DNA from: Fimbriimonadales bacterium
GTDB lineage: Bacteria > Armatimonadota > Fimbriimonadia > Fimbriimonadales > JABRVX01
Length of the DNA stretch: 64,000 nucleotides
Assembly: GCA_045862955.1 (NCBI GenBank)
Contig: BTVI01000019.1
Coordinates: 981-64,980 of the forward strand
Direction: 5' to 3'
Shown here: piece after piece, positions 1 to 64,000 of the stretch
Layout: each line of letters begins with the position of its first letter
Position numbering within the stretch: the first letter of the stretch is position 1
The notes under the pieces: generated by a model
Databases searched by the model: none
Told to the model about the DNA's origin: nothing
What the model saw: the letters and a program-made list of their open reading frames with translations, nothing else
Translations under genes and position numbers: made by a program

Positions 1-175
1 CCTCGACGAACCCGAGGGCTAATACGAGCACGAGAAGGAGGATGAAGGGGAGGCCGCCGGGCGCGACGACCACGAGGACCGCCAGCGGTGCAGCGACAGC
101 TGCAGTCAGGACCCGCGCTCGGAGCGCGCCTGCAGGTGGCGCGGCGCGCGGGCTAGCCCGGTCCCCCTCACTCAT
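1..175 (-). CDS. Partial (N-terminal part only) membrane protein, possibly phosphatidate cytidylyltransferase (CdsA-like)
   Basis: Minus-strand ATG at 173-175 reads off the window edge. My translation is MSEGDRASPRAAPPAGALRARVLTAAVAAPLAVLVVVAPGGLPFILLLVLVLALGFVE, a hydrophobic N-terminus with the R-V-L-T-A...E pattern common at CdsA N-termini. It is absent from the ORF track because it is truncated. Confidence 0.3.
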   Translation of the reverse strand, partial: MSEGDRASPRAAPPAGALRARVLTAAVAAPLAVLVVVAPGGLPFILLLVLVLALGFVE

Positions 176-197
176 CGGCTGGCAGGATACCAGAGCG

Positions 198-833
198 CTA
201 GTTGGGCCAGCACTTCATGGCTATCTGCACGCGGTTGTTCAGTCCTAGTTTCTTCAGTATCCGGCTCACTAAGTTCTTGACGCTCTGCTCGCTGAGTTCC
301 AGCTTCATGGCGATCTCTCGGTTGGAGAGCCCCTGTGCGACCAGGGCTGCGATATCGTTCTCTCGCTGGCTGAGCCCGCAGTTGCCGCGGCGCGACTGCC
401 TCGACACGGGCGCTGTGCCCTCCAGCAGTTCCCACGTCTTGCCGGAAGCGACCATGCCGAGCGCCTTCAGCAGGGTTTCCGTGCTGTCGGATCGCCGCAG
501 GATGCCCCGGACCCCCGAAGGGATGGAGCTGGGAGTCAGCCGAGTCAGTTCGTCAGCCAAGAGAACAACGTGGCACGAGGGCGCCTGGGTAGTCATTGCA
601 TCGAACTGGCCGCGCGTCATTTCGTCGGCTATCGCGGCACACAGCAGCAAGATGTCGGGTTGTGCATCTCTGCACATCTCGACCACGTCGCAGCTCGAGC
701 CGGTGCTACCCACCACGGTGATGTGCGGATAGCCGGAAAGCAAGCTCACCAAACCTTCTCGACAGAGGGTCAGCGAGTCCGCGATCGCGACCCGCATTCT
801 GACCGCAGTGGAGCCGTGTACATGGTTAGACAT
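198..833 (-). CDS. LuxR/NarL-family response regulator with a degenerate (pseudo-)receiver domain
   Basis: 211-aa ORF. The C-terminus is a LuxR-type HTH (LSQRENDIAALVAQGLSNREIAMKLELSEQSVKNLVSRILKKLGL). The N-terminus has a CheY-like layout, but key acidic and Lys positions are substituted (see findings). Confidence 0.8.
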   Translation of the reverse strand: MSNHVHGSTAVRMRVAIADSLTLCREGLVSLLSGYPHITVVGSTGSSCDVVEMCRDAQPDILLLCAAIADEMTRGQFDAMTTQAPSCHVVLLADELTRLTPSSIPSGVRGILRRSDSTETLLKALGMVASGKTWELLEGTAPVSRQSRRGNCGLSQRENDIAALVAQGLSNREIAMKLELSEQSVKNLVSRILKKLGLNNRVQIAMKCWPN

Positions 834-1236
834 CGTTGTCTCCTCCAGATGCTAGCGCTACCAGCCCAGACGCCGTCGTCTTCGTCCGGGGCCTCGTCTT
901 CGCAGCAACGGGCCGCGCGCATGCACCTGATGCGTCTTCTTCAAGACCGAGAGTATTATATCGTTATCATTTCGGCTTCGGCAACACGCGACGCGTAAGA
1001 GGATGGTTTCAGATGGGCGATGTTCCGTCAAGTTCTGTCTGAACTGGGTACGGGTTGTGGGATTATGTGCCATAGCTAAATAATCGTAAGCCCGCATTTT
1101 CACGCGCTCTGCGGGATTGTGAGGCAGGAGAACTGGGGCTTTGCCGCCGAAGATTGGAGCCGATGGGGGAAACAAACGGGTCTTCCGCCCGCCCGGTCCG
1201 TGAATGGGGCCGATCTTCCGGAAGGTTGGGTGTCGG

Positions 1237-1584
1237 ATGTTCGCTCTAAACTTCTACTCGGATATCTACGGAGACGTTCTGCGGAACGACCGCAAGACGG
1301 CAACAATCCGCCTTGGTGACAAGTCGAAGAAGTATGCCGAGGGTCAGCTAGTGTGGGTGACGGTCGGTCGGCGATTCGGACGCCGCCAGAAGCTGTACAC
1401 GGCGATCATCGACCGAGTCGAGGTGAAGCCGCTGGAGGAGCTTTCGCCGCGAGACATCGAGCGGGAAAACCCCGAGTTCCGGACGCACGACGACGTTATT
1501 GGCCTGCTGTCGCGCATCTACGACGACGTGATCACGCCGCATCACCTGGTCACGGTGGTTCACTTCTCCCGCGTGCACGAGTAA
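1237..1584 (+). CDS. ASCH (PUA-like) domain protein
   Basis: ORF 1204..1584. An internal ATG at 1237 is preceded by GGAAGG. The pattern KTATIRLGDK...GQLVWV...AIIDRVEVKPLEELSPRDIEREN resembles ASCH-domain proteins. The family call is from memory. Confidence 0.5.
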   Translation: MFALNFYSDIYGDVLRNDRKTATIRLGDKSKKYAEGQLVWVTVGRRFGRRQKLYTAIIDRVEVKPLEELSPRDIERENPEFRTHDDVIGLLSRIYDDVITPHHLVTVVHFSRVHE

Positions 1585-1893
1585 CAGCTCGTTCGACCGG
1601 GAAGGAGCTGTCCGGGGCGCCGCTCATCGGCTGCCCAGCGTTCGCCGGCATGGACCGCACAGGTCGTATAGACACACCCGGACAGCGCGGAGTGAGCCAT
1701 CGGCACCGTATCGGGAACGCCTGATAGGCCCCGCGTAGCCCTTTGTGTTTGGGCAGTCGGCAGGCACATCGCAAAGCGTCCGAAGGAGAGGCCAGAGCAC
1801 GGAAGCCTATTCGTCAGACCCGGCGGCGGGAACTCAGCCCTCGCGTTGCAGGCCTCGGTAATGGTCTCGCGCGGTGAAGTCGCGGGTGGCCGA

Positions 1894-2670
1894 CTACAGG
1901 TAGCCCAGCGCCTTGTGCAACTGGGGGATTACGCGCACATCGGCCCCGCGGCGGGAGAGCTCTGCTGCCCAAAGGAGCAATTGACCAGCGCTGGGGGGCT
2001 TCTGTTCGGGGGTTACCGAAGTCACCGGCTGAAGAACCAGCGTCACCATATGCCGCATACACAGCTCTGCAGCCCGCTCGAGCTCCTCCTCCAGCGTGTC
2101 GGCTGCCACCACGCACTTTGCGAACACCTGTGCGCGCGACGCACATGCGACCTCCAGGAATGCATCGTGACGGTCGAAAAGGTCCGTGTCCTGCGAGACC
2201 GAGGGCAGCTTGATGTCAGCGGCGATCCAGTCCACCCACAGCACCACGCGCGAAAGCTGACGTACCAAGTCGCCGGCAGTCTCGAGATACACGCGCAGCC
2301 GGCGCTCGCGCAGTAGGGGGAAAAGCTCCACTAGCCCCTCTGCCTGGAGCAGCGGCTCTCCGCCCGTGATGGCGACCGAGTGGTGGGGTCCATAGCGCCG
2401 TTCGAGCTCCGCAATGACCTCCAGGGCGGCTTCCGGCTCCACCGGGTTGGCCTCCGAACGAAACTGCTGCGAGCCTGGTGGGTCTTCAATGCGGAAGCGG
2501 GGCGGAAGGAATCCCTTCGGCTGCAACACCGACTTGGTCTCCGGAGTGTCGCAGTACACGCAGTCCAAGTGGCATCCGAACAGGCGGACGAACAGTTGGC
2601 GCACGCCGACCAGCAGCCCTTCACCCTGGATGGAGGAGAACACCTCCTGCAAGACGAGCGGGCGGCTCAC
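1894..2670 (-). CDS. queE: 7-carboxy-7-deazaguanine synthase (radical SAM)
   Basis: 258 aa. The N-terminal FSSIQGEG motif and the cluster motif FGCHLDCVYCDT are typical of QueE. Its start overlaps the queD stop by 4 nt. Confidence 0.85.
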   Translation of the reverse strand: MSRPLVLQEVFSSIQGEGLLVGVRQLFVRLFGCHLDCVYCDTPETKSVLQPKGFLPPRFRIEDPPGSQQFRSEANPVEPEAALEVIAELERRYGPHHSVAITGGEPLLQAEGLVELFPLLRERRLRVYLETAGDLVRQLSRVVLWVDWIAADIKLPSVSQDTDLFDRHDAFLEVACASRAQVFAKCVVAADTLEEELERAAELCMRHMVTLVLQPVTSVTPEQKPPSAGQLLLWAAELSRRGADVRVIPQLHKALGYL

Positions 2671-3011
2671 TGGGGGGAGTAGCGGCAGGCGCAGTCGGCG
2701 GTCTCCCAGACGGTGACTGCGCTGACCGGCAAGCCCCGTTCGGCCAGCCTACCGAATAGCCACTCTGCGATTGCCTCGGCTGTGGTGGCTCCAGGAAGCA
2801 CTTCGTTGAGATAGGTGTGGTCGGGGACTACATCCGCCAGGGCGCGCTTGAGATCGCCGAAGTCCACCACCATGCCGAGACCATCCAGCTCTCGGCCCGT
2901 GAACTCTGCTTCGACCTCGTATCGATGGCCGTGCAGGCGACTGCAGGCGCCGGGATGGCCCGGAATGCAGTGCGCGGCCTCGAACTGCGTCCTGACGCGA
3001 AGCGTGTACAT
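2667..3011 (-). CDS. queD: 6-carboxy-5,6,7,8-tetrahydropterin synthase
   Basis: 114 aa. FEAAHCIPGHPGACSRLHGHRYEVEAEF carries the PTPS/QueD Cys and His-x-His zinc/catalytic signature. Confidence 0.85.
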   Translation of the reverse strand: MYTLRVRTQFEAAHCIPGHPGACSRLHGHRYEVEAEFTGRELDGLGMVVDFGDLKRALADVVPDHTYLNEVLPGATTAEAIAEWLFGRLAERGLPVSAVTVWETADCACRYSPQ

Positions 3012-3041
3012 CGTGAGGATCTTAGCACGCGCGGGCTCGGC

Positions 3042-3461
3042 TCAGGTGCCGAGCAAGACGTCCGTCTCGCGAACGAACGCGAGCACACGGGAGCCGGGCT
3101 GCAATCCCATGCGCCGGGCGGAGGCTGCTGGGATGAGAGCGACCATCTCCTGGCCACCATCGAGGATCATCGTGACCTCGGCGAGGCCCTTGTCCATGTT
3201 GACCTGCTTCACCGTGCCCATCAGGCGGTTTCGCGTGCTGACTTCCAGGGCCAGCGGCAGCTCGGGTTCGGCAACCACTTTCGGCCCGAGAAGTTCGGCA
3301 CGGATCACCGCGACCTGCTCGGGTGAGTACCAGCGCCAGTTGCGCCAGTCGCGTTCTGGCGCGGGGATTTTGCCCGTGCGTTCCCACATGTAGAGCGTCT
3401 TCGGAGTCACCCCGAGCGCTGCGGCGGCTTCCGATCGGCTGAGCTTGCCTTGCTTCTCCAT
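3042..3461 (-). CDS. HTH (MerR/excisionase-type) regulator fused to a TOBE/Mop molybdate-binding domain
   Basis: Start re-picked at MEKQGK (the 179-aa track ORF has an implausible Arg/Cys-rich extension). The HTH is LSRSEAAAALGVTPKTLYMWERTGKIP. The C-terminus STRNRLMGTVKQVNMDKGLAEVTMILDGGQEMVALIPAASARRMGLQPGSRVLAFVRETDVLL matches the Mop/TOBE pattern (SARNxLxGxV...). Confidence 0.75.
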   Translation of the reverse strand: MEKQGKLSRSEAAAALGVTPKTLYMWERTGKIPAPERDWRNWRWYSPEQVAVIRAELLGPKVVAEPELPLALEVSTRNRLMGTVKQVNMDKGLAEVTMILDGGQEMVALIPAASARRMGLQPGSRVLAFVRETDVLLGT

Positions 3462-3548
3462 GGCTCGATAGTCTTGGATTCGACGGGCGGCGCCGACTCC
3501 TGCACCGGGGCAGGATTCCCTCTCCCGCCGGGGAAGGCAATCGGTGAG

Positions 3549-5501
3549 ATGGATGCACCGACTCGACCCGAGTTTCTTCACATCCCACCGGGCGGGCAGT
3601 TGCTTCTCTACGTCCTATCTGCCCTGGTGGTGTTGGCGCTGGTTTTCTGCATCTGGCGGCGAATGCGCCTCTGGATGCAGGGGAAGCCCACTCCCTATTC
3701 GCTGCGACCGGATTGGGCACGACTGCGTGCCATTTTGCGCGATGTGTTGTTGCAGCGCAAGGTGACCCGCTCGCGCAAGACGTTCGGCGCACCGATGCAC
3801 TGGCTGCTGTTCAGCGGCTTCGTAATCCTGTTCATCGGCACTACACTGCTTGCTATTCACCACTGGGCACCCGAGGGACTGAAGTTTCACCGTGGCACCT
3901 ATTACCTAGTCTACGAGGTGACGCTAGACGTCTTTGGTGTTGTGCTGTTCATCGGGCTGTTAGGAGCTATCGGGAGAAGGTATTTCGCCAAGCCGAAGTC
4001 GCTGGGACGGGAACCATCGGACCTATGGCTGTTAGGCTCTCTGTTAGCCATCACGATAACAGGATTCCTGGTCGAGGGAGGCCGCATTGAGCTGGTGCCG
4101 CAGCCGTATGACATCTACTCCCCCGTCGGATTAGGTGTGTCGCGGTGGATGGGATGGATCGATCCGGTATCGTACCAGGTGCTGTGGTGGGTGCATGCGG
4201 GCCTGGTGTTCGGGTTTCTCGTCACACTGCCCTTCACGCGCATTCGTCACATCGTGTACGCGATCTTCTCCACTTACATGGCGCCAGCGCGGCCGATGGG
4301 TGCGTTGGCACCTGTGTCCATGGAGGATGTGGAGAAGACCGGGAAGGTGGGTGCGAGCGAATGGCGAGATTATGATAGGTATCAACTCGCCTCGCTAGAC
4401 GCTTGCATGGAGTGTGGTCGCTGCACCGACGTTTGCCCGGCTACGGGCGTAGGCAAGTCCCTGGACCCACAGAGAATCGTGCAGGACCTACGTTCGATCG
4501 TGGGCAATGGCAAGCCGGTGGCCGAGGCGCTGTCCGAGGAAGCGTTGTGGGACTGCACCACATGCAACGCGTGTGTGCGCGAGTGCCCCGTGAACATTCG
4601 GCATGTAGACCTCATCGTGGATGCCAGGCGGTCGCTGGTAGCGGAAGGCAGGTTCGCGGGAACGGGCGCTAACATGCTGCGGCAGCTGGGTTCGACGATG
4701 AACGCATGGGGAGCATCGGGGACCGACCGCGAGGCGTGGATGGAGGGCCTCGACGTGCCGCTGGTACGTGACACGCCGCAGTTCGACGTACTGCTTTGGG
4801 TGGGGTGCGCGGGAGCCGTGGACAAGGGCGCCCAAAAGACGAACCGGGCGTTGGTAGGATTGCTCAAGCAGGCGGGTGTTAGTTTCGCGTGTCTCGGCAA
4901 CGAGGAGGTCTGTACGGGAGACCCGGCACGCAGGCTGGGAGAGGAGTTCTTGTTCCAAGCAATGGGCGAGGCGAATATCCAGACGTTCAAGCAGCGTGGC
5001 GTGAAGCGAATCCTGACTGCGTGTCCGCACTGCTATAACACCTTCGCCAATGAGTACCCGCAGTTCGGCGGGGTGTTCGAGGTGGAGCACCATACACAGT
5101 TCCTCGCACGCTTGGTGGCAGAGGGCAAGATCACGCCGCCGCGGGTGGGCAGCAAGGTGGCATGGCACGATCCGTGTTATGTGTCACGGGTGAATCGTGA
5201 CCCGCATTCGGCGCGCAAGGTGCTTCTGCCGATGCTCGACGGCTCCCTTCACGCGCCACGCGCCAAGGGCTTCGACACATTGTGTTGCGGCGCGGGCGGA
5301 GGGCGTATGTGGATGGAGGAGCCCGCAGAGAAGCGTCCCGGCAATCGCCGCGCCGAGCAACTGCTCGCTACGGGTGCGGAGACCATCGCGGTCGGGTGTC
5401 CCTTCTGCCGAATCATGCTCGGCGACAGTCTGGCGTTCCTGCGTCCGGACGGCGAGGTGAGGCTGGTGGACCTGGCGGAGATGTTGGCAGGGGAGGAGTA
5501 G
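3549..5501 (+). CDS. Membrane-anchored Fe-S oxidoreductase: NarI/DsrM-like transmembrane N-domain fused to an HdrD/GlpC/DsrK-like 2x[4Fe-4S] plus CCG domains
   Basis: Several TM helices in residues ~40-260. Ferredoxin motifs CMECGRCTDVCP and CTTCNACVRECP. CCG-type motifs (ACPHCYNTF, HDPCY, CCGAGGG, GCPFCRIML). Start chosen at MDAPTRPEF (3549). Confidence 0.7.
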   Translation: MDAPTRPEFLHIPPGGQLLLYVLSALVVLALVFCIWRRMRLWMQGKPTPYSLRPDWARLRAILRDVLLQRKVTRSRKTFGAPMHWLLFSGFVILFIGTTLLAIHHWAPEGLKFHRGTYYLVYEVTLDVFGVVLFIGLLGAIGRRYFAKPKSLGREPSDLWLLGSLLAITITGFLVEGGRIELVPQPYDIYSPVGLGVSRWMGWIDPVSYQVLWWVHAGLVFGFLVTLPFTRIRHIVYAIFSTYMAPARPMGALAPVSMEDVEKTGKVGASEWRDYDRYQLASLDACMECGRCTDVCPATGVGKSLDPQRIVQDLRSIVGNGKPVAEALSEEALWDCTTCNACVRECPVNIRHVDLIVDARRSLVAEGRFAGTGANMLRQLGSTMNAWGASGTDREAWMEGLDVPLVRDTPQFDVLLWVGCAGAVDKGAQKTNRALVGLLKQAGVSFACLGNEEVCTGDPARRLGEEFLFQAMGEANIQTFKQRGVKRILTACPHCYNTFANEYPQFGGVFEVEHHTQFLARLVAEGKITPPRVGSKVAWHDPCYVSRVNRDPHSARKVLLPMLDGSLHAPRAKGFDTLCCGAGGGRMWMEEPAEKRPGNRRAEQLLATGAETIAVGCPFCRIMLGDSLAFLRPDGEVRLVDLAEMLAGEE

Positions 5502-5799
5502 CGACACCAACGCCAACACACATCCCCGGGGGGCCGCCGCAGGATTCCCACAGCGATCTTGGCGCTTTCTCTGCGAGCTCAGCGTGATAGTCCAAGCCGT
5601 TCTGGGGCGGCACCCAGCCGCGATCGGGCGGCAGTCAGGCTTCGAGGGGTGAACTCGCGCAGAGGGCGCAAGGAGGTCTCAGAGAGCGCAGAGCGCTGAT
5701 AGCAGGCCAACACGGGTAACGGGCTGTCGCCAAGTGCAACGGTGTGAAAGCCCCAGACTGGGAGAGGGAGAGCGGGGCCCCGCGGCGAAGTGCGAAGGC

Positions 5800-7302
5800 A
5801 TGAGCGAGCTGTTCCTTGGCATAGACGTCGGCACTTCGGGCCTCAAAGCGCTGGTAGTGGACCGAGACGGGAGAGTGCGCGGTCGCGGACTCGCCGAGTA
5901 CCCGCTTCACATCCCGCAGCCGCTGTGGGCGGAGCAGGACCCCGACGATTGGTGGGCCGGTGCTGCCACCGCCGTGCGCTCTGCGCTGGCCGAAGCGGGC
6001 GAAGGCCCTGTCGGCGCTTTGGGCCTCACCGGCCAGATGCACGGATCGGTGTTCTTGGATTCCGATGGGTCCGTCATCCGTCCCGCCATCCTATGGTGTG
6101 ATCAACGCACCGAAGCCGAGTGCCACGAGATCGAAGAGCGGGTACCTAACCTGGTAGAGATCACGTGCAACCCTGCCCTAACAGGCTTCACCGCACCGAA
6201 GGTGTTATGGTTACGCAAGAACGAACCCGCGAACTATGCACGTGTGCATCGTGTGCTACTACCTAAGGACTTTCTTCGTTACCGACTGACAGGCGTAGCC
6301 GCAACAGAGGTTTCGGATGCCTCGGGCACGAGCCTATTCGATGTGCCGAAGCGCACCTGGTCCGGTGAGGTGCTGGATCGTTTGGAGATTCCTAGAGAGT
6401 GGATGGCGCCAGTGTCCGAGTCGCCGGAAGTGACGGCACGCGTGTCCGCCGAGGGTGCCCGTCACATCGGGGTACCGGAAGGCACGCCGGTAGTAGGTGG
6501 CGGGGGCGATCAGGCTGCGGGGGCCGTGGGTGTCGGCATCGTGGGGCCCGGATTGGTGTCCGCCGCGATAGGCACCAGTGGAGTGGTCTTCACCACGCTG
6601 GACTCGCCAGAAGTGGACCCTGCCCTGAGCGCTCATACGTTCTGCCATGCGGTGCCGGGAAAGTGGCACGTGATGGGTGTTATGCTTGCGGCCGGTGGCA
6701 GCCTGCGGTGGTTTCGCGATACATTCTGTGAGGCGGAGAAGAAGCTGGCGAAGGAGCAGGGCCGTGACGCGTACGAGCTCATCTCGGAGCAGGCTGCAAC
6801 TGTCCCTCATGGAGCCGAGGGGTTAGTATTCCTTCCTTATCTTACTGGCGAGCGCACGCCGCACAAAGACCCCGCGGCACGGGGGGTGTTCTTCGGTGTC
6901 ACACTCAGTCACACCCGCGCGCACTTCGCTCGCGCTGTCATGGAGGGAGTGGCTTTCGGCCTACGCGACTCCTATCGGTTACTACAGGACATGGGTGCGA
7001 GTATCGGCGAAGTGCGTGCTTCTGGCGGTGGGGCGCGGAGCGATCTGTGGCTGCAGATTCTGGCAGACGTGACGGACCGACCCCACGTGCGAGTGGCGGT
7101 GGACGAAGGACCGGCTTACGGAGCCGCGCTGTTAGCGGGCGTGGGGGTCGGCGCATGGCCCAGCGTGGAAGCGGCTTGCGATGCAACGGTTCGGACTCTG
7201 GGTTGCTTTCGACCCGATGCGGATAGACATATGTTGTATGAGAACCGTTATACTCTCTTCCGCAATCTGTACAGCGACCTGAAGGCGCGGTTCCGCGAAT
7301 GA
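5800..7302 (+). CDS. xylB: Xylulokinase (FGGY carbohydrate kinase)
   Basis: Start at MSELFLGIDVGTSGLKALVVD. It has FGGY signatures (GQMHGSV, GGGDQAAGAVG, SGGGARS) and a length of ~500 aa typical of XylB. Confidence 0.8.
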   Translation: MSELFLGIDVGTSGLKALVVDRDGRVRGRGLAEYPLHIPQPLWAEQDPDDWWAGAATAVRSALAEAGEGPVGALGLTGQMHGSVFLDSDGSVIRPAILWCDQRTEAECHEIEERVPNLVEITCNPALTGFTAPKVLWLRKNEPANYARVHRVLLPKDFLRYRLTGVAATEVSDASGTSLFDVPKRTWSGEVLDRLEIPREWMAPVSESPEVTARVSAEGARHIGVPEGTPVVGGGGDQAAGAVGVGIVGPGLVSAAIGTSGVVFTTLDSPEVDPALSAHTFCHAVPGKWHVMGVMLAAGGSLRWFRDTFCEAEKKLAKEQGRDAYELISEQAATVPHGAEGLVFLPYLTGERTPHKDPAARGVFFGVTLSHTRAHFARAVMEGVAFGLRDSYRLLQDMGASIGEVRASGGGARSDLWLQILADVTDRPHVRVAVDEGPAYGAALLAGVGVGAWPSVEAACDATVRTLGCFRPDADRHMLYENRYTLFRNLYSDLKARFRE

Positions 7303-8459
7303 TGGGGCGTGAGCGGATAGATATCCGGATTGATATGCAACGGGCCGAGGCTGCGCGGCGGCGTTTCGAGGCTCTGGAGCGATTCGAGTACGTGGATCGC
7401 GTGCCTGTAAGCATGGGCTTCGAGGCGCAGTTCTTCCTGGCGGAACGAGGAGTCTCCTGGGAGGAGTACTTCTCGGACCCCGTTACTCAGATGCGCCATC
7501 AACTCCTGAACCGGAAGCTACTATACGAGATGGCCCCGGACGATCGACCCTTCGATGGCACTATCACACTCAATCCCGATTTTCAGAACGTCGTGAACTC
7601 CAGCGCCGCTGGGTGCGAGATCGAATGGCTGGCCAACGATCCGCCGCGCGCCAAGCCGTTTCTTCGTGACGAGGTGGACCTCCGGCAGCTTCAGAAACCT
7701 GCTCCCGATGCAGGGCTTTGGGGCAGGTCGTTGCAGTGGTATCGTGCTATGCTCGAGGCCAGAGACCGGTTCGATGTGCGAGTGAATGGGGAGTCGGTCC
7801 CTCTCAACATCCACGTGGGAGTGACGGGTGACACGCCTTTCATTATGATGGTGGATGCCGCACAGCAGAACCTGTTCGTGTGGATGATGGAATGCCCGGA
7901 GCTGCTGCGCGATGCGATGTCCAAACTGACACAGGGTATCATCGAGGCGGAATACGCCTTTCGTCGGATGCGTGGTGCAGAGCTCGACTACGGGTTCTGG
8001 CTCTCGGATGACCCGGTGCCCATGCTCAGCAACGAGCAGTATCGGGAGCACGTCGCTCCTCACACGCTAGCGCTTTACGAAGCGTTGTCACGTCCGGGCG
8101 CACCCAGAGGCATGCACCTGTGTGGTCGCAACACCCACGTGATACCGACCCTCATAGATTACCTCCACATCACCTCCTTGGATGGTGCCGGATACGTGAA
8201 TCGTCCCGAAGACTACGTGGGCACCCTCGCGGGCAAAGTGGTGTTCCGCGGTAACCTAGACCCCATGCTACTGCTGAACGGACCCGTTAGCGAGATCGAG
8301 CGTGCCGCGCACCATGTGATGTCGGTGTTGGCTCCCTATGGCGGACTGCACTTGCAGGATGGCTATAACATTTGTCCACATACACCGTGGGAGCACATTC
8401 GTGCGGTGGTCGACGCGGCGGAGGAGCACGGCCTTCCGCGCCTGGAGCGGCCCGCATGA
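7299..8459 (+). CDS. URO-D-like (uroporphyrinogen decarboxylase / MtaA-CmuA methyltransferase superfamily) protein
   Basis: 386 aa. The C-terminal half (HLCGRNTHVIPTLIDYL...GNLDPMLLLNG...LQDGYNICPHTPWEHIRAVVDAAEEHG) follows the URO-D family layout. Its ATG overlaps the xylB stop (ATGA). Confidence 0.6.
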   Translation: MMGRERIDIRIDMQRAEAARRRFEALERFEYVDRVPVSMGFEAQFFLAERGVSWEEYFSDPVTQMRHQLLNRKLLYEMAPDDRPFDGTITLNPDFQNVVNSSAAGCEIEWLANDPPRAKPFLRDEVDLRQLQKPAPDAGLWGRSLQWYRAMLEARDRFDVRVNGESVPLNIHVGVTGDTPFIMMVDAAQQNLFVWMMECPELLRDAMSKLTQGIIEAEYAFRRMRGAELDYGFWLSDDPVPMLSNEQYREHVAPHTLALYEALSRPGAPRGMHLCGRNTHVIPTLIDYLHITSLDGAGYVNRPEDYVGTLAGKVVFRGNLDPMLLLNGPVSEIERAAHHVMSVLAPYGGLHLQDGYNICPHTPWEHIRAVVDAAEEHGLPRLERPA

Positions 8460-10279
8460 GCGATCACACTGTCACGGTGCTGCCCGAGGGTAGTCGGCTC
8501 GAGGCAAGGACTGGACAACCGTTGCTCGACGCGCTCCATGATCTCCGGCACTTCATTCCCGCCGACTGCGGCGGCCTGGGCACGTGCGGTAAGTGCCGCG
8601 TGCAGGTGCTACAGGGTCGGACAACGCTGAACGACATCGAGCGCAAGCAGCTTACGGAGCTGGAGATCGATCAGGGTATGCGCCTCGCTTGCCAACAGCG
8701 AGTGGAAGGTGACTTGTGGCTCACCCTGCCGCTCCGAGTGGAGACCGAGGACGAGACCAAGACACGCGGCGTCGAGTCTCTGCGAGAATACCCGCTAGAC
8801 CATGGCATCACCAAGAGTGTTATAGCGATACCGAAGGAGGCACCGGACAACGCTCGTTCGTGGCTGCAGGTGGCAGGATTGAGTCCTCCGGATTCCTCGC
8901 TCCTGCGCGTAGCTCGGTCGCTTGCCCGGTTGCGTGCTGCAGAAAAAGACGTTGCGACGTGCGTGTACGCAGACGGTGAGTTGCTGGCCTTAGAGGAAGG
9001 CGATACGCGTGACGAAGCCTTTGCCCTGGCGATAGACATCGGGACTACTACCATCGCAGGCTACCTGGTGTCTCTGAAGGGCGATGGCGTGGTGGCAGCG
9101 GCTTCGTGTGCAAATAGCCAGGGTCGCTGGGGCTCGGACGTCCTGAGCCGGATCACCGCAGTGACCGAGCAAGACAGTCGGCTGGCCGAGATGCAACGAG
9201 AGGTGCGAGACGACATCAATCGGCTGATTGCCGAGATGTGCCGGCGTGCGAAGGTGCGGCAGCATCGAATCTATCGGCTGTGTGTGGTAGGAAATCCGAC
9301 GATGGCCTGCCTGATGTTAGGTATTCATCCCGTGACACTGGGCATGTCACCCTACGCTCCGCTGACTACGAAGGAGATCGCCTTTGTCGCATCGGAGTTA
9401 CACCTCTCTCTGCCCGATACCGCGCGATGTGTGTTTGCGCCGTGTGTGTCGGGGTACGTTGGTGCCGACCTGGTGGCCGCGGCGGTGGCTACGGACCTCG
9501 ACCGCCGGGACGAGCTCGCGTTTCTGTTGGACGTAGGTACCAACGGTGAGACGCTGCTGGGCAATCGGCATGGTGTTTTGGGTGGTAGCAACGCTGCGGG
9601 ACCCGCCTTCGAGGGTGCGCGTATCAGCCAGGGAATGCGAGCGAGCCGAGGCGCGATCGAGAGGGTGCGGATCGACGACGGCGAAGTACAGCTGGGCGTA
9701 ATAGGTGATGCGCCCCCACGCGGCATCTGCGGATCGGGGCTGATTGATGCAGTAGCGGCGCTGTTGAACGCCGGTGTGGTGGAGTCGACGGGCAGAGTTC
9801 TGGCACCCGAGGAGTGCCCGCCGTCTCTGATGGACAGAGTGGTACCTAGCCAGGGGGGATACGGTTTCGTGTTAGCAGCCGAGTCCGAGACCGCGCTCGG
9901 CAAGCCGGTGATGCTAACTCAGCGGGACATTCGCGAGGTACAGCTCGCGACGGGAGCAATCGCTGCGGGTAGGCGCATTCTGTGCCGTGAAGCGGGGCTG
10001 GACGAGACGGAGCTTCCGCGTGTGCTAGTTGCCGGCGCGTTCGGGAGTCACATCGATCCGGTCGCAGCCATGCGCATCGGGTTGCTACCGAAGGTGCCGA
10101 TCGAGCGCGTCGAAAGCGTAGGAAACGCTGCAGGCTACGGTGCCTGCATGATGGCGATGAACCGAGAGGCTGAGCGCCGCGGCTGCGAGATCGCTGCGAG
10201 CACGCGCTACGTGGAGTTCGCGAGACAACCGGACTTCCAAGACCTGTTCGTCGAGTGTATGCTTTTCCCAGAAAGTTAG
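8456..10279 (+). CDS. RACo-type corrinoid activation protein: N-terminal [2Fe-2S] ferredoxin plus an ASKHA ATPase (DUF4445-like) domain
   Basis: Start at MSDHTVTVLPEG, overlapping the upstream stop (ATGA). Plant-type ferredoxin cysteines are CGGLGTCGKCRV...LACQ. ASKHA phosphate motifs are AIDIGTTTIAGY and LLDVGTNGETL. Confidence 0.75.
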   Translation: MSDHTVTVLPEGSRLEARTGQPLLDALHDLRHFIPADCGGLGTCGKCRVQVLQGRTTLNDIERKQLTELEIDQGMRLACQQRVEGDLWLTLPLRVETEDETKTRGVESLREYPLDHGITKSVIAIPKEAPDNARSWLQVAGLSPPDSSLLRVARSLARLRAAEKDVATCVYADGELLALEEGDTRDEAFALAIDIGTTTIAGYLVSLKGDGVVAAASCANSQGRWGSDVLSRITAVTEQDSRLAEMQREVRDDINRLIAEMCRRAKVRQHRIYRLCVVGNPTMACLMLGIHPVTLGMSPYAPLTTKEIAFVASELHLSLPDTARCVFAPCVSGYVGADLVAAAVATDLDRRDELAFLLDVGTNGETLLGNRHGVLGGSNAAGPAFEGARISQGMRASRGAIERVRIDDGEVQLGVIGDAPPRGICGSGLIDAVAALLNAGVVESTGRVLAPEECPPSLMDRVVPSQGGYGFVLAAESETALGKPVMLTQRDIREVQLATGAIAAGRRILCREAGLDETELPRVLVAGAFGSHIDPVAAMRIGLLPKVPIERVESVGNAAGYGACMMAMNREAERRGCEIAASTRYVEFARQPDFQDLFVECMLFPES

Positions 10280-10647
10280 TGTGAGGTCTCGGACTCGTTC
10301 GGCTCGTCGTGCTCCTCCGACTCGTTCGACTTGTCAGCCTCCTTGTTTGCAGCCTGCACCTTCTCGTCGAAACCAGCCGTGTATTTGTCAGGATCGCGGT
10401 CGAATTCCGCTTTGCACGAGGGGCACTGGAAGTAGTAGCGCTTGCCTTCGTATACGGATGTAGGGGCAGCCTTCACGTCTTCGATTCGGTGCCCCGTCAC
10501 CGGGCAGATGGGTGGCATGTCTTGCACGGCTGCTGCCGTCTTGAGCGAAGAACCACCCGTCGCAGTCGGCTGCTCGGGCGCCCCGCCACATCCAGCCATG
10601 AGAACCACGACGCAGATACCTGTTAGTACGAACCAGCTTGCTCTCAT
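10276..10647 (-). CDS. Lipoprotein with a YHS/TRASH-type metal-binding domain
   Basis: Signal peptide with lipobox VVLMAGC. PICPVTGHRIEDVKAAPTSVYEGKRYYFQCPSCKAEFDRDPDKY resembles a YHS domain. The tail is acidic. Confidence 0.6.
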   Translation of the reverse strand: MRASWFVLTGICVVVLMAGCGGAPEQPTATGGSSLKTAAAVQDMPPICPVTGHRIEDVKAAPTSVYEGKRYYFQCPSCKAEFDRDPDKYTAGFDEKVQAANKEADKSNESEEHDEPNESETSH

Positions 10648-10689
10648 ACCCCTAGCCTCTCGGTTTCAGAATCGAGTCTCGAATCGCTA

Positions 10690-12759
10690 TCACCGCCGGC
10701 GCGCACCGAGCGTCTCCAGCCCTGAGAATACCCGCTCGCGCACCTCGTTCGCCTCCTCGTCAGTTAGCGTGCCGTCCGCCTTGCGCAGCGTCAGCGCCAG
10801 TGCGAGGCTATGCGAGCCTTCGGGAATGCCCTTACCTCGATATACGTCGAACAGCCAAACTTCTTCCAATACCTCTCCCGCGCGGTCCCGCACCACTTGC
10901 TCGACTTCGGCATACGTTACGCTCTTCGGCACCACGAAGGCAATGTCGCGCCGGACCGAAGGGAACCTAGGCGGCGGAGAGAACCGCGGGGCTTCCGCGC
11001 AAGCCACCATCAGCGCATCCACGTCGAACTCCGCAATCTGGCTACCGAGAGGCAGGTCCATTCGTTCGGAGAGGCTGGGGTGGACCTCGCCGACGAAGCC
11101 CAAGGTCTGCTTGGCGGCCAGCACGTCTGCCGCGCGGCCCGGGTGCAGCCTGTCGTCCGAGCGGGGCACGAAGGCCGGCCGTATTCCGAGTGTCTCCAAC
11201 AGTCCACTCAACAGACCTTTGGCATCGAAGAAGCCGAAGTGCGGACCCTTCTCGCCGACGTGCCAGCTGACTGGCTCCTTCCGCCCACAGAGAAATAGCG
11301 CGAGGTGCTTGCCCTCCTCGTATCCTTGGTCGCGGCGCCGGAACACGCGGCCGATCTCGAAGAGTGCAATGTCCAAGATTCCGCGGTTCAAGTTATACAA
11401 AGCAGCCGCAGCGACACCTGCGATCAGAGTGGGCCGGAGCACGCTGAGGTCGGGGCCTGCCGGGGTACGGGGTGCCACATAGCCATCCGAATCCACGTCG
11501 TCCAGCGGCGAGGGGGCGCGGAGCGAGTGGCAGACCACTTCGTTCAGTCCGAGCGCTACCAGGCGGTCCCGAAGCTTCTCCTCGAAGGCAGTGGACTTCG
11601 ACTCCCTTCCGAGCAAGGTCCTTCCCACCGGGAGCTCGTCCGGGATGTGCTCGTACCCGTGCACCCTCCCTATCTCCTCGATGATGTCGTCTGCGCGTTT
11701 CAGGTCGGCGCGGCGCTCGGGCACGGTAACTGCCAGCTTGCCCCCGCCCGAAGGCTGCACTTTCAGGCCCAGTCGCGTGAGATAGCCCATCGCATCTCCG
11801 AGTGGTACCTTCATGCCCAGCAGAAGGTCGGCACGTGCCATGTCCAACTCGATCGTCCGTGGCTTCGGCCCCTCGGGGTACACGTCGATCACCCCGCGCA
11901 CGGGTGCAACGCCGGTCTCGCGCTCGATCAGCCGGCAAGCCCGGTTCAGCGCCGTGACCACGCCGCCAGGGTCCACGCTCCGCTCGAAGCGATAGCTAGA
12001 CTCGCTCTTGACTCCTACCATCTTGCTGGTGCGGCGGATGCACACGGGATCGAAGTGCGCAGACTCCAGTAGTAGGTTGTGCGTGTTCCCGGTTACCTCG
12101 GACTCGGCGCCGCCCATGACTCCTGCCAGTGCCACCGGGTGATCCTCATCACAGATCGCTAACATCTCGGATGTAAGGCTCACTTCGGTGCCGTCAATGG
12201 TAGTAATCGTCTCCCCGTCCCGAGCACGCCTGACTACCACACGACCACCATGTAGCAAGTCGTGGTCGAACGCATGCAGTGGCTGACCCAGCTCGAGCAG
12301 AACGTAGTTCGTGACATCCACGATGTTCGAGATAGGTCGCATTCCGCACGCAGTCAGACGACTCTGCATCAGCGCAGACGAGGGCCCGATGTCGAAGCCA
12401 CGGACCAAACGTGCGCCGTATCGAGGGCAGAGGTCGGGAGCTTCGATGGTGACAGAGGCGTAGGAGGAACAGTCATATGGCCCGTCCTCATCACCGTAAG
12501 CCCATCCGTGCCGGTAGTCGTCCCAGGCCGACGTGGGTTTGCAGCGATCCGCGAGCTTCGCGATGATCTCGCGCGCGAGCCCAACCACGCTCAGACAATC
12601 TCCCCGGTTCGGTGTTACCTTCACATCCAGCACCGGCCCGAGGTCACTGTCACCGATGCCCTCGACCTCGAGCCCGGCGAGCGTCAGCAGCGTGGCCGTC
12701 TCGTCGGCGCTCAGGTCGAACTCCACATATTCCTTCAGCCATTCCAATGTGACGAGCAT
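10690..12759 (-). CDS. pheT: Phenylalanine--tRNA ligase beta subunit (short form lacking the B2 tRNA-binding OB domain)
   Basis: 689 aa. It has the MLVTLEWLKEYV N-terminus, B3/4, B5 and FDX-ACB-like C-terminal regions. It lies immediately downstream of pheS. Confidence 0.9.
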   Translation of the reverse strand: MLVTLEWLKEYVEFDLSADETATLLTLAGLEVEGIGDSDLGPVLDVKVTPNRGDCLSVVGLAREIIAKLADRCKPTSAWDDYRHGWAYGDEDGPYDCSSYASVTIEAPDLCPRYGARLVRGFDIGPSSALMQSRLTACGMRPISNIVDVTNYVLLELGQPLHAFDHDLLHGGRVVVRRARDGETITTIDGTEVSLTSEMLAICDEDHPVALAGVMGGAESEVTGNTHNLLLESAHFDPVCIRRTSKMVGVKSESSYRFERSVDPGGVVTALNRACRLIERETGVAPVRGVIDVYPEGPKPRTIELDMARADLLLGMKVPLGDAMGYLTRLGLKVQPSGGGKLAVTVPERRADLKRADDIIEEIGRVHGYEHIPDELPVGRTLLGRESKSTAFEEKLRDRLVALGLNEVVCHSLRAPSPLDDVDSDGYVAPRTPAGPDLSVLRPTLIAGVAAAALYNLNRGILDIALFEIGRVFRRRDQGYEEGKHLALFLCGRKEPVSWHVGEKGPHFGFFDAKGLLSGLLETLGIRPAFVPRSDDRLHPGRAADVLAAKQTLGFVGEVHPSLSERMDLPLGSQIAEFDVDALMVACAEAPRFSPPPRFPSVRRDIAFVVPKSVTYAEVEQVVRDRAGEVLEEVWLFDVYRGKGIPEGSHSLALALTLRKADGTLTDEEANEVRERVFSGLETLGARRR

Positions 12760-12765
12760 CTGGAC

Positions 12766-13788
12766 CTATCCTCCGAACTGGCGCAGGAAGCGCAGGTCGT
12801 TGTCCGTGAAGTAGCGTAGGTCATCGACTCCGAACTGCAGCATCGGGATTCTTTCTACTCCCAAGCCGAACGCGAAGCCCGAGTACCGTGAGGTGTCAAT
12901 GCCATAGTTCTCCAAGATGTCCGGGTGCACGAGACCCGCTCCACCCAGTTCGATCCACCCAGACTTCTTGCAGATACCACACCCCGCTCCACCGCAGAAG
13001 ATGCAAGTGATCGCATAGTCCACTCCCGGCTCGACGAAAGGAAAGAAGTCGGGTCGGAAGCGCACGTTCACGTTTTCGCCGAACATCAGCCGGGCGAACT
13101 GTGCAAGGGTGCCCTTCAGGTGCGCCATGCTCACCCCTTCGTCCACCATGAATGCGTCCACTTGGTGGAACGTGTGTGAGTGCGTTCTGTCCACCGCCTC
13201 GTTCCGGAAACAGCGGCCGATGGTGAAGATACGGAACGGGGGCTTACGTACCTCGAAGATGCGCCCTTGGAACGACGTGGTCTGTGTACGCAACAGGTGC
13301 ACGTCGTCGATCCAGAACGTATCCTGATCGTCCATCGCAGGGTGCTCTTCCGGGTAGTTCAGCGCTTCGAAGTTGTAACGATACTGCTCCAGCTCGGGGC
13401 CTTCGTATCTCTCGAAGCCGAGGCCGATGAGAGCCTGCGAGATGCGTCGGGCGGTCTGGCTCAGGATGTGCGCACGCCCGACACGAGGCAGGTGGCCCGG
13501 CATCGTGACGTCGACTCGCTCCGCCTCCATCCGCGCAGCAACCTCGGTCGCTTCGAGTTCAGCGCGCTTCGACTGAACGGCAGCCTCCAGCGACTGCTTC
13601 AGGGCGTTGCAGCGCTGGCCGGCGGTGGGACGCTCCTCGGGCGGCAGCTTCCCGATCCCCTTCAGAAACTCGCTCAGCACACCCTTGCGACCGAGGTACT
13701 CGGTCTCCACGGCTTCGAGTTCTGCCAGGCTCTTACACGCTGCCAGGCGTTCGTTGGCTTCTGCCTCGATTCGATCTATCTCTGCCAT
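12766..13788 (-). CDS. pheS: Phenylalanine--tRNA ligase alpha subunit
   Basis: Start re-picked at MAEIDRIEAE (ATG 13786-13788). It carries class II aaRS motifs (FRNEAVDRTHSHTFHQVD, GAGLVHP...GFAFGLGVERI). Confidence 0.9.
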   Translation of the reverse strand: MAEIDRIEAEANERLAACKSLAELEAVETEYLGRKGVLSEFLKGIGKLPPEERPTAGQRCNALKQSLEAAVQSKRAELEATEVAARMEAERVDVTMPGHLPRVGRAHILSQTARRISQALIGLGFERYEGPELEQYRYNFEALNYPEEHPAMDDQDTFWIDDVHLLRTQTTSFQGRIFEVRKPPFRIFTIGRCFRNEAVDRTHSHTFHQVDAFMVDEGVSMAHLKGTLAQFARLMFGENVNVRFRPDFFPFVEPGVDYAITCIFCGGAGCGICKKSGWIELGGAGLVHPDILENYGIDTSRYSGFAFGLGVERIPMLQFGVDDLRYFTDNDLRFLRQFGG

Positions 13789-13842
13789 CCTATTACCGTC
13801 CTGCCACTGTGCTCGATGCCGAGGGTGCGGTTGCCGGACCAC

Positions 13843-13875
13843 GAAAAAGCGCCCGCCGACCCCTCGGCGGGCGCT
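13843..13875 (-). terminator. Intrinsic terminator downstream of rplT
   Basis: The minus strand reads AGCGCCCGCCGA-GGGG-TCGGCGGGCGCT followed by TTTTC. It begins ~20 nt after the rplT stop and lies ~55 nt upstream of the pheS start. Confidence 0.7.
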
Positions 13876-13894
13876 CCGAACCTCGTGATGGGGT

Positions 13895-14245
13895 CTATGC
13901 CTGCCGAACGGAGTCGACTAGCGCCCGAAACGCGTCGGCATCATTCACGGCCATGTGCGCCAGCGTCTTGCGGTCGAGTCGAATGCCCTTGTCCGCCATG
14001 CCATGGATCAGTTCGCTGTACTTGAAGTCCAACTCTTTGCAGGCTGCGGTGAGCCGCACGATCCATTGTCGGCGGAAGTCCCGCTTCTTGTTGCGTCGGT
14101 CGCGATAGGCGTACAGGCCGGACTTCATCACCTGCTCGTTGGCACGTTTGAAGACGTTCTTCTTCCGGCCCCAGTAGCCCTCCGCCCTCTCGATGACCTT
14201 CTTGTGGCGCTTGTGGGTGGTGACTCCCCTTCGAATTCTAGCCAT
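13895..14245 (-). CDS. rplT: 50S ribosomal protein L20
   Basis: 116 aa. MARIRRGVTTHKRHKKVIERAEGYWGRKKN is a canonical L20 N-terminus. Confidence 0.95.
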   Translation of the reverse strand: MARIRRGVTTHKRHKKVIERAEGYWGRKKNVFKRANEQVMKSGLYAYRDRRNKKRDFRRQWIVRLTAACKELDFKYSELIHGMADKGIRLDRKTLAHMAVNDADAFRALVDSVRQA

Positions 14246-14257
14246 CTCTCAGCCGCC

Positions 14258-14452
14258 TCACATTCCCAACATGCGCTTCATGCGCTTCTCGAAGGCGGGG
14301 GTGAGCGTCGCGTCGCTGCCGAGTCGCCGCTTGCGATTGCCCCGCTTGTGAATGAACATGTGGCTGTCATATGCACGCCGGCGGATCAGCTTGCCCGATC
14401 CGCTTACCTTGAAGCGCTTTGCCGCCGTCTTGCTTGTCTTTAGCTTCGCCAA
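14258..14452 (-). CDS. rpmI: 50S ribosomal protein L35
   Basis: 64 aa. MAKLKTSKTAAKRFKVSGSGKLIRRRA is canonical L35. Confidence 0.95.
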   Translation of the reverse strand: MAKLKTSKTAAKRFKVSGSGKLIRRRAYDSHMFIHKRGNRKRRLGSDATLTPAFEKRMKRMLGM

Positions 14453-14504
14453 CTCATCCTCCGCCGGTGTCTCGGCAACCGGCCCTCTTCCACTCTCGAG
14501 TGAG

Positions 14505-15107
14505 TTACTTGGCCGCCTCGCCGCTCGTCTCGGGTTCTGGCTCGGCCTGTTCAGCGTCTTGCGCCTTCTTGGCAGCCTGCGCGGCTCCCGGCTTCGGCGC
14601 GAGGATCATGATCATGAAGCGCCCATCCACCTTGGGCTCGCGCTCGACGACCGCGATGTCCTGCGTAGCCTGGACGAACCTCTCCAGAGCCTGCCGACCC
14701 ATCTCGGGTCTGGTGATCTCCCTACTTCGGAACAGCACCGAGCACTTCACCTTGTGCCCTTCGTTCAGGAACCGAATCACGTTTCTCAGCTTCACTTCCA
14801 GGTCGTGATCGTCGGTCCCGGGGCGCATGCGAACGGCTTTGAGTTCCGAGACGGTCTTCTTCTTCTTTCCTTCGCGCTCGCGCTTCTCTTGTTCGTACTG
14901 GTACTTGCCGTGGTCCACGATGCGAGCCACGGGAGGGCGCACGTTCTGATTCACGAGAACCAGGTCCAGCTCCGCCTCGTGCGCCAGCGCCAGCGCCTTG
15001 TCGGCCTCCATTGTCCCGAGGTTCTCGCCGTGCTCGTTGATTACGACCAGTTCGCGGTAGAAACGCGGAATGCGCTCGTTCATGAGCGTGCGCTCGGGTG
15101 GGCGCAT
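14505..15107 (-). CDS. infC: Translation initiation factor IF-3
   Basis: NERIPRFYRELVVINEHGENLG...ARIVDHGKYQYEQEK... matches IF-3, and it sits in the conserved infC-rpmI-rplT order. The start is uncertain (ATG 15107 or 15083). The Lys/Ala-rich C-terminal tail is unusual. Confidence 0.9.
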   Translation of the reverse strand: MRPPERTLMNERIPRFYRELVVINEHGENLGTMEADKALALAHEAELDLVLVNQNVRPPVARIVDHGKYQYEQEKREREGKKKKTVSELKAVRMRPGTDDHDLEVKLRNVIRFLNEGHKVKCSVLFRSREITRPEMGRQALERFVQATQDIAVVEREPKVDGRFMIMILAPKPGAAQAAKKAQDAEQAEPEPETSGEAAK

Positions 15108-15304
15108 GTCCCGCCTAAGATGCCGGATTTCTTATCACCTTGGCCCTCTGGCCTCCTCGAGAATGTCCACGCAGTATAACCGACGCTCGAATCCGGAGTC
15201 AAGCAAGCGGTGCGTACTGCCGGGATCAGTCTCGGTTCGGTGGAACTCGGGGCTCAGGGCCCGCAGCCGCTATAGCAGGCCTTAGCCGAAGGTAGACTGC
15301 CCGC

Positions 15305-16387
15305 ATGCCTGTAACCGAAGAGATGGTCCTGGATGCGCTCCGGCCCGTTCGCGATCCCGACCTCAGCAGAAGCATCGTTGACCTCGGCTTTGTAAAGAAC
15401 ATCAAGATCTGCGGCGGCAACGTGGCCTTCACGCTGGAACTGACCACCCCGGCGTGTCCGGTCAAGGACCTCCTGCAGCAGGAGGCCCACGATGCCGTTA
15501 TCGCTCTGCCCGGGGTGGACAGCGTGAACGTGGAGATGACCGCGAAGGTCATCGAAGGGCGGACGTCGGATCACGAGCTAGTGCCCGACGTAAAGCACGT
15601 TATTGCGGTTGCCAGCGGAAAGGGTGGCGTCGGCAAGAGCACCGTGAGCTGCAACCTCGCAATCTCGCTGGCCGAAACCGGGGCATCGGTGGGGCTGGTG
15701 GACCTCGACGTGTACGGCCCGAGCATTCCGCGCATGATGGGTTGCCACGAGGAGCAGCCGCGCGTGTTCGAGCACAAGCTGGTGCCCATCCTGGCTCATG
15801 GCGTCAAGCTGATGTCCATCGGCTTCATGATGCGCGACGAGCAGGCGGGCATCTGGCGGGGGCCTATCGTGGCAGGGACCGTCCGGCAGCTCTTCGGCGA
15901 GGTGGAGTGGGGAGAGCTGGATTACCTCATCGCGGACCTGCCGCCAGGAACGGGCGATGCGCCGATGTCCGCGGCCCAGTTGGTCCCGCTCGCGGGAGTG
16001 GTGATCGTGATGACGCCGCAGGAGGTCGCAGCGCGCATCGCGAGCAAGTCCATTACGATGTTTCGTAAGATGAACTCCCCCGTCATCGGAGTCATCGAAA
16101 ACATGGCGGGGTTCGTGTGCCCCAACTGCGGCGTGGAGAGTCAGGTGTTTCCGGGGCCCGGTGGACGGGAACTGGCGCGCCAGTTCCAGGTGCCGTTCCT
16201 CGGCAGCATTCCGTTGGACCCGCTCGTCGGGGAATCGAGCGACAAGGGGCTGCCTAGCGTATTGGGTTACCCCGACCGACCCCAGGCGCATGCATTCCGC
16301 AAGATCGCAGGGCAGCTTGCCGCGCAGGTGACGATCTTCCACATGACGGGCGAGTTCGTGCCTGAGGGGTCCGCGGCTTCGGACTAG
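15305..16387 (+). CDS. apbC: Fe-S cluster carrier ATPase (Mrp/ApbC/NBP35 family) with an N-terminal DUF59 domain
   Basis: Deviant Walker A motif SGKGGVGKST. CPNCG cluster-ligand motif. The N-terminal VRDPDLSRSIVDLGFV is MIP18/DUF59-like. Confidence 0.85.
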   Translation: MPVTEEMVLDALRPVRDPDLSRSIVDLGFVKNIKICGGNVAFTLELTTPACPVKDLLQQEAHDAVIALPGVDSVNVEMTAKVIEGRTSDHELVPDVKHVIAVASGKGGVGKSTVSCNLAISLAETGASVGLVDLDVYGPSIPRMMGCHEEQPRVFEHKLVPILAHGVKLMSIGFMMRDEQAGIWRGPIVAGTVRQLFGEVEWGELDYLIADLPPGTGDAPMSAAQLVPLAGVVIVMTPQEVAARIASKSITMFRKMNSPVIGVIENMAGFVCPNCGVESQVFPGPGGRELARQFQVPFLGSIPLDPLVGESSDKGLPSVLGYPDRPQAHAFRKIAGQLAAQVTIFHMTGEFVPEGSAASD

Positions 16388-16950
16388 TCAGAGAGCGGCA
16401 TACCGTTGGCGTCGCGCATGGAGCCCGTGAGGCACATGATGCCCTCGATGAGGCCCCATAGGCCCGTGATGATCGCGCCGTACCCGCAAGTGCATATCGT
16501 AAGCAGCAGCATCACGGTGCCCACGCCGTTGTAGCCCAGATAGAATCGATGGATGCCGAACGCCCCCAGCAGGATGCCGAGGACCCCGGCAACCACCTTG
16601 CTCTTGGCTCCCACGTAGGGTGCAATAGGCGACGGCGCGTAGGGCTGGCCCACGTTGACTTGAACGTAGGGTGGTTGGCCGATGGGAGGGGGTTTGGGTG
16701 GACCTCCACGCTCGATCTCGGGGATAGGAGGCAGATCGTCGGGCATCCGTTCGCGGGCCGCGCGACGCTGCTCCGGAGTGAAGAGCTGAAAGAACTCCGT
16801 GGTTGCCCCGAGCGGCGCCCAGCCGGTCATGCCCTCGGTCCAGACCGGCGTCTCGGGCGCGAGCAGCCCATCCACGATGGCACCATGGACCTCGCTCTCG
16901 GCGAGCGGCCCCATCACTCTTCCGACTTCCGCGTAGTACCAAGCCCCCAT
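16384..16950 (-). CDS. GYF_2 (DUF4339)-like N-domain fused to a TM2 membrane domain
   Basis: The N-terminus WYYAEVGRVMGPLAESEVHGAIVDGLLAPETPVWTEGMTGWAPLG is GYF_2-like, followed by a Pro-rich linker. The C-terminus GILLGAFGIHRFYLGYNGVG is the TM2 signature. Confidence 0.6.
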   Translation of the reverse strand: MGAWYYAEVGRVMGPLAESEVHGAIVDGLLAPETPVWTEGMTGWAPLGATTEFFQLFTPEQRRAARERMPDDLPPIPEIERGGPPKPPPIGQPPYVQVNVGQPYAPSPIAPYVGAKSKVVAGVLGILLGAFGIHRFYLGYNGVGTVMLLLTICTCGYGAIITGLWGLIEGIMCLTGSMRDANGMPLSD

Positions 16951-16959
16951 ACCTTTCTC

Positions 16960-18081
16960 CTAACCGGCTCCCTCCGACACCGTCTCGTATTCGCCTTCGT
17001 GCGCAGCAATGTCCTGCAGCGCGTTGGCCCCGAGCCGGTCCATCTCGCGCGAGAGTCCGCGACACAGACGCCGGACCAGCGACGGCCCCTCGTACACGAG
17101 TGCCGTATACACCTGAACGAGGTCGGCTCCGGCGCGAAGCATCTGCAGGACATCTTCCACACTCGACACACCCCCGACACCGATGACGACCATCCGATCG
17201 CCCGCCAACCGGCGGATGGCGCGTATCGCCTCCAGGCTTCGGCTCAGGAGGGGTGGCCCGGACAGGCCGCCTTCCTCCTGCGTTTCGGTGCGCAGCCCCT
17301 CGCGGGAGAGTGTGGTGTTGGTGGCGATGATGCCCGCAATGCGTTTCTTCAGGGCGACCTCTACAATCGCCTCGAGTTCCTCCGCGCTCAGGTCGGGTGA
17401 AACCTTTACGAACAGCGGCGTGATCTGGTTGTGCGGGGGGAGCCGTCCGTCCGCATGTCGCACGGCATCTATGATTTCCGCGAGGGCTCCGGGGTCCTGA
17501 AGCTCTCGCAGGCCGGGGGTGTTGGGAGAGCTGACGTTGATTGCGAAGTAGGCGGGGCTCCAGCCGAGAGACAGGACCGCGGAGGCATAGTCCTCGGCGG
17601 CTCGCTCGAGGGGCGTGTCGCGGTTTTTGCCCAGGTTCACGCCGATGGGGATCGGCGGGTCTAGGGCGCGCAGCCGGTCGCCGAGTGCTGCGGCTCCGGC
17701 GTTGTTGAATCCCATGCGATTGATGAGAGCGCGGTCAGCGGGCAGGCGGAACAGGCGCGGCTCGGGATTGCCGGGCTGCGGACGAGGAGTGACCGTTCCG
17801 AGCTCTACGAAGCCGAAGCCCATCGTTGTCCAAGCTTCGATGGCTTCGCCGTCCTTGTCGAAGCCCGCGGCAAGACCGATGGGGTTTGGAAAGGTGATAC
17901 CCGCGAGTTCTCGTGCAAGCCTGGTGTCGCGATGGGGCGGGCCCGCCGCCAGGCGTGCGAAGCCCGGAACGCCGAGCCACCTCAGAGCGAGCCGGTGCGC
18001 TCGCTCCGGGTCGAGCCGGAAAAGCAACGGTCTTGCGATGGCGAAATATAGCCCCACGCTCCGATTATGACCGCCCGGCAA
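16960..18081 (-). CDS. pyrD: Dihydroorotate dehydrogenase (quinone), class 2
   Basis: 373 aa. It shows LFRLDPERAHRLALRWL, GLAAGFDKDGEA, GFGFVELGTVTPRPQPGNPEPRLFR, NRMGFNN, and ATNTT and GVGG motifs. Confidence 0.9.
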   Translation of the reverse strand: MPGGHNRSVGLYFAIARPLLFRLDPERAHRLALRWLGVPGFARLAAGPPHRDTRLARELAGITFPNPIGLAAGFDKDGEAIEAWTTMGFGFVELGTVTPRPQPGNPEPRLFRLPADRALINRMGFNNAGAAALGDRLRALDPPIPIGVNLGKNRDTPLERAAEDYASAVLSLGWSPAYFAINVSSPNTPGLRELQDPGALAEIIDAVRHADGRLPPHNQITPLFVKVSPDLSAEELEAIVEVALKKRIAGIIATNTTLSREGLRTETQEEGGLSGPPLLSRSLEAIRAIRRLAGDRMVVIGVGGVSSVEDVLQMLRAGADLVQVYTALVYEGPSLVRRLCRGLSREMDRLGANALQDIAAHEGEYETVSEGAG

Positions 18082-18110
18082 GGCGCTGCGGTCTACACCA
18101 GGCGGGAGTC

Positions 18111-18299
18111 CTCCATGCCCCGGCCTGCGTCCCGCCGGGCACGACGGCGCTCCCGAGGATCGGCGTGCAAGCGACCGCGCCGGGGCTCCGACTTGGCTGC
18201 TCCATGCCCCGGCCCGCGTCTACGGCAGGGACTGTCACGCAAAGGGAGCAGAGACGCGCGGAGATCGCGAAGATCGTCTCCATGCCCCGGAACACGTCG
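18111..18299. repeat. Three direct copies of a ~21-nt element (CTCCATGCCCCGG-NNNNCGTC) upstream of pyrD
   Basis: Copies lie at 18111-18131, 18200-18220 and 18279-18299. The 13-nt core is identical in all three, and the spacing is 89 and 79 nt. Confidence 0.8.
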
Positions 18300-18326
18300 C
18301 GCTAGAGCCGCGCCGTTTGCGCAACA

Positions 18327-19610
18327 CTACTTCAATCGCACCACTGGCCTGTTGTCCACTCGAGGTTTGACAGTGAACGCAGCGGTCCGACCGTTGTGCT
18401 CTACCACGTACTCTCCTCCAAAGCCCCGGAAGCGGACGCGACCTTGCGTATCCGTTCGGATGGTCAGCGCCGTCCACCACTTCTCCCGGATCAGCTTGCG
18501 GAGGGCATCGTAAGCCGGTTTGGGTGATAGGTCTTTGCGCACCAGCCCCGCAGGCGCCCCTTGCCATCCGCCGTCCATCAAGTCCCACCAGGTGATAGCC
18601 TCCACGGATGGATGGGAGAAGAGCAGCGTGTACAACCGAACCACGTACTCGGCTTGGCGTTTCTCGCCTTCGGGAGTGGTGAGCCAGTCCGTCCTGTACG
18701 CGTTCCAGTCACTATCGGTCTTGTGTGCACCCGAGAGCACCGTTAGCTCGGTGAAGTGAAGGGGAAGGTTGAAGCGGCTGTAGGTCTCGCACACCTGCCA
18801 CACACGGGAGAGGGGCCACTCGCCGGTATGCATGTGGCTCTGAATGCCAATCGCATCGAGCGGCGCCTTCGCCTTTTGCAGCTCCTCGACGATCTTCTCG
18901 CAAGCGGGGCCGACGTTGAAGTCGTTGTACAGGAGCACCGCCTTGGGGTTGGCATCGCGAGCCCACCGCAGGGCCGTCGCCACCATGGCGGAAGCGCCCT
19001 CGCTCTTTGCCCACTCGCCGACGCCGGTGTTTGTCCTGGCGGACACAGTAGCCTCATTGACTACGTCCCAGCGGTCGATCAGTCCTGCGAAGTCGCGCAC
19101 GATTTTGCGGACCCTCTGTTCTAAGAGCAGTCTCGCTTCCGCCGCCGTCCTGGGTGCCCAACTCGGCCACACTTCGTGCCACACGAGCGGATGACCCTTG
19201 GTGGCGATATCGTGGTCCCGGCACCACTCGGCCATACGGCGTATGCGTGCAGCGTCGGTCTGGCCCTGCTCACGCTCGTACGAACCCCAGTAGAACGGGA
19301 GCGTCGCGTAGTTGAGGAGACCCGAGAAACGCTGTTCATACAGCTTCTCTTGCTCGGCAGGATAGCTGAACAGCGGAAAGATGTTGCAGCCGAAGAGAAA
19401 AGCGTGTCGCGTCTGGCGGACCTTCACCTCCGCGTTGCGCACGGGCTTACCAAAGGAGTCGAGCACCTGCAGCGTCACATCGCCCTTGCGGTAGCGGTCT
19501 ATACGCTTGTCGGCATTCTGGAGTGGGTCCCCAGCCGGGGGTTGCGCTAGCTGCCCCAAACATGCCGATGCCAATGCCACTGCCGACCCCACCCATGCGG
19601 CTCTAAGCAT
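18327..19610 (-). CDS. Secreted GH10 endo-1,4-beta-xylanase
   Basis: Start re-picked at MLRAAWVGSAVALASACLG (signal peptide), because the track ORF extension overlaps the upstream gene. GH10 hallmarks are WDVVNEA (acid/base Glu) and HFTELTV (nucleophile Glu), plus HPLVWH. There is a C-terminal beta-rich extension. Confidence 0.8.
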   Translation of the reverse strand: MLRAAWVGSAVALASACLGQLAQPPAGDPLQNADKRIDRYRKGDVTLQVLDSFGKPVRNAEVKVRQTRHAFLFGCNIFPLFSYPAEQEKLYEQRFSGLLNYATLPFYWGSYEREQGQTDAARIRRMAEWCRDHDIATKGHPLVWHEVWPSWAPRTAAEARLLLEQRVRKIVRDFAGLIDRWDVVNEATVSARTNTGVGEWAKSEGASAMVATALRWARDANPKAVLLYNDFNVGPACEKIVEELQKAKAPLDAIGIQSHMHTGEWPLSRVWQVCETYSRFNLPLHFTELTVLSGAHKTDSDWNAYRTDWLTTPEGEKRQAEYVVRLYTLLFSHPSVEAITWWDLMDGGWQGAPAGLVRKDLSPKPAYDALRKLIREKWWTALTIRTDTQGRVRFRGFGGEYVVEHNGRTAAFTVKPRVDNRPVVRLK

Positions 19611-19612
19611 CC

Positions 19613-20350
19613 CTACCGCCTCGGTGCGTCGCCTTGGGGCTTCATGTCCACCGCGGCGCCCATGTGGACCAACTCGTCGTGCAGCAATTTGGCCTTGCGC
19701 ATCGGGATCCCATGAAGCAAGGTGACCGGAAGGCTGACCAGCAGCTCCTTTACCTGGTTCCTCGGGAGCGCCAATATCTGCTGCAGTCTGCCGATGAGCG
19801 GCTCTACCTGCGGTCCCGGCGCGACGAGAATCAGGTCGTAGGGCCGGGGGTCCTCCTCTAATGCGATGCCCTTGGCCAAATGCTTCATGTGGCCCGTCTC
19901 GGACGATGCCAGCGGAATCTCGTGATCGCACTCCTCGCACAACGCGACCTCGGTGCGCTCCGAGAATCGCTGCAACGAGCCGCAGAAGCCACACCTAACC
20001 TCGATCACTCGCAGCGGCTTCCCGTCCTCCACGGCGACGCGGCGGTGACAGTTGTCGCACGTGAAGTCGCTCGCCGGAGGAGCTAGGAAATACGTCTTGG
20101 AGTTGCAGTAGGGGCAGAGTACGGGGACTCCGGGCACGTTCTTCGCCGCGTAGAACTTCGTGCCAGAGACGATGAGCCCGATCGGCGTGACAGCCAGGAT
20201 GACCCAACCCACGGTGGACACGGGGCCCCCACCGCCGTAGCGACCGAACAGGAATCCGACGAGGGCGACCACCAGGCTACCTATCAGCCAGTAGATGCCG
20301 GCCTCGATGTCCTTCTCCGCCACGTCAGAGCGTCGAATCGGTTCCGCCAT
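19613..20350 (-). CDS. Membrane protein: 2 TM helices, two CxxC zinc ribbons, and a ribosomal L7/L12 C-terminal-domain-like module
   Basis: Start at MAEPIRR (ATG 20348-20350). The TM segments are IYWLIGSLVVALVGFLF and VGWVILAVTPIGLIV. The zinc ribbons are CPYC..CDNC and CGFC..CEEC. The C-terminal 68 aa align gap-free by eye with the E. coli L7/L12 CTD. Confidence 0.6.
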   Translation of the reverse strand: MAEPIRRSDVAEKDIEAGIYWLIGSLVVALVGFLFGRYGGGGPVSTVGWVILAVTPIGLIVSGTKFYAAKNVPGVPVLCPYCNSKTYFLAPPASDFTCDNCHRRVAVEDGKPLRVIEVRCGFCGSLQRFSERTEVALCEECDHEIPLASSETGHMKHLAKGIALEEDPRPYDLILVAPGPQVEPLIGRLQQILALPRNQVKELLVSLPVTLLHGIPMRKAKLLHDELVHMGAAVDMKPQGDAPRR

Positions 20351-20456
20351 AGCACACCCGCCTTGTGAAGGTATGGCACGGATTCGACGGCACGCGGATT
20401 CCTCCCTTCGGCGAACCGCGGAAGGAGCCTGGGCGAGCCTGCGGAAAACCCTTTCG

Positions 20457-22565
20457 ATGGCCACACGAGCGAGACGGTTCACCCTTCACGATTGCTTCAC
20501 TGAGGACCTGTTCAAGCACCCGCTCCCCACGCAGCCGCACTGGATGAAGGATAGGAAGACCCTTTGCTACATCCACACGGCGCCTGGTCAGGACTGCACC
20601 ACGCTCTGGCAGATGGACACCGAGACCGGCAAGCGCGAGCCGGTGATAGACGTGCAAAAGGTGCGAGTACGTCCCAAGCGGCAGATGGGTATCGACAACT
20701 TTCTCTGGTCGCCAGACGAGAAGCGGTTACTGCTTTGCTCACAAGGCCCCGCGCGCATCTCCATGCCCGGGGTGTACTTCGTGTACGAGCCGGCAACAGC
20801 AACGTTGCGTCGCCTGTGCGCTCGCGGGAAGCCCCAGCGTAATGCCAAGTTCGCCCCGGACGGCAAGAGCGTCGGGTTCGTTCGCGGCGACGACCTGTGG
20901 TCCGTGGACCTATCATCTGGGCAGGAGACGAGGCTGACGGAACTCGCCAAGCCCAGCGTCTACGTGGGCCGATTCGGCTGGGTGTACGAAGAGGAGCTGG
21001 GGCAGGTAGACGGCTGGTCGTACTCGCCCGACGGAAAGTGGCTCGCCTTCTTTCTGGTGGACGAGCGGAGGGTGCCCGAGTTCGAGTTCACCGACTTCAC
21101 CCCCAAGCACCCGAAGCACGAGCGCATGCGCTACCCGAAGGCGGGCGATCCGAACCCGGTCGTTCGCATCGGAGTGATACCGGCAAAGGGCGGGCCGGTG
21201 CGCTGGATGGACACCGAGCACGAAGAGGACGGCTACCTCATCCACATGCAGTGGACGGACGATGGGAAGCTCATCGTACAGCGCATGCCTAGGCTGCAGA
21301 ACCGGATCGACGTGCTGGTGTGCGACCCGAAGACCGGCAAGTGCCGCGTGGCCTTTAGCGCGAGCGACGAGCGGTGGGTGGACAGCCCTGGGAAGCTGAA
21401 GTTCCTTAGCGACTGCGACCGCTTCCTCTGGATCGGCGAGGAGACCGGATGGAGGCAGATTTCGCTCTGTAGCCTGAGGGACGGTAGCCGGGTCTCGGTG
21501 ACATCCGGCAAGTACGACGTGGCCAAGGTCGAAGCAGTGGACGAGGACGAGGGCCTCGTGTACTTCACCGCCCAGGCGCCCTCACCGCTGCAAATGAACC
21601 TCTTCCAGGTGCCGCTGTCCGGCGGCAAGGCGAAGCGACTAACCAAGGAAGGCGGATGGAACACCGTCTCGTTTTCCGATGACGCCCGAACCTACCTGCT
21701 AACGCACAGCACCATCAATAGCCCTCACTCCGTCACGGTGCGAAGCGCATCGGGTCGGGAGCTGGCACGGCTCGTAGAGCCCAGGATCGCAGCGCTAAAG
21801 GGCTACCGGATGCAGGAGTGGGAGTTCGTGACCTTCCAGACGAGCGACGGGGTCAAGCTGAACGGTCGCATCCTGCTTCCGAAGGGCTTTCGACAGGACC
21901 GTAAGTACCCCGCCCTCATCTCGACGTACGGCGGGCCGCGGTCTCAGGTGTGCACGGACCAGTGGACGGGCGACTGGCTCTGCCAGTACTTGGCTCAGCA
22001 GGGATACGTCTGCTTTTTGTGCGACGGACGCGGCTCTGGTGGGCGCGGCTCCCAGTTCGCGAAGTGCACCTACATGAACCTTGGTCACTGGGAAGCGCAC
22101 GATCAGATCGAGGGCGCGAAGTACCTCGGCTCGCTCGGATTCGTGGACCCGAAGCGGATCGCCATCTGGGGTTGGAGCTATGGAGGCTACCTCTCGTCGC
22201 TGAGCGCGCTACTCGGAGGCGATCTGTTCGCCGCGTGCATGTGCGTGGCTTCCGTGACGCACTGGGAGCTGTACGACAGCGTGTACACGGAGAAGTTCAT
22301 GCGGACGCCCGCGCAAAACCCCGAAGGGTATGCGCGGAGCGGGCCGGAGGCTCACGCGGACAAGCTGCAGGGCGCGATGCTCGTGGTGCACGGTATGGCG
22401 GATGATAACGTGCACTTCCAAAACTCGGTGCGCCTGGTCGAGGCGCTGCAAAAGGCCGGCAAACAGTTCGAGACGATGTTCTACCCCGGAAAGAAGCACG
22501 GCATCGAAGGCATGCGCGAGCATATCTTCACCATGCTGGAGCGGTTCTTGGCGCGCTCCATGTAG
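20457..22565 (+). CDS. Dipeptidyl-peptidase IV family serine peptidase (S9B)
   Basis: Start at MATRARRF (20457). It has an N-terminal beta-propeller region. The catalytic triad contexts are GWSYGG (Ser), GMADDNVH (Asp) and GKKHGI (His). Confidence 0.85.
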   Translation: MATRARRFTLHDCFTEDLFKHPLPTQPHWMKDRKTLCYIHTAPGQDCTTLWQMDTETGKREPVIDVQKVRVRPKRQMGIDNFLWSPDEKRLLLCSQGPARISMPGVYFVYEPATATLRRLCARGKPQRNAKFAPDGKSVGFVRGDDLWSVDLSSGQETRLTELAKPSVYVGRFGWVYEEELGQVDGWSYSPDGKWLAFFLVDERRVPEFEFTDFTPKHPKHERMRYPKAGDPNPVVRIGVIPAKGGPVRWMDTEHEEDGYLIHMQWTDDGKLIVQRMPRLQNRIDVLVCDPKTGKCRVAFSASDERWVDSPGKLKFLSDCDRFLWIGEETGWRQISLCSLRDGSRVSVTSGKYDVAKVEAVDEDEGLVYFTAQAPSPLQMNLFQVPLSGGKAKRLTKEGGWNTVSFSDDARTYLLTHSTINSPHSVTVRSASGRELARLVEPRIAALKGYRMQEWEFVTFQTSDGVKLNGRILLPKGFRQDRKYPALISTYGGPRSQVCTDQWTGDWLCQYLAQQGYVCFLCDGRGSGGRGSQFAKCTYMNLGHWEAHDQIEGAKYLGSLGFVDPKRIAIWGWSYGGYLSSLSALLGGDLFAACMCVASVTHWELYDSVYTEKFMRTPAQNPEGYARSGPEAHADKLQGAMLVVHGMADDNVHFQNSVRLVEALQKAGKQFETMFYPGKKHGIEGMREHIFTMLERFLARSM

Positions 22566-22649
22566 GCCTTCGGGCGGGTCAATGGCCCTGCTCGCCTAGC
22601 CAATCAACGGGGAGTCCGACATTTCTTCAACCTTTTGTGCGCTTTGCCC

Positions 22650-22678
22650 TTGACACTGGAGCAAAAGTGTTGGAGAAT
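22650..22678 (+). promoter_or_regulatory. Putative sigma70-type promoter (TTGACA-17 nt-GAGAAT)
   Basis: -35 TTGACA at 22650-22655, a 17-nt spacer, and -10 GAGAAT at 22673-22678. It lies ~115 nt upstream of the 22795 ATG, which has a GAAGGAG SD. Confidence 0.4.
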
Positions 22679-22794
22679 AGAGGGCGACGGAGATGAGGCT
22701 GCCGCCCATGGGCGGACAGCCCGCGGATGTGATTTCTTGGCTTTGATTGGCCCCTGGCACCGATTGCGGTGTCGGTGTTTGAAGGAGAACCTGG

Positions 22795-23478
22795 ATGAGA
22801 AGGTACTTGATCGCCGTTTCGGCGGCGCTGGCTGTGTGTGTGCCTTTAGCTGCACGGGCAGCCGACTTCACAGTCACCTGGAACTGCTATGTGCTGGATG
22901 GGTCCCTCAGTGAAGGCGCATTCGACACCTTTGGCGGCGTCATTCAGATCGGTCCCGATCGGATTTTCAATACCACGGTCAACTTCGTGTTGCCGAACGC
23001 ATTCGTCGGGAACGGTACCGGGCGCTCGATTGGATCCATCGTGATGGTCTGCGACGTGTTCGCGGATCCTAACGGCCCAGCCATTCACGATATCCGGGTG
23101 GACATGTTGGGGACGATTGTTCCTGGAGTGAAGGCACGCAACCCATATATCGCATGGACCGAGCTGGTTAAGGATATCTCGGATGCGAACAACCCGAGAA
23201 TCCTCGTGTCCGACTCTGGAGTCGACTACGTACAGCCCACATCGCGACACTACGTATTCGACCGACCCACGCACGCCATCCGAATCAAAGAAACCTTTGT
23301 CCTCGATGGCGTGACGTACACAGACGAGAACGGCAGAACCCTAATCGACGAGACCGCGCTCGCAGCCCTGACTCTGGTGGAGAAGGAGCTGTCCTTCGTC
23401 CCGGAGCCGAGCCAGATCGCGGGTCTCGGGATGGCGTTGGCTACGCTGACCGCCGTGCTGAGACGACGTCGCAAGTGA
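22795..23478 (+). CDS. Secreted protein with a PEP-CTERM sorting signal
   Basis: Signal peptide MRRYLIAVSAALAVCVPLAARA. The C-terminus VPEPSQIAGLGMALATLTAVLRRRRK has PEP, a TM helix and a basic tail. Confidence 0.8.
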   Translation: MRRYLIAVSAALAVCVPLAARAADFTVTWNCYVLDGSLSEGAFDTFGGVIQIGPDRIFNTTVNFVLPNAFVGNGTGRSIGSIVMVCDVFADPNGPAIHDIRVDMLGTIVPGVKARNPYIAWTELVKDISDANNPRILVSDSGVDYVQPTSRHYVFDRPTHAIRIKETFVLDGVTYTDENGRTLIDETALAALTLVEKELSFVPEPSQIAGLGMALATLTAVLRRRRK

Positions 23479-23524
23479 CCTCCTAATGGCATAAGTGTCC
23501 GAAAAGAGTGGTTTCGTATGCAGT

Positions 23525-23555
23525 AGGCCGGGCGCCTAGCCCGGCCTTCATTCTC
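23525..23555 (+). terminator. Hairpin with a U-rich tail after the PEP-CTERM gene
   Basis: AGGCCGGGC-GCCTA-GCCCGGCCT followed by TCATTCTC. Confidence 0.45.
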
Positions 23556-23645
23556 TAGGACCTGTGGGTGCATCCCTATCAGGGCCGGACCCTGCGCGGT
23601 GGGAACCGATCCGAAGGCAGCGTCGAGATCATGCAAGGGATGCAC

Positions 23646-23674
23646 TTGACAAAACGCGGACCGCGTGATAGAGT
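23646..23674 (+). promoter_or_regulatory. Putative sigma70-type promoter (TTGACA-17 nt-TAGAGT)
   Basis: -35 TTGACA at 23646-23651, a 17-nt spacer, and -10 TAGAGT at 23669-23674. It lies ~100 nt upstream of the 23777 ATG (SD AAGGAG). Confidence 0.4.
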
Positions 23675-23776
23675 AGAGATTACGGGAGAAGGCAAGAATC
23701 CTTAGCCTGTTAGCATATCGGTGCCCGAGTGCAGGCAAGTCTGCTGCCAGTCGGGCAGCCTCAAGGAGAAATCAGA

Positions 23777-25369
23777 ATGAAGAAGGTCGCTGGCCTGGAC
23801 GTCACGCGTCTGGGCGTCACCCTCGCCCTGCTGTGCGGGGGGGGGGTAGCGACCGCCCAGACCGATCTCATCGAGAACTCGCCCTGGAAGATGGCGGGCT
23901 ATAACTACGAACGCACGGCCTGCCGAGACTACGCGACCGTCTTACCCTCACCCCCACCCGGTCAGCCCCCGCCGCAGATTCTGCCTGGGAGCCCCGTGTG
24001 GACGTACACGACTCCCTCGGCTCAGCCCATCAACACCGGCGTGGTGTTCGGACCCGTGGCGAACCCTGGCGCTGGCGGCTCGCCCGTCACGCGCGTGTAC
24101 TTCGGCTGTGACGACGGCTACCTCTACGCTCTCGACATCGATCGGGACAATCCCGACTTCGGCCAGCGCGCTACCTTAGCCTGGCGGTACTGGGTCGGGT
24201 ACCCCGTCCGATCCACACCTTGTCTGGTTCAGTTCGGGACGGGCGGTTACGGCCTGGCGTTCGGAGCCGACAACGGCACCGTGTACTGCCTGCGGAGCAA
24301 CGGGACACTGCAGTGGAGCACCAGCATTGGCGCCGTCGTGCGCGGCAGCCCGTTCTTCCGCCCTGGCCTCGGCATGGCCCCCGGAGGCGAAGCGGAAGCG
24401 GTGCCATCGGCGGTGATCGTGGGCAGTGTCACGTCGCAGGGACAGGGCCGGTTGGTCGCGCTGAAGGTTAACCCGCCGAACGCCGGGAGCATCTTGTACG
24501 AGAAGGTCCCTTACCTGCCCGTCGGAAACGGCCTGGTCGGGTCACCTTCCTACTATCCAATCTGGGAGCAGGTCGGCGAAGACCGGATCATCGTCGGCGG
24601 GTACGTGTTCGTCACCGACCTCGCGGGCAACCTCCGCCGGTTCTATGAGAACAGGGTCGAGTTCGTTGCTGCGCTTGAGCGCACGTTCACGTGGCCCGGC
24701 CCGCCACCGAGGCCGCCCTGCATGGGTTGGCCGACGCTCGGACCGGGCGAGACCATTCGCGACACCGTGGCGTACTTCGCAAGCGGGCCGAACGACCAGG
24801 GCGGCGGGTACATCTACGCCGTGAAGCACGATTACAACACAGATCAGCTTCTGTCGAAGTGGACGCAGTTCGGCCAACCGTACCGCATCGCGGACGCTTG
24901 GTGGACCCCCATGGACCCCAACGAGCCCACCAGTGATGTGCGCATTGGCCACATCTACGCCGATCCCTGCAAGGACATCGGCGGCCAGTTATACTTCGGC
25001 ACCTGGATTGCTGGGACGCAGGACGGTTGGGGGATGTTCCTCAAGGTCAACGACCTCGGCTCGTTCGGGACGGCGACGGTGCTGCACGACTTCTGGGAGC
25101 AGCCCCGTGAGGTGCGAGCTACGCCCTGTGTCGGCGTGAACGGCGTCAACATGTGGATCGCCTTTGCCGACTCCGCAGGGTACCTGCACGTTCGCGGCCC
25201 TGCGGGTCCAGCGGTTCCACCCTTCCCGGTTAGTATCGGCGCGGCTGCAGGACTACAAGGGGAGCAATACGGCGCGAGGCCGCACGTGGTGCTCGACAAC
25301 CAGGGCATTCTGTACATCGGCAACAACGCCGGGCAGATGCGCGCCATCTGGGCGCCGTTCTCGCGATAG
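23777..25369 (+). CDS. Secreted PQQ-like / BamB-like beta-propeller repeat protein
   Basis: Start at MKKVAGLDV with a signal peptide. It contains repeats such as YFGCDDGYLYALD and FGADNGTVYCLRSNGTLQWS. There is no PEP-CTERM tail. Confidence 0.6.
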   Translation: MKKVAGLDVTRLGVTLALLCGGGVATAQTDLIENSPWKMAGYNYERTACRDYATVLPSPPPGQPPPQILPGSPVWTYTTPSAQPINTGVVFGPVANPGAGGSPVTRVYFGCDDGYLYALDIDRDNPDFGQRATLAWRYWVGYPVRSTPCLVQFGTGGYGLAFGADNGTVYCLRSNGTLQWSTSIGAVVRGSPFFRPGLGMAPGGEAEAVPSAVIVGSVTSQGQGRLVALKVNPPNAGSILYEKVPYLPVGNGLVGSPSYYPIWEQVGEDRIIVGGYVFVTDLAGNLRRFYENRVEFVAALERTFTWPGPPPRPPCMGWPTLGPGETIRDTVAYFASGPNDQGGGYIYAVKHDYNTDQLLSKWTQFGQPYRIADAWWTPMDPNEPTSDVRIGHIYADPCKDIGGQLYFGTWIAGTQDGWGMFLKVNDLGSFGTATVLHDFWEQPREVRATPCVGVNGVNMWIAFADSAGYLHVRGPAGPAVPPFPVSIGAAAGLQGEQYGARPHVVLDNQGILYIGNNAGQMRAIWAPFSR

Positions 25370-25380
25370 TGAACTGACCG

Positions 25381-25407
25381 CTCGGCCCGGACTAGGTCCG
25401 GGCCGAG
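25381..25407 (+). terminator. Perfect 12-bp hairpin between the propeller gene and the next gene (no U-tract)
   Basis: CTCGGCCCGGAC-TAG-GTCCGGGCCGAG. It could be a weak terminator, an RNA-processing site or a stability element. Confidence 0.3.
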
Positions 25408-25433
25408 CTCGAGGCACTGGATTGGAGGCAACG

Positions 25434-26825
25434 ATGAAGACGTACATTCAGTCGGCGATGGCAGTGGCACTCCTCGGGGTCTCTAATATCTCCCTAGCCG
25501 CGGAGCAGTGGCTCCACGAGAAACTCGTCGTGAACGTTTACGGCGCAGGGGTGTGGAGTCAACGTGCAGTAAACAGCCGAGGAGACGTCGCATACAACGT
25601 GCTGCCTACGTCGAACATCTACTTCCTGGACGTATACAAGAACCGGGAGAACATCACGGAATGGCTAGGGCCTTGGCGCACGGCATACTACTTCGGGATC
25701 AACGATGCCGGACAGGTGGGCTACGGGGGTTGGGTCGGCGGCTGGAAGAATCTCAAGGTATTCGTGGACCGCACGGACTGGAGCACTGCCATGCTCGACC
25801 CGAACAAGTCGTACGATCTAGGCGGATCGCAGGTTACCAGCCGCGGAGAGCCAGTGTGGAACGCGAAGGAGAACGTGGCAGGTGCCAGCGCAGACCTGTA
25901 TGTTGGTCACCGCAGGATCACTCAGGGCATTCCGGGGTACTACGAGGCGGGCGGCAAGGTGAACGCCAACTACGACCTCGCTTGGTACCTGTACGGCGAC
26001 GTGACGGGTCGGCAGTATCAGATCTTCTTCAACGACCGGAACATCACGGTGCCCGTCGTGGGCTACGGTGCACGGGTCAGCCACTTGTTCCATGTCAACG
26101 ACGGGGGCGACGTATTCTGGACACACGAGTGGCTGGACTCCATCGGACGGCCCGGCTCGCACATCTATCTCAACGACCGCAACATCACCAGGCCTCTGTT
26201 CGGTGACGAGCCATGGACTGGGGCGTCTGCGTCTGCCCTGAACAACCGGGGGGACATCGCGTGGTCCGCGGCGGACATCCGACTGTATCCCGGTTACGAC
26301 GGGGAGCGGTTCGGCAGCAAGGACGTGTTCCTGAACGAGCAGAACATCTCCTACCAGTTCTATGGGGAGGAGCCCCATGATGCGTACGTTACGGGGCTGA
26401 ACGACCGCGGCGACCTTCTGTGGGTCGGGGGGATCCGAGCAACCGGCCAGGGGACCATCTGGAAGAACCAGACTGACATCTCTTGGGTTGCAGGGCCCGA
26501 TGCCAGCGTGGACTTTACGCCCGGCCGAATGAAGCTCGACCAGCACGGTCGCGTCGCGTGGATGGATACTAACAGGTACGGTGAGTGGGGCTGGCGTGTG
26601 TGGGTGGACGACCTATGCCTCAGTACGGACGCCCTGGGGCCCGATTGGCGTGACTTCGGCGCGGAATTGCTGGACATGGGCCCGAACGGTCACGTGCTGT
26701 GGATGAGCTACGACCGCAACGTAGCGGGTAGGGTCACCGTCTGGCGCTCCACCCCCATCCCGGAACCGAGCGGTACTGCGGCGATGTGCGTTGGGCTGGG
26801 GCTCCTATGGTTGCGACGACGGTAG
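25434..26825 (+). CDS. Secreted repeat protein (HAF-like N-x-x-G-D-hydrophobic-x-W repeats) with a PEP-CTERM sorting signal
   Basis: Start at MKTYIQSAMAVALLGVSNISLA (ATG 25434). At least 8 spaced repeats are present: NSRGDVAYN, NDAGQVGYGG, TSRGEPVWN, NDGGDVFWT, NNRGDIAWS, NDRGDLLWVG, DQHGRVAWM, GPNGHVLWM. The C-terminus is PIPEPSGTAAMCVGLGLLWLRRR. Confidence 0.75.
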   Translation: MKTYIQSAMAVALLGVSNISLAAEQWLHEKLVVNVYGAGVWSQRAVNSRGDVAYNVLPTSNIYFLDVYKNRENITEWLGPWRTAYYFGINDAGQVGYGGWVGGWKNLKVFVDRTDWSTAMLDPNKSYDLGGSQVTSRGEPVWNAKENVAGASADLYVGHRRITQGIPGYYEAGGKVNANYDLAWYLYGDVTGRQYQIFFNDRNITVPVVGYGARVSHLFHVNDGGDVFWTHEWLDSIGRPGSHIYLNDRNITRPLFGDEPWTGASASALNNRGDIAWSAADIRLYPGYDGERFGSKDVFLNEQNISYQFYGEEPHDAYVTGLNDRGDLLWVGGIRATGQGTIWKNQTDISWVAGPDASVDFTPGRMKLDQHGRVAWMDTNRYGEWGWRVWVDDLCLSTDALGPDWRDFGAELLDMGPNGHVLWMSYDRNVAGRVTVWRSTPIPEPSGTAAMCVGLGLLWLRRR

Positions 26826-27281
26826 GCCACCCGGCCTTAGCACAGAGGCCGGAGTAGGCAGTCCAACGGGACAGCGCGATGGGCGGCACGTGAGCCGACG
26901 CGTGAACGGCTCGCGTCTCCGATCCCTGCCTCTGCCCAGGGGGAAGGTGAGAAAGGCCGTCGTCGAACGCACCCCCGCCACCAGTCCATGCACGCCCGCG
27001 TAGTACCTACAACCCCCCTCGAATGCCTCCGCTGCTCCTGCAGTGGATGCTTGCCCCATGAGGAGGTGCCGTGTAGGGCCTCCGCTGCAGGTGTAGCGGA
27101 GGCATAAAGAAGTCTCACATTCCCCGTATTGTCAGGAGGAACTTGCACTTTCCCGCGCAGATTCTCCCTTCCCGGCCCCCACGGCCCGGAGGCATCGGGA
27201 CAGACCTTCCCCGCGTCCGCTAGGAGAGGCTTCCGCAGTGGCTAGCGGTGGATGGAACGGAGGGACGGCAGCGGGTGGCGC

Positions 27282-27959
27282 CTAGTGAGCGTGGCCTCCG
27301 GTGAATGCTGCGATGGATGCGAGCAAGAGGCTCACCAGGCCGGCGAGGAGGACGACGCCGCCTGCGATATGCCCGGCGTAGCGGAAGATGCGGTCCATGC
27401 GCTCGCGCAATAGGTTGGCGAGCGTGGCAGACATCAGCGCTGCGGCAAGGAGCGTTGCGCCGAGCCCCAGCGCGAACGCGAGCACCAGGGGAACGGCAGC
27501 GCCGAAGCTGCCAGCCCCCACCGCAGCCATCACGAGGGCCAGCGACCCGTAGCAGGGAATGAGCCCGCCAGCTAGCCCGAGGCCTAGAGCCTCGCGACCC
27601 TCCGGGGAGTGCATCGGGCAGTGGCAGTCGGCCGACTCGGCTACCGCATGCCGGAGCATCCGCCACCCGAAATAGACTGTGAGCAGCGCCCCGACCACCC
27701 GAATCGCGTTGGCTGCTGCGCCGGGCTCCAATATGCTGCCCAGCAACGCCACCGCCAACGCAATCACCAGCGTCGTGGCCACGTGCGCCAGCGTGACGAT
27801 CCCCGCGTAGGCGAGCACCGTGGACCGCGTGCCCGTAAGCCCTACCGCAAGCGCCGCGACGATGCTCCGGCCGTGCGCCGGTTCGAGCACGTGAAGCGCG
27901 CCGAGCACGAACGCCGCAGCCAGCGATATGCCGAGACGCAATTCGTGATGTGCATCCAT
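27282..27959 (-). CDS. NicO/RcnA-family nickel/cobalt efflux permease
   Basis: 225 aa, multi-TM. LGALHVLEPAHGRS matches the RcnA HxxEPGHGK signature. There is a Cys/His loop, ESADCHCPMHSPEG. Confidence 0.6.
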   Translation of the reverse strand: MDAHHELRLGISLAAAFVLGALHVLEPAHGRSIVAALAVGLTGTRSTVLAYAGIVTLAHVATTLVIALAVALLGSILEPGAAANAIRVVGALLTVYFGWRMLRHAVAESADCHCPMHSPEGREALGLGLAGGLIPCYGSLALVMAAVGAGSFGAAVPLVLAFALGLGATLLAAALMSATLANLLRERMDRIFRYAGHIAGGVVLLAGLVSLLLASIAAFTGGHAH

Positions 27960-28056
27960 CGTAGAAGTCCTCGCGGGGGTCGGTTCTTGCGGCGAGTCCT
28001 CAATATACTCGAAAGCGTACTTGGCGACCGCCTTGGGTACTGCACGGAAGAACCGG

Positions 28057-28440
28057 ATGGCGATGGGGGAGAGAACTGCATTCGGGGGGTCTGGCGCGCG
28101 CCTTACGCCGCGCCGGGCGCGTATGGTGACGGAGTATCTGCGGCGGCAGCTTCGGCTGTCTCATCAAGTTCGGCTGGAGCGCATCAGCCGCTGGCAGGTG
28201 ACGGGGGAAGACGGTCGGCCAGGCGAGCCGTTGGTCGGCGTGGCGCACGAGAAGGACGGTCCCTGCATCTTCCACACGCGCGCACTCACCGTGGAGGACC
28301 TGGTGCACGAGATGCTCCACGTACGGCATCCCGAGCTGAGCGAGGACGAGGTGAACGCGCGTACGGCGGTGATGCTCCGGCGCATGGCTCGCTGCGCCGA
28401 CTTCCGTACGACGCTGCGTGACAATGGGCCTTCCGACTAA
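28057..28440 (+). CDS. Small hypothetical protein with an HExxH motif
   Basis: The track ORF starts at TTG 28021; ATG 28057 follows GGAAG. Third-position GC is high, which looks like coding sequence. The motif is DLVHEMLHVRHPE. No family was recognised. Confidence 0.4.
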   Translation: MAMGERTAFGGSGARLTPRRARMVTEYLRRQLRLSHQVRLERISRWQVTGEDGRPGEPLVGVAHEKDGPCIFHTRALTVEDLVHEMLHVRHPELSEDEVNARTAVMLRRMARCADFRTTLRDNGPSD

Positions 28441-28448
28441 CCGCGGGC

Positions 28449-29957
28449 CTAGCTCTCCGCGCGCTCGAGGTCCTCTTCGTCCACCGGCGTGGGTAGTCGC
28501 TTCACGCGCACCTTGGTGATGCGGCGACCGTCGGTCTCCTGCACCTGGAACTGCCACCCCGCATCCTCGACGACCTCGCCGTTCGCTGGCTGGTGCCCGA
28601 GCAGACCGAACACGTAGCCACCGATGGTGTCGAACTCTTCGGACTGCAGCTCCGAGTCGAGATGGTCGTTCACGTCATCGAGGTTCATGCGCCCATCTAC
28701 GATATAGGTGCCGTCATCCAGTTCCACCACCATCGGCTCGTCTTCGTCGTATTCGTCCACGATCTCGCCGACGATCTCCTCGACAATGTCCTCGATGGTG
28801 GCGAGGCCTGCAGTGCCACCGTACTCGTCCTGCACGATGGCGATCTGCGTTCTCCCAGTGCGGAACTCGCTGAGCAGCTCGCCTATCTTCTTGTTCTCCG
28901 GTATCAGGTACACGGGCCGCATGATGTCTCGCAGGCTCACGTCTTTGCCGACCTGCATGTGCTGCAGGAGGTCCTTGGCATGGATGGTGCCTACGATGCG
29001 GTCCACCGTCTCCTCGTAGATGGGAATGCGGCTGTGGCCGGTAGAAGACACCAGTTCGGCGACCTCGGCGAGGGAGGCGTCTACGGAGATGGCGTCCATG
29101 TCGGTGCGCGGCGTCATCACCTCGCGCACCACGGTGTCGGTAAAGTCGAACACCGAGTGGATCATGTGCCGTTCCTCTTCTTCTAACCCCCCTTCTGGGG
29201 TGGCGTCGAGCATGTCCCGAAGTTGCTCTTCGGTCACGACCTGGATCGGTGTGTACAGCTTGACGCGGTACAGCGAGCAGAGTTTGCCGGCAATCCACGC
29301 GCTGAGCGCGACGGGTAGGCCGAGAAGCACACGCACCACACGTAGGAGCCAAGCTCGGCGAAGCGCACATCGCTCGGGGTTCGCTGCCCCGAGGCTGCGC
29401 GGAAGCATCTCTCCGAACACTACCATGAACCCGGCTACCAGTACGAACACTCCGAGGTGGGAGACACCGTAGGCGTCTTGCGGCTGCATGCGAGGCATGG
29501 CCTTGCACAACGCCTCTGCGATGCCTCCTCCGACGAACAGCACCCCTACGACCAACCCCAGCGCCAGCACCAGCAGAGACCCGAGACGGGCCGTCCGGAT
29601 GGAGTGGTCTAGGTGGTCGGTCAGGTCTTGAAGTGCCCGTGCCCCTCTAACCCGCCGTTCACGGAGGTGCGCGGCACGCGCTGGGCTTATGGAAGCCAGT
29701 GCCGTCTCACCCTGCTCCAGCGCGAAGCGCACAATGACCGAGCCAACGACGAAGAGGAGGGCCAGCCAGAACTGGATGCTGGGGCTCTCCGGGGTGCCGC
29801 TCTGGATGCCAGCAGACAGCTGCACCCACTCGGGACGCAGCACTAGGTACAGCGCGGCGAGTACGACGAGTGCGCCGACCAGCGACGCCAGCGTAGATGA
29901 TGGAGGTCGGTCTCCATTACTGGCGGCGGGCGCTTCGTTACTGTTTGTTTCGTTCAT
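28449..29957 (-). CDS. CNNM/CorC/TlyC-family transporter (DUF21 membrane domain, CBS pair, CorC_HlyC domain)
   Basis: 502 aa. It has N-terminal TM helices. The CBS region contains VREVMTPRTDM...RIPIY...VGTIHAKDLL. The C-terminus is typical of CorC_HlyC (IAIVQDEYGGTAGLATIEDIVEEIVGEI...DGTYIVDGRMNLDD). Confidence 0.8.
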   Translation of the reverse strand: MNETNSNEAPAASNGDRPPSSTLASLVGALVVLAALYLVLRPEWVQLSAGIQSGTPESPSIQFWLALLFVVGSVIVRFALEQGETALASISPARAAHLRERRVRGARALQDLTDHLDHSIRTARLGSLLVLALGLVVGVLFVGGGIAEALCKAMPRMQPQDAYGVSHLGVFVLVAGFMVVFGEMLPRSLGAANPERCALRRAWLLRVVRVLLGLPVALSAWIAGKLCSLYRVKLYTPIQVVTEEQLRDMLDATPEGGLEEEERHMIHSVFDFTDTVVREVMTPRTDMDAISVDASLAEVAELVSSTGHSRIPIYEETVDRIVGTIHAKDLLQHMQVGKDVSLRDIMRPVYLIPENKKIGELLSEFRTGRTQIAIVQDEYGGTAGLATIEDIVEEIVGEIVDEYDEDEPMVVELDDGTYIVDGRMNLDDVNDHLDSELQSEEFDTIGGYVFGLLGHQPANGEVVEDAGWQFQVQETDGRRITKVRVKRLPTPVDEEDLERAES

Positions 29958-29966
29958 AGATTAGGT

Positions 29967-30686
29967 TTATCGAGCGCTCAGCCCGTAGATGATCGCTGCA
30001 AGCACGCTGCCGACGGTCGCTCCCAATCCTACTTCGAAGAGCGAATGGATGCCGGCCTCCCACCGGCTCTGCGCCACCAGCAAGCCCAGCATTACGGCCA
30101 AGAGCTGAACGAGGATGTTGCCTTGAGCCAGGATTACGATGCCGATCGCAAAGAAGAAGCCCAGGGCAGAATGACCGCTGATCAGACCGCCGTGCCAAAG
30201 GGAACCTCGCCTACCGAGCGCCTTTCCGATCACCACGAGTGCGAACACCACGAACACGCCGACCAGCGATTTCAGCGTGATCGCTTGCGGAATCTCATTC
30301 GGCCGGAACAGTCTGCTGAGGTCCACCAGCCGCGTGTCCCCGATGAAGAGCAGGGACCCCACGACGATGGCATTCACGGTCGTTATCAGGACGGCTCCCG
30401 CGGCGATGTCCTTGGCAAACTTCGCCATGGGATGGTATGTCGGTTGGACCAAATCCACTACGGCTTCGATGGCGGAGTTGAACATCTCGGCCATCAGAAC
30501 CATGGAAATCGTGAATAGCAGGATCAGGATCTCGCGGTAGTGCAGGTTGTAGAACATGCCGAGAACCAGCACCACCACGACGGTGTAGAAGTGGAAGCGC
30601 ATGTGGCGCTGCGTGCGGAAGGTGTGTATCACACCCTCCATCGCCACGCGGAATGGCTCGAACGGGTTGTGTCGCCGCCCACTCAC
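29967..30686 (-). CDS. dgkA: Prokaryotic diacylglycerol/undecaprenol kinase (DgkA) with a C-terminal PAP2-like membrane extension
   Basis: Residues 1-125 match DgkA (EMFNSAIEAVVDLV, KDIAAGAVL). The ~115-aa extension carries PAP2 C2/C3-like motifs, ISGHS and SRWEAGIHSLFEVGLG. Confidence 0.75.
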   Translation of the reverse strand: MSGRRHNPFEPFRVAMEGVIHTFRTQRHMRFHFYTVVVVLVLGMFYNLHYREILILLFTISMVLMAEMFNSAIEAVVDLVQPTYHPMAKFAKDIAAGAVLITTVNAIVVGSLLFIGDTRLVDLSRLFRPNEIPQAITLKSLVGVFVVFALVVIGKALGRRGSLWHGGLISGHSALGFFFAIGIVILAQGNILVQLLAVMLGLLVAQSRWEAGIHSLFEVGLGATVGSVLAAIIYGLSAR

Positions 30687-31180
30687 GCTGCGCCTCCCTC
30701 TACCTCGCCAGAGAACTCGTGGCCCAGTCTTGCGGCAACCTTTTCGGCACGGGTAAGCATGTCCGATGCCTCTTCCTGCGTGTGATCGTCATAGCCCAAC
30801 AGATGAAGGGTTCCGTGTAAGCCGAGCAAGACGGCTTCGGTGAGCAGCGCGTGGCCGCGTGCTTCCGCCTGTCGCTCGGCAGTGTCCAACGAGATGACGA
30901 CATCGCCGAGCAGCCGTGATCCATCTGGGAGCTGGGCGTCACGATCTTGGGGGAAGGCCAGCACGTCGGTCGGCGCATCCACGCCCCGGAACTGAAGGTT
31001 CAGCCGGCGCATCTCATCGTCGTCACAGATGAGGACACTCACCTCCGATCCTTCGACCCCCTCTTCTTGCAGCAGCTCCAGCATGGCATGTCTAATCGGC
31101 GCCGACGGCAGGCGCCTCGGAAACCGGGACGCCACGGTCACCTTGTTCGCCGGCGTTTTCTTCCTCGACGGCCTGTCCAT
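30683..31180 (-). CDS. ybeY: rRNA maturation endoribonuclease YbeY
   Basis: The zinc motif is HGTLHLLGYDH, and TDVLAFP is present. The ATG at 31180 gives an 89-nt overlap with the upstream gene, so a downstream GTG (~31141) start is possible. Confidence 0.85.
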   Translation of the reverse strand: MDRPSRKKTPANKVTVASRFPRRLPSAPIRHAMLELLQEEGVEGSEVSVLICDDDEMRRLNLQFRGVDAPTDVLAFPQDRDAQLPDGSRLLGDVVISLDTAERQAEARGHALLTEAVLLGLHGTLHLLGYDDHTQEEASDMLTRAEKVAARLGHEFSGEVEGGAA

Positions 31181-32597
31181 AGTCTATCCGGTTATGCCTC
31201 ACGGCGGTCAGCGATTGCACGAACGCTGCTACGATTCGGCGTACATCTTTGAACGTGAGCTCGCACTCGTCCAGTTGCCCGTCTTCCACCCTCTCGGTCA
31301 CCAAGCTACTGACCAGGTGCTCCAGGCGCGAAGGGCTGGTCTTCTCCTGGGAGCGCGTGGCGGCCTCCACGATATCGGCAAGCATCAGGATGCCGATCTC
31401 TCTACGCTGCGGCTTGGGCCCTTCATAGCGGAAGTGCTGTTTTAGCACGGGGTCTTCCTGCCCGGCTGCCGCTCTATGATAGAAGTAGCTGATGAGGGTG
31501 GTGCCGTGATGCTGGGCGATAGCCTCTCGGATGGCCTGCGGGAGCCGATGCTCCTCTGCCAACTGGAGTCCATCTTTCACGTGCGCGGCGATCACCCTTG
31601 CGGAGAGATTGGGGGAAAGCGTCTCGTGTATGTTCCCTCCTGCTTGGTTCTCGACGAAGAACTCCGGGCGGTTCATCTTGCCGATGTCATGGTAATAGGC
31701 GCAAGCGCGTGCGAGCAGCGCGTTGGCGCCGATCGCCTTGGCCGCGGCTTCGGCCAAGTTTCCGACCATCACGCTGTGCGCCCATGTTCCGGGGGCGCGA
31801 ACCATCAGCTCGTGCAGCAGGGCGTTCTCGGGTGAGCAGAGTTCGAGGAGCCCCCAGTCGCTCGTGATGTCGAAAGCGCGCTCGAACACGGCGACCGAGA
31901 GCCAGAAGAGGGCCATCGCCCCCACCCCACCGATCACACCCCACGGGCCGACTTGCAGGGCATCCACTACGCTCGTCGCGTTGATTGCCGCCGCGCCGAT
32001 GCCGAGCGCGGTGAAAGTGAGTGCGACCACTACCCCAGAGCGCAGGAGGTCCGACCGTTGCTTGAGAGGGTTGACGGCATAGGCTCCGGCGATTCCGGAG
32101 AGAGCGGCGGCTGGGAGGAAGGCGCTCTGCGCGACGCCGCCGATCCATACCATCACCGTGAGCAAGGCGAGACACACCGCGGCGGTGCCGGGACTCATCA
32201 GCGCACCGAGCAGCATGCCCGTCGCGACGAGCGGAGCGGTGGTAAGGAGCTGGAGCCCCTCGTCCGGGCGACCGGCGATGGCGTAGCGCGCGAGCTGCAA
32301 GCCGATGAGCGACAGCACCGTAACCGAGAAGATGACTCCCAGTCGCTTTCGGAGGCGGCGCGAACTAAGGCGCTGATGGAAAAGGTGGCTGAGCACCGCT
32401 CCCATGCCGACGAGCGTGAACAACGCGACGGCGACGGCCCGGCCCACAGTCAGTTCGTACGGAAACGGGGCGACGATAAGCCCGCAGATCAGAACCCATG
32501 CGCCGATGGCCATGATGACGTGCCGGGACCCTCCCCGCAATGCTGCGGGGTTGGAACGGGGTCGGGCAGGCGAAGGAGCGGGCTTGCGGCGAACCAT
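31092..32597 (-). CDS. Membrane HD/HDIG phosphohydrolase (PgpH/YqfF-like 7TM-HD, short form)
   Basis: 501 aa, with ~7 TM helices followed by an HD domain (HSVMVGNLAEAAA...ACAYYHDIGK...HHG). It sits in the conserved position upstream of ybeY. Confidence 0.75.
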   Translation of the reverse strand: MVRRKPAPSPARPRSNPAALRGGSRHVIMAIGAWVLICGLIVAPFPYELTVGRAVAVALFTLVGMGAVLSHLFHQRLSSRRLRKRLGVIFSVTVLSLIGLQLARYAIAGRPDEGLQLLTTAPLVATGMLLGALMSPGTAAVCLALLTVMVWIGGVAQSAFLPAAALSGIAGAYAVNPLKQRSDLLRSGVVVALTFTALGIGAAAINATSVVDALQVGPWGVIGGVGAMALFWLSVAVFERAFDITSDWGLLELCSPENALLHELMVRAPGTWAHSVMVGNLAEAAAKAIGANALLARACAYYHDIGKMNRPEFFVENQAGGNIHETLSPNLSARVIAAHVKDGLQLAEEHRLPQAIREAIAQHHGTTLISYFYHRAAAGQEDPVLKQHFRYEGPKPQRREIGILMLADIVEAATRSQEKTSPSRLEHLVSSLVTERVEDGQLDECELTFKDVRRIVAAFVQSLTAVRHNRIDYGQAVEEENAGEQGDRGVPVSEAPAVGAD

Positions 32598-32678
32598 GGC
32601 TCCGCCTAACCTGCAATGCGGTGATGCGCGAACGCGCAGTCGGAGAGGGTGAATGGGGGAATGGATGAGAGGCGCGCG

Positions 32679-32843
32679 TTATCGGCGACGGCGACGACGC
32701 AACCGTCTCTTCTTCTCGCTCGGCTTCTCGTAATGAGCATGCTCTTTGAGTTCCTTTAGGATGCCGCTCTGCTGCAGCTTCTGGTTGAACCGCTTTAGAG
32801 CCGCGTCAATGGACTCGTTTTGCTGCACCTGAACCTGAATCAA
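32679..32843 (-). CDS. rpsU: 30S ribosomal protein S21
   Basis: It is not in the ORF track because it is under 60 aa. My translation is (M)IQVQVQQNESIDAALKRFNQKLQQSGILKELKEHAHYEKPSEKKRRLRRRRRR, with the S21 NES..AL.RF...G....E....YEKPS pattern. AGGAGG lies 10 nt upstream of the TTG start. An alternative GTG start is at 32850-32852. Confidence 0.85.
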   Translation of the reverse strand: MIQVQVQQNESIDAALKRFNQKLQQSGILKELKEHAHYEKPSEKKRRLRRRRRR

Positions 32844-33075
32844 ACTGCGCACTCCCTCCTAAGACGCCAAAAAGGGAGACCGACGCTGCCTTGCTCGGTC
32901 GCCGCTTTGCACCTCTTGTCGAACATATTCTACCGATCCGCAGGCACCGTGTCAAGCAACTCCCATTATGGCAATCCGTGGGCCAAGCTGGACCGAGCCA
33001 GGCAACCGGAGCCCCCAGCAGCCGATGATCCCAATAGATCGCGCGATTCTACGTGTCGGCCGAGAGGAGGTCCCC

Positions 33076-36000
33076 ATGGCGGATTGGAGCAGCAGCATGC
33101 GGGTGGAGATGTTCGGGCACTCGGACGAGGTGCCGCTCACCAACGCCTGGGGGCAAAACTACCCGAGCTTCTTGGACGAGCCGATGGCGGGCCTGCTCGG
33201 CATCGAGCCGGGGCATCGGGTGCTAGACGTCGGTGGCGGGCAGTATCCGTTCGCCTATGCCGCGCTGAGTCTGGATGCGTTCGTGGACGACGACATCCAC
33301 CGTCAGGGTAAGGCTGCGGTGCGCACCGTGCCACTGGTCGCGGGGTACGCAGAGCGCATGCCGCTGAAGGACGGCTCCTTCGACTTCGTGATCAGCAGGC
33401 ACACTCTCGAGCACGTCCTGGACCCCGAGGCGGTGGCGAGAGAGATGAGCCGTGTAGCAAAGGGCGGCTTCGTGGATACCCCCGGACCCGTCTTCGAAAA
33501 CGTCCTCGGTTTTCCACCCCATCTATGGATTATCTCCGTGGAGGACGACACGCTGGTCTTTCGCAGGCGCAAGTGGCTGCGGAACCCGCTGCTGAATGCC
33601 ATGCGTCCGTTCTGGTGGTTCGACGCCGCCTCGCGGTTCGACTTCGAGTTGAAGTATCGGAACGTGACAATGACCCAGCATCGGTGGCAGGGAGAGCTGC
33701 GCGTGCGTGTAGAGGATGATGGCACCGCTCCAGACTATACGGCTCCGGAGAACGCCGCCCTCGCGCACCTGGACTTTGCGCTGAACGCCCTGACGATGTG
33801 CACGCCACCCGTGCACGAGGTGAAGCAGGACATTGCAATGGCCTTGCGCTTCCGCCCCGACTGGGCGTTGGCGCACAACGCTCTCGGCGTCGTTCTTTGG
33901 GCTGAGAACCGGCGGGAGGAAGCGTTGGAGCGTTTCCGGTTGGCAGCCGCGCTGGACCCGGCCCAGCGGGAGTTTGCCGAGAACGCACGGCTCGCTCCGT
34001 CTTCGGAGGGGCGCCCTAGGTTGGTGCCGCTGCCCGAAGAGCAAGTTCCCCCATACCCCGACGTTGCCCGGATGGCAGAAGACCTACAGATCGGCCCCGA
34101 GACCAGCGTGCTGGAGATCACTGGGTCTGCACCTTGGTTCGCACAGGCGGAAGTACGGCAGTTTCAGCCGGACGGCTCGCTGGCTACAGACAGGGCGCGT
34201 TACGACGTGGTGATCGTGCGCGAGGGTCTCGGCGAGGTGCAGGACCTCGGGGCGACGTTCGCGCGGCTGGAGTCCCTCGCCGGACGGGGATACGTGGAGC
34301 TACCGACCAAGACCGCAGCCGCCCTGCTCGCTTCACCGGCCATGCAGTGGTACGCCGAGCCATGGGGCTCTGGGCTCGCGGCGTTCCGACGTCCTGACGG
34401 GCAGAGCGCCTGCCGCCATCTGCTGGCAGTGCTGGAGCGCGTTCACGAGGACGTCGCGAGAAGGCTAGCAGCGAACCCGTATGGCGTAGTGCGTGTCGGC
34501 AAGACTTGGAAAGGGCGCATTGGCATCGAGATCCGCCGCACGCAAGGCTACGACGCATCGGATCCGGCGCAGAGGGCGCAGGCAGAGGCCGCGTATCGTA
34601 CATCCCTGAGCCGAGTCGGAGTGGCGGAGCCGCCGCGTCTTGCAGAGGACGAGAAGCGATCGCGGCCTCGGGGCCAGGGCACACCCGAGCCGCCGACCTG
34701 GCTCTTGCCACTCGCGGAAATGCTCTCCGAACCGCAAAGCAAGCGCCGCGGCTACTTCGTGGGCTGTCCCTCCTTGGGTGAAGCGGCTCGTGCTCGGGGC
34801 TGGAGCATTCTAGCAGGCACGCAGGCGATGCGAAAGGCGGAATTGCTGGTCGCGTGGCAGTGCGAAGCAATCTCGTCAGATACGCTCGTGAAGCTGGCTA
34901 CCGAGGCACGCCGGGGCAGTCTCGTGATCCTCGGCTTTCCGCCGTCCGAAAACTTCGAACACCTGCGGGGCAAGCTGGAGACGCTGTTCCAGGCAACCGT
35001 ACATTTCGTGGACCCGGACTCGGACTGCTCGCGGCTGGTGGCGGTGCTGTGGAATCGGGAACGCATCTCCGTGGCTCGGAAGACTCTGGTCTCTCTGCAC
35101 CGGAACGCCTTTCGCATGATGGGTGGCGGCGAAGCCGTGGTCTTTCAGACGCTGATGAAGGCGGGGCGCGAAGCAGGCGTGAGGGCCGACGTAACGGCAG
35201 CCTTGCGCTTGCGGCCAGACCCGCATGACGTAGTTCATGTGGTCTCGCTGTACCAACCCGACCACGCAGCGACTATTCGGAGCTGGCCGAAGCCGAAGGT
35301 CGTAATGCCCATTCACTGGGACGGTCCCCGGGTTCGCTGGGTCACTGCGGTTCTCCCCTATGTCCTGTCTCCAGACCGACCGGAAGAGGAGCGACGCCAG
35401 CTTCTGCGGCTCTACGCGGACCGCACGCTGGCGGCCAACGGCGTCACGCTGGAGCAGGCACGCGAATCGGGCGAAGTGATCCGGGCGTTGCGTTCCGTGC
35501 GCGACCTCGGAGACCGCGTGGTAGCGACGGGGCCGCAGGAACTGACAGCCATGGACCAGATGCTGGGTCCGACCTCGGCGGACACCGGCAGCGTGCATTT
35601 GGGTGTGGACACGGAACTGTTTCGGAGCGCCGATGCCAGACAGTTCGAGAGAGCCTTTGGCCTGCGTGACTTCGTGCTGTGCGTCGGACGCGTCGAGCCC
35701 ATGAAGAACCAACTCATGACTGCGTACGCGCTGCGCGAGACGGGCCGAAAGATCGTCTTGCTCGGAGGCTCGTCGGATCCCGAATACCTCGCTTTGTGTA
35801 AGCGCTGGGGTGGCGAACAGCTGGTGCACATCGCGAATCAGCCGCCGTGGATGGTGGCCTCCGCGTACAGAGCCGCTGCATGCCACGTGTTGGCCAGTTG
35901 GTGGGAGGTCCCGGGCCTCGTAAGTGTCGAGGCTGCCGTCGCGGGCTGCCCAGTGGTTGCCACCGAGTGCGGAACCATTCGACATTACCTAGGCGACGAT

Positions 36001-36504
36001 GCGTGGTACTGCGACCCGGCGGACCCCGACTCGATTCGTACGGCAGTGGAGGAGGCGTGCGGGGCGAAGGGCTCGGAGCGCGTACGCCGATTGCAGGAGC
36101 GGTGCAGCGCCGAGTTCTCGCACCGCCGATGCGCCCAGGCCTATCGCGCCATCTACGACGATTTGGCAGGAGCGGGGCGCCGCCGATTCCTACTCACGCC
36201 GGACTGGCAGCGGCGGGAGACTTGGGAGCCGTTCGTACGGGAATACCTCCGCACCTACTCCCAAGCGGACAGCGTGACCTTGTGCCTTCTGGTTGAGGAG
36301 CCGACCGGGGCAGGCGCCGAAGAGGCGGAGAGGATGGTGCAGGACCTGCTTGCGAAGGAGGAGATCGAGCTGGAGTCCTGCGCGGACATAGAGCTGGTGG
36401 ACCTGGCATCGGTCGGCACGATCGCCGGGCTCATCGGGTGCGGGTCGGAGGCGGAAGCGAAGCTCCACGCGGCGTTGGGGCTGACGGCAGAGAAGGTGGC
36501 CTAG
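33076..36504 (+). CDS. Giant multidomain protein: class I SAM methyltransferase, TPR, two degenerate MTase-like modules, a GT4 (group 1) glycosyltransferase, and a C-terminal conserved tail
   Basis: Start at MADWSS (ATG 33076, SD GAGGAGG). MTase motifs are VLDVGGGQYPF and MPLKDGSFDFVISRHTLEHVLDPEAVAREMSRVAKGG. The TPR-like segment is ALAHNALGVVLWAENRREEALERFRLAAALDP. The GT1 C-domain is GRVEPMKNQ...WWEVPGLVSVEAAVAGCPVVATECG. The tail begins FLLTPDWQRRETWEPFVREYL. Confidence 0.75.
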   Translation: MADWSSSMRVEMFGHSDEVPLTNAWGQNYPSFLDEPMAGLLGIEPGHRVLDVGGGQYPFAYAALSLDAFVDDDIHRQGKAAVRTVPLVAGYAERMPLKDGSFDFVISRHTLEHVLDPEAVAREMSRVAKGGFVDTPGPVFENVLGFPPHLWIISVEDDTLVFRRRKWLRNPLLNAMRPFWWFDAASRFDFELKYRNVTMTQHRWQGELRVRVEDDGTAPDYTAPENAALAHLDFALNALTMCTPPVHEVKQDIAMALRFRPDWALAHNALGVVLWAENRREEALERFRLAAALDPAQREFAENARLAPSSEGRPRLVPLPEEQVPPYPDVARMAEDLQIGPETSVLEITGSAPWFAQAEVRQFQPDGSLATDRARYDVVIVREGLGEVQDLGATFARLESLAGRGYVELPTKTAAALLASPAMQWYAEPWGSGLAAFRRPDGQSACRHLLAVLERVHEDVARRLAANPYGVVRVGKTWKGRIGIEIRRTQGYDASDPAQRAQAEAAYRTSLSRVGVAEPPRLAEDEKRSRPRGQGTPEPPTWLLPLAEMLSEPQSKRRGYFVGCPSLGEAARARGWSILAGTQAMRKAELLVAWQCEAISSDTLVKLATEARRGSLVILGFPPSENFEHLRGKLETLFQATVHFVDPDSDCSRLVAVLWNRERISVARKTLVSLHRNAFRMMGGGEAVVFQTLMKAGREAGVRADVTAALRLRPDPHDVVHVVSLYQPDHAATIRSWPKPKVVMPIHWDGPRVRWVTAVLPYVLSPDRPEEERRQLLRLYADRTLAANGVTLEQARESGEVIRALRSVRDLGDRVVATGPQELTAMDQMLGPTSADTGSVHLGVDTELFRSADARQFERAFGLRDFVLCVGRVEPMKNQLMTAYALRETGRKIVLLGGSSDPEYLALCKRWGGEQLVHIANQPPWMVASAYRAAACHVLASWWEVPGLVSVEAAVAGCPVVATECGTIRHYLGDDAWYCDPADPDSIRTAVEEACGAKGSERVRRLQERCSAEFSHRRCAQAYRAIYDDLAGAGRRRFLLTPDWQRRETWEPFVREYLRTYSQADSVTLCLLVEEPTGAGAEEAERMVQDLLAKEEIELESCADIELVDLASVGTIAGLIGCGSEAEAKLHAALGLTAEKVA

Positions 36505-36545
36505 CTCCAAGTGCGCCGGGCGCGAATTGCGGTGAGAGTTCCAAC

Positions 36546-36622
36546 TGGTCGGGGCGGGCGGATTTGAACCGCCGACCTCACCCACCCGAAAGGTGCGCTC
36601 TACCAAGCTGAGCCACGCCCCG
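36546..36622 (-). tRNA. tRNA-Pro (anticodon CGG), CCA encoded
   Basis: Hand-folded cloverleaf. The acceptor is CGGGGCG/CGCCCCG. The D arm is GCTC-AGCTTGGTA-GAGC. The anticodon arm is CACCT-TTCGGGT-GGGTG (CGG, with G37). The T arm is GGCGG-TTCAAAT-CCGCC. The discriminator is A, followed by CCA. Confidence 0.9.
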
Positions 36623-37266
36623 CCAACCGAACGAAGCATACCACATCGTGGACAGCCTGCCACAGGCAGATGGACCGGCCCGGCTCGCGACAGCCGGGCC
36701 GGCACGCGCCCCATGGGTACCATGGGTTGCCCTAGGGGTTCTCTCTCTCCCTTCGCAGTGTCGATGCGTAAGATCGTAATGCGATTCGCCCGTGCTGCAT
36801 AGCACGGGCGCGATGCATGCGGAGTGCCGGACCAAGGAGGTCGAGGTCCAGCGACGTGGCTATGTCGGATGCAGAGAAGGCACGGCAGTGACGCGGCTCG
36901 CCGCGCTGGAAGCGGGAGCGGAACGAGATCTCGGAACCGGCACATACCGGCCCGAACCGGGCAGCATCGCACTCGAACATCTCGTCGGTCCGCCTGAAGC
37001 TGTGGAGACCGACCGGTTTCCGCAGCCACTCTCCTATTGCAGTCGGGAGCATTCCGCCCGACAGGCCAACAGATTATACAGCAATAACTCGGATCGCGCC
37101 ACTTTTTGTGCCCTATAGCCAACGAAGAATGCACATTTCTGTTGATAACGCAAAGGAACGTTCTTCGCAGCTCGTGGGCCCTCGCAGGCAGGTGGTCAGC
37201 CCATCGAGAACGAACTGAGGACCGGGGCGTGCCGAAACCAAAGCCACCCGTCCGAGGAGTGCTGTG

Positions 37267-38913
37267 ATGCCTGAAGCCACCGACGTCAATAGGCTGTGCG
37301 ACGAAGTCGTTGATAGTGAGCTCCGGCGAAGCCCGGAGTTCGCAACCTATGCGGGAGTACACGATTACGATGACGAGGTGACCGATCACTCTCCCGCTGC
37401 AGTGGAGGCTGCGATCCGCGAGCGCTCCGGTCAGGCGCGCCGCCTCGAGACGATAGACCCCACGGGTCTCGACGAGGATAGCGCGCTGGACCGAGACCTC
37501 ACGCTGGCCTTCCTGCGTGGGCAGATTGTGTACGAAGAGGAGGTGCGCATGAGTTCGCGCACCCCCGACGAGATCCTTGGGAGCTTCTGCTGGGGCCTCT
37601 TCACTCCCTCCAAACGTACCTTTGCCCCGCCCGAAGTGCGGATGAGAAACGTCATCTCTCGACTGGAGAAGTTCCCTGCTGTGGCCGAGGCTGCGCGGGC
37701 CCGCCTCACCGACCCATCGCGCATCCCATTGGACATCGCCGCCAGCTCTCTGCGAGACACCATCCCCTTCCTGGAGAACTCACTCCCAACGGCGTTTGCG
37801 GTGGTGCAGGATCAGGCGATGCAAGCCCGTCTGAGGAGTGCCATCGAAGTGGCTGTCAGCGAGTACCGCCGGATGTTAGTATGGTGCGAGGAAAAGAAGG
37901 CTGCGGCTACGCCCGAGTTTGCCATCGGCGAAAAGGCCTACGAGTCTTACATGCGACAGGCAGAGCTGATAGATATGCCGCTTAGCGAAGTGTTCGAGAT
38001 CGGACAGCAAGAGCTGAACCGTCTCAGTGAGGCATTTATCGCCACATGCGGCGAGATCGATGCATCGGCCACACCTGCCGAGGTGTTCGAGGCTCTCTCG
38101 AAAGACCACCCTGCCGCCGATGAACTACTAACATATACATCCAGCCTACTGGAGGACCTGCGCACTTTCTGCGTGGAGAGGGAGATACTGACATTTCCGA
38201 GCGAGGTACGTTGCACGGTCGAGCCTACACCGGAGTTCTTCCGCGAGTTGACTTTTGCCAGCATGGACACGCCGGGGCCGTTCGAGCAGAACTCTACGGA
38301 GGCATTCTACAACGTTACAACGGCCCTGCCGGAGTGGGATGCCGATACCACCGAGCAACACATGCGTTCCTACAACCGCTACACGCTAACATCCACCAGC
38401 GTACACGAAGCCTATCCCGGCCACTACACGCAGTTCCTACACCAACACCTATGGGGGTCGAGGGCACGCAAGCTGTTCGGCTCCTACTCCGCGGTCGAGG
38501 GGTGGGCGCACTATGTGGAGGAGATGGTGATCGAGCAGGGGCTGAACGGGGGCGATGCTAGGTTCCACCTCGGGCAGATCCAGGAGGCGCTGCTGCGAGC
38601 TTGTAGGCTGGTGGTAGGCATCGGTATGCACACCGGCGAGATGAGCTATGAAGAGGCCGTGAGTGTGTTCCAGAAGAAAGGCTACTTGGAGCCAGTGAAC
38701 GCAGTGCGCGAGGCGCGACGCGGCACCGTGGACCCGTTCTACAGCAGCTACACGCTCGGCAAGCTGATGATGCTGAAGCTACGCGAAGACTTCATGGCTC
38801 AGAACCGTGGCACATCGCTGAAGCAGTTCCACGATCGGTTCTTGTGCATCGGCACTCCTCCCATCCCTCTGGTCCGCAAGAAGATGCTGGGCGAGGTAGG
38901 TCGGCCCCTGTAA
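37267..38913 (+). CDS. DUF885-family protein (putative metallopeptidase-like)
   Basis: ATG 37267 lies 8 nt after GAGGAG. HEAYPGHYTQF is the DUF885 HExxPGH signature. The length (~548 aa) is typical. Confidence 0.7.
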   Translation: MPEATDVNRLCDEVVDSELRRSPEFATYAGVHDYDDEVTDHSPAAVEAAIRERSGQARRLETIDPTGLDEDSALDRDLTLAFLRGQIVYEEEVRMSSRTPDEILGSFCWGLFTPSKRTFAPPEVRMRNVISRLEKFPAVAEAARARLTDPSRIPLDIAASSLRDTIPFLENSLPTAFAVVQDQAMQARLRSAIEVAVSEYRRMLVWCEEKKAAATPEFAIGEKAYESYMRQAELIDMPLSEVFEIGQQELNRLSEAFIATCGEIDASATPAEVFEALSKDHPAADELLTYTSSLLEDLRTFCVEREILTFPSEVRCTVEPTPEFFRELTFASMDTPGPFEQNSTEAFYNVTTALPEWDADTTEQHMRSYNRYTLTSTSVHEAYPGHYTQFLHQHLWGSRARKLFGSYSAVEGWAHYVEEMVIEQGLNGGDARFHLGQIQEALLRACRLVVGIGMHTGEMSYEEAVSVFQKKGYLEPVNAVREARRGTVDPFYSSYTLGKLMMLKLREDFMAQNRGTSLKQFHDRFLCIGTPPIPLVRKKMLGEVGRPL

Positions 38914-38941
38914 GACGCGCTGCGCCGGTAGAATCCTGCCG

Positions 38942-40270
38942 ATGGAGGGAAGGGTCACGATCCTAGGCGGCGGGTTCGCCGGCGTGGAGGCTGCGTGGGC
39001 AGCTGCGCAGCGTGGCGTGCGCGTGCGCCTCGTCGAGATGCGCCCAGGGACAATGACCCCAGCGCACAAGAGCGGGTTTCTGGGCGAGCTGGTGTGCAGC
39101 AACTCCTTCAAGTCCGCGCTTCCGGACAGCCCCTCCGGCGAGCTGAAGGCAGAAATGGAGATGCTGGGATCGCTGGTGATCCCGGTCGCTCGTCAATTCG
39201 CTGTGCCGGCCGGTGAGGCGCTCGCGGTGGATCGAGAGCTCTTCGCCGAGGAGATCACTCGCCGAGTCGAAGCGCACCCTCTTATCGAGGTGGAACGAGT
39301 GGAGGCAACGGAGCTTCCTGCCGACAGGCCGTTGGTGGTAGCCACGGGTCCGCTTACGTCGGATCGGCTCGGCGAAGCCATCGCGCGCCTTACCGGGCGG
39401 CAGCACCTGTACTTTTATGACGCGGTGTCACCGACCGTGGAGGCGAGCAGCCTCGACCACTCTGTCGTCTTCCCACAGTCGCGCTATGACAAGGGTGGCG
39501 GGGACTATCTGAACTGCCCGATGAACGAAGAGCAATACGAGGCGTTCGTGGACGCGCTCTTGGCCGCCGAGCAGGTCCCGCTGCACGATTTCGAGCAGCC
39601 GCAGTACTTCGAGGGTTGCCTTCCCATCGAAGAGATAGCGCGTCGTGGCCGGAGATCGCTGGCATTCGGCAACTTCAAGCCGGTTGGTCTGACCAACCCC
39701 GGGTCTGGCGACAGGCTGTACGCTGTTGTACAACTTAGGCCGGAAAACTTAGACAAAACCCTCTACAGCCTAGTCGGCTGCCAGACGCGGATGAAGTGGG
39801 GAGAGCAGCGCCGTGTCTTCCGGATGATTCCGGGCTTGGAGCAGGCAGAGTTCGTGCGCTACGGCGTCATTCACCGCAACACGTACTTGGACTCTCCCAG
39901 ACTGCTGTTTCCAACGCTGCAGTTTCGCCGGGACGACGGGCTGTACTTTGCCGGGCAGCTGGTAGGAGTCGAGGGATACATCGAGTCGGCGGCGGCCGGC
40001 ATCGTCGCCGGAATCAACGCGGCGCGCGCCGCGCGAGGACACGGGCCGGTGACCCCGCCACGACAGAGCATGATCGGTGCGCTGCTGGAGTACGCGGCTA
40101 CGTGTCCGGCCAAGGATTTCGCCCCGATGAACGCCAACTGGGGCCTGCTTCCCGATCCCGAACCGCCGATTCGGGACAAGCAGCAGCGCCGCAATGCTAA
40201 GCTGGCAGCCGCGCGGGACGCGATGCGACGGTTCGTTCGTGAGGACCTGGGGGAGAGCTGCGATGGATGA
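38942..40270 (+). CDS. trmFO: Methylenetetrahydrofolate--tRNA-(uracil54-C5)-methyltransferase
   Basis: The FAD motif is VTILGGGFAGVEAAWAAA. AHKSGFLGELVCSNSFKS, GCQTRMKWGEQRRVFRMIPGLE and FAGQLVGVEGYIESAA are typical of TrmFO (Gid). Confidence 0.9.
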   Translation: MEGRVTILGGGFAGVEAAWAAAQRGVRVRLVEMRPGTMTPAHKSGFLGELVCSNSFKSALPDSPSGELKAEMEMLGSLVIPVARQFAVPAGEALAVDRELFAEEITRRVEAHPLIEVERVEATELPADRPLVVATGPLTSDRLGEAIARLTGRQHLYFYDAVSPTVEASSLDHSVVFPQSRYDKGGGDYLNCPMNEEQYEAFVDALLAAEQVPLHDFEQPQYFEGCLPIEEIARRGRRSLAFGNFKPVGLTNPGSGDRLYAVVQLRPENLDKTLYSLVGCQTRMKWGEQRRVFRMIPGLEQAEFVRYGVIHRNTYLDSPRLLFPTLQFRRDDGLYFAGQLVGVEGYIESAAAGIVAGINAARAARGHGPVTPPRQSMIGALLEYAATCPAKDFAPMNANWGLLPDPEPPIRDKQQRRNAKLAAARDAMRRFVREDLGESCDG

Positions 40271-41147
40271 AGCCATCGAGCGGTTTCTCGGGCATCTGGC
40301 CACGAGTCGCGCCGCGCACACGGTGAAGGCGTACGCCACCGACCTAGCCCAGTTCGCCGAGGTGTGCGAACAGGCAGGCGTCGGGTCACCAGCGGAGGTC
40401 CAGCCAGAGCACGTGCGCAGGTTTCTCCGCGCCTTCGCGCACGCCAAGGCCTCGACGCCAGCGCGAAAGCTATACGCCGTTCGCAGTTTCTATCGCTTTC
40501 TTCGTTCGCGGGGTGTGGTGGAGAGAGACCCGACGCTAGAGGTAGAGGCTCCCATCCGCCGCGAGCGGTTGCCCAAGGCACTGACCGCGAAACAGGCCGC
40601 TCAGTTGGTGGAAGAGCCACAGGGCACAGAACCGGCGGCGTTACGGGATCGGGCGGCGCTAGAACTACTGTACGGTGCCGGTCTCCGAGTGGCGGAATTG
40701 TGCAACTTGGACCTCACTGACCTGGACATAACTGGCGGCACCTGCCGTGTGCTCGGAAAGGGCTCCAAGGAGCGCGTAGCCGTATTCGGCCGAGCTGCAG
40801 CGGAGGCATTGGCGGAGTATGTGACGCACGGCAGGCCGAGGCTGCTTGCGAAACGGGAAGAGCCGGCGCTGTTCCTAAACGCGAAGGGTGGTCGGTTGAC
40901 AGTGCGCTCCGTCCATCGGCTGGTGCGTAGGGCGGCAGAACGGGCGGGGCTCCGGGCGAGTCCGCATACGCTGCGACATTCCTTCGCCACGCACCTGTTA
41001 GATGGCGGCGCCGACCTCAGGAGCGTTCAGGAACTTCTGGGCCATGCGCGGATCCAAACGACTCAGGTGTATACGCACCTAAGCATCGAGCGACTCCGCA
41101 AGGCATACGAACTGGCCCACCCACGGGCCGAGGAGGAAGAGCTATGA
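40263..41147 (+). CDS. xerC: Tyrosine recombinase XerC/XerD family (CodV-like)
   Basis: Start at MDEAIERFLGHL, overlapping the trmFO stop by 8 nt. The catalytic contexts are GLRVAEL, HTLRHSFATHLL, LLGHARIQTTQVYTH (R-H-R-H-Y). It sits in the conserved trmFO-xerC-hslV position. Confidence 0.85.
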   Translation: MDEAIERFLGHLATSRAAHTVKAYATDLAQFAEVCEQAGVGSPAEVQPEHVRRFLRAFAHAKASTPARKLYAVRSFYRFLRSRGVVERDPTLEVEAPIRRERLPKALTAKQAAQLVEEPQGTEPAALRDRAALELLYGAGLRVAELCNLDLTDLDITGGTCRVLGKGSKERVAVFGRAAAEALAEYVTHGRPRLLAKREEPALFLNAKGGRLTVRSVHRLVRRAAERAGLRASPHTLRHSFATHLLDGGADLRSVQELLGHARIQTTQVYTHLSIERLRKAYELAHPRAEEEEL

Positions 41148-41698
41148 ACATCCACGCTACCACGATTCTGGGGGTGAAGCGGGACGGCACGGTCGCCATC
41201 GGCGGCGATGGGCAGGTGACGCTGGCGGACCAAGCGGTGGTGCTGAAACACACGGCACGGAAGGTGCGAAGGCTGGCAGGCGGGTCGGTGATCGCGGGCT
41301 TCGCAGGAGCCGTCGCCGATGCACAGGCGCTGGCCGACAAGATCGAAGGGAAGATCGAGGCCAGCCGAGGCAACCTGCGAAGGGCGGCTGTCGAGTTTGC
41401 CAAGGAGTGGCGGACGGATAAGATCCTGCGCCAGCTGAACGCGATTCTCGTGGTGGCGGACAAGGACGCGATGCTGGTGGTGACGGGCGACGGCAACGTG
41501 CTAGAACCCGACTCGGGGGTGGTGGGCGTCGGCAGTGGGGGGCCATATGCGCAGGCCGCAGCCACCGCATTGCTCGCACACACCTCGCTAAGCGCCGAGC
41601 AGATCGTGTCCGAGGCACTCTCGATCGCCGCCGACATCTGTGTGTACACCAATCGCAACCTTACCATCGAGACGATTCCGGCAGAAGGAGGCTCCTAG
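41144..41698 (+). CDS. hslV: ATP-dependent protease subunit HslV (ClpQ)
   Basis: MNIHATTILGVKRDGTVAIGGDGQVT...KHTARKVRRL...GFAGAVADA...GSGGPYA closely resembles B. subtilis ClpQ. It overlaps the xerC stop by 4 nt. Confidence 0.9.
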   Translation: MNIHATTILGVKRDGTVAIGGDGQVTLADQAVVLKHTARKVRRLAGGSVIAGFAGAVADAQALADKIEGKIEASRGNLRRAAVEFAKEWRTDKILRQLNAILVVADKDAMLVVTGDGNVLEPDSGVVGVGSGGPYAQAAATALLAHTSLSAEQIVSEALSIAADICVYTNRNLTIETIPAEGGS

Positions 41699-44022
41699 CG
41701 CCTGACGGGCAGACCGAAGCCGGTGCCTGCCGGCTGCCAATTCGCCGCCGGATCCCACTCGGTGGGAGAAGGATCGCCGGTGCGCAGCCGGATCTCCCGA
41801 AGGAACGTGTACTCGTCCTTGTGCCCTAGGTTGTAGGCGAGGTTCGGGTCTGTTACCTCTTCGAACAAGAAGTAGTGCTTGCCCTGGTAGGTGACTCTCA
41901 CCAGAGCGACCGAGGTGGCGATCCCATACGTATGAAGAACCTTGCCGTCCTGCTCCCAGATCGTTCGATCCAGCACGGCCCTTCCCTGGTCGTCGGCTTT
42001 CGTCCGATATGCGAGTTCGTCCTCGTACACCTTGGTATACCAGTCACTGCCCGTGCCCCGAGCTCTGTATGCTACCACTTCTGCACCGACGAGCGGCCTT
42101 CCCAGCTCGTCCCGATATTGGTAGATCATCTTCGCCGGCATGTCCTGCAGGAACTCGCCAATGGTAGTAGGGGCGTTGCAGTTCCCACCTCGTGCTCGCT
42201 TGCCCCGAACGCGCTCCCAGCACATCGCTTCGAAGACGCTGAACTTCCAGTAGTCGCCACCCATCTGACCCTCGTACTTCTGAATGTGTTGGATGTCTGC
42301 GTCCAAGGGCATGTAGCGCCCGAGGATCGGACCCACCTCGTCGGTGACACGGATGTTCCGCTTACCGATATCGTCGCCTCTGCCGGAGTGTACGTTGAAG
42401 CCGTAGGAGTCGACCAGGTATCGCGCATGGTTCATCTCGTGAATGTAGCCCAAACCACACCAGAAGGGTGGGTCCTCCTCTCTGCGCAGCACGCGGCCCG
42501 AATCGAGCGCCTCTATGGCCCGTTCGGGAGACCACCAGTGATTACGATCCACGATGCTTCCCGGACCGATGTCGCCCGATTCGTAGCCCCAAGTGATGTC
42601 CACCGTCTTGTCGCGTAGGTCCGGGTTGTTCGAAGGCAGCCCCCCGGCGAGTGGTAGCGCGAAATCGGGAACGATAACTAGCCTGTCCAGCCGCACTCTC
42701 TCTGTTATGCCGTTCGGGTACTCGCGATATCGCGCTTGGACGAACATCTTGTTCCATTGCCGCATCAGTCGCTGCATCCAACCTGCGAAGCTGTTAGCAT
42801 CCTTCGTCGGCAGCTTCATCTGGTGCTCGTGGTGGAACTCCCACAGCGACTGCTCCACCCACGCACCTACTAGAATGGCATCCGTCTCGATTGTGAGTGA
42901 GTTGTTCTGCGTAATCGCTTCCGCAATGCGCTGAAGTGGTCGGATCGAGAAGGATAGTTGGTGTCTCTTCGGGTCCCAGTTCCACGGAAGGTCTACGGTG
43001 ACAGATTGGGTGGACGGAGGGCCGACCGGGAGATGCACTCGCCCACTCTCGACCACCTTTCCATCCAGTTTCCACTCGTACAGGCCGACCAGCGGCGCGG
43101 TTCCCCAGTTGTACAGGTGGGCCCGCCAGGTCACGTTGGACCCGGGAAGGGGCATCCCCTCGTTGGGCCCGTCGTACGGGATGCGGGGCAGACGTTCGAT
43201 GTACCACACGTCTATGTCGGGCAGCCGATTCTGGATCCGCCGCTCCGTCCCAACGACGGTGATAGTTCTTGTTAGGTCGCCGATCCTGGCAGTCAAGGTG
43301 CCTTCACCCACCCGCTCGATGACGAACATACCGGGTGTGTCACCGAACGCCCTCAGCCCTTTGCCCCGAGCACTCCATTGCACCTTGTCGGACACGTCCA
43401 TGCGCACGTCCCCTGCCCTCGCCTCGGCCTTCAACCATATCACGGTCTGGGTGGGTTTGCTTATCGCTTCGGTGACCTCTTTTCGTCCCGCGGGAAGGTC
43501 AGCCTGGCGCCGGTCCGTCACCTGGCTGATAGTGATGCCCTCGATGCGCCCCGGAGTGCAGAACTGCCACTCTGCGATGTGCACGTAGTCGTCCCCGGTG
43601 AGGCGGTGGACATCCAGCTGAAACGCGCGAGCGGAGACGCGTTCATCGAACTTCATCTCCTGCACTTCTCCCTTGCCCTTCCGCTCGTTCACCAGTAAGC
43701 GGTAGCTTCCGCGCTTGCCCAACAGGTCGTCCCAGTTATCGGCAGCCGCCACGGACCACACATGCTCCTCGTCGATCAGATGCAGACGGATGCCGTCGAA
43801 GGCGACTGGCTCACGAAACTCCACGCGCACGAAAGCCGGATTGATGGCCGGCGTGCGGATCAGCGTCGTTCGGTCGTGGTCGAATAACTTGCTCGGGTCA
43901 CCGATGTCGAGCTTGGTGGACTCGGTACGAACTACCTTGTCCGCGACGGCGAGCGGGAGGAACACGGTGTCGGCTGGTCTAGCTTGGACGGTGAGTAGAA
44001 GGAGGAGCACTGCAGAGTACAT
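41695..44022 (-). CDS. Large secreted protein: N-terminal discoidin/galactose-binding-like domain, CARDB-like region, and an HExxH metallopeptidase-like domain (paralog of 59108..61189)
   Basis: 775 aa. Signal peptide MYSAVLLLLLTVQARPAD. The N-terminus (RVEFREPVAFDGIRLH...HIAEWQF) is F5/8-type-C-like. The HExxH motif occurs in GLGYIHEMNHARYLVDSYG. Several blocks are collinear with the 59108 protein. Confidence 0.6.
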   Translation of the reverse strand: MYSAVLLLLLTVQARPADTVFLPLAVADKVVRTESTKLDIGDPSKLFDHDRTTLIRTPAINPAFVRVEFREPVAFDGIRLHLIDEEHVWSVAAADNWDDLLGKRGSYRLLVNERKGKGEVQEMKFDERVSARAFQLDVHRLTGDDYVHIAEWQFCTPGRIEGITISQVTDRRQADLPAGRKEVTEAISKPTQTVIWLKAEARAGDVRMDVSDKVQWSARGKGLRAFGDTPGMFVIERVGEGTLTARIGDLTRTITVVGTERRIQNRLPDIDVWYIERLPRIPYDGPNEGMPLPGSNVTWRAHLYNWGTAPLVGLYEWKLDGKVVESGRVHLPVGPPSTQSVTVDLPWNWDPKRHQLSFSIRPLQRIAEAITQNNSLTIETDAILVGAWVEQSLWEFHHEHQMKLPTKDANSFAGWMQRLMRQWNKMFVQARYREYPNGITERVRLDRLVIVPDFALPLAGGLPSNNPDLRDKTVDITWGYESGDIGPGSIVDRNHWWSPERAIEALDSGRVLRREEDPPFWCGLGYIHEMNHARYLVDSYGFNVHSGRGDDIGKRNIRVTDEVGPILGRYMPLDADIQHIQKYEGQMGGDYWKFSVFEAMCWERVRGKRARGGNCNAPTTIGEFLQDMPAKMIYQYRDELGRPLVGAEVVAYRARGTGSDWYTKVYEDELAYRTKADDQGRAVLDRTIWEQDGKVLHTYGIATSVALVRVTYQGKHYFLFEEVTDPNLAYNLGHKDEYTFLREIRLRTGDPSPTEWDPAANWQPAGTGFGLPVRR

Positions 44023-44097
44023 GAGTCGGGGCCCCGATGTGGTGTGGTTGCCGTATTGTAGCCGTTGCGGGCAGCCCCATGCCCCGCGATAAGGCCG

Positions 44098-44679
44098 CTA
44101 TTCCGACGATTGCGGCGTTCGCACCCCATGCAGCGCGGCGCCCTGCTCCACCGCTGCCCGAAGGGCATCATCGTCCGTGATCACGGTGCGGAAGAGTGTG
44201 TCCAGAAGTGCGAACACGTCCAGCAAGTTGCGCACGCGAGTCTCGTAGGTCTGGGATGCTGCGCTCTTCGGCTCGTCGCGCACTAGGGCGAGGCAATCTC
44301 GGAGGGCGGTCACCGTCGGGTCCACCTCGCGCCGCTTCCGCTCGCGAACGACGCGCGAGAACATGTGCCACACGTTGGCCTCCGAGAAGTAGACGTCCTT
44401 GCGGTCGCCCGGGCGCTTGTAGCGGTGCACCATGCCCCACGCCATCAGCTCGCGCAAGTTCATGCTCGCGTTGCCGCGGCTGATGCGCAAGCGTTCGATG
44501 ATCTCGTCCATCGTCATCTGCTCTCCGGTGATGTAGAGCAGGGCATGAATCTGCGCCATGGTGCGGTTGATGCCCCACGATGAACTCATCCGGCCCCATT
44601 CCAGGATGAAGAGCTCCTGGGCTTCGGCAAGGCGTTGCGACGGCGCCGGTTTTCCTGAACTTTCACTCATGTGTTGCAT
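44098..44679 (-). CDS. GbsR/MarR-type winged-helix transcriptional regulator
   Basis: 193 aa. FILEWGRMSSSWGINRTMAQIHALLYITGEQMTMDEIIERLRISRGNASMNLRELMAWGMV matches the GbsR/OpuAR-family N-terminal wHTH. Confidence 0.65.
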   Translation of the reverse strand: MQHMSESSGKPAPSQRLAEAQELFILEWGRMSSSWGINRTMAQIHALLYITGEQMTMDEIIERLRISRGNASMNLRELMAWGMVHRYKRPGDRKDVYFSEANVWHMFSRVVRERKRREVDPTVTALRDCLALVRDEPKSAASQTYETRVRNLLDVFALLDTLFRTVITDDDALRAAVEQGAALHGVRTPQSSE

Positions 44680-44719
44680 TGTGCAGAGAGTGATGCGGCT
44701 GTGTCTACAGCCGCTGCGG

Positions 44720-45121
44720 GTATGGCTCCATCCGCCCTCCCTTCCGGGTATGCCTCCATCCGCCCTCGGATGGAGGCTTCGGGCATGCCTCCATCCGCCC
44801 TCGGATGGAGGCTTCGAGACATGGCGTGCACTTGCGGCTGCTTAGCCTCCACGTGCGCCGCTAAGCGGCCCGAACCAGACCCCCACCCCGGGTATGCCTC
44901 CATCCGCCCTCGGATGGAGGCTTCGTGACATGGGGCGCGCCCGCGGCTGCATAGCCTCCACATATGCCGCTAAGCGGCCCGAACCAGACCCCCACCCCGA
45001 CCCTCCCCCTTCCGCTGCGCTCCAGGGGGAGGGAGTTGCCTGTAACCGGCCCAACCGGCAACCGGCCCGAACCCGACCCCCACCCCGACCCTCCCCCTTC
45101 CGCTGCGCTCCAGGGGGAGGG
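44720..45121. repeat. Composite intergenic palindromic repeat cluster (REP/MITE-like)
   Basis: The hairpin GCCTCCATCCG-CCCT-CGGATGGAGGC occurs at 44752-44777, 44787-44812 and 44896-44921. A ~109-bp unit occurs twice in tandem (about 44783-44891 and 44892-45000). The hairpin CCCTCCCCC-N15-GGGGGAGGG occurs at 45001-45033 and 45089-45121. Confidence 0.85.
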
Positions 45122-45157
45122 AGGAGTTCGTCGGAGCCGCGGCCGGCCGCAGCGGAG

Positions 45158-46420
45158 CTAGTCGTCCCCGCGCGTGTTCCAGCGGAGCAGGATGAGATTG
45201 AGATCTGGCAAGTCCACCTGCGAGTTGCCATCCACATCGCCGGGAGTGTAAGGACCTTCCTTGGTGAAGTTGAGTAGCGCGATGTTGAGGTCCATCAGGT
45301 CTACGAAGTTGTCACCGTTCGCATCACCGCCAGGCAGCAGCCAGTCGAAGCCGCTAGTAGTACCACTAAGGTCGAGTGGTTGTACTACGCGCAGCCACTG
45401 TGCAGACTTGGCAGCTACGTCTACCTGTCCACTTCGTTCGGTAGTGAAGGAGTAGAAGCCGTCGATATCCAAGGGTACCACGTGCGTTTCTAGCACGTTG
45501 AGTGTTCCCGGCTCTCGCAGCTCGAAGGTGACTGGCCACATGCGCGGATCGCCGATGAAGTGGTCCATCAGCACGCGACCGGCCACTTGCTTCGTGGGGT
45601 TCTGCACCTCTACCTTGTACCAAGCCGCGGTCCCGCGCGAGATGCTGCCCGTGAAAGGGATTCCTTTGACGGTAAGGGTGTACGTGCCTTCATCGCCCGT
45701 ACCGAGCCCGAGGCCCTGTCGCGGCTGACCAGTGTCGGGGGGCCAGGTCTCGAAGGTGGAGACTGCTACGTAGTAAGTACCCGCTGCGAGGGAGCGTGTT
45801 AGCTTGGCGCGGAATCCGCTGCCCGAGTCGTCATCATATGCTATGAAGTTGCCCTGTGCATCGAAGAGCGATAGCACCGTATCCGCAATCGTCCCGTCAC
45901 CCGATGTGTCGAACACCACCTGCCCGGGCGTGATGGTCGGGCCCTGGTTTACTTGGATCGGCGCATAGGTAACACGTATGGCATACGGCCACACGTCCGC
46001 TGAGTCGAACCCCTCTATCAGAACACACCAGAGGATGTCCGTGCCATCCCAATACATGTCGAATCCACACTGGCTCGTGAGATCAACGCCTTGGACGAAG
46101 TCGTCGTTGAAGCACAGGATGAATGCGTCCGTGATGCCGTCGTAGAGCGTCATCAGGGAGTCTCCGGCCGAGGGAATGCCCTCGGCTCGGAAAGTGAAGC
46201 GGTACCAGCCGGGCTGGCCCGTGCCCGCAGTGCGGAATAGCAGGTAGTCCACGTCCAGCGCGGGTGAGATAGTGCCGACGATGCGGTCGCCTGACTGCAG
46301 CGTGCCTATTGGCGGCCCCGAAGGAAAGCTGTTGTTCGGCTCCTGCTCGGAGAAGTCGGCGGCAAAGGTGGCCGCGAGGACCATCACGGCGGCACAGGAC
46401 AGCAGTAAGCGAGCGATCAT
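45158..46420 (-). CDS. Secreted protein with PPC (pre-peptidase C-terminal)-like domains and a C-terminal type I dockerin module
   Basis: Signal peptide MIARLLLSCAAVMVLAATFA. EQEPNNSFPSG...DVDYLLF is PPC-like. The C-terminus has duplicated EF-hand-like segments, GDANGDNFVDLMDLNIALLNF and GDVDGNSQVDLPDLNLILLRW. Confidence 0.65.
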   Translation of the reverse strand: MIARLLLSCAAVMVLAATFAADFSEQEPNNSFPSGPPIGTLQSGDRIVGTISPALDVDYLLFRTAGTGQPGWYRFTFRAEGIPSAGDSLMTLYDGITDAFILCFNDDFVQGVDLTSQCGFDMYWDGTDILWCVLIEGFDSADVWPYAIRVTYAPIQVNQGPTITPGQVVFDTSGDGTIADTVLSLFDAQGNFIAYDDDSGSGFRAKLTRSLAAGTYYVAVSTFETWPPDTGQPRQGLGLGTGDEGTYTLTVKGIPFTGSISRGTAAWYKVEVQNPTKQVAGRVLMDHFIGDPRMWPVTFELREPGTLNVLETHVVPLDIDGFYSFTTERSGQVDVAAKSAQWLRVVQPLDLSGTTSGFDWLLPGGDANGDNFVDLMDLNIALLNFTKEGPYTPGDVDGNSQVDLPDLNLILLRWNTRGDD

Positions 46421-46589
46421 ATCGGCAAACCCCTTTCGAGCGGTCGGACCAGCGTCCGCCCCAATCCATAGACGCGCAGCGCCCAGTTCAGTTTACTATG
46501 GGTTGCCGCCGACGGGCGGACGATTGCCGAGGTCGCCGCGAGAACACATCGCGGATTCACATAAGCCCCCGCCAGATAGCCGACTTCCC

Positions 46590-47015
46590 CTACCCCAGCA
46601 ACTCCGCGGGCTGGAACCAGAGCGCGACCTCGCGCTTTGCGGCGTCTAGGTCCGAGGAGCCGTGAACCACGTTCTCCTCCAGCTTCGTCGCCAGGTCCCC
46701 CCGAATCGTCCCCGGCGCGCTCTCCAGCGGATTGGTCTTGCCCATCATCGTCCGGACCGTGGCCACCGCGTCCGGCCCTTCGAGGCATGCAGCCACCACC
46801 GGGCCGCCACTCAAGAACGACACCAACTCGCCGAAGAAGGGCTTATCCCGGTGCTCACCGTAGTGCTCCTCCACCAGCGAGCGTGATGGGTGAAGAAGCT
46901 TCAGCCCAACCATGCGAAAGCCGCGCCTTTCGAAGCGACCGAGCACCTCTGCAACCAAGCCTCGTCGCACGCCGTCCGGCTTCACCAACACGAGAGTCCT
47001 CTGTATCTCCGCCAT
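46590..47015 (-). CDS. ndk: Nucleoside diphosphate kinase
   Basis: 141 aa. It shows RTLVLVKPDGVRRGLVAEVLGRFERRGF, GTIRGD and NVVHGSD (active-site His). Confidence 0.95.
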   Translation of the reverse strand: MAEIQRTLVLVKPDGVRRGLVAEVLGRFERRGFRMVGLKLLHPSRSLVEEHYGEHRDKPFFGELVSFLSGGPVVAACLEGPDAVATVRTMMGKTNPLESAPGTIRGDLATKLEENVVHGSSDLDAAKREVALWFQPAELLG

Positions 47016-47067
47016 TCCGCCTCCTTGCGCTAAACGGCACGGATTCTACCGCTCGGCCCTCGCCGTG

Positions 47068-47910
47068 TCAGGCCAGCAGGGACTTCAGGCGCCGCACGTT
47101 CTCCTCGTGCATGGTCTCCATCTCGGGCGTCTCGATGTAGATGGGCACATGACTCAGCCGCGGCTCGTTAACCAGGAACCGGAACGCCTCCACGCCGATC
47201 TCGCCATCGCCGATGTGCGCGTGGCGGTCCACACGCGAGCCGAGCGATTTCTTGGCGTCGTTGGCGTGCAGGCAGGTGAGCCGGTCGAGGCCAATCACGC
47301 GATCGAACTCGTCCAACACCTTCGAGAACGCCTCGGCGGTCCTGATGTCGTACCCCGCGACGAAGATGTGGCAGGTATCTAGGCAGATGGTAAGCCTCTC
47401 GTGACCCTTGTTCGCTTCGAGCACGCTGGCGAGCTGCTCGAAACGGTGGCCGATACAGGTCCCTTGCCCCGCATCCGTCTCCATCGCGATGGCCACCTCG
47501 GTGGGTGATTCAGCCAGGAGGGCGCGGATGCTCTCCGACAACGTCTTCACGCCGACATCCTCACCCGAATCCATGTGCTTCCCGACGTGGACGACGGCCT
47601 GCGGGATGCCGAGCAGCCGGCATCGCTCCAGCTCCTGCAGATAGGCCGTGCGGGATTTCTCCAGCAGCTCGGGATCGGGTGAAGCGAGGTTGAGCAAGTA
47701 AATGGCATGCGATGCGACTGCTCCGATCCCGGTTTCTGAGACTGCCGCGCGAAAAGCTGCAGCGTCCTCCGCCGAGATGTTCCTCCCGCGCCATTGCATA
47801 GGTGTGGTGGTGAAAACTTGTACACAATCGCAGCCGATGGCCTTGCCGTCGTGGAGGGCTTGCGCCATTCCCTTGGCCGTGGGCATGTGCGCGCCGATAA
47901 GTCTTTTCAC
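47068..47910 (-). CDS. nfo: Endonuclease IV (deoxyribonuclease IV)
   Basis: 280 aa. It shows IGAHMP..., CLDTCHIFVAGYD, LHANDAKKSLGSRVDRHAHIG and PIYIETP. Confidence 0.9.
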   Translation of the reverse strand: MKRLIGAHMPTAKGMAQALHDGKAIGCDCVQVFTTTPMQWRGRNISAEDAAAFRAAVSETGIGAVASHAIYLLNLASPDPELLEKSRTAYLQELERCRLLGIPQAVVHVGKHMDSGEDVGVKTLSESIRALLAESPTEVAIAMETDAGQGTCIGHRFEQLASVLEANKGHERLTICLDTCHIFVAGYDIRTAEAFSKVLDEFDRVIGLDRLTCLHANDAKKSLGSRVDRHAHIGDGEIGVEAFRFLVNEPRLSHVPIYIETPEMETMHEENVRRLKSLLA

Positions 47911-47969
47911 GACAGGACTCTACGAACTCTCGCCCCGCGATCCTCTCGGGTCCCGCCGGCGGTACCCTT

Positions 47970-49577
47970 ATGTGTGCGATGAAGTTTACTGTCGTATCCG
48001 TCCTCATCGGATTGGGCCTCGGCTATGAGATGCACGGGCAGTGGGCGGTTCCCCCTCTGACCGAGCGAGCCCGCGAGTTCGGTCACGAGGCGCGTCAGCT
48101 CTGGGTGGACGCCTCCGCCAACTGGTCTCTGCTCCTCAGTGAGGCCTCCATTCGGGATATCTGCGCCAGGGCCAGTCGCGCGGGCTTCAACGAGATCATT
48201 CTCGACGTGAAGCCCATCGTAGGTCGGGTTCTGTTCCCTAGCCAGGTGGCCACCGAGCTGCGCGAGTGGAAGGGCACACGAAAACCCGACGGGCTGGACA
48301 TCCTCGGAACCATGGTGAAAGCTGCGCGAGCCGAGGGGCTGCGCATCTGCGCCTCCATCAACGTGTTCAGCGAGGGGCACGCGCACTTCGAGCGCGCCGG
48401 CGACATTTGGCAGCACCCGGACTGGGCCTCCACAGCGGTAGTTTGGGAGTGGACCGCCGAGCGAGGTGGGGCTCGAGTCGCGTGCGGGAGGGCTAATACG
48501 CTGAGGCCGGGAGCCACCGCGGCGGTCTTCACTCCGGATGGATGGTCGGCTCTCCAGAAGCTCCCGGAGCCAGAGCAGTGGCTCGCAGTCTCTGAGAAGG
48601 GGGTCGTAACGGCCTCCGGAAGCGGCCGACCCCCGAGAGGTGAATGGAAATGGCTGCTAGTCGGCTTCTCGGCCGGGGCCCTCCAACCGTTAGTGGAGCA
48701 GAGTGGGCCGATCGGCTTTCGAGCGTCGGCCTTGCTGGAGCCGGTCACCGAGCACGCCTCCAGCTACACCGCCTTGTTCGTCTCCCCGCTCCACCCGGAA
48801 GCGCGGGCAAGGCAGATCGCGCTGGCCAAAGAGATCGCCGAAAGGTACGAAGTGGACGGACTCGTGATGGACCGCATGCGGTTCGAGGGCTGGTCCAACG
48901 ACTTCGGCCCTTCGATGCGCGAGGTTTTCGTGCGGCGCTTCGGCGAGCCCGCCTCTTGGCCCGAAGACGTTCTGGCACCGCCGAAGGCGCCCGGCGAGGT
49001 ACCGGAGAAAGGTCCGAGGTGGTCCGAGTACCAGCAGTTGCGGGCAGAGGTTATTCGCGACTTCTTGGGTGAAGTGCGTGCCGCGCTGCCTCCTAGCACG
49101 TCACTCGGTGCCTACGTGGGCGCGTGGTATGACCGCTACGAGGGGGTGGGTGTCAACTGGGCCGACGATGCGTTGCCCGTGCAGTACGGCGATGCCGAGC
49201 GAGCCTTCCGTTTTAGTGGCTATGCTAACATGATGGACTTCCTGTGTGTGGGTGCCTATTACCGTCCCGCCGAGGTGGAGGACCTGCCGGACGATCCGCT
49301 GCTAACGGTGGCAGGGTCTACGGCACGGGCGGTGGAGGTTGCTGGAGATGCCACCTTCGTATACAGCACGCTGTACCTACTAGAGTACAAGGATGCTGAG
49401 GAACTGAGAGCAGCGATACGCGCGGCGCGACGCAACTCGCTGGGTGTGTGTGTATTCGATCTCGTGTACGTCATGCAGAACGACTGGTGGCACGTTTTCG
49501 AGGAGGAGTTCGCGCTCGCACCGGGTCCTCCTCATGCCAACCCCTCACTACTGCGCTCGCTGCGAGATGCCAGGTGA
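47970..49577 (+). CDS. Glycoside-hydrolase-like family 10 (GHL10/DUF187, YngK-like) protein
   Basis: It has an N-terminal hydrophobic signal or anchor. WVDASANWS...AGFNEIILDVKPIVGRVLFPS...LRICASINVFSEG is the GHL10 TIM-barrel pattern. The family call is from memory. Confidence 0.55.
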   Translation: MCAMKFTVVSVLIGLGLGYEMHGQWAVPPLTERAREFGHEARQLWVDASANWSLLLSEASIRDICARASRAGFNEIILDVKPIVGRVLFPSQVATELREWKGTRKPDGLDILGTMVKAARAEGLRICASINVFSEGHAHFERAGDIWQHPDWASTAVVWEWTAERGGARVACGRANTLRPGATAAVFTPDGWSALQKLPEPEQWLAVSEKGVVTASGSGRPPRGEWKWLLVGFSAGALQPLVEQSGPIGFRASALLEPVTEHASSYTALFVSPLHPEARARQIALAKEIAERYEVDGLVMDRMRFEGWSNDFGPSMREVFVRRFGEPASWPEDVLAPPKAPGEVPEKGPRWSEYQQLRAEVIRDFLGEVRAALPPSTSLGAYVGAWYDRYEGVGVNWADDALPVQYGDAERAFRFSGYANMMDFLCVGAYYRPAEVEDLPDDPLLTVAGSTARAVEVAGDATFVYSTLYLLEYKDAEELRAAIRAARRNSLGVCVFDLVYVMQNDWWHVFEEEFALAPGPPHANPSLLRSLRDAR

Positions 49578-50554
49578 ATCTTCGGCCCGACGGCTTCATC
49601 CACTATCCGATGGAGCAGTGGGACGTACCCTTGTGTGTTAGTCGTGGCCAGGCTTTTCGTTGGCGAGAGTGGCGCGGCGGTTGGCTGGGAGTGGATGCAG
49701 AGCGAGTCATCTGGTGTCGGCCCGTCGCAGGTGGTGCCGAGTACGCCACCCTGCCCGAGCCGGGTCGAGAAGACTGGCTTCGCAGCTATTTCCAGCTCGA
49801 CGTGGACCTCGGCGCAGTGCACTGCGCAGTTCTCGAAGCCGAACCCGACTTGGCGCCGTTGGTCGCGCGCTTTCCCGGCCTTCGCGTACTGCGGTGGGGG
49901 AGTGCCGAGGAGTGCCTGCTCAGCTTTCTTTGCTCGGTGAACAACAACATCCCACGCATCTCCGCGATGATCGAGAGGCTGTGTGCGCGCCTCGGCTCGC
50001 CTCTCGATCTGGAGGCATGGTCGGCGGACCCTGTCCCACACCCTCCCCGTTCGCAGGGAGGGTCGGGGCCGATTTCGGAGGAGCGGGCGCACGCGCTTAG
50101 ACTCCACGCCTTCCCGTCCGCAGCGGCCGTGGCGGACGCGCCAGAGGAAACGCTCCGCGGTCTAGGCTTCGGCTACCGCGCGCGTTCGCTACGAGCCGCC
50201 GCACGCGCACTCTGTGAGAAGCCGGCTAGCTGGCTCGACTCGCTGGCGCACCTTCGCTACGCGGACGCTCACCGTGAGCTGCAGTCGCTGCCCGGGGTGG
50301 GCCGCAAGGTGGCGGATTGCGTGTGCCTGTTCGGGCTCGGCTTTCAACAGGCGGCACCGGTGGACACCCACCTGTGGCAGGCGATGTGCGAACGGTACTT
50401 CCCCGAATGGCGCGACCTGGCCCTGACCGAGCGGCGGTACGAGGCGGTGACGGCGCTGTTGACCGAACGCTTCGGCGACCTTGCGGGATGGGCGCACCAG
50501 TACCTGTTCTACGACCGGCTCCTGCGACGGCAAGCCCCCGTCTCGTCCCGGTAG
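49574..50554 (+). CDS. ogg: 8-oxoguanine DNA glycosylase/AP lyase (OGG1-type: OGG_N plus HhH-GPD)
   Basis: SRGQAFRWRE is the OGG_N motif. LPGVGRKVADCVCLFGLGFQQAAPVDTH is HhH-GPD with a catalytic Lys and Asp. The start is either GTG 49574 (a GTGA overlap with the upstream stop) or ATG 49610. Confidence 0.8.
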   Translation: MNLRPDGFIHYPMEQWDVPLCVSRGQAFRWREWRGGWLGVDAERVIWCRPVAGGAEYATLPEPGREDWLRSYFQLDVDLGAVHCAVLEAEPDLAPLVARFPGLRVLRWGSAEECLLSFLCSVNNNIPRISAMIERLCARLGSPLDLEAWSADPVPHPPRSQGGSGPISEERAHALRLHAFPSAAAVADAPEETLRGLGFGYRARSLRAAARALCEKPASWLDSLAHLRYADAHRELQSLPGVGRKVADCVCLFGLGFQQAAPVDTHLWQAMCERYFPEWRDLALTERRYEAVTALLTERFGDLAGWAHQYLFYDRLLRRQAPVSSR

Positions 50555-50661
50555 CCCGGAAGCCGCTCCATCCGATATAATGAACGGCGCTCCTCGCCGC
50601 CGAGGGGCGGCGGGCGCCGACCGGGCTTTTCGGAGGCGCCCCGGCCGAGTTCCCAATAGGG

Positions 50662-50736
50662 GCCGATGTAGCTCAGTGGCAGAGCAGCTGTTTCGTAAAC
50701 AGCAGGTCGTCGGTTCGAATCCGACCATCGGCTCCA
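50662..50736 (+). tRNA. tRNA-Thr (anticodon CGT), CCA encoded
   Basis: Hand-folded. The acceptor is GCCGATG/CATCGGC. The D arm is GCTC-AGTGGCA-GAGC. The anticodon arm is GCTGT-TTCGTAA-ACAGC. The T arm is GTCGG-TTCGAAT-CCGAC. The discriminator is T, followed by CCA. Confidence 0.9.
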
Positions 50737-50790
50737 GCCGTAGCTTCCACAACGACGCTGTTCGCTCGTCCCCGGTACACTCTCTTCGTC

Positions 50791-51333
50791 ATGCTCGATG
50801 AGCTCACCGACGGCAGCGTGCGCATTCGTAGGCATCGGGAGGAGGATGTGGATGCCGTGTACGAGGCAGCGCGTGAGTCCATCGCCGAAGTGGGGCGGTG
50901 GCTGCCCTGGTGCCACCCCGAATACCGTCGGGAGGAGACCGCCGAGTGGATTGCAGGGCGCATCGCGGCCTGGGACTGCGGTGAGGCCTACGAGTTCGTG
51001 ATCGAAGACGCGGCGACAGGCCGCGTGCTGGGTGGCGTGGGAATCAACGGCATCGACCGCAGCCATCGGTCGGCCAACCTGGGCTACTGGGTGCGCACGT
51101 CGGCGGCTGGGCGTGGCGTGGCGACCGCAGCGGCGCGGCTGGCGGCACGATTCGCTCTGAAGGAGGTGGGACTGGTCCGCGTGTGCATCCTGGCGGACAT
51201 CGAGAATCGGCCCAGCCAACGGGTTGCGGAGAAGGCGGGAGCCGTGCGCGAGGGAGTACTGCGCAACGCGCTCTTCCTGCGCGGCGAGCCGCGGGACGCC
51301 GTGTGCTATTCCCTGATACCGGGTGATCTCTGA
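50791..51333 (+). CDS. GNAT N-acetyltransferase (RimJ/RimL-like)
   Basis: 180 aa. It shows IRRHREEDVDAVYEA, ANLGYWVRTSAAGRGVATAAARLAARFA, ENRPSQRVAEKAGAVREG. Confidence 0.75.
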   Translation: MLDELTDGSVRIRRHREEDVDAVYEAARESIAEVGRWLPWCHPEYRREETAEWIAGRIAAWDCGEAYEFVIEDAATGRVLGGVGINGIDRSHRSANLGYWVRTSAAGRGVATAAARLAARFALKEVGLVRVCILADIENRPSQRVAEKAGAVREGVLRNALFLRGEPRDAVCYSLIPGDL

Positions 51334-51357
51334 TCAACCACACGCTCAGGTCTAGTC

Positions 51358-52452
51358 GTGAGTGTTCTTCACACTGAGCCACCCGCCCCAGACGCAAAGG
51401 CGATGCTGGCGTGCTTGTTGCGCGAGGGCACTCCCAGCAGGGTGCACTACATCGAGCTCTACTTGGACCGTGAGGTGCAAGAGGCCATCGCACGGGAGTA
51501 CCACCTGTGGGATGACATAGCAGCCTCCGACGAGCTAGCGACCTATTGGCAGTCGCAGATCGTGCTGCAGCGGTTTCTGGGATACGATTACGTGACTTGC
51601 GGCTTGGAAGAGCAAGAGTGGGTGTTCCGCAAGGAGGTCGCAGCCGACACCGCAGCTTTGCCTCGAATGGGTGGCAGGTCCTTCATGAGTCAGACGGAGG
51701 GCCCGATCACCTGCCGGGCGGAGTTCGACGCCTACCCGTGGCCCGACCCGAGGAAGGCCACCTCGCGAGCCCTGGAGTATCTGGAGCGGCACCTTCCCGA
51801 TGACATGTGCGTACTGTACGGGCAGGTCGGACATTTCATGGAGCACCTCACCTGGCTGATGGGCTATGAGACGCTGTGCTATGCGCTGACCGACGATCGC
51901 GATCTGGTGCGCGACATAAGCGACCGACTGATCGACTACTACGTGGTCTGTGTGGAGCGACTACTGGAGTTCGAGCGCGTGCGCATCGTGTGGGGGAGCG
52001 ATGACATGGGCTTTCGCTCCGGCACGTTGATCAGCCCCGCCGATCTGCGCGAGTTCGTGCTGCCTGGCCACGCGCGCCTTGCGGAAATGTGCCACGCGGC
52101 TGGAAGGCCATACATTCTGCACTCGTGCGGCGAGCTGAGCGCCATCATGACGGACCTGTTGGACGACGTGCGCATAGACGGCAAGCACTCCTATGAGGAC
52201 ACAATCCTTCCACCCGAAGAGGCTAAGCGGTTGTACGGCGACAGGACCGCCATCCTCGGTGGCATCGACGTCGGCTTCCTGTGTCGTGCCGACGAGGCGG
52301 CCGTGCGTGCTCGCGTGCGGACCACGCTGGATGCCTGCATGCCCGGCGGCGGGTTCTTGCTGGGCACCGGCAACAGCGTCGCTAACTACATACCACTACC
52401 GAACTACCTCACGATGTTGGACGAGGGCCGGCAGTGGAGGCCTTCGGCATGA
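51358..52452 (+). CDS. URO-D-like (uroporphyrinogen decarboxylase / MtaA-like superfamily) protein, paralog 2
   Basis: GTG start. ILHSCGELSAIMTDLLDDVRIDGKHSYED...LGGIDVGFL...GGGFLLGTGNSVANYIPLPNYLTMLDEG follows the URO-D family layout. Confidence 0.6.
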   Translation: MSVLHTEPPAPDAKAMLACLLREGTPSRVHYIELYLDREVQEAIAREYHLWDDIAASDELATYWQSQIVLQRFLGYDYVTCGLEEQEWVFRKEVAADTAALPRMGGRSFMSQTEGPITCRAEFDAYPWPDPRKATSRALEYLERHLPDDMCVLYGQVGHFMEHLTWLMGYETLCYALTDDRDLVRDISDRLIDYYVVCVERLLEFERVRIVWGSDDMGFRSGTLISPADLREFVLPGHARLAEMCHAAGRPYILHSCGELSAIMTDLLDDVRIDGKHSYEDTILPPEEAKRLYGDRTAILGGIDVGFLCRADEAAVRARVRTTLDACMPGGGFLLGTGNSVANYIPLPNYLTMLDEGRQWRPSA

Positions 52453-52528
52453 TCGCCATCCCGGCTCGGACGGAGCGGCTCCCCGGGTGAATGTGTACTA
52501 GTATTGCCGGATCAGCCGCGCTGAAGCC

Positions 52529-52557
52529 TGGACACGACCCGTGAAGTGCGGTACAGT
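52529..52557 (+). promoter_or_regulatory. Putative sigma70-type promoter (TGGACA-17 nt-TACAGT)
   Basis: -35 at 52529-52534, a 17-nt spacer, and -10 at 52552-52557. The SD GAGGAG is at 52565-52570 and the ATG at 52578. Confidence 0.35.
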
Positions 52558-52577
52558 GTGGGGCGAGGAGAGTGAAG

Positions 52578-54230
52578 ATGAGGGCTTTCGGCATTCTCGT
52601 TCTCTGGCTGTGCAGCGCGGCCGTCCTAGCGCAGATCGCGGTCGCTCCGTCGCCATTGAGGCTGGCGGACCGCACCGGACCGGACTGGGGCACCGCGCTC
52701 GCCTTCGACCCCCTGGCTTACCGAGCGCTCAAGACTGCGAACGGGCGCGTGCTTCTGCGTGGGTTCCCGCTGGACGCGGGGCGCAAGGTCAACTTGGAGT
52801 TGCAGCGGTTCGAGGTATTTTCGGCACACACGCAGCTCGTGGTGGTGTACCCGGACGGCGAGCGGAGGCTCCCCTTCCCGGACGTCGTACTGCTGCGTGG
52901 TAAGGTCCAGGACGAGCCGGATTCGGAGGTCTATCTGGGCCTATCACCACACCTGAGCAACGGATGGATCAACCGCGGCGATGAACGACACATGATCTCG
53001 ACGCGGGACGGCATCACCACGATCACCGACCTCCGCACTTTGCCCACCCAACCTGCGAGCAACTGGACTTGCGAAGCTCTCATACCACCTTACACCGATT
53101 CGCATGCCGACAACGAGGTACGGATCGAGAGCGTCGGCCCCCGGATCGCATCGATCGCGGTGGAGACCGACCGCGAGTTCACGTTGCTCCGTTTTTCCAA
53201 CAACCCGACTCGTGCAGCCGAGTACGTTGCGGAGCTGTACGGAGCCATGACCTTCATCTATGAGCGAGACGTGCAGACGCGGCTGGTAGTCACCTACCTG
53301 CGACTGTGGATGACGAACGACCCGTGGGATAAGGCCAGCTCGGGCGATCAGCTGTCCCAGTACCGCGACTACTGGGTCAACAACATGGCACACATCCCTC
53401 GCGCGCTCGGGCACTTTCTGTCCGCGCGCAATCTGGGCGGTGGTGTGGCATGGGTTGGCGTAGTTTGTAACCCTTGGTGGGGGTTCGGGCTGAGCGGTAA
53501 CATCAATGGGTACTTCAACCCCAGTCTCGAACCGCATTGGAGTAACTGGGATATCTTCGTGGTAGCACACGAGACCGGTCACAACTTCGGCACCCTACAC
53601 ACACACGACGGGTACAACCCGCCGATCGACACCTGCGGCCTCGGGTGCAACGATCCGCCTTTCGTCGGCACTATCATGAGCTACTGTCATACATGCCCTG
53701 GAGGTATGTGGAATATACTGCTGCAATTCCACCCGAGGGTGATCGAGCGTATCCTGTACTACCTGCAATACGAAGCCGGGTGCAACCTCACACGTGCACG
53801 AGTGACCGGAACCGTCGATCTGCAGTACTACCTCGGCGATCCGGTCGGCTTTATGGGTGGTCTGGAGCTTCGCAATCCGGGGACGAGAACGATACGGTAT
53901 CTCGACTATCCGGCGCTCGACGCGAACAGACGCTTCACGAGCTCGTGGCTGGCAGACTGTGGAGACTACGATGCATGGCTGTATTGGGAAACCTATCTCG
54001 GCAAGACCGTTCCCAACATCGTGGTTGCCGCGCCGTCCATAGACCTGAGCGTGCTGCTGACAGCGGGTGATGCGGACTACACCAACGTGGTGGACATAGC
54101 CGATCTGACGCTAGTGTTGGCCAGCCTCGGGACCGGCCCGGGTCAAGGCGACCTGAACTGGGACGGCGCCGTGGACCTGTCCGATCTGAACATCGTGCTG
54201 ATCAACTTCGGCAAGCAGGGCGACAACTAG
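52578..54230 (+). CDS. Secreted reprolysin-like (M12B-type) zinc metalloprotease with a C-terminal dockerin module
   Basis: Signal peptide MRAFGILVLWLCSAAVLAQ. The zinc motif is VVAHETGHNFGTLHTHD (HExxHxxGxxH). The C-terminus carries GDADYTNVVDIADLTLVLASLG and GDLNWDGAVDLSDLNIVLINFG. Confidence 0.7.
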   Translation: MRAFGILVLWLCSAAVLAQIAVAPSPLRLADRTGPDWGTALAFDPLAYRALKTANGRVLLRGFPLDAGRKVNLELQRFEVFSAHTQLVVVYPDGERRLPFPDVVLLRGKVQDEPDSEVYLGLSPHLSNGWINRGDERHMISTRDGITTITDLRTLPTQPASNWTCEALIPPYTDSHADNEVRIESVGPRIASIAVETDREFTLLRFSNNPTRAAEYVAELYGAMTFIYERDVQTRLVVTYLRLWMTNDPWDKASSGDQLSQYRDYWVNNMAHIPRALGHFLSARNLGGGVAWVGVVCNPWWGFGLSGNINGYFNPSLEPHWSNWDIFVVAHETGHNFGTLHTHDGYNPPIDTCGLGCNDPPFVGTIMSYCHTCPGGMWNILLQFHPRVIERILYYLQYEAGCNLTRARVTGTVDLQYYLGDPVGFMGGLELRNPGTRTIRYLDYPALDANRRFTSSWLADCGDYDAWLYWETYLGKTVPNIVVAAPSIDLSVLLTAGDADYTNVVDIADLTLVLASLGTGPGQGDLNWDGAVDLSDLNIVLINFGKQGDN

Positions 54231-54275
54231 GCGAAGCAGGAAGGCGGCGGCGCACGTCGTAGGTAGGGCACGACC

Positions 54276-54599
54276 ATGCCACTCATCGAGTTCTCGTGCC
54301 GAAAGTGCGGACACCGTTTCTCGCAGTTGCTCGGAGTGACCGCCGACTCTGCCGTCGAGCCATGTCCGAAGTGCGGCTCGAGCGATCTAGCCCAAGTCGT
54401 TTCGCGATTCCGACCCGCTCGCTCCGAAGAAGATCGCCTGGACGAGTTGGCCGACAGGCTCGAGACGCTCGGCGAACCCGAGAGCCCTCGCGAGATGCGA
54501 GAGCTGGCGCGCGAAATGGGGAAGGCGCTGGACGAAGATATGTCCGAAGAGATGGAGGAGATGCTGGAGACGGACGCAGGCAGCGAGGACGAGTTATGA
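54276..54599 (+). CDS. FmdB-family zinc-ribbon protein with an acidic tail
   Basis: [15 protein letters not shown]...[17 protein letters not shown] is the CxxC...CxxC FmdB pattern. Confidence 0.75.
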
Positions 54600-55258
54600 A
54601 GCGTCGTGGCAGTCTCACCGTTATCTGCGGTGGAATGTTCGCTGGCAAGTCCGAGGAGCTGATACGTCTCATCCGCCGTTCCCTATACGCCAGGAAGAAG
54701 GTCCAGGCGTTCAAGCACGCGTACGACACCCGGTACTCCGAGACGGAGATTGCTACCCACGAAGGCGTCAAGCTGAATGCCATAGCCGTCCGCAGCTCTG
54801 CCGAGCTGGAAAAACTCCTGCTGCCGGACACCGAAGTGGTAGCCATCGAAGAGGCGCAATTCTTCGATGCGTTGTTACCCGACCTTTGCAATCGGCTCGC
54901 GGACAAGGGCAAGACGGTGTTAGTTGCGGGACTGGATCAGGACTTTCGACGAGAGCCGTTCGGCCCTATGCCGAAGCTGTTGGCACTGGCAGACGAGGTG
55001 GTCAAGCTTCGGGCGATCTGCGTGCGGTGCGGTAACACGGCCAGCCACACACAACGGCTCGTGGACGGGCGACCTGCGTCCTACCACGACCCCATCGTGC
55101 TGGTAGGCGCGAGCGAGCGATACGAAGCGCGCTGCAGGCACTGTCACGAACTGCCAGATGCACCCAAGCCGCGGAAGCGTTCCCGCACACGTGCCTCGAA
55201 CAACCCGACGTACGTGCGCGAGCAGCGGGAGCTATTCGATGACCTCAACCGAACCTAG
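54596..55258 (+). CDS. tdk: Thymidine kinase
   Basis: Start at [22 protein letters not shown] (P-loop), overlapping the upstream stop (ATGA). It shows AIEEAQFF and the zinc motifs CVRCG...RCRHCH. It has a ~35-aa basic C-terminal extension. Confidence 0.85.
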
Positions 55259-56483
55259 CATCTCGAATCACGACCGCACCACGCTGCGCGATCTAGCAAA
55301 GCGCGTGGCAGAAATCGCCTCGCTTCCGACCATGCAGGAACGGCGTGACATGTGGACGCGCCACAACAGCCTCGAGCGCGTACGGCCCATGATCCTCGTG
55401 TTCCCGGAAGGTTCCTGGGAAGAGCTGCTACCCCAGTCCTCGCTGGTATGTGAGGGTGAAGCCACGCGCGCCATGGAGTGGAACCTGCGCGCACGAATCT
55501 ACACCTACGAGCACTTCGATGATGACACCGTGTGCGAGGGACGCTGGATTGTTCGGAGACGTATCACCGACACCGGGTGGGGGCTCCAAGCGAGGCAGAC
55601 CGACAGCACGATGGAGCGCGGCTCCTGGGCGTTCGACCCGGTCATACGTGGTTGGGACGACCTAGAGAAGCTCCGCATGCCCGAGGTCATCGTAGACGAC
55701 GACGGAAGCACGCGCGACCTGGAGATTGCGCACGAACTGTTCGGTGACATTTTGCAGGTGGTGCAGAAGGGCATTGCGCACATCTCCTTCCACATGATGA
55801 ATGTATATACCAAGCTGCGCGGGCTCGAGCAGGTGATGGTGGACATGGTGGAACAGCCCGAGATGGTGCACGCAGCCATGTCACTGCTAACAGAGGGGCA
55901 CCGGCAGCTCGTTGCGCAGTATCAGGCGATGAACCTGCTGAGTCTGAACAATGACGAGACGTACTGCTCGACAGGCGGGAACGGGTACACGCGAGACCTG
56001 CCGGCGCCAGGCTTCGACCCGGACCGGGTTCGGCCTTGCGATATGTGGGCATCTGCAGAGACGCAGGAGTTCGCGGTAGTCTCGCCGAGGATGCACGAAG
56101 AGTTCGCATGGCAGTACGAGCGCACGCTTTTGGAGCCCTTCGGCCTGACGGGATACGGCTGCTGCGATCCGTTGCATGACAAATTGCACCTGGTGTTCAG
56201 CCTACCTAGCATGCGACGAATCTCGGTGGCACCCTTGGCCGACGTGATCAAGTGTGCAGAGGGTATCGGGACAAAGGCCATCTTCTCCTGGAAGCCACAG
56301 CCGTCTCACTTGGTTGGTGAGTTCGACCCATCCTTCATCGAGAAGTACATCCGTAGCACACTCGATGTGACGAGAGACTGTGTCATCGAGATGGTGCTGA
56401 AGGACACCCACACATGCGAGCACGAGCCGGAGCGATTCACCGAGTGGACCCGAGTAGCCAAGCGCCTGGCCGAGCAGTACTAA
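55239..56483 (+). CDS. Hypothetical protein, possibly a divergent URO-D-like TIM-barrel (paralog 3)
   Basis: Start at MTSTEPSIS, overlapping the tdk 3' end by 20 nt. The C-terminal layout ([12 protein letters not shown]...ISVAPLADV...[11 protein letters not shown]...[22 protein letters not shown]) parallels the other two URO-D-like proteins. The canonical motifs are weak. Confidence 0.35.
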
Positions 56484-56486
56484 CAC

Positions 56487-58001
56487 TCACAGCACACGCA
56501 ACCGCCGCAGATTTCTCGCAGAGGGTGTGACCGCCAACCCGCCCTTCGATGTGCAGCGTAGTTCTGGCGGTAACATCTTCCCGACAGCGAAGACGGCGTC
56601 CACCGTTTCGTCCAGCGAGACCGGATTCTGGTAGCCACCCATCACGACATCCGCACAGACGAAGGCGCTGGACGCTGCCACTGCGTTGCGTGTGTGGCAC
56701 GGTATCTCCACGATGCCCTGCACCAGATCGCATACCATGCCCATCGTGTTCTGAAGCGAGATCGCGGCTGCATCGCATGCCTGTCGCGCGGAGCCACCGA
56801 AGATATCCACGACCGCCGCGGCTGCCATGGCGCCCGAGGCGCCGATCTCTACTTGGCAGCCGGCAACCTCGGCTGCGAAGGTAGCCCGCTCCGCGATCAC
56901 CACGCCTACCGCTCCGGCAGCCAGTAGTCCGAGTGCAATGCGCTCCCGATCTACACCACACTCCTCTTCGAGCGTCACTAACACGCCAGGGAGAACCCCT
57001 GCCGACCCGGCCGTAGGCGCTGCGCAGAGCCGCCCCATAGCCCCGTTGACATGCATTACTGCCATTGCCCTCGCGGCTGCTCGGGAATGCAAACCACCCA
57101 CCGGCAATGCTCCTGCGTTCTCTCGCTTCATCATCTGCCCTGCCACGGGCTGCAGCAGCTGCATGGGGAGATTCTCTTCTCTCAGCCCAGCGTGCACCGA
57201 CTCGCGCATGACATCGTAGCGGCGCAGCACCTCGGCTAACACGTCTTGCTCATCCAGGCCCAATACCGCGCATTCGTAGGACAGACCTAGACGCCCGAGC
57301 CGATCACCAGCAGACGCGAGCAGCTCGGTCGACGACCGCCAAGGCGGTGAGCCGACGCGTGGGTAGAAAATAGCACGGGCAAACCACGCTTCCTCGACTC
57401 CCTGCGTCGGAATCACAGGCCGAGTGTGGGGCGGACAATTTGCCACTAACAAGGGCCCACTCGGCACTTCAGCCTCGATTCCCTTCTCGCGAAGCTGCGC
57501 AATTACCTGCGCTTCCTTACCGGCACTCGGCAGAAGAACAACAACGTCTGCGTCCCCCTTTAGCAGCACTGGCATATCGTTGAGTCGTACTATCTCGATC
57601 GCACCGCCACCGATAGACCGGGCAACTACGTGTAGCTGCCTACCGCCGGCAGCATTGAGTGACAGATCCACTGTGTTCGGGTGCTCCGCTCCTGCTAACG
57701 GCTCGACTACGAACTCCACTGCGATGCCCGAGCGCTCGGCCTCTGCCAGAGCAGAGTGAAACCGCTCGTCGGTGATCTCCCAGCCGAGCAGCCCCGCAAC
57801 GAATGCACGGTCACTCCCCTGCTCCCGGTACAGTTGCGCGTACGAGCCGGCCGGGTCGAATGCGATCCGTGCGGAGCGAAGAGGCTCGCCTAGCAGCTCG
57901 CCTGCCAATCTGCCGATGTGGTAGCTGCCCGCCGTGTGTGAGCTCGACGGGCCGAACATGATAGGACCAATCACTTCGTTCAAAATGCTGATCGCCTTCA
58001 T
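56487..58001 (-). CDS. sdaA: L-serine ammonia-lyase (iron-sulfur dependent, fused beta plus alpha domains)
   Basis: Start re-picked at MKAISILNEVIGPIMFGPSSSHTAGS, because the 118-aa upstream extension in the track overlaps the OCD gene. The alpha-domain motifs are CAAPTAGSAGVLPG and GMVCDLVQGIVEIPCHTRNA. Confidence 0.8.
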   Translation of the reverse strand: MKAISILNEVIGPIMFGPSSSHTAGSYHIGRLAGELLGEPLRSARIAFDPAGSYAQLYREQGSDRAFVAGLLGWEITDERFHSALAEAERSGIAVEFVVEPLAGAEHPNTVDLSLNAAGGRQLHVVARSIGGGAIEIVRLNDMPVLLKGDADVVVLLPSAGKEAQVIAQLREKGIEAEVPSGPLLVANCPPHTRPVIPTQGVEEAWFARAIFYPRVGSPPWRSSTELLASAGDRLGRLGLSYECAVLGLDEQDVLAEVLRRYDVMRESVHAGLREENLPMQLLQPVAGQMMKRENAGALPVGGLHSRAAARAMAVMHVNGAMGRLCAAPTAGSAGVLPGVLVTLEEECGVDRERIALGLLAAGAVGVVIAERATFAAEVAGCQVEIGASGAMAAAAVVDIFGGSARQACDAAAISLQNTMGMVCDLVQGIVEIPCHTRNAVAASSAFVCADVVMGGYQNPVSLDETVDAVFAVGKMLPPELRCTSKGGLAVTPSARNLRRLRVL

Positions 58002-58003
58002 AC

Positions 58004-58993
58004 CTACTCCAGTGAAACCTCGGTTCCGACTCCCTGCTCGACAGCGCGCTGATACACTAAGCTGGCTACCATCGCATCCTGCACTGCCAGTCCCACCGAC
58101 TTGAAGACCGTGATCTCGTCCGCCCGCGTTCTGCCAGGTGCGAGGCCCAGTAGAACCTCTCCGATTTCCCCCACGATATGATCTGGAGCGATCGCGCCCT
58201 CCCCCAACGGTATCAGGACGTCTCCGGCCTCGAGCAGCGCCGCGGCCCGGTGGTCCACGTACAGCTTCGCCCTGCGCACGGCCTCCGAGTCCAGTTCCCG
58301 TGTGTCTCGAGTAAAGGCGCCAATCGCCGTAACGTGCGCGCCCGGTCGCAACCAACCTCCCTGGAGCACCGGCCCGGTGGCATTGGTGGCCGTGATGACG
58401 ACATCCGACTGACGGACCGCCGCCTCGGGATCGGAGGCAGCTACCACGTCACAACCTAGGAGCGTCGCCATCTCGCGGCAAAACGCGTCTGTCCGAGGGT
58501 CATGCTTGGATAGTACGAACACACTCCGCAACGGTCGAACGAGGGATAGAGCAAGGAGTTGGGTCCGTGCCTGCGCCCCTACACCGAAGACGGTAGCAAC
58601 GGTTGCATCGGCACATGCTAAGGCGTCCGCTGCCACCGCGCCCGCTGCCCCAGTGCGCACAGCAGTCACGTATTCGGCCTCGATGATGGCGGCCAACCTT
58701 CCGGTCTCCGGGCGGTGCAGCAGAACGACACCTTGCACGGGCGCCTCGGCATACTTTGCGAAGTTCTGCCCGTAGGCCGTGACTACCTTGACACATAACA
58801 CTTCTGGCCGAGACCGGATGTACGCGGGCATGCATAGGTGCGTTCCGTCGTGTGCTACCACGGGGGTTACGCTACGCTGTGGCATGACCACCTCGCCTGC
58901 CGAAAGAAGGCGGAAGCCTGTCGCGACGGCCTCGATAGCGGCGTCCATGGGAAGACAACGCTCTACGTCGGCTCTAGTTAGCAGTAGCGGCAT
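58004..58993 (-). CDS. Ornithine cyclodeaminase / mu-crystallin family NAD(P)-dependent enzyme
   Basis: 329 aa. It shows MPLLLTRADVERCLPMDAAIEAVATGF, the Rossmann motif VFGVGAQA, and ITATNATGPVL. Confidence 0.8.
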   Translation of the reverse strand: MPLLLTRADVERCLPMDAAIEAVATGFRLLSAGEVVMPQRSVTPVVAHDGTHLCMPAYIRSRPEVLCVKVVTAYGQNFAKYAEAPVQGVVLLHRPETGRLAAIIEAEYVTAVRTGAAGAVAADALACADATVATVFGVGAQARTQLLALSLVRPLRSVFVLSKHDPRTDAFCREMATLLGCDVVAASDPEAAVRQSDVVITATNATGPVLQGGWLRPGAHVTAIGAFTRDTRELDSEAVRRAKLYVDHRAAALLEAGDVLIPLGEGAIAPDHIVGEIGEVLLGLAPGRTRADEITVFKSVGLAVQDAMVASLVYQRAVEQGVGTEVSLE

Positions 58994-59107
58994 GCCGGAC
59001 CTCCATGCAGAAGGTAGCGCGCTCGGCAGGGTGCGCGCAATGAAGTCGTCTCAATAGGTATCGGCGGACGCATAGACGAGGGCGTCCGCCGACCCATAGT
59101 ATGTATT

Positions 59108-61189
59108 CTACTGCTGTGGTAGCAGCACTTCTACCAGCTCACTTTCCATGCTCAGGTCTCCCACAGCAGTGACCGCGAAACGGTTCGTTTTCGAGAACCA
59201 ATACACGTCCTCGGGATACTCCCTCAAGTCGACCAGCGCCTCGAAGGTGTTCGGTCCCACTGTCGCAACGGGGAACCAGGGCCGATCGTTCAGCCCATCA
59301 TATCCGATGCGCCGATACACGCGGTAGCCGATTGCGCGATCGAAGTAGTGCTGCTCTCGTACGTCGGGTGACGGCTGCCATGTAACCTTCACGTGGTGCT
59401 CGTCCACCTTCTCCGCCTTCACGTTAGTGGGGGGTAGGGGAGACGTGAGCGAGCGATAGGGTGTCTTCAGCACAGTCACGTAGCGGTCCTTCTGTCCTCG
59501 GAACCACGAGCGGATAAACTCCGTCGCCTCCAACCAGAAGTAGACAGGCCTTTCATACTTCGTCACCTTGACGAGCATCAGGCCACGACCACCTACTACG
59601 TTGATGTTTCCCCACGGATTGGGTTTGCGATGGAAGCCGTTCAGCGTGCGCACTTCCATCACCGGACGATTTGGTAGGCGAAGATAGCCCTCCCGATCGG
59701 TGGTCCCCACGATCACGGGGTCCTTCGAAACGGGCTTGCCGAAGTCGCCGTCCTCGATTACGGGGAAGTACTTGACGCCGTGGTCCTCGCCTGGGGTGCC
59801 GTTCGGATCCACCGTGCAACCACGTTGGTAGATCTCGACCTTGGCGTCGGGCACTCCGAGGCCGTTCACGTCCGTGATACGCAGGTAGTTCTCGTCCGGT
59901 ATCGCGAAGTAGTAGTCGCCGAAGTGCCCACGCGGCTTGTCCCATGTCATGTTCAGGTAGCCAGCGTCAACTTCGTTGTAGAGGTGCGGACCGTGCCAGT
60001 GCATCATGGTCTGTGGGTGGTTTTGGAAGTGAGTCACTTTCTCACCGTTGTCCGGCGCGACGTGATCCTCATGGCCGGCGTAATCCAACGCATAGTAGTC
60101 AACGAGTCCGAGTTGGTGACCCAACTCGTGTGGCAGCGACCACTCTGTCTGGTTTCGCCATTCCTTGCTAGCGGGCTCCCACTTCTTGTTGCGGTCCTGG
60201 TCGTCGATCCATATCCAGCCGCCCTGGTCATAGGCGATGCCGTCTGGCGACGTGCGCTCTTTGACAGCCTGGTCCACGTCGTCTGTGTAGTAGATCTTGT
60301 CCAGTCGCACTCGAGCGATGATGCCCTTCGGCGAAGCGGGCCACACGCTGTGCGCGAACAGCAGGTTCATGATGTCCAAGTGCCAGCGGTAGAAATCCTC
60401 GAACGAAAAGGTGCCATAGGCTGTCCGCTTCTCGTGCCAAGCCTTCACCCTTCCATTGCTGACAATATAGAAGTAGCTGAACGCCCATAGCGGATCGGTG
60501 GCCTCGTTGTTGATGGTAGCAATCTCTTTCTGATCGGTAACAATGCGCAGGGTCGCTTCGTGGAAGCCGTTGCGCCAATGCCACTTCAGCTGCGTGGTGA
60601 ACTCTTCCATCTCCTTCAGCTCTCGGCGGCACCGCTCGCGCTTCATCTCCTGCCCATCAATCAACCACACCACCTCGAAGGGCTTCGCGGTGGCGAAGCC
60701 GAGATTGCGGACGTGGCCGGTTAGGGTGATCTCCTCGCCCGCCTCGTACTCGAGCTTCAGCTTTTTGGCGGCCTCCTCGGGCTCCAGGAAGATACGCTCG
60801 CCTAAGTCGGGGATCAGCGGGGAGTTACCGAGGCTGGGCCGCCCGTACACGTCGTAGTTGACCTTGCCGTGAAGGCCGGCCAGCTTGGGGTTCATCTCGA
60901 TGTAGGTCACGGTCAGATCGGGGAGATTGGGCTTCACATCCCACTCGTCCGGCCGCTCGATCTTGACCGACTTGACGGCGCTGCGAGGGATGACCCGTGG
61001 AGGGCTGCCGACCTTCTCCAGGTTCTCCCAGACCGTGTAGCGGATGCCTTCGTCGCGGACATAGCACCCTTGCAGTATCGTGCCGTCCTTCAGCTCCAGC
61101 GTGTCCGCTGGGACGGCGATCGGAAGGAAGCCGGCAGCGACGAGAAGCGCCGCTGCCCGCACCGCTGTACGACCGATGATGCCTTTCAT
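59108..61189 (-). CDS. Large secreted HExxH metallopeptidase-like protein (paralog of 41695..44022) with a C-terminal Fn3-like region
   Basis: 693 aa. Signal peptide MKGIIGRTAVRAAALLVAAGFLPIAVPA. WSLPHELGHQLGLVDYYALDY resembles the M6 (immune inhibitor A) HExGHxLGLxDxY signature as I remember it. The C-terminus PPTNVKAEKVDEHHVKVTWQPS is Fn3-like. Confidence 0.6.
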   Translation of the reverse strand: MKGIIGRTAVRAAALLVAAGFLPIAVPADTLELKDGTILQGCYVRDEGIRYTVWENLEKVGSPPRVIPRSAVKSVKIERPDEWDVKPNLPDLTVTYIEMNPKLAGLHGKVNYDVYGRPSLGNSPLIPDLGERIFLEPEEAAKKLKLEYEAGEEITLTGHVRNLGFATAKPFEVVWLIDGQEMKRERCRRELKEMEEFTTQLKWHWRNGFHEATLRIVTDQKEIATINNEATDPLWAFSYFYIVSNGRVKAWHEKRTAYGTFSFEDFYRWHLDIMNLLFAHSVWPASPKGIIARVRLDKIYYTDDVDQAVKERTSPDGIAYDQGGWIWIDDQDRNKKWEPASKEWRNQTEWSLPHELGHQLGLVDYYALDYAGHEDHVAPDNGEKVTHFQNHPQTMMHWHGPHLYNEVDAGYLNMTWDKPRGHFGDYYFAIPDENYLRITDVNGLGVPDAKVEIYQRGCTVDPNGTPGEDHGVKYFPVIEDGDFGKPVSKDPVIVGTTDREGYLRLPNRPVMEVRTLNGFHRKPNPWGNINVVGGRGLMLVKVTKYERPVYFWLEATEFIRSWFRGQKDRYVTVLKTPYRSLTSPLPPTNVKAEKVDEHHVKVTWQPSPDVREQHYFDRAIGYRVYRRIGYDGLNDRPWFPVATVGPNTFEALVDLREYPEDVYWFSKTNRFAVTAVGDLSMESELVEVLLPQQ

Positions 61190-61317
61190 AGGAGCATCCT
61201 TCGCTCCCCACGAGACTTCTCCTAGGAACTCGGGACCGGTTGGCTTGCTGGGACAGGAGGTCGGGGACGGCGGACGAATGATCGACGCGGTAACCCCAGT
61301 TAGGAGCGTGGTCGCCA

Positions 61318-63255
61318 GTGTCCGTCATAGCCCTTCTTCTCTGTGCTCTGATTGCCCCGCAGCAGGCTGCCAAAGAGAGCGTGGTCTGGCTGCAGGACCT
61401 CGACATTGCCCGAATGACACAGGAATGGGGAAGCCCGCGTGCAGGCACGTCGGTGGAGCGGAACCCGATCCGGATCGGCGGTCGGGAGTTCACGCGTGGC
61501 CTGGGCACCCACGCTGTCAGCGAGTTGACGCTGGATCTCGCTGGCGAGGCGCTGGTGTTCAAGGCCATGGTGGGTGTGGACGACGAGTCGCAACACAAGG
61601 GTAGCGTCGAGTTCCAGGTCATCGTGGACAACCGGCTCGCCTTCACGTCTGGCGTCCTGAGGGGCGGGCAGGCCCCCGTGCCCGTCTCCGTGGACCTCAC
61701 CGGAGCCTCCACGCTTACACTGATGGTGCTGGACGCCGACGACGGGATTGACCACGACCATGCCGATTGGGCCAACGCGATGATCGTGCTGCGCTCCGCA
61801 TCGAGCCGTAGACCAGTGGCGATTCACCGGCCACCCGAGCCCGCGCCCGAGATCGCCTCCGGAGACCCGCCGCAGCCACGCATCCACGGCCCTCGCATCG
61901 TGGGTGCAACTCCAGGTCACGACTTCCTATTCCTTATCCCCGCAACGGGCGAGCCCCCGCTCACGTTCTCGGCCGAGAACCTGCCTGCCGGGCTGACACT
62001 CGACACACGTAAGGGCATCATCACCGGTCGCGCTCCGGCCGAGGGCAAAACGGTGGTGACGCTGCGGGTCCGCAACCATCTGGGTGAGGACAAACGCAAG
62101 CTGGCCATCGTCACTGGCAAGCACAAGCTCGCGCTCACTCCACCACTCGGATGGAACTCATGGAACGTGTGGGCTGGAGCCGTGGACGATGCGAAGGTGC
62201 GAGCCGCCGCCGAATGGATGGTGAAGAGCGGACTGGCTGCCAAGGGCTTTCAATACATCAACGTGGACGACTGCTGGGAGGGTAAGCGCGGACCAGACGG
62301 AGTGCTGGGCACCAACGAGAAGTTTCCGGACATGAAGGCGCTAGCCGATTACGTTCACTCCCTGGGGCTGAAGTTCGGTGTGTACTCCTCACCCGGCCCG
62401 AAGACGTGCGCAGGATTCGAGGGCAGCTACGGCCACGAGGAATTGGATGCGCGCACCTGGGCTGCATGGGGAGTAGACTACATCAAGTACGACTGGTGCT
62501 CCTATGGTGCCATCGCAAAGGATAACAGCCTGGCGGAGCTTCAGAAACCCTATCGCGTAATGCGCGATGCGCTCGACAAGTGCGGCCGGGACATCGTATA
62601 TAGCCTATGCCAGTACGGGATGGGCGAGGTCTGGAAATGGGGCGCCGAAGTAGGTGGCAACTGCTGGCGCACCACGGGGGACATCACCGACACCTGGGGA
62701 AGCATGTCCTCGATAGGCTTCGGGCACGATGGCCGAGAGAAGTACGTCGGTCCCGGTGCCTGGAACGACCCGGACATGTTAGTGGTGGGAGTGCTCGGCT
62801 GGGGCCCGAACGTCCGACCGACGAGGCTGACTCCCAACGAGCAGATCACCCATATCACGCTATGGTGTCTGCTAGCGTCTCCGCTGCTGTTAGGTTGTGA
62901 CCTATCGCAACTCGACAAGTTCACGCGCGACTTGCTGACGAACAGTGAAGTGCTAGACGTGAACCAGGACCCACTAGGCAGGGCGGCAGGTCGCAGGGCC
63001 AAAGAGGGCATGACCGAGGTGTGGGCTCGGCCGCTTTGGGACGGGACGGTGGCGGCCGGGCTGTTCAACCGAGGCCCGGTCCGCACGCGGGTCACGGCGC
63101 GATGGTCGGACCTCGGCCTGCGTGGTAGGCAGCCGGTACGTGACCTCTGGCGGCAGAAGGACCTGGGCAGTTTCGATCGCGAGTTTTCGGTGGAGGTTCC
63201 CGCTCACGGAGCCGTGCTAGTTAAGATCGGTACTGCTCGGGAGGGGGAGCTGTAG
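61318..63255 (+). CDS. Secreted alpha-galactosidase: NPCBM carbohydrate-binding module, Ig-like domain, and GH27 catalytic domain
   Basis: GTG start. The NPCBM pattern is WLQDLDI...GTSVERNPIRIGGREFTRGLGTHAVSEL...VGVDDES..GSVEFQV. The GH27 motifs are LGWNSWN, INVDDCW, YIKYDWC (nucleophile Asp) and WNDPDML (acid/base Asp). Confidence 0.85.
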   Translation: MSVIALLLCALIAPQQAAKESVVWLQDLDIARMTQEWGSPRAGTSVERNPIRIGGREFTRGLGTHAVSELTLDLAGEALVFKAMVGVDDESQHKGSVEFQVIVDNRLAFTSGVLRGGQAPVPVSVDLTGASTLTLMVLDADDGIDHDHADWANAMIVLRSASSRRPVAIHRPPEPAPEIASGDPPQPRIHGPRIVGATPGHDFLFLIPATGEPPLTFSAENLPAGLTLDTRKGIITGRAPAEGKTVVTLRVRNHLGEDKRKLAIVTGKHKLALTPPLGWNSWNVWAGAVDDAKVRAAAEWMVKSGLAAKGFQYINVDDCWEGKRGPDGVLGTNEKFPDMKALADYVHSLGLKFGVYSSPGPKTCAGFEGSYGHEELDARTWAAWGVDYIKYDWCSYGAIAKDNSLAELQKPYRVMRDALDKCGRDIVYSLCQYGMGEVWKWGAEVGGNCWRTTGDITDTWGSMSSIGFGHDGREKYVGPGAWNDPDMLVVGVLGWGPNVRPTRLTPNEQITHITLWCLLASPLLLGCDLSQLDKFTRDLLTNSEVLDVNQDPLGRAAGRRAKEGMTEVWARPLWDGTVAAGLFNRGPVRTRVTARWSDLGLRGRQPVRDLWRQKDLGSFDREFSVEVPAHGAVLVKIGTAREGEL

Positions 63256-63312
63256 GAGGGTAACACAGATGGACCGGATCGCAGGGGGGCCTGACCGTAT
63301 CACCCCCATCCC

Positions 63313-63703
63313 GTCATGCTGAGCCTGTCGAAGCACGGCTGAGCCCGTCGAAGCATGACAGAGCGATAGCCACGGCACTCCTCCCACTCCGTCATGCTGA
63401 GCCCGTCGAAGCATGCGACCCCATCCCTTTGCGGACCTCCAAGTACCGTCATGCTGAGCCTGTCGAAGCATGACAGAGCGATAGCAACAGCACTCCTCCC
63501 ATCCCGTCATGCTGAGCCTGTCGAAGCATGACAGAGGGACAGCCACAGCACTCCTCCCACTCCGTCATGCTGAGCCCGTCGAAGCATGCGACCCCATCCC
63601 TTTGCGGACCTCCAAGGACCGTCATGCTGAGCCTGTCGAAGCATGACGGAGAGATAGCCACGGCATTCCTCCCATCCCGTCATGCTGAGCCTGTCGAAGC
63701 ATG
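63313..63703. repeat. Array of 7-8 regularly spaced 25-nt palindromic repeats (GTCATGCTGAGCCYGTCGAAGCATG) with two alternating classes of ~33-nt inter-repeat sequence
   Basis: Copies start at 63313, 63391, 63448, 63506, 63564, 63621 and 63679, plus a partial copy at ~63338. The period is 57-58 nt. The higher-order unit of ~173 bp is repeated twice. Each repeat is an 8-bp stem (GTCATGCT/AGCATGAC). Confidence 0.9.
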
Positions 63704-63802
63704 ACACCACCCACCGCATGCCATCGCTTGCAGCCACCAACTTGGCGGCTTCAGGCATCCTGCATCGACAAACCCACCATGTCGGGTAGGTGGCCGTTGC
63801 AG

Positions 63803-64000
63803 CTAGTACAAGAACATCGGCTTGTCCAGGACGTGGCGGATCACCGGCTTGTACTGGTCCGGATCATAGAACTCGGATACGTCTACCCGCTTCGTTCCTG
63901 TCCCTACATCAGCGAGTGGTGTCGAGCCGTAGATGCCTCGATGAATGGCTACCATAACACCCGTCTCGCCGCGGAGCAACATCTGCGCCGCGAGGTGACC
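63803..64000 (-). CDS. Partial (C-terminal 65 aa) CDS, probably a phosphofructokinase-family protein
   Basis: My translation is GHLAAQMLLRGETGVMVAIHRGIYGSTPLADVGTGTKRVDVSEFYDPDQYKPVIRHVLDKPMFLY*. The G..G.MV...G.....PL......K.VD pattern resembles the C-terminus of PFK/PPi-PFK proteins. It is truncated by the window edge. Confidence 0.4.
   Translation of the reverse strand, partial: GHLAAQMLLRGETGVMVAIHRGIYGSTPLADVGTGTKRVDVSEFYDPDQYKPVIRHVLDKPMFLY

Follow-up and report, generated by a model that had tools for sequence, protein, structure and literature searches.

A translationally coupled xylulokinase, URO-D-like and RACo operon as a candidate reduced corrinoid methyltransferase module attached to sugar catabolism in a Fimbriimonadales bacterium

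The window analyzed here, the whole stretch of DNA under study, comprises 64 kb from a Fimbriimonadales bacterium. In its list of open reading frames, three frames on the + strand are joined as one operon at positions 5800-10279. The first gene, xylB (5800-7302, + strand), encodes a 500-aa FGGY-family xylulokinase; the second, here termed URO-D1 (7299-8459, + strand), encodes a 386-aa MtaA-like protein of the URO-D fold that is a candidate substrate-specific methyltransferase; and the third, RACo (8456-10279, + strand), encodes a 607-aa protein with [2Fe-2S] ferredoxin, middle and ASKHA ATPase domains. The initial annotation had described these genes as coupled by two ATGA stop/start overlaps, and both were read directly in the sequence on the + strand, at 7299-7302 between xylB and URO-D1 and at 8456-8459 between URO-D1 and RACo, the latter being the position at which relatives carry a corrinoid-protein gene. 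Both overlaps are kept in the 92%-identical sister species (locus L001), and the 4-bp overlap between xylB and URO-D1 has been maintained across a dS of approximately 0.85, whereas a gap of 36 bp separates the pair in a more distant relative (locus L004). The three genes form a single translationally coupled operon. Neither a xylose isomerase gene nor a methyl-sugar-specific glycosidase gene was found adjoining it.

Profile searches bore out all three family calls of the initial annotation, namely XylB, the URO-D fold and RACo. The xylB product matched FGGY_N and FGGY_C in Pfam and scored 546.5 bits against the TIGR01312 XylB equivalog model (cutoff 380.25); its substrate is predicted by family. 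With the kinase heading the orthologous cluster at L004 it shares 76% identity. The 607-aa protein matched Fer2 (E=3e-11), Raco_middle (E=1.6e-49) and RACo_C_ter (E=2.8e-77), the RACo family being defined here by PF14574, PF17651 and PF00111. Residues 3-606 aligned with residues 3-621 of the Carboxydothermus hydrogenoformans RACo (PDB 3zyy; E=5e-85), and the protein thus has the ferredoxin domain as well as middle and ASKHA domains collinear with those of a solved RACo. The DIGTTT and DVGTNGE motifs are present in the translation, and the four ferredoxin cysteines (C-x5-C-x2-C...C) are visible. An assignment to AcsV, the activator of CoFeSP in the Wood-Ljungdahl pathway, was rejected (NCBIfam NF040756, 401 bits; cutoff 800).

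The URO-D1 protein matched PF01208 over profile positions 5-346 of 346 (E=2.6e-23; 83.1 bits, cutoff 23.9). Its AF2 model (pLDDT 93.9) had MtaA (4ay7) as the top Foldseek match, level with UROD structures (probability 1.0, TM 0.65-0.73), and both the Pfam threshold and the (beta/alpha)8 fold place it in the URO-D superfamily. The initial annotation had called this protein URO-D-like and had noted that MtaA/CmuA-type methyltransferases share the fold; the fold call held, but the protein does not belong to the curated MtaA/CmuA families, the scores being 37.2 bits for TIGR01463 (cutoff 235.4) and 41.8 bits for PRK06252 (cutoff 244). It is likewise not a HemE uroporphyrinogen decarboxylase (TIGR01464, 24.3 bits; cutoff 302.95). 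In both sequence and modeled fold, URO-D1 is about equidistant from MtaA and HemE, and cobalamin-independent MetE barrels also resemble it in these comparisons. His273-x-Cys275 of URO-D1 aligned with the zinc-binding HxC of MtaA 4ay7, and this HxC, together with Asp354, is invariant in 18 URO-D1 homologs. The distal (third) zinc cysteine of MtaA aligned to a position that varies among Tyr, Phe, Gly and Ala in the URO-D1 subfamily; Cys359 is not conserved, Asp354 being invariant instead.

No corrinoid carrier was found in the window, as the initial annotation had stated. Beyond the operon, Pfam scans of 40 large stop-to-stop frames revealed no B12-binding domain in the 64 kb; tblastn of the 64 kb with two corrinoid-protein queries gave a best E value of 0.3; and a 120-sequence HMM run with --max over the same 64 kb gave a best E value of 0.82. 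In addition, tblastn detected no remnant of a corrinoid-protein gene at the URO-D1/RACo junction, and no cobalamin riboswitch was found in the 64 kb. A client corrinoid protein is thus encoded with RACo neither within the 64 kb nor on the syntenic sister-species contigs, that species likewise lacking the carrier there. Of the four components of a complete system (MT-I, corrinoid protein, MT-II and activase), the window carries a candidate MT-I and the activase. As for its other content, the GH10, GHL10 and GH27 enzymes reported initially were all confirmed, and of the two further URO-D paralogs reported with them, one was confirmed. This paralog, at 51334-52449 on the + strand and 41 kb from the operon, matched PF01208 (E=1.8e-17) and aligned with the URO-D1 family in its C-terminal half (hhalign probability 97%). 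It shares only approximately 25% identity with the URO-D2 proteins of the relatives described below and was rejected as their ortholog; no corrinoid-protein gene lies beside it, and it is a possible trans partner of the operon. The likely second candidate, the frame at 55107-56480, had no Pfam match and showed only faint hhalign similarity (probability 12%, E=0.0026).

Loci of relatives revealed a fuller module. In L004, the closest non-conspecific relative (URO-D 61%, XylB 76% and RACo 60% identity), the gene order is xylB, URO-D1, corrinoid protein, RACo and URO-D2. The corrinoid protein there has 211 aa, a B12-binding domain and the DxHxxG motif; its gene occupies exactly the position of the URO-D1/RACo junction of the window, and its stop codon and the RACo start share a GCATGA, as at that junction. 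At L006/L019 (53% identity) the order is URO-D1, corrinoid protein, RACo and URO-D2, and this module adjoins a genuine methanol system of MtaB and MtaA-MtaC. All four components thus occur together in L004 and L006, while at L011 RACo is flanked by four URO-D genes. RACo immediately adjoins URO-D1 in four separate lineages (the window with L001, L004, L006 and L011), a corrinoid protein immediately adjoins URO-D1 in L004, L006 and L067, and RACo is encoded with a corrinoid protein at the orthologous loci L004, L006 and L018; the RACo to which that of the window is 60% identical, in L004, comes after a corrinoid protein. Conservation of the exact xylB/URO-D1/RACo triplet, which had been proposed as a check on the initial annotation, was found in the two species to which the window lineage amounts and, if two additional genes are allowed, in the 61% relative L004, but not beyond these. 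No close URO-D2 ortholog was found for the window lineage, the best non-self match being 48% identical. Because L004 carries the carrier gene at the overlap position, the window operon appears, on gene order, to be a reduced form of an ordinary corrinoid methyltransferase module of four genes, namely URO-D1, corrinoid carrier, RACo and URO-D2. The relatives thus largely resolve the puzzle of the missing carrier, and the operon does not appear to be a new carrier-free design.

Selective constraint was evaluated by comparison with the sister species, at a dS of approximately 0.85. The dN/dS values were 0.054 for URO-D1 and 0.087 for RACo, against 0.040 for pheS and 0.073 for pheT, and the value for xylB was 0.080. 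Because their dN/dS ratios of 0.05-0.09 are like those of pheS and pheT, URO-D1 and RACo are under equally strong purifying selection, which indicates functional genes rather than relics.

The orthologs of URO-D1 also pointed to sugars. More than 30 loci of Ignavibacteriota/Bacteroidota carry a URO-D1 ortholog in a sugar-utilization operon, in which a TonB-dependent receptor is followed, further along, by URO-D1, an unknown 526-aa protein, a GH15-like protein, an aminotransferase, a XylB-like FGGY kinase, an AraG/XylG-like ABC ATPase and an SSF symporter. At four loci the ortholog lies among a RhaD-aldolase/SDR fusion, DUF4432 and a RhaA-like isomerase, with a sugar ABC transporter adjoining, and at L015 a URO-D gene and a corrinoid-protein gene are interleaved with sugar isomerase-like and enolase-superfamily genes downstream of GH38. 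The URO-D1 orthologs of unrelated phyla occur in two different sugar-operon designs, and at least two different FGGY subfamilies occur near them. This genomic context indicates that the sugar link of the URO-D1 subfamily is real and cross-phylum. The link to sugar catabolism drawn in the initial annotation is strengthened by these orthologs in sugar operons of other phyla, many of them with a XylB-like FGGY kinase, while its more specific claim, that plant methylated sugars lose O-methyl groups and then feed the xylulose pathway, is still inferential. Neither a corrinoid protein nor RACo was found within 8-10 kb at most of the orthologous loci (more than 30). The corrinoid link is thus real but patchy, and because most loci have no carrier and RACo nearby, corrinoid dependence of the subfamily as a whole is putative.

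We propose, with a probability of roughly 50%, that the operon is a reduced corrinoid methyltransferase module attached to sugar catabolism that demethylates a modified sugar. Sugar methyl ethers block ordinary glycolytic processing; they occur, for example, in xylan (4-O-methyl-glucuronate), in pectin (2-O-methyl-xylose and 2-O-methyl-fucose) and in glycans of algae and bacteria (methyl-rhamnoses and 6-O-methyl-galactose). URO-D1 would be a substrate-specific, probably metal-dependent (His273-x-Cys275, Asp354) methyltransferase whose methyl donor is a modified sugar, with an O-methylated sugar the most plausible, and whose acceptor is a Co(I) corrinoid. RACo would re-reduce corrinoid that has fallen to the inactive Co(II) state, using ATP and its [2Fe-2S] cluster, and XylB would phosphorylate the ketopentose formed downstream. 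Other parts of the genome would have to provide the carrier and the methyl-acceptor transferase, or URO-D1 might use a free or self-bound cobamide. In this scheme, we infer that URO-D1 transfers methyl groups and binds a metal, that its substrate is a sugar and that a carrier acts in trans. Methylated-sugar demethylation is, on the genomic comparisons, the best-fitting hypothesis and is offered as a candidate only. A wider proposal, which we advance tentatively, is that URO-D1 could be the first corrinoid-dependent O-demethylase family for methylated sugars, doing without oxygen what the P450 sugar demethylases do with it, and distributed across sugar-utilization loci of Armatimonadota and Ignavibacteriota/Bacteroidota. 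The methyltransferase would accompany the sugar genes and could draw on a shared carrier, activase and acceptor transferase acting in trans, and the window would be an extreme case in which only the methyltransferase and the activase were kept with a pentulose kinase. Our literature search found no paper on corrinoid-dependent sugar demethylation.

The module might instead take methyl groups from compounds other than sugars, for instance methanol, methylated thiols or selenides, or methoxylated aromatics, the adjacency of xylB being inherited and the overlaps having arisen by later compaction. The L006/L019 unit, which sits with MtaB, the MtaA-MtaC fusion, DUF1638 and PFOR in a methylotrophy-style island without a kinase, is consistent with this scenario, as is L011, where URO-D genes and RACo occur with DUF1638 and a protein bearing a homocysteine S-methyltransferase domain; type 1 mlp clusters have been proposed to act on methyl-sulfur/methyl-selenium compounds (PMC10418091), and strict adjacency of xylB and URO-D1 was observed in no lineage other than that of the window and L004. 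However, the occurrence of the subfamily in sugar operons of unrelated phyla, in two designs and with at least two FGGY subfamilies, is not expected from chance synteny, and the long-maintained overlap between xylB and URO-D1 also argues against this scenario, which we consider rather unlikely. A doubtful explanation, in our estimate, is that URO-D1 is a corrinoid-independent sugar enzyme, for example a metal-dependent decarboxylase, an isomerase or a MetE-like direct methyltransferase, and that the client of RACo is a different protein, perhaps a corrinoid enzyme encoded far away, like MetH, or a non-corrinoid redox partner. The initial annotation had likewise named a non-corrinoid role of the third protein as its alternative. 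The many orthologous loci and the 64-kb window without a corrinoid protein, the equidistance of URO-D1 from HemE and MtaA, its resemblance to the MetE barrels and the replacement of the third zinc cysteine are all in line with such an enzyme. Against it stand the low HemE score, the adjacency of RACo to URO-D1 in four lineages and of a corrinoid protein in three, and the translational coupling of URO-D1 with RACo in the window; moreover, to our knowledge, only corrinoid proteins are clients of RACo-type activases. That URO-D1 and RACo are functionless passengers decaying behind xylB after loss of the corrinoid-protein and URO-D2 genes would agree with the absence at the locus of half of the ancestral four-gene module and with the failure to find a URO-D2 ortholog for the lineage, but is highly improbable, since both frames are intact in two species, the dN/dS values strongly disfavor it, and the ferredoxin cysteines, ASKHA motifs, HxC and Asp354 are all retained.

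Among known systems, the gene set of L004 and L006 is that of the O-demethylase systems of acetogens and Desulfitobacterium (Acetobacterium dehalogenans OdmA-D/VdmB), with a URO-D-superfamily methyltransferase I, a B12-binding carrier of approximately 210 aa, a second methyltransferase and a RACo-type ATP-dependent activator, the likeness being one of gene set. Both these systems and the present proposal would involve transfer of an ether methyl group to Co(I). However, the O-demethylase substrates are aryl methyl ethers, whereas the URO-D1 contexts point to sugar catabolism; both methyltransferases of the L004/L006 module are of the URO-D fold, unlike in the O-demethylase systems; and the window version has neither the carrier nor the second methyltransferase. 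For the methanol/methylamine:CoM systems (MtaB-MtaC-MtaA with RamA), MtaA 4ay7 is the solved structure closest to URO-D1 by both sequence and fold, with HxC aligned, and a corrinoid protein and an activase likewise accompany URO-D1 in relatives; URO-D1 differs in its score (37 bits against 235), in the non-conserved third zinc cysteine and in having no coenzyme M context, and the genuine MtaA-MtaC fusion in L006 is separate and clearly distinct from it. Type 1 mlp clusters contain several MtaA-like URO-D proteins, a corrinoid protein and a RACE/RACo activase but no tetrahydrofolate methyltransferase, and their substrate is not known (Kountz & Balskus, bioRxiv 2023, PMC10418091). Their architecture resembles those of L004, L006 and L011, a likeness in gene content; they are defined by the Mlp2 and Mlp3 clades, a corrinoid protein and a RACE activase, whereas the window has no corrinoid protein, and they come from obligate anaerobes, mostly Firmicutes, with sugars unmentioned (PMC10418091). 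The C. hydrogenoformans RACo (PDB 3zyy/4c1n) has the same domain order as the window RACo, to which it aligns over the full length; there the client is CoFeSP, a two-subunit protein of the Wood-Ljungdahl pathway, whereas the expected client of the window RACo would be a small corrinoid protein of the MtaC/MtgC type, not encoded nearby.

A functional analog of the proposed role is the P450 6-O-methyl-D-galactose demethylase of marine Bacteroidota, for which the account in PMC6292453 describes O-methyl removal encoded in polysaccharide-utilization loci. That enzyme, as presented there, relieves a block to sugar catabolism by taking off an O-methyl group, but it belongs to an unrelated family, depends on O2 and releases formaldehyde, whereas the present system would carry out a redox-neutral, O2-free methyl transfer. 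In our literature search, this O2-dependent P450 was the only sugar-demethylation route found, and no description of an O2-free route was encountered. The comparison thus yields a candidate: a distinct URO-D subfamily that recurs in sugar operons and in some lineages is flanked by a B12 carrier and an ATP-driven repair enzyme, and for whose genes the label 'uroporphyrinogen decarboxylase' is a wrong annotation. If this proposal is true, corrinoid methyl transfer would reach beyond C1 compounds and aromatics to include carbohydrates, polysaccharide degraders would have an additional, unrecognized B12 dependency, and the induction of B12-related proteins on xylan and pectin, which has been reported without explanation (PMC6547498), could be accounted for.

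The operon comprises three genes on the forward strand of the window, whose G+C content is 63%. The first, xylB (5800-7302, +), encodes a 500-aa protein that carries both FGGY domains and scored 546 bits against the XylB equivalog model (cutoff 380). The second (7299-8459, +) encodes the 386-aa protein URO-D1, which matched the Pfam URO-D family across the full profile with 83 bits against a cutoff of 24. The third (8456-10279, +) encodes a 607-aa corrinoid reductive activase (RACo) with Fer2, Raco_middle and RACo_C_ter domains; its sequence shows the cysteines of the ferredoxin domain as well as DIGTTT and DVGTNGE. Over its entire length the protein aligned with the solved structure of RACo from Carboxydothermus hydrogenoformans (3zyy, E=5e-85); it scored below the curated AcsV threshold, and its membership of the RACo family is solid. 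The initial annotation had assigned the same three families and reported an ATGA stop/start overlap at both junctions; the families were confirmed by Pfam, the XylB equivalog and the 3zyy alignment, and the overlaps by direct reading of the sequence. Scans of the sequence for promoters and terminators returned nothing exceeding shuffled expectation.

URO-D1 fell below the cutoffs of the curated models for both MtaA/CmuA (37 bits, cutoff 235) and HemE (24 bits, cutoff 303), and sequence searches matched it to MtaA with E=3.8e-5 and to HemE with E=2.4e-4. Its AlphaFold model, built on an 18-sequence alignment, was confident (pLDDT 93.9). A Foldseek search with this model recovered the URO-D fold, with MtaA (4ay7) ranked first, UROD structures essentially equal to it (TM 0.65-0.73) and cobalamin-independent methionine synthase barrels next. 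The HxC of the MtaA zinc site aligned with H273-x-C275 of URO-D1, which is invariant across the subfamily; the distal cysteine of MtaA is not conserved there, and D354-G355 nearby is invariant. Judging from these residues and scores, URO-D1 represents a distinct URO-D subfamily with a plausible candidate metal site. We infer its role as a methyltransferase from genomic context, not from family membership.

The small B12-binding corrinoid protein expected as the client, or carrier, of RACo was then sought in the window. Pfam revealed no B12-binding domain in 40 large frames lying beyond the operon, two corrinoid proteins used as tblastn queries reached no better than E=0.3, and an HMM built from 120 corrinoid proteins, run over the window with --max and no filters, gave a best E of 0.82. 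Together these searches bore out the absence of a B12-binding protein reported from the 64 kb and ruled out a hidden or degraded gene within the window, where no cobalamin riboswitch was found as a marker of B12 either. A search for homologs of the corrinoid protein returned thousands of matches at 55-60% identity, many of them from Armatimonadota; the label Fimbriimonadia was absent among the 120 matches listed, which is uninformative about a carrier elsewhere in the genome. Two candidate carriers were considered for the genome of the window, and both came from other organisms.

Close relatives of URO-D1 are few, 18 being recovered by a word-indexed search. The exact protein was present on three Logan contigs with unchanged gene order, and a 92%-identical URO-D1 was found in a MAG labelled Fimbriimonadia (GCA_039961735.1), where the order of a CCG/4Fe-4S membrane protein, xylB, URO-D1, RACo, a convergent YHS gene and pheTS is as in the window, and the neighbourhood of the three genes contains no corrinoid protein. 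In L004, the closest non-conspecific relative (identities of 61% for URO-D1, 76% for XylB and 60% for RACo), the order is xylB, URO-D1, a B12-binding protein of 211 aa that carries a DxHxxG motif, RACo and a second URO-D gene, URO-D2 (358 aa). A 53% relative (L006, and L019 in a named MAG) carries URO-D1, corrinoid protein, RACo and URO-D2 beside MtaB, an MtaA-MtaC fusion that is genuine by the MtaA/CmuA model (257 bits, cutoff 235), DUF1638 and PFOR. The bacterial MtaB and MtaA-MtaC fusion of L006 (5586-9945; uncultured bacterium WY3.bin81 / GCA_027392375.1) constitute a methanol methyltransferase system in a non-methanogen that abuts the URO-D1 module directly. The motif GCATGA joins the stop of the corrinoid-protein gene to the start of RACo in L004, and the stop of URO-D1 to the start of RACo in the window. 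As read from these gene orders, the simplest history is an ancestral module of URO-D1, corrinoid protein, RACo and URO-D2 from which the carrier and URO-D2 would have been cleanly lost in the lineage of the window. A search for a URO-D2 orthologue in this lineage gave a best non-self match of only 48% identity, which suggests loss, though the MAGs are incomplete.

To compare genomic contexts, loci were drawn from one genome per GTDB species (21 loci) and from JGI metagenomes (32 loci) and annotated with HMMs built from the sequences of this analysis, with spot checks against Pfam and NCBIfam. Type A, represented by the window, L001 and L004, has the order xylB, URO-D1, corrinoid protein (where present), RACo and URO-D2 (where present). 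Type B (L006/L019 and L011) consists of multi-methyltransferase islands with RACo and DUF1638. On the 8.8-kb contig of L011 (1-8786), RACo and DUF1638 accompany four or five URO-D paralogs and a protein with a homocysteine S-methyltransferase domain; a separate corrinoid protein is absent from the contig, making this another carrier-less arrangement. Type C is one conserved co-directional operon in more than 30 loci of Ignavibacteriota/Bacteroidota. It runs from a TonB-dependent receptor, a T9SS-tailed 853-aa protein, a PorV-like protein and a 496-aa unknown to URO-D1, followed by a 526-aa unknown, a GH15-like protein of 760 aa, a class V aminotransferase, a XylB-like FGGY kinase (284-291 bits, under the XylB cutoff), an AraG/XylG-like ABC ATPase and an SSF symporter; the operon of L037 continues with a LarA-like racemase and a UlaE-like epimerase. 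An Ignavibacteriota/Bacteroidota operon of high conservation surrounds the URO-D1 orthologue in L032 (839-20379) and in L026, L043, L050, L059, L062, L065 and others. The three large Ignavibacteriota proteins (~496, 526 and 760 aa) had no PDB sequence matches and no significant Pfam matches, the 760-aa protein showing only a weak GH15/trehalase-like signal; they are probably uncharacterised glycoside hydrolases of a glycan-utilisation locus. An attempt to reach the substrate through them failed for want of informative matches.

In Type D (L022, L038, L042 and L049; 3177-13552 in L038), a RhaD-aldolase/SDR fusion, DUF4432, URO-D1, a second URO-D and a RhaA-like isomerase, in this order, adjoin a sugar ABC transporter, which suggests that the substrate in these lineages is a methylated deoxyhexose of the rhamnose or fucose type. 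Chthonomonadales loci, grouped with this type, contain a tandem URO-D pair close to a sulfatase, a beta-helix protein and an aldo-keto reductase. Neither a corrinoid protein nor RACo occurred within 8-10 kb in Types C and D, except in L067, which has a corrinoid protein 300 bp downstream. In L015 (5379-10163; GCA_034434675.1), downstream of a GH38 mannosidase, a more distant URO-D (412 aa) and a 213-aa corrinoid protein alternate with genes for an AP_endonuc_2 sugar isomerase-like protein and for an enolase-superfamily (MR_MLE) protein; this locus independently places a B12 carrier in the midst of genes for sugars or sugar acids. Taken over all four contexts, sugar kinases, isomerases, aldolases, transporters and GH-like genes are therefore the most constant association of the URO-D1 subfamily. 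This sugar link is real and crosses phyla. The link to corrinoid machinery is patchy, but where it occurs it is strong, the genes being direct neighbours and translationally coupled.

We propose, with a probability of about one half, that URO-D1 is the corrinoid methyl-transfer component acting on a modified sugar, with RACo repairing the corrinoid and XylB acting downstream. URO-D1 would be the substrate-specific part of the system, preparing a modified sugar, most plausibly one that is O-methylated, for the usual isomerase, kinase and aldolase reactions. The methyl group would pass to a Co(I) corrinoid, RACo and ATP would repair oxidised Co(II), and XylB would take on the resulting ketopentose. 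The specific methyltransferase would travel with the sugar genes, while the carrier, acceptor transferase and activase could be shared; such a modular arrangement would account for the patchy corrinoid association and would allow the operon of the window to function with a carrier encoded elsewhere. That the module instead acts on a non-sugar methyl donor, with xylB as a passenger, would fit the Type B islands and has a precedent in the mlp clusters (PMC10418091); the Type C and D contexts speak against it and make it unlikely. It is doubtful, too, that URO-D1 works independently of corrinoids and that RACo serves another client: many loci lack a corrinoid protein and URO-D1 is as distant from MtaA as from HemE, but RACo or a corrinoid protein directly adjoins URO-D1 in several lineages, and URO-D1 and RACo are coupled in the window.

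Selective constraint was estimated between the window and the sister species (L001, 92% identical) by the NG86 method, with dS of ~0.85. The dN/dS values were 0.054 for URO-D1, 0.087 for RACo and 0.080 for xylB, with 0.040 for pheS and 0.073 for pheT as comparison genes, and both ATGA overlaps were kept in the sister species. Therefore, URO-D1 and RACo have been maintained by selection although the operon of this lineage has no carrier gene, and they are not relics; that the operon is a decaying remnant, as its missing carrier gene might suggest, is contradicted by these ratios and very improbable.

Other genes of the window were also inspected. The GH10, GHL10 and GH27 enzymes listed in the initial annotation were all present. 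Of the two further URO-D paralogs that it had counted, only one was confirmed (51334-52449). The other may have been the 458-aa ORF at 55107-56480 (+), which was not supported as a third URO-D: its codon bias is coding-like, it has no Pfam match, and at the profile level it only faintly resembles URO-D1, over the N-terminal two-thirds of that protein (hhalign probability 12%, E=0.0026). A gap of about 300 bp separates xylB from the upstream gene (3450-5501, +) of a membrane protein that combines two CCG domains with a 4Fe-4S dicluster (HdrD/GlpC/DsrK-like). The sister species has kept it in that position (dN/dS 0.052); we rejected it as part of the module, given the gap and its absence from L004, and that it donates electrons to RACo is conceivable, though unsupported. 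Further upstream, a queuosine-type pair (radical SAM QueE-like and PTPS/QueD-like) and a MerR-TOBE regulator (1897-2748 and upstream, -; counterpart at 4546-6113 in L001) appear unrelated to the operon. A YHS-domain lipoprotein gene (10276-10647, -) converges on RACo with a 4-bp overlap of the 3' ends, in the position occupied by the second URO-D gene in relatives. Two tRNA genes were located (36549-36622, -; 50662-50733, +); the latter falls inside the stop-to-stop frame initially taken as the beginning of a GNAT ORF, so the GNAT gene must start further downstream. A 1213-aa fusion of a SAM-methyltransferase and a GT4 glycosyltransferase domain (32863-36504, +) may synthesise methylated glycans in this organism.

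The comparison brings out a striking pattern and, with it, a candidate for sugar demethylation under anoxic conditions that can be tested directly; its chemistry and substrate we infer entirely. Our literature search found no paper describing corrinoid-dependent demethylation of sugars; the sugar-demethylation route that it returned is an O2-dependent P450 (PMC6292453). B12-related proteins have been reported, unexplained, as induced on xylan and pectin in C. cellulovorans (PMC6547498). In gene content (a URO-D-type methyltransferase, a corrinoid protein and an activase), the ancestral module matches the O-demethylase systems known from acetogens as well as Mta/Mtb systems, and it likewise matches the recently described mlp clusters (PMC10418091). 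What is new is a URO-D subfamily whose ties to sugar catabolism cross phylum boundaries, together with a reduced operon that keeps only URO-D1 and the activase joined to a xylulokinase.

What the first reader, a model, noticed from the sequence alone, without database searches (positions are those of the whole stretch)
41695..44679. Large secreted discoidin-HExxH protein paired with a GbsR-type regulator: member 1 of an uncharacterised paralogous family
The 775-aa protein shares collinear blocks with the 693-aa protein at 59108-61189.
- LPDIDVWYIERLPRI vs LPDLTVTYIEMNPKL
- VTWRAHLYNWGTAP..YEWKLDGKVV vs ITLTGHVRNLGFAT..VVWLIDGQEM
- NGITERVRLDRLVIVPD vs KGIIARVRLDKIYYTDD
- IHEMNHARYLVDSYG vs PHELGHQLGLVDYYA

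Both have signal peptides ending ..PADT. This copy adds an N-terminal F5/8-type-C-like domain. It lies 75 nt downstream of a GbsR/MarR-type regulator, whose own upstream region is filled with palindromic repeats.

I cannot place the family beyond HExxH...LVD.Y, which is M6-like at best.
Basis: partly seen in the sequence, partly recalled or inferred. Interest (0 to 1): 0.6.

Follow-up and report, generated by a model that had tools for sequence, protein, structure and literature searches.

The report
Uncurated secreted zinc-peptidase family, ten paralogs
The 775-residue gene encodes a secreted, sugar-binding protein whose core looks like a zinc protease of a large family that no database has described; the genome holds ten diverged copies, and the neighbouring regulator is a local accident rather than part of the system.

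Summary
The 775-aa and 693-aa proteins are homologous (BLASTP E = 7e-8), and both carry HExxH followed by Asp six residues after the second His.

**The family.** It is much larger than two genes.
- This 3.36-Mb Fimbriimonadia-like genome has ten paralogs. Their cores are 17-46% identical.
- Public data hold at least 957 clusters (at 50% identity) with E <= 1e-30, across Armatimonadota, Planctomycetota, Verrucomicrobiota, Ignavibacteria, Calditrichota, Bacteroidota and Myxococcota, including cultured Sorangium cellulosum So ce56.

**The conserved module.** It is a CARDB domain, a ~250-aa catalytic domain, and a CarboxypepD_reg-like beta-sandwich. Variable glycan-binding or anchoring modules flank it. 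In the target these are a CBM32/discoidin fold and an Ig domain.

**Database status of the catalytic domain.** Pfam, NCBIfam and PDB sequence searches find nothing. The M6 model does not match. Foldseek gives no significant PDB neighbour, but its weak top hits are almost all metzincins (ADAM17, ADAM10, ulilysin).

**Best reading (0.72).** It is a secreted Zn endopeptidase of an uncurated, metzincin-like family that uses Asp as the third zinc ligand and is targeted to glycans. The substrate is unknown.

**The regulator.** The MarR/GbsR pairing occurs only in near-identical genomes. The palindromes upstream of the regulator are REP-like repeats found across the genome.

The parts
41695..44022 (-). 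Target gene, 775 aa: signal peptide, CBM32-like domain, Ig-like domain, CARDB-like domain, HExxH catalytic domain, C-terminal beta-sandwich
   Evidence: ORF; AF2 model pLDDT 94.1, pTM 0.89; 81 full-length-range homologues
43978..44022 (-). Sec-type signal peptide MYSAVLLLLLTVQA|R (no lipobox Cys)
   Evidence: read from the sequence; residues 1-14 have low pLDDT; the cleavage site is inferred
43543..43968 (-). CBM32 / F5-8 type C (discoidin)-like beta-sandwich, residues 19-160
   Evidence: Foldseek PDB hits to CBM32 modules (5zu6, 4zy9, 2jda, 7jnb ZmpB CBM32) at E 1e-6 to 1e-7, TM 0.62-0.75 normalised to the target; no Pfam hit in this copy; homologue P0057 carries PF00754/PF22633
43243..43539 (-). 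Ig-like (Big_2-type) beta-sandwich, residues 162-260
   Evidence: AF2 secondary structure; homologues carry PF02368 Big_2
42883..43230 (-). CARDB-like domain, residues 265-380, starting with the family-wide motif PD(I/L)xVxYIE; always directly precedes the catalytic domain
   Evidence: PF07705 CARDB in paralogs and homologues; invariant D269, W317, N374
42133..42882 (-). Catalytic zincin-like domain, residues 381-630; no Pfam, NCBIfam or PDB sequence match
   Evidence: domain-only AF2 model pLDDT 89; Foldseek top hits are metzincins but weak
42403..42441 (-). Zinc-binding motif HEMNHARYLVDSY: H528, E529, H532, D538 (six residues after the second His) and Y540, all invariant
   Evidence: the active-site helix 525-534 ends at the position three residues after the second His
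42262..42264 (-). M587 in GQMGG: candidate Met-turn methionine
   Evidence: >=90% conserved in the 40-sequence alignment; aligned in 8 of 10 paralogs, with a nearby Met in the other two (C19b TMMHW, C14 PLMDF); the structural role is inferred
41788..42132 (-). C-terminal CarboxypepD_reg / prealbumin-like beta-sandwich, residues 631-745
   Evidence: AF2 secondary structure; weak PF13620 hits at the equivalent position in several paralogs
44098..44679 (-). MarR-family (GbsR/CudC-like) winged-helix regulator, 193 aa (or 190 aa from the second ATG); 75 nt upstream on the same strand, with no terminator-like site between
   Evidence: PF12802 1.3e-10; NF047500 CudC 4e-16, well below its cut-off; promoter/terminator scan; the adjacency is not conserved
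44680..45157 (.). Intergenic cluster of REP-like palindromes (GCCTCCATCCGCCCTCGGATGGAGGC x3; CCCTCCCCCTTCCGCTGCGCTCCAGGGGGAGGG x2)
   Evidence: genome-wide 60 copies on 11 contigs and 25 copies on 18 contigs
59108..61189 (-). Paralog 2, 693 aa: signal peptide, small N-terminal domain, CARDB, catalytic domain (HELGHQLGLVDYY at 60092-60130), beta-sandwich, FN3-like C-terminus
61318..63255 (+). Divergent neighbour of paralog 2: NPCBM + GH27 alpha-galactosidase
   Evidence: Pfam Melibiase_2 1.8e-55, NPCBM 1.3e-45; one of only three NPCBM genes in the genome

Best explanation
The gene encodes a Sec-exported, multi-domain zinc metalloendopeptidase of a large family that no curated resource describes. 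A fixed core (CARDB domain, ~250-aa zincin-like catalytic domain, CarboxypepD_reg-like sandwich) carries the chemistry. Inferred mechanism: H528, H532 and D538 bind Zn2+; E529 is the general base that activates the zinc-bound water; M587 packs under the metal site as a Met-turn; the invariant Y540 probably helps to stabilise the transition state. The spacing HExxH-x5-D matches the Asp variant of the metzincin motif (HExxHxxGxxD). In the target's subfamily the Gly is replaced by Tyr. The N-terminal CBM32-like and Ig domains are interchangeable targeting modules. Other members carry PA14, CBM6/35, CBM3, dockerin, NHL or FN3 instead. These modules would hold the protease on a glycan-rich matrix or glycoprotein. 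The ten paralogs are old, diverged lineages of this family and probably have different targets. The upstream MarR/GbsR-type regulator may be co-transcribed with the gene in this lineage, but it is not part of the family's logic. Shown: homology, motif conservation, domain architecture, distribution and lack of curated matches. Inferred: metal binding, peptidase activity, secretion beyond the cytoplasmic membrane, and glycan targeting.
For: - Motif conservation: HExxH is present in 223 of 228 family proteins (230 sequences scanned; two own paralogs were missed only because their domain envelope was truncated), with D six residues after the second His in 221 of 223.
- H528/E529/H532/D538/Y540 are invariant in the 40-sequence alignment, and the equivalent residues are invariant in the 10-paralog alignment.
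- Candidate Met-turn: M587 is >=90% conserved in the 40-sequence alignment, aligned in 8 of 10 paralogs, with a nearby Met in the other two.
- In the AF2 models (pLDDT 94 and 89) the HExxH helix 525-534 breaks three residues after the second His, where metzincin helices turn.
- The Foldseek PDB search with the catalytic domain alone returns metzincin catalytic domains for all of its first 31 hits: ADAM17/TACE, ADAM10, ulilysin, ADAMTS-5 (best E 0.055, prob 0.75).
- The N-terminal domain matches CBM32 modules, including those of the ZmpB peptidase.
- Homologues swap PA14, F5/8C, CBM6/35, CBM3, Big_2, dockerin and NHL around the same core.
- All ten paralogs start with hydrophobic signal-like N-termini.
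- PMC3890501 defines HEXXHXXGXXD, Asp-zincins and the Met-turn. PMC9513282 shows a precedent: metzincin-type O-glycopeptidases (AMUC_1438, OgpA) that were unclassified by sequence and carry CBMs.
Against: - No statistically significant structural neighbour: 0 PDB hits at E <= 1e-3, and TM is only 0.24-0.39 for the metzincin hits.
- Profile-profile comparison with a 121-sequence M12B-like profile aligns only the HExxH pentapeptide (prob 6%).
- PDB profile searches are empty.
- I could not inspect model coordinates, so the geometry of H528/H532/D538/M587 is not verified.
- In the target's subfamily the metzincin Gly is a Tyr (189 of 223). This is atypical, and the D-x-Y-G context also recalls aspzincins.
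- There is no biochemical data for any member, and no source annotates any member as a peptidase.
Confidence: 0.72

Rival explanations
1. Same enzyme class but with a specific job: a glycoprotein-directed peptidase (O-glycopeptidase-like) that works together with exo-glycosidases on heavily glycosylated proteins carrying alpha-Gal and L-Araf, such as plant or algal hydroxyproline-rich glycoproteins (extensins, AGPs).
For: - In this genome, 2 of the 3 NPCBM alpha-galactosidase genes lie directly beside paralogs: GH27 next to the 693-aa copy and GH36 next to the 688-aa copy.
- One paralog is flanked by GH172/DUF2961 and GH127 beta-L-arabinofuranosidase.
- The C50 pair sits with GH51 alpha-L-arabinofuranosidase, a malectin protein and an MFS sugar transporter.
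- GH172 neighbours recur in four Ignavibacteria/Melioribacter loci. GH51 and GH27 each recur once beside orthologues of the target.
- GH127/GH121 act on Hyp-linked beta-L-arabinosides of extensin (PMC7263609, PMC10850190).
- A bacterial metallopeptidase specific for extensin through glycan recognition exists (Svx, PMC13164431).
- CBM-bearing metzincin O-glycopeptidases exist (PMC9513282).
Against: - The association is not general. Four orthologues of the 693-aa paralog in other genomes sit among housekeeping genes.
- Only about 10 of 133 immediate neighbours in 83 foreign loci are CAZyme-like.
- The target gene itself has no glycosidase neighbour in this window.
- The C2 and C4 paralogs sit beside other peptidases (Tricorn/S41, M61) instead.
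Confidence: 0.18
2. A zincin-fold hydrolase that acts on a non-protein amide or ester bond (for example a peptidoglycan, exopolysaccharide substituent or lipid-linked substrate) rather than being a protease.
For: There is no detectable relationship to any characterised peptidase family. The consistent fusion to carbohydrate-binding modules is more typical of carbohydrate-active enzymes than of proteases.
Against: To my knowledge, every characterised HExxH zincin with a His/His/Asp or His/His/His/Glu metal site hydrolyses peptide (amide) bonds. The weak fold neighbours are all endopeptidases. CBM-bearing peptidases are well documented (PMC9513282).
Confidence: 0.07
3. A non-catalytic surface adhesin or structural protein in which HExxH is a relic.
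For: Five of 228 family proteins have lost HExxH (for example HDVLH). The many Ig/CARDB/FN3-type domains resemble adhesins.
Against: H, E, H, D and Y are invariant across paralogs that share only 17-46% identity. That conservation is not expected for a relic.
Confidence: 0.03

Closest known systems
Metzincins with Asp as third zinc ligand (snapalysin, MEROPS M7; immune inhibitor A / PrtV, M6): motif HEXXHXXGXXD
   Same: The spacing His-Glu-x-x-His-x5-Asp is identical. 7 of the 10 paralogs in this genome have the full HExxHxxGxxD motif. A conserved Met lies downstream. The proteins are secreted bacterial enzymes, often multi-domain (M6).
   Different: There is no sequence match to the Pfam M6 model or to any Pfam/NCBIfam peptidase model. 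The target's subfamily has Tyr in place of the Gly. The Met lies ~49 residues after the Asp, against ~10 in snapalysin (PMC3890501). The CARDB-catalytic-sandwich core is not described for M6 or M7.
Adamalysin/ADAM (M12B) and ulilysin/pappalysin (M43) catalytic domains
   Same: They are the best-ranked structural neighbours of the isolated catalytic-domain model. Domain size is similar (~250 aa), with extra helices around the sheet.
   Different: The matches are not significant (E >= 0.055, TM 0.24-0.39). The third ligand is His in those families. Profile-profile comparison with M12B-like proteins aligns only HExxH.
Metzincin-type O-glycopeptidases OgpA (AMUC_1119) and AMUC_1438 of Akkermansia muciniphila; M60-like/ZmpB peptidases with CBM32
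   Same: They are secreted HExxH enzymes that were unclassifiable by sequence, are fused to CBMs (NPCBM/CBM51, CBM32), and use glycan recognition to choose peptide bonds (PMC9513282). The target's N-terminal domain superposes on ZmpB CBM32 modules.
   Different: They did not appear among the top 50 fold matches of the catalytic domain. Their third ligand is His (OgpA/AMUC_1438) or Glu (M60). Their hosts are mucin specialists, whereas this family lives in environmental polymer degraders.
Aspzincins (M35 deuterolysin, peptidyl-Lys metalloendopeptidase): HExxH ... GTxDxxYG
   Same: Asp is the third ligand, followed by a conserved Tyr-Gly (here D538-S-Y540-G541).
   Different: By my recollection, the Asp lies 9-11 residues after the second His in aspzincins, against 6 here. 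No aspzincin structure appeared among the fold matches. A conserved Met-turn candidate is present here.

Membership tests
Zincin metallopeptidases (MEROPS clan MA) | HExxH on an alpha-helix, conserved across the family | tested here: met
   223 of 228 family proteins; invariant in the alignments; it lies in helix 525-534 of the AF2 models
Zincin metallopeptidases (MEROPS clan MA) | Zinc binding and peptide-bond hydrolysis | not testable with these tools
Metzincins (subclan MA(M)) | Third zinc ligand (His or Asp) six residues after the second His of HExxH | tested here: met
   D at that position in 221 of 223; D538 invariant
Metzincins (subclan MA(M)) | Gly three residues after the second His, allowing the chain turn | tested here: inconclusive
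   Gly in 7 of the 10 paralogs of this genome, but Tyr in the target and in 189 of 223 sampled family members. The model helix still ends at that position.
Metzincins (subclan MA(M)) | Met-turn with conserved Met beneath the metal site | tested here: inconclusive
   A conserved Met (M587, xMGG) exists, but its position relative to the metal site could not be checked without coordinates
Metzincins (subclan MA(M)) | Significant structural similarity to a metzincin catalytic domain | tested here: inconclusive
   All of the first 31 Foldseek hits are metzincins, but best E is 0.055, prob 0.75, TM 0.24-0.39, with 0 hits at E <= 1e-3
Peptidase M6 (immune inhibitor A; Pfam PF05547) | Match to the family profile above its curated cut-off | tested here: not met
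   hmmscan of all ten paralogs gives no M6 hit at E <= 0.05-0.1. PF05547 searched over the whole genome at E <= 10 gives only an unrelated 12.5-bit hit on contig C35. NCBIfam has no M6-domain hit.
Peptidase M12B / Reprolysin-like (PF13688 etc.) | Profile-level sequence homology | tested here: not met
   hhalign prob 1.6% and 6%, with only HExxH aligned; no Pfam hit
CBM32 / F5-8 type C (discoidin) domain, for the N-terminal module | Beta-sandwich fold matching CBM32 structures | tested here: met
   Foldseek E 1e-6 to 1e-7, TM 0.62-0.75 normalised to the target, rmsd ~3 A over ~140 residues. The Pfam model is not matched in this copy. Sugar binding was not tested.
GbsR/CudC-type MarR regulators, for the upstream gene | Match to the equivalog model above its cut-off | tested here: not met
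   NF047500 scores 59 bits against a cut-off of 218; only general MarR_2 membership is met (PF12802, 41.7 bits against 27)

The most novel reading that the evidence does not exclude
The family is a new MEROPS-level lineage of Asp-ligand metzincin-like peptidases. Its built-in CARDB domain and swappable CBMs make its members glycoprotein-specific endopeptidases. In this genome they act with adjacent alpha-galactosidases and beta/alpha-L-arabinofuranosidases to dismantle hydroxyproline-rich cell-wall glycoproteins of plants or algae. This is a bacterial counterpart of gametolysin and Svx, spread among environmental polymer-degrading phyla.
Probability: 0.15. Interest if true: 0.75.

Novelty: new variant of a known kind. 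Interest (0 to 1): 0.5.

Why it matters
If confirmed, this would add a sizeable peptidase family to the catalogue. It has at least ~950 clusters at 50% identity, is present in at least seven phyla, and reaches ten copies per genome. At present it is invisible to Pfam, NCBIfam, PDB-based annotation and genome pipelines, which call its members 'hypothetical', 'PA14/CARDB/FN3 domain-containing', or give outright mis-annotations. The family is concentrated in bacteria known for breaking down complex polymers, and its members carry carbohydrate-binding modules. It may therefore be part of the poorly understood protein side of cell-wall and glycoprotein turnover in soils, sediments and bioreactors. 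It is also a possible source of glycan-guided proteases for glycoproteomics.

Tried and rejected
- **Curated family and sequence searches.** Pfam and NCBIfam scans of the target, the paralog and the eight other paralogs gave no family for the catalytic domain. PDB sequence searches with single proteins and with two profiles (A3, A4) gave nothing real; the 'Pizza6' hits are a repeat artefact over 25 residues.
- **Fold searches.** Foldseek with the full-length model found only the CBM32, Ig and GH2-sandwich parts. Foldseek against BFVD viral structures found nothing, so there is no enhancin/M60-type match.
- **Tests against named families.** The M6 Pfam model over the whole genome gave no hit on any paralog. 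hhalign against the window's own Reprolysin_5-like protein, and against a 121-sequence profile of it, aligned only HExxH.
- **Regulator as conserved partner.** Rejected.
- **Any conserved operon partner across 80 loci.** None was found. Only a lineage-specific PorV-like plus T9SS-CTD pair appeared in 7-8 FCB-group loci.
- **Palindromes as operator sites.** Rejected, because they are dispersed across the genome.
- **'PADT' as a sorting motif.** Rejected.
- **Earlier findings.** A look-up by sequence found no look-alike elsewhere in the scan.
- **Tools and data not available.** Model coordinates are not exposed, so the metal-site geometry could not be measured.


Full report
**1. What is in the sequence**

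The window is 62.9% G+C. It lies on contig C19 of a 3.36-Mb, 97.5%-complete assembly. The best foreign match of the target protein (90% identity) is labelled Fimbriimonadia bacterium, phylum Armatimonadota.

On the minus strand lie, in order of transcription:
- a 420-aa PPC/dockerin-like protein gene (45158-46420);
- a 478-nt repeat-filled spacer;
- a 193-aa MarR-family gene (44098-44679);
- a 75-nt gap;
- the 775-aa target (41695-44022). Its stop overlaps the stop of the convergent hslV.

**2.

BLASTP of the two proteins gives E = 7e-8, with 23% identity over 264 residues. All four quoted blocks are present.

In a 40-sequence alignment of homologues that includes both proteins, fifteen columns are invariant. 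Among them are H528, E529, H532, D538 and Y540.

**3. The family is much larger than two genes**

A profile search of the genome finds ten genes. I extracted all ten, and each has HExxH followed by D-x-Y:

| Contig | Size (aa) | Extra modules |
|---|---|---|
| C19 | 775 | the target |
| C19 | 693 | paralog 2 |
| C2 | 914 | two PA14 |
| C9 | 667 | – |
| C12 | 716 | F5/8C + dockerin |
| C4 | 895 | C-terminal F5/8C |
| C20 | 688 | – |
| C50 | 862 | NHL propeller |
| C50 | 874 | – |
| C14 | ~940-1070 | Big_2, PKD |

- Seven of the ten have the full HExxHxxGxxD motif.
- Their catalytic cores are only 17-46% identical to one another. The target and paralog 2 each have orthologues at up to 62% and 74% identity in other lineages. 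The paralogs are therefore ancient lineages and not a recent burst.
- An exhaustive profile search of 1.84 billion representatives gives 957 clusters at E <= 1e-30 and 2569 at E <= 1e-10. The conserved part is profile positions ~238-705.
- Named genome records place members in Armatimonadota, Planctomycetota (Planctomycetales, Phycisphaerae, Sedimentisphaerales), Verrucomicrobiota, Ignavibacteria/Melioribacter, Calditrichota, KSB1, Bacteroidota, Fibrobacteraceae and Myxococcota. The last group includes the cultured Sorangium cellulosum So ce56.
- Within the window's own phylum the family is patchy. It is found in 28 of 151 sampled genomes and in none of 12 genomes of the sister family in the same order. 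Copy number is usually 1-2, but three of the sampled genomes, this one included, each gave 8 matches at E <= 1e-10.

**4. Architecture**

The full-length AlphaFold model is very confident (pLDDT 94.1, pTM 0.89). It has five domains after the signal peptide:

| Residues | Domain |
|---|---|
| 19-160 | beta-sandwich |
| 162-260 | Ig-like |
| 265-380 | CARDB-like |
| 381-630 | mixed alpha/beta domain holding HExxH |
| 631-745 | beta-sandwich |

- Foldseek matches the first domain to CBM32 modules, with TM 0.62-0.75 on the target and E about 1e-6.
- Pfam on the paralogs shows that CARDB, then a stretch with no Pfam match, then a CarboxypepD_reg-like domain is the constant module. PA14, F5/8C, dockerin, NHL, FN3, Big_2 and PKD are added at either end.
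- Foreign members also add CBM6/35, CBM3 and Laminin_G_3.

**5. The catalytic domain**

No Pfam, NCBIfam or PDB sequence match exists for it:
- as a single sequence;
- as a 15-sequence profile;
- as a profile of the ten paralogs.

Public names for members are 'hypothetical', 'PA14/CARDB/FN3/carbohydrate-binding domain-containing', or evident errors. None is ever called a peptidase.

Among 228 family proteins:
- 223 keep HExxH, and 221 of those keep Asp six residues after the second His;
- the residue three positions after the second His is Tyr in 189, Pro in 16 and Gly in 10 of this sample, which is biased towards the target's subfamily;
- five members have lost the site.

A Met in an x-M-G-G context about 49 residues after the Asp is at least 90% conserved. 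It is aligned in 8 of the 10 paralogs, and the other two have a Met nearby.

I modelled residues 381-630 alone (pLDDT 89) and searched the PDB:
- No hit reaches E <= 1e-3.
- All of the first 31 hits are metzincin catalytic domains: ADAM17/TACE, ADAM10, ulilysin, ADAMTS-5. The best has E 0.055, prob 0.75 and TM 0.24-0.39.
- The model's active-site helix (525-534) ends exactly three residues after the second His, where metzincin helices turn towards the third ligand.

PMC3890501 sets out the definitions used here: HEXXHXXGXXD, Asp-zincin and Met-turn.

Against family membership:
- The M6 profile hits no paralog even at E <= 10.
- hhalign against a deep M12B-like profile aligns only the five motif residues.

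My reading is therefore 'works like an Asp-ligand metzincin, but is a member of no described family'. I could not reach model coordinates, so the metal-site geometry is inferred and not measured.

**6. The regulator and the repeats**

The upstream gene is a MarR_2 winged-helix protein. It resembles CudC/GbsR-type regulators but scores far below that model's cut-off.

- A promoter-like site sits at its start, and no terminator-like site lies in the 75-nt gap. Co-transcription with the target is plausible here.
- tblastn of the regulator against 87 homologue loci finds it only in the three loci that carry the 90%-identical orthologue.
- Orthologues at 57-62% identity in Armatimonadota, Planctomycetales and Phycisphaerales have other neighbours.
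- The palindromes upstream of the regulator occur 60 and 25 times across 11 and 18 contigs. They are REP-like elements and not dedicated operators.

**7. Context as a clue to substrate**

No conserved partner gene exists across 80 foreign loci.

In this genome, however, several paralogs adjoin glycosidases:
- NPCBM-GH27 beside the 693-aa copy.
- NPCBM-GH36 beside the 688-aa copy.
- GH172 and GH127 flanking the 716-aa copy.
- A malectin protein, GH51 and an MFS transporter around the C50 pair.
- GH2 near the C14 copy.

The genome has only three NPCBM genes, and two of them sit beside paralogs. It has two GH127 genes, one adjacent to a paralog and one about 10 kb from another.

Alpha-Gal plus beta- and alpha-L-Araf is the glycan set of extensin-type hydroxyproline-rich glycoproteins (PMC7263609, PMC10850190). 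A glycan-guided bacterial extensin protease is known (PMC13164431).

This makes a testable idea, but the evidence is thin:
- Four orthologues of the 693-aa paralog elsewhere sit among housekeeping genes.
- Only about 10 of 133 immediate neighbours in foreign loci are CAZyme-like.
- Two paralogs here sit next to other peptidases (Tricorn/S41, M61).

**8. Verdict**

The 'uncharacterised paralogous HExxH family' reading is right and understated. The regulator pairing is incidental.

The most likely function is a secreted, glycan-tethered zinc endopeptidase of a new, metzincin-like family with Asp as the third zinc ligand (confidence 0.72). The substrate is open.

Noticed in passing
window 44680-45157 and 63217-63758; genome-wide: Two families of REP-like palindromic elements (26-nt GCCTCCATCCGCCCTCGGATGGAGGC and 33-nt CCCTCCCCCTTCCGCTGCGCTCCAGGGGGAGGG) occur in clusters in intergenic DNA: 60 and 25 copies on 11 and 18 contigs. 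Another repeat cluster at 63217-63758 produces repeated 'MLRQAQHDG' pseudo-ORFs.
   Followed up: partly
window 45158-46420 (-): A 420-aa secreted protein with a PPC / DVUA0089-family domain and a C-terminal dockerin-like pair (GDANGDNFVDLMDLN..., GDVDGNSQVDLPDLN...). Similar dockerin-like tails end the C2 and C12 HExxH paralogs and the window's Reprolysin-like protease, which suggests a shared anchoring or sorting system in this organism.
   Followed up: no
G000 C19:62298-64235, C20:610-3039, C12:68560-71088 and 73404-75809, C50:5192-8515 and 12514-15790: Glycosidase genes (NPCBM-GH27, NPCBM-GH36, GH172/DUF2961, GH127, malectin/GH67N-like, GH51) and an MFS transporter lie beside HExxH-family paralogs. 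2 of the genome's 3 NPCBM genes are adjacent to paralogs.
   Followed up: partly
window 44670-44707 (-): The only sigma-70-like site in the region (TAGACA-18-CACAAT) has its -10 element overlapping the regulator's first ATG. A second ATG 9 nt downstream (MSESSGK...) is used in some public gene calls (190 aa), so the regulator mRNA may be leaderless.
   Followed up: no
window 52572-54230 (+): A bona fide Reprolysin_5/M12B-like metalloprotease (PF13688, 3.3e-18). Its relatives in Phycisphaerae commonly carry PA14 and dockerin modules. This is a second, unrelated CBM/dockerin-decorated metalloprotease lineage in the same window.
   Followed up: partly
target residues 266-280 (window 43183-43227) and the equivalent in all paralogs: The first strand of the CARDB domain carries a family-wide motif PD(L/I)xVxYIE with an invariant Asp (D269). 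Together with the invariant W317 and N374, this is unusual for a CARDB module. It hints that this domain contributes to the active site, a Ca2+ site or latency. It remains unexplained without coordinates.
   Followed up: no
P0143, P0156, P0162, P0180, P0220 (family members): About 2% of sampled family members have lost HExxH (for example HDVLH, or no His at all) while keeping the rest of the domain. They are probable pseudo-enzymes.
   Followed up: partly
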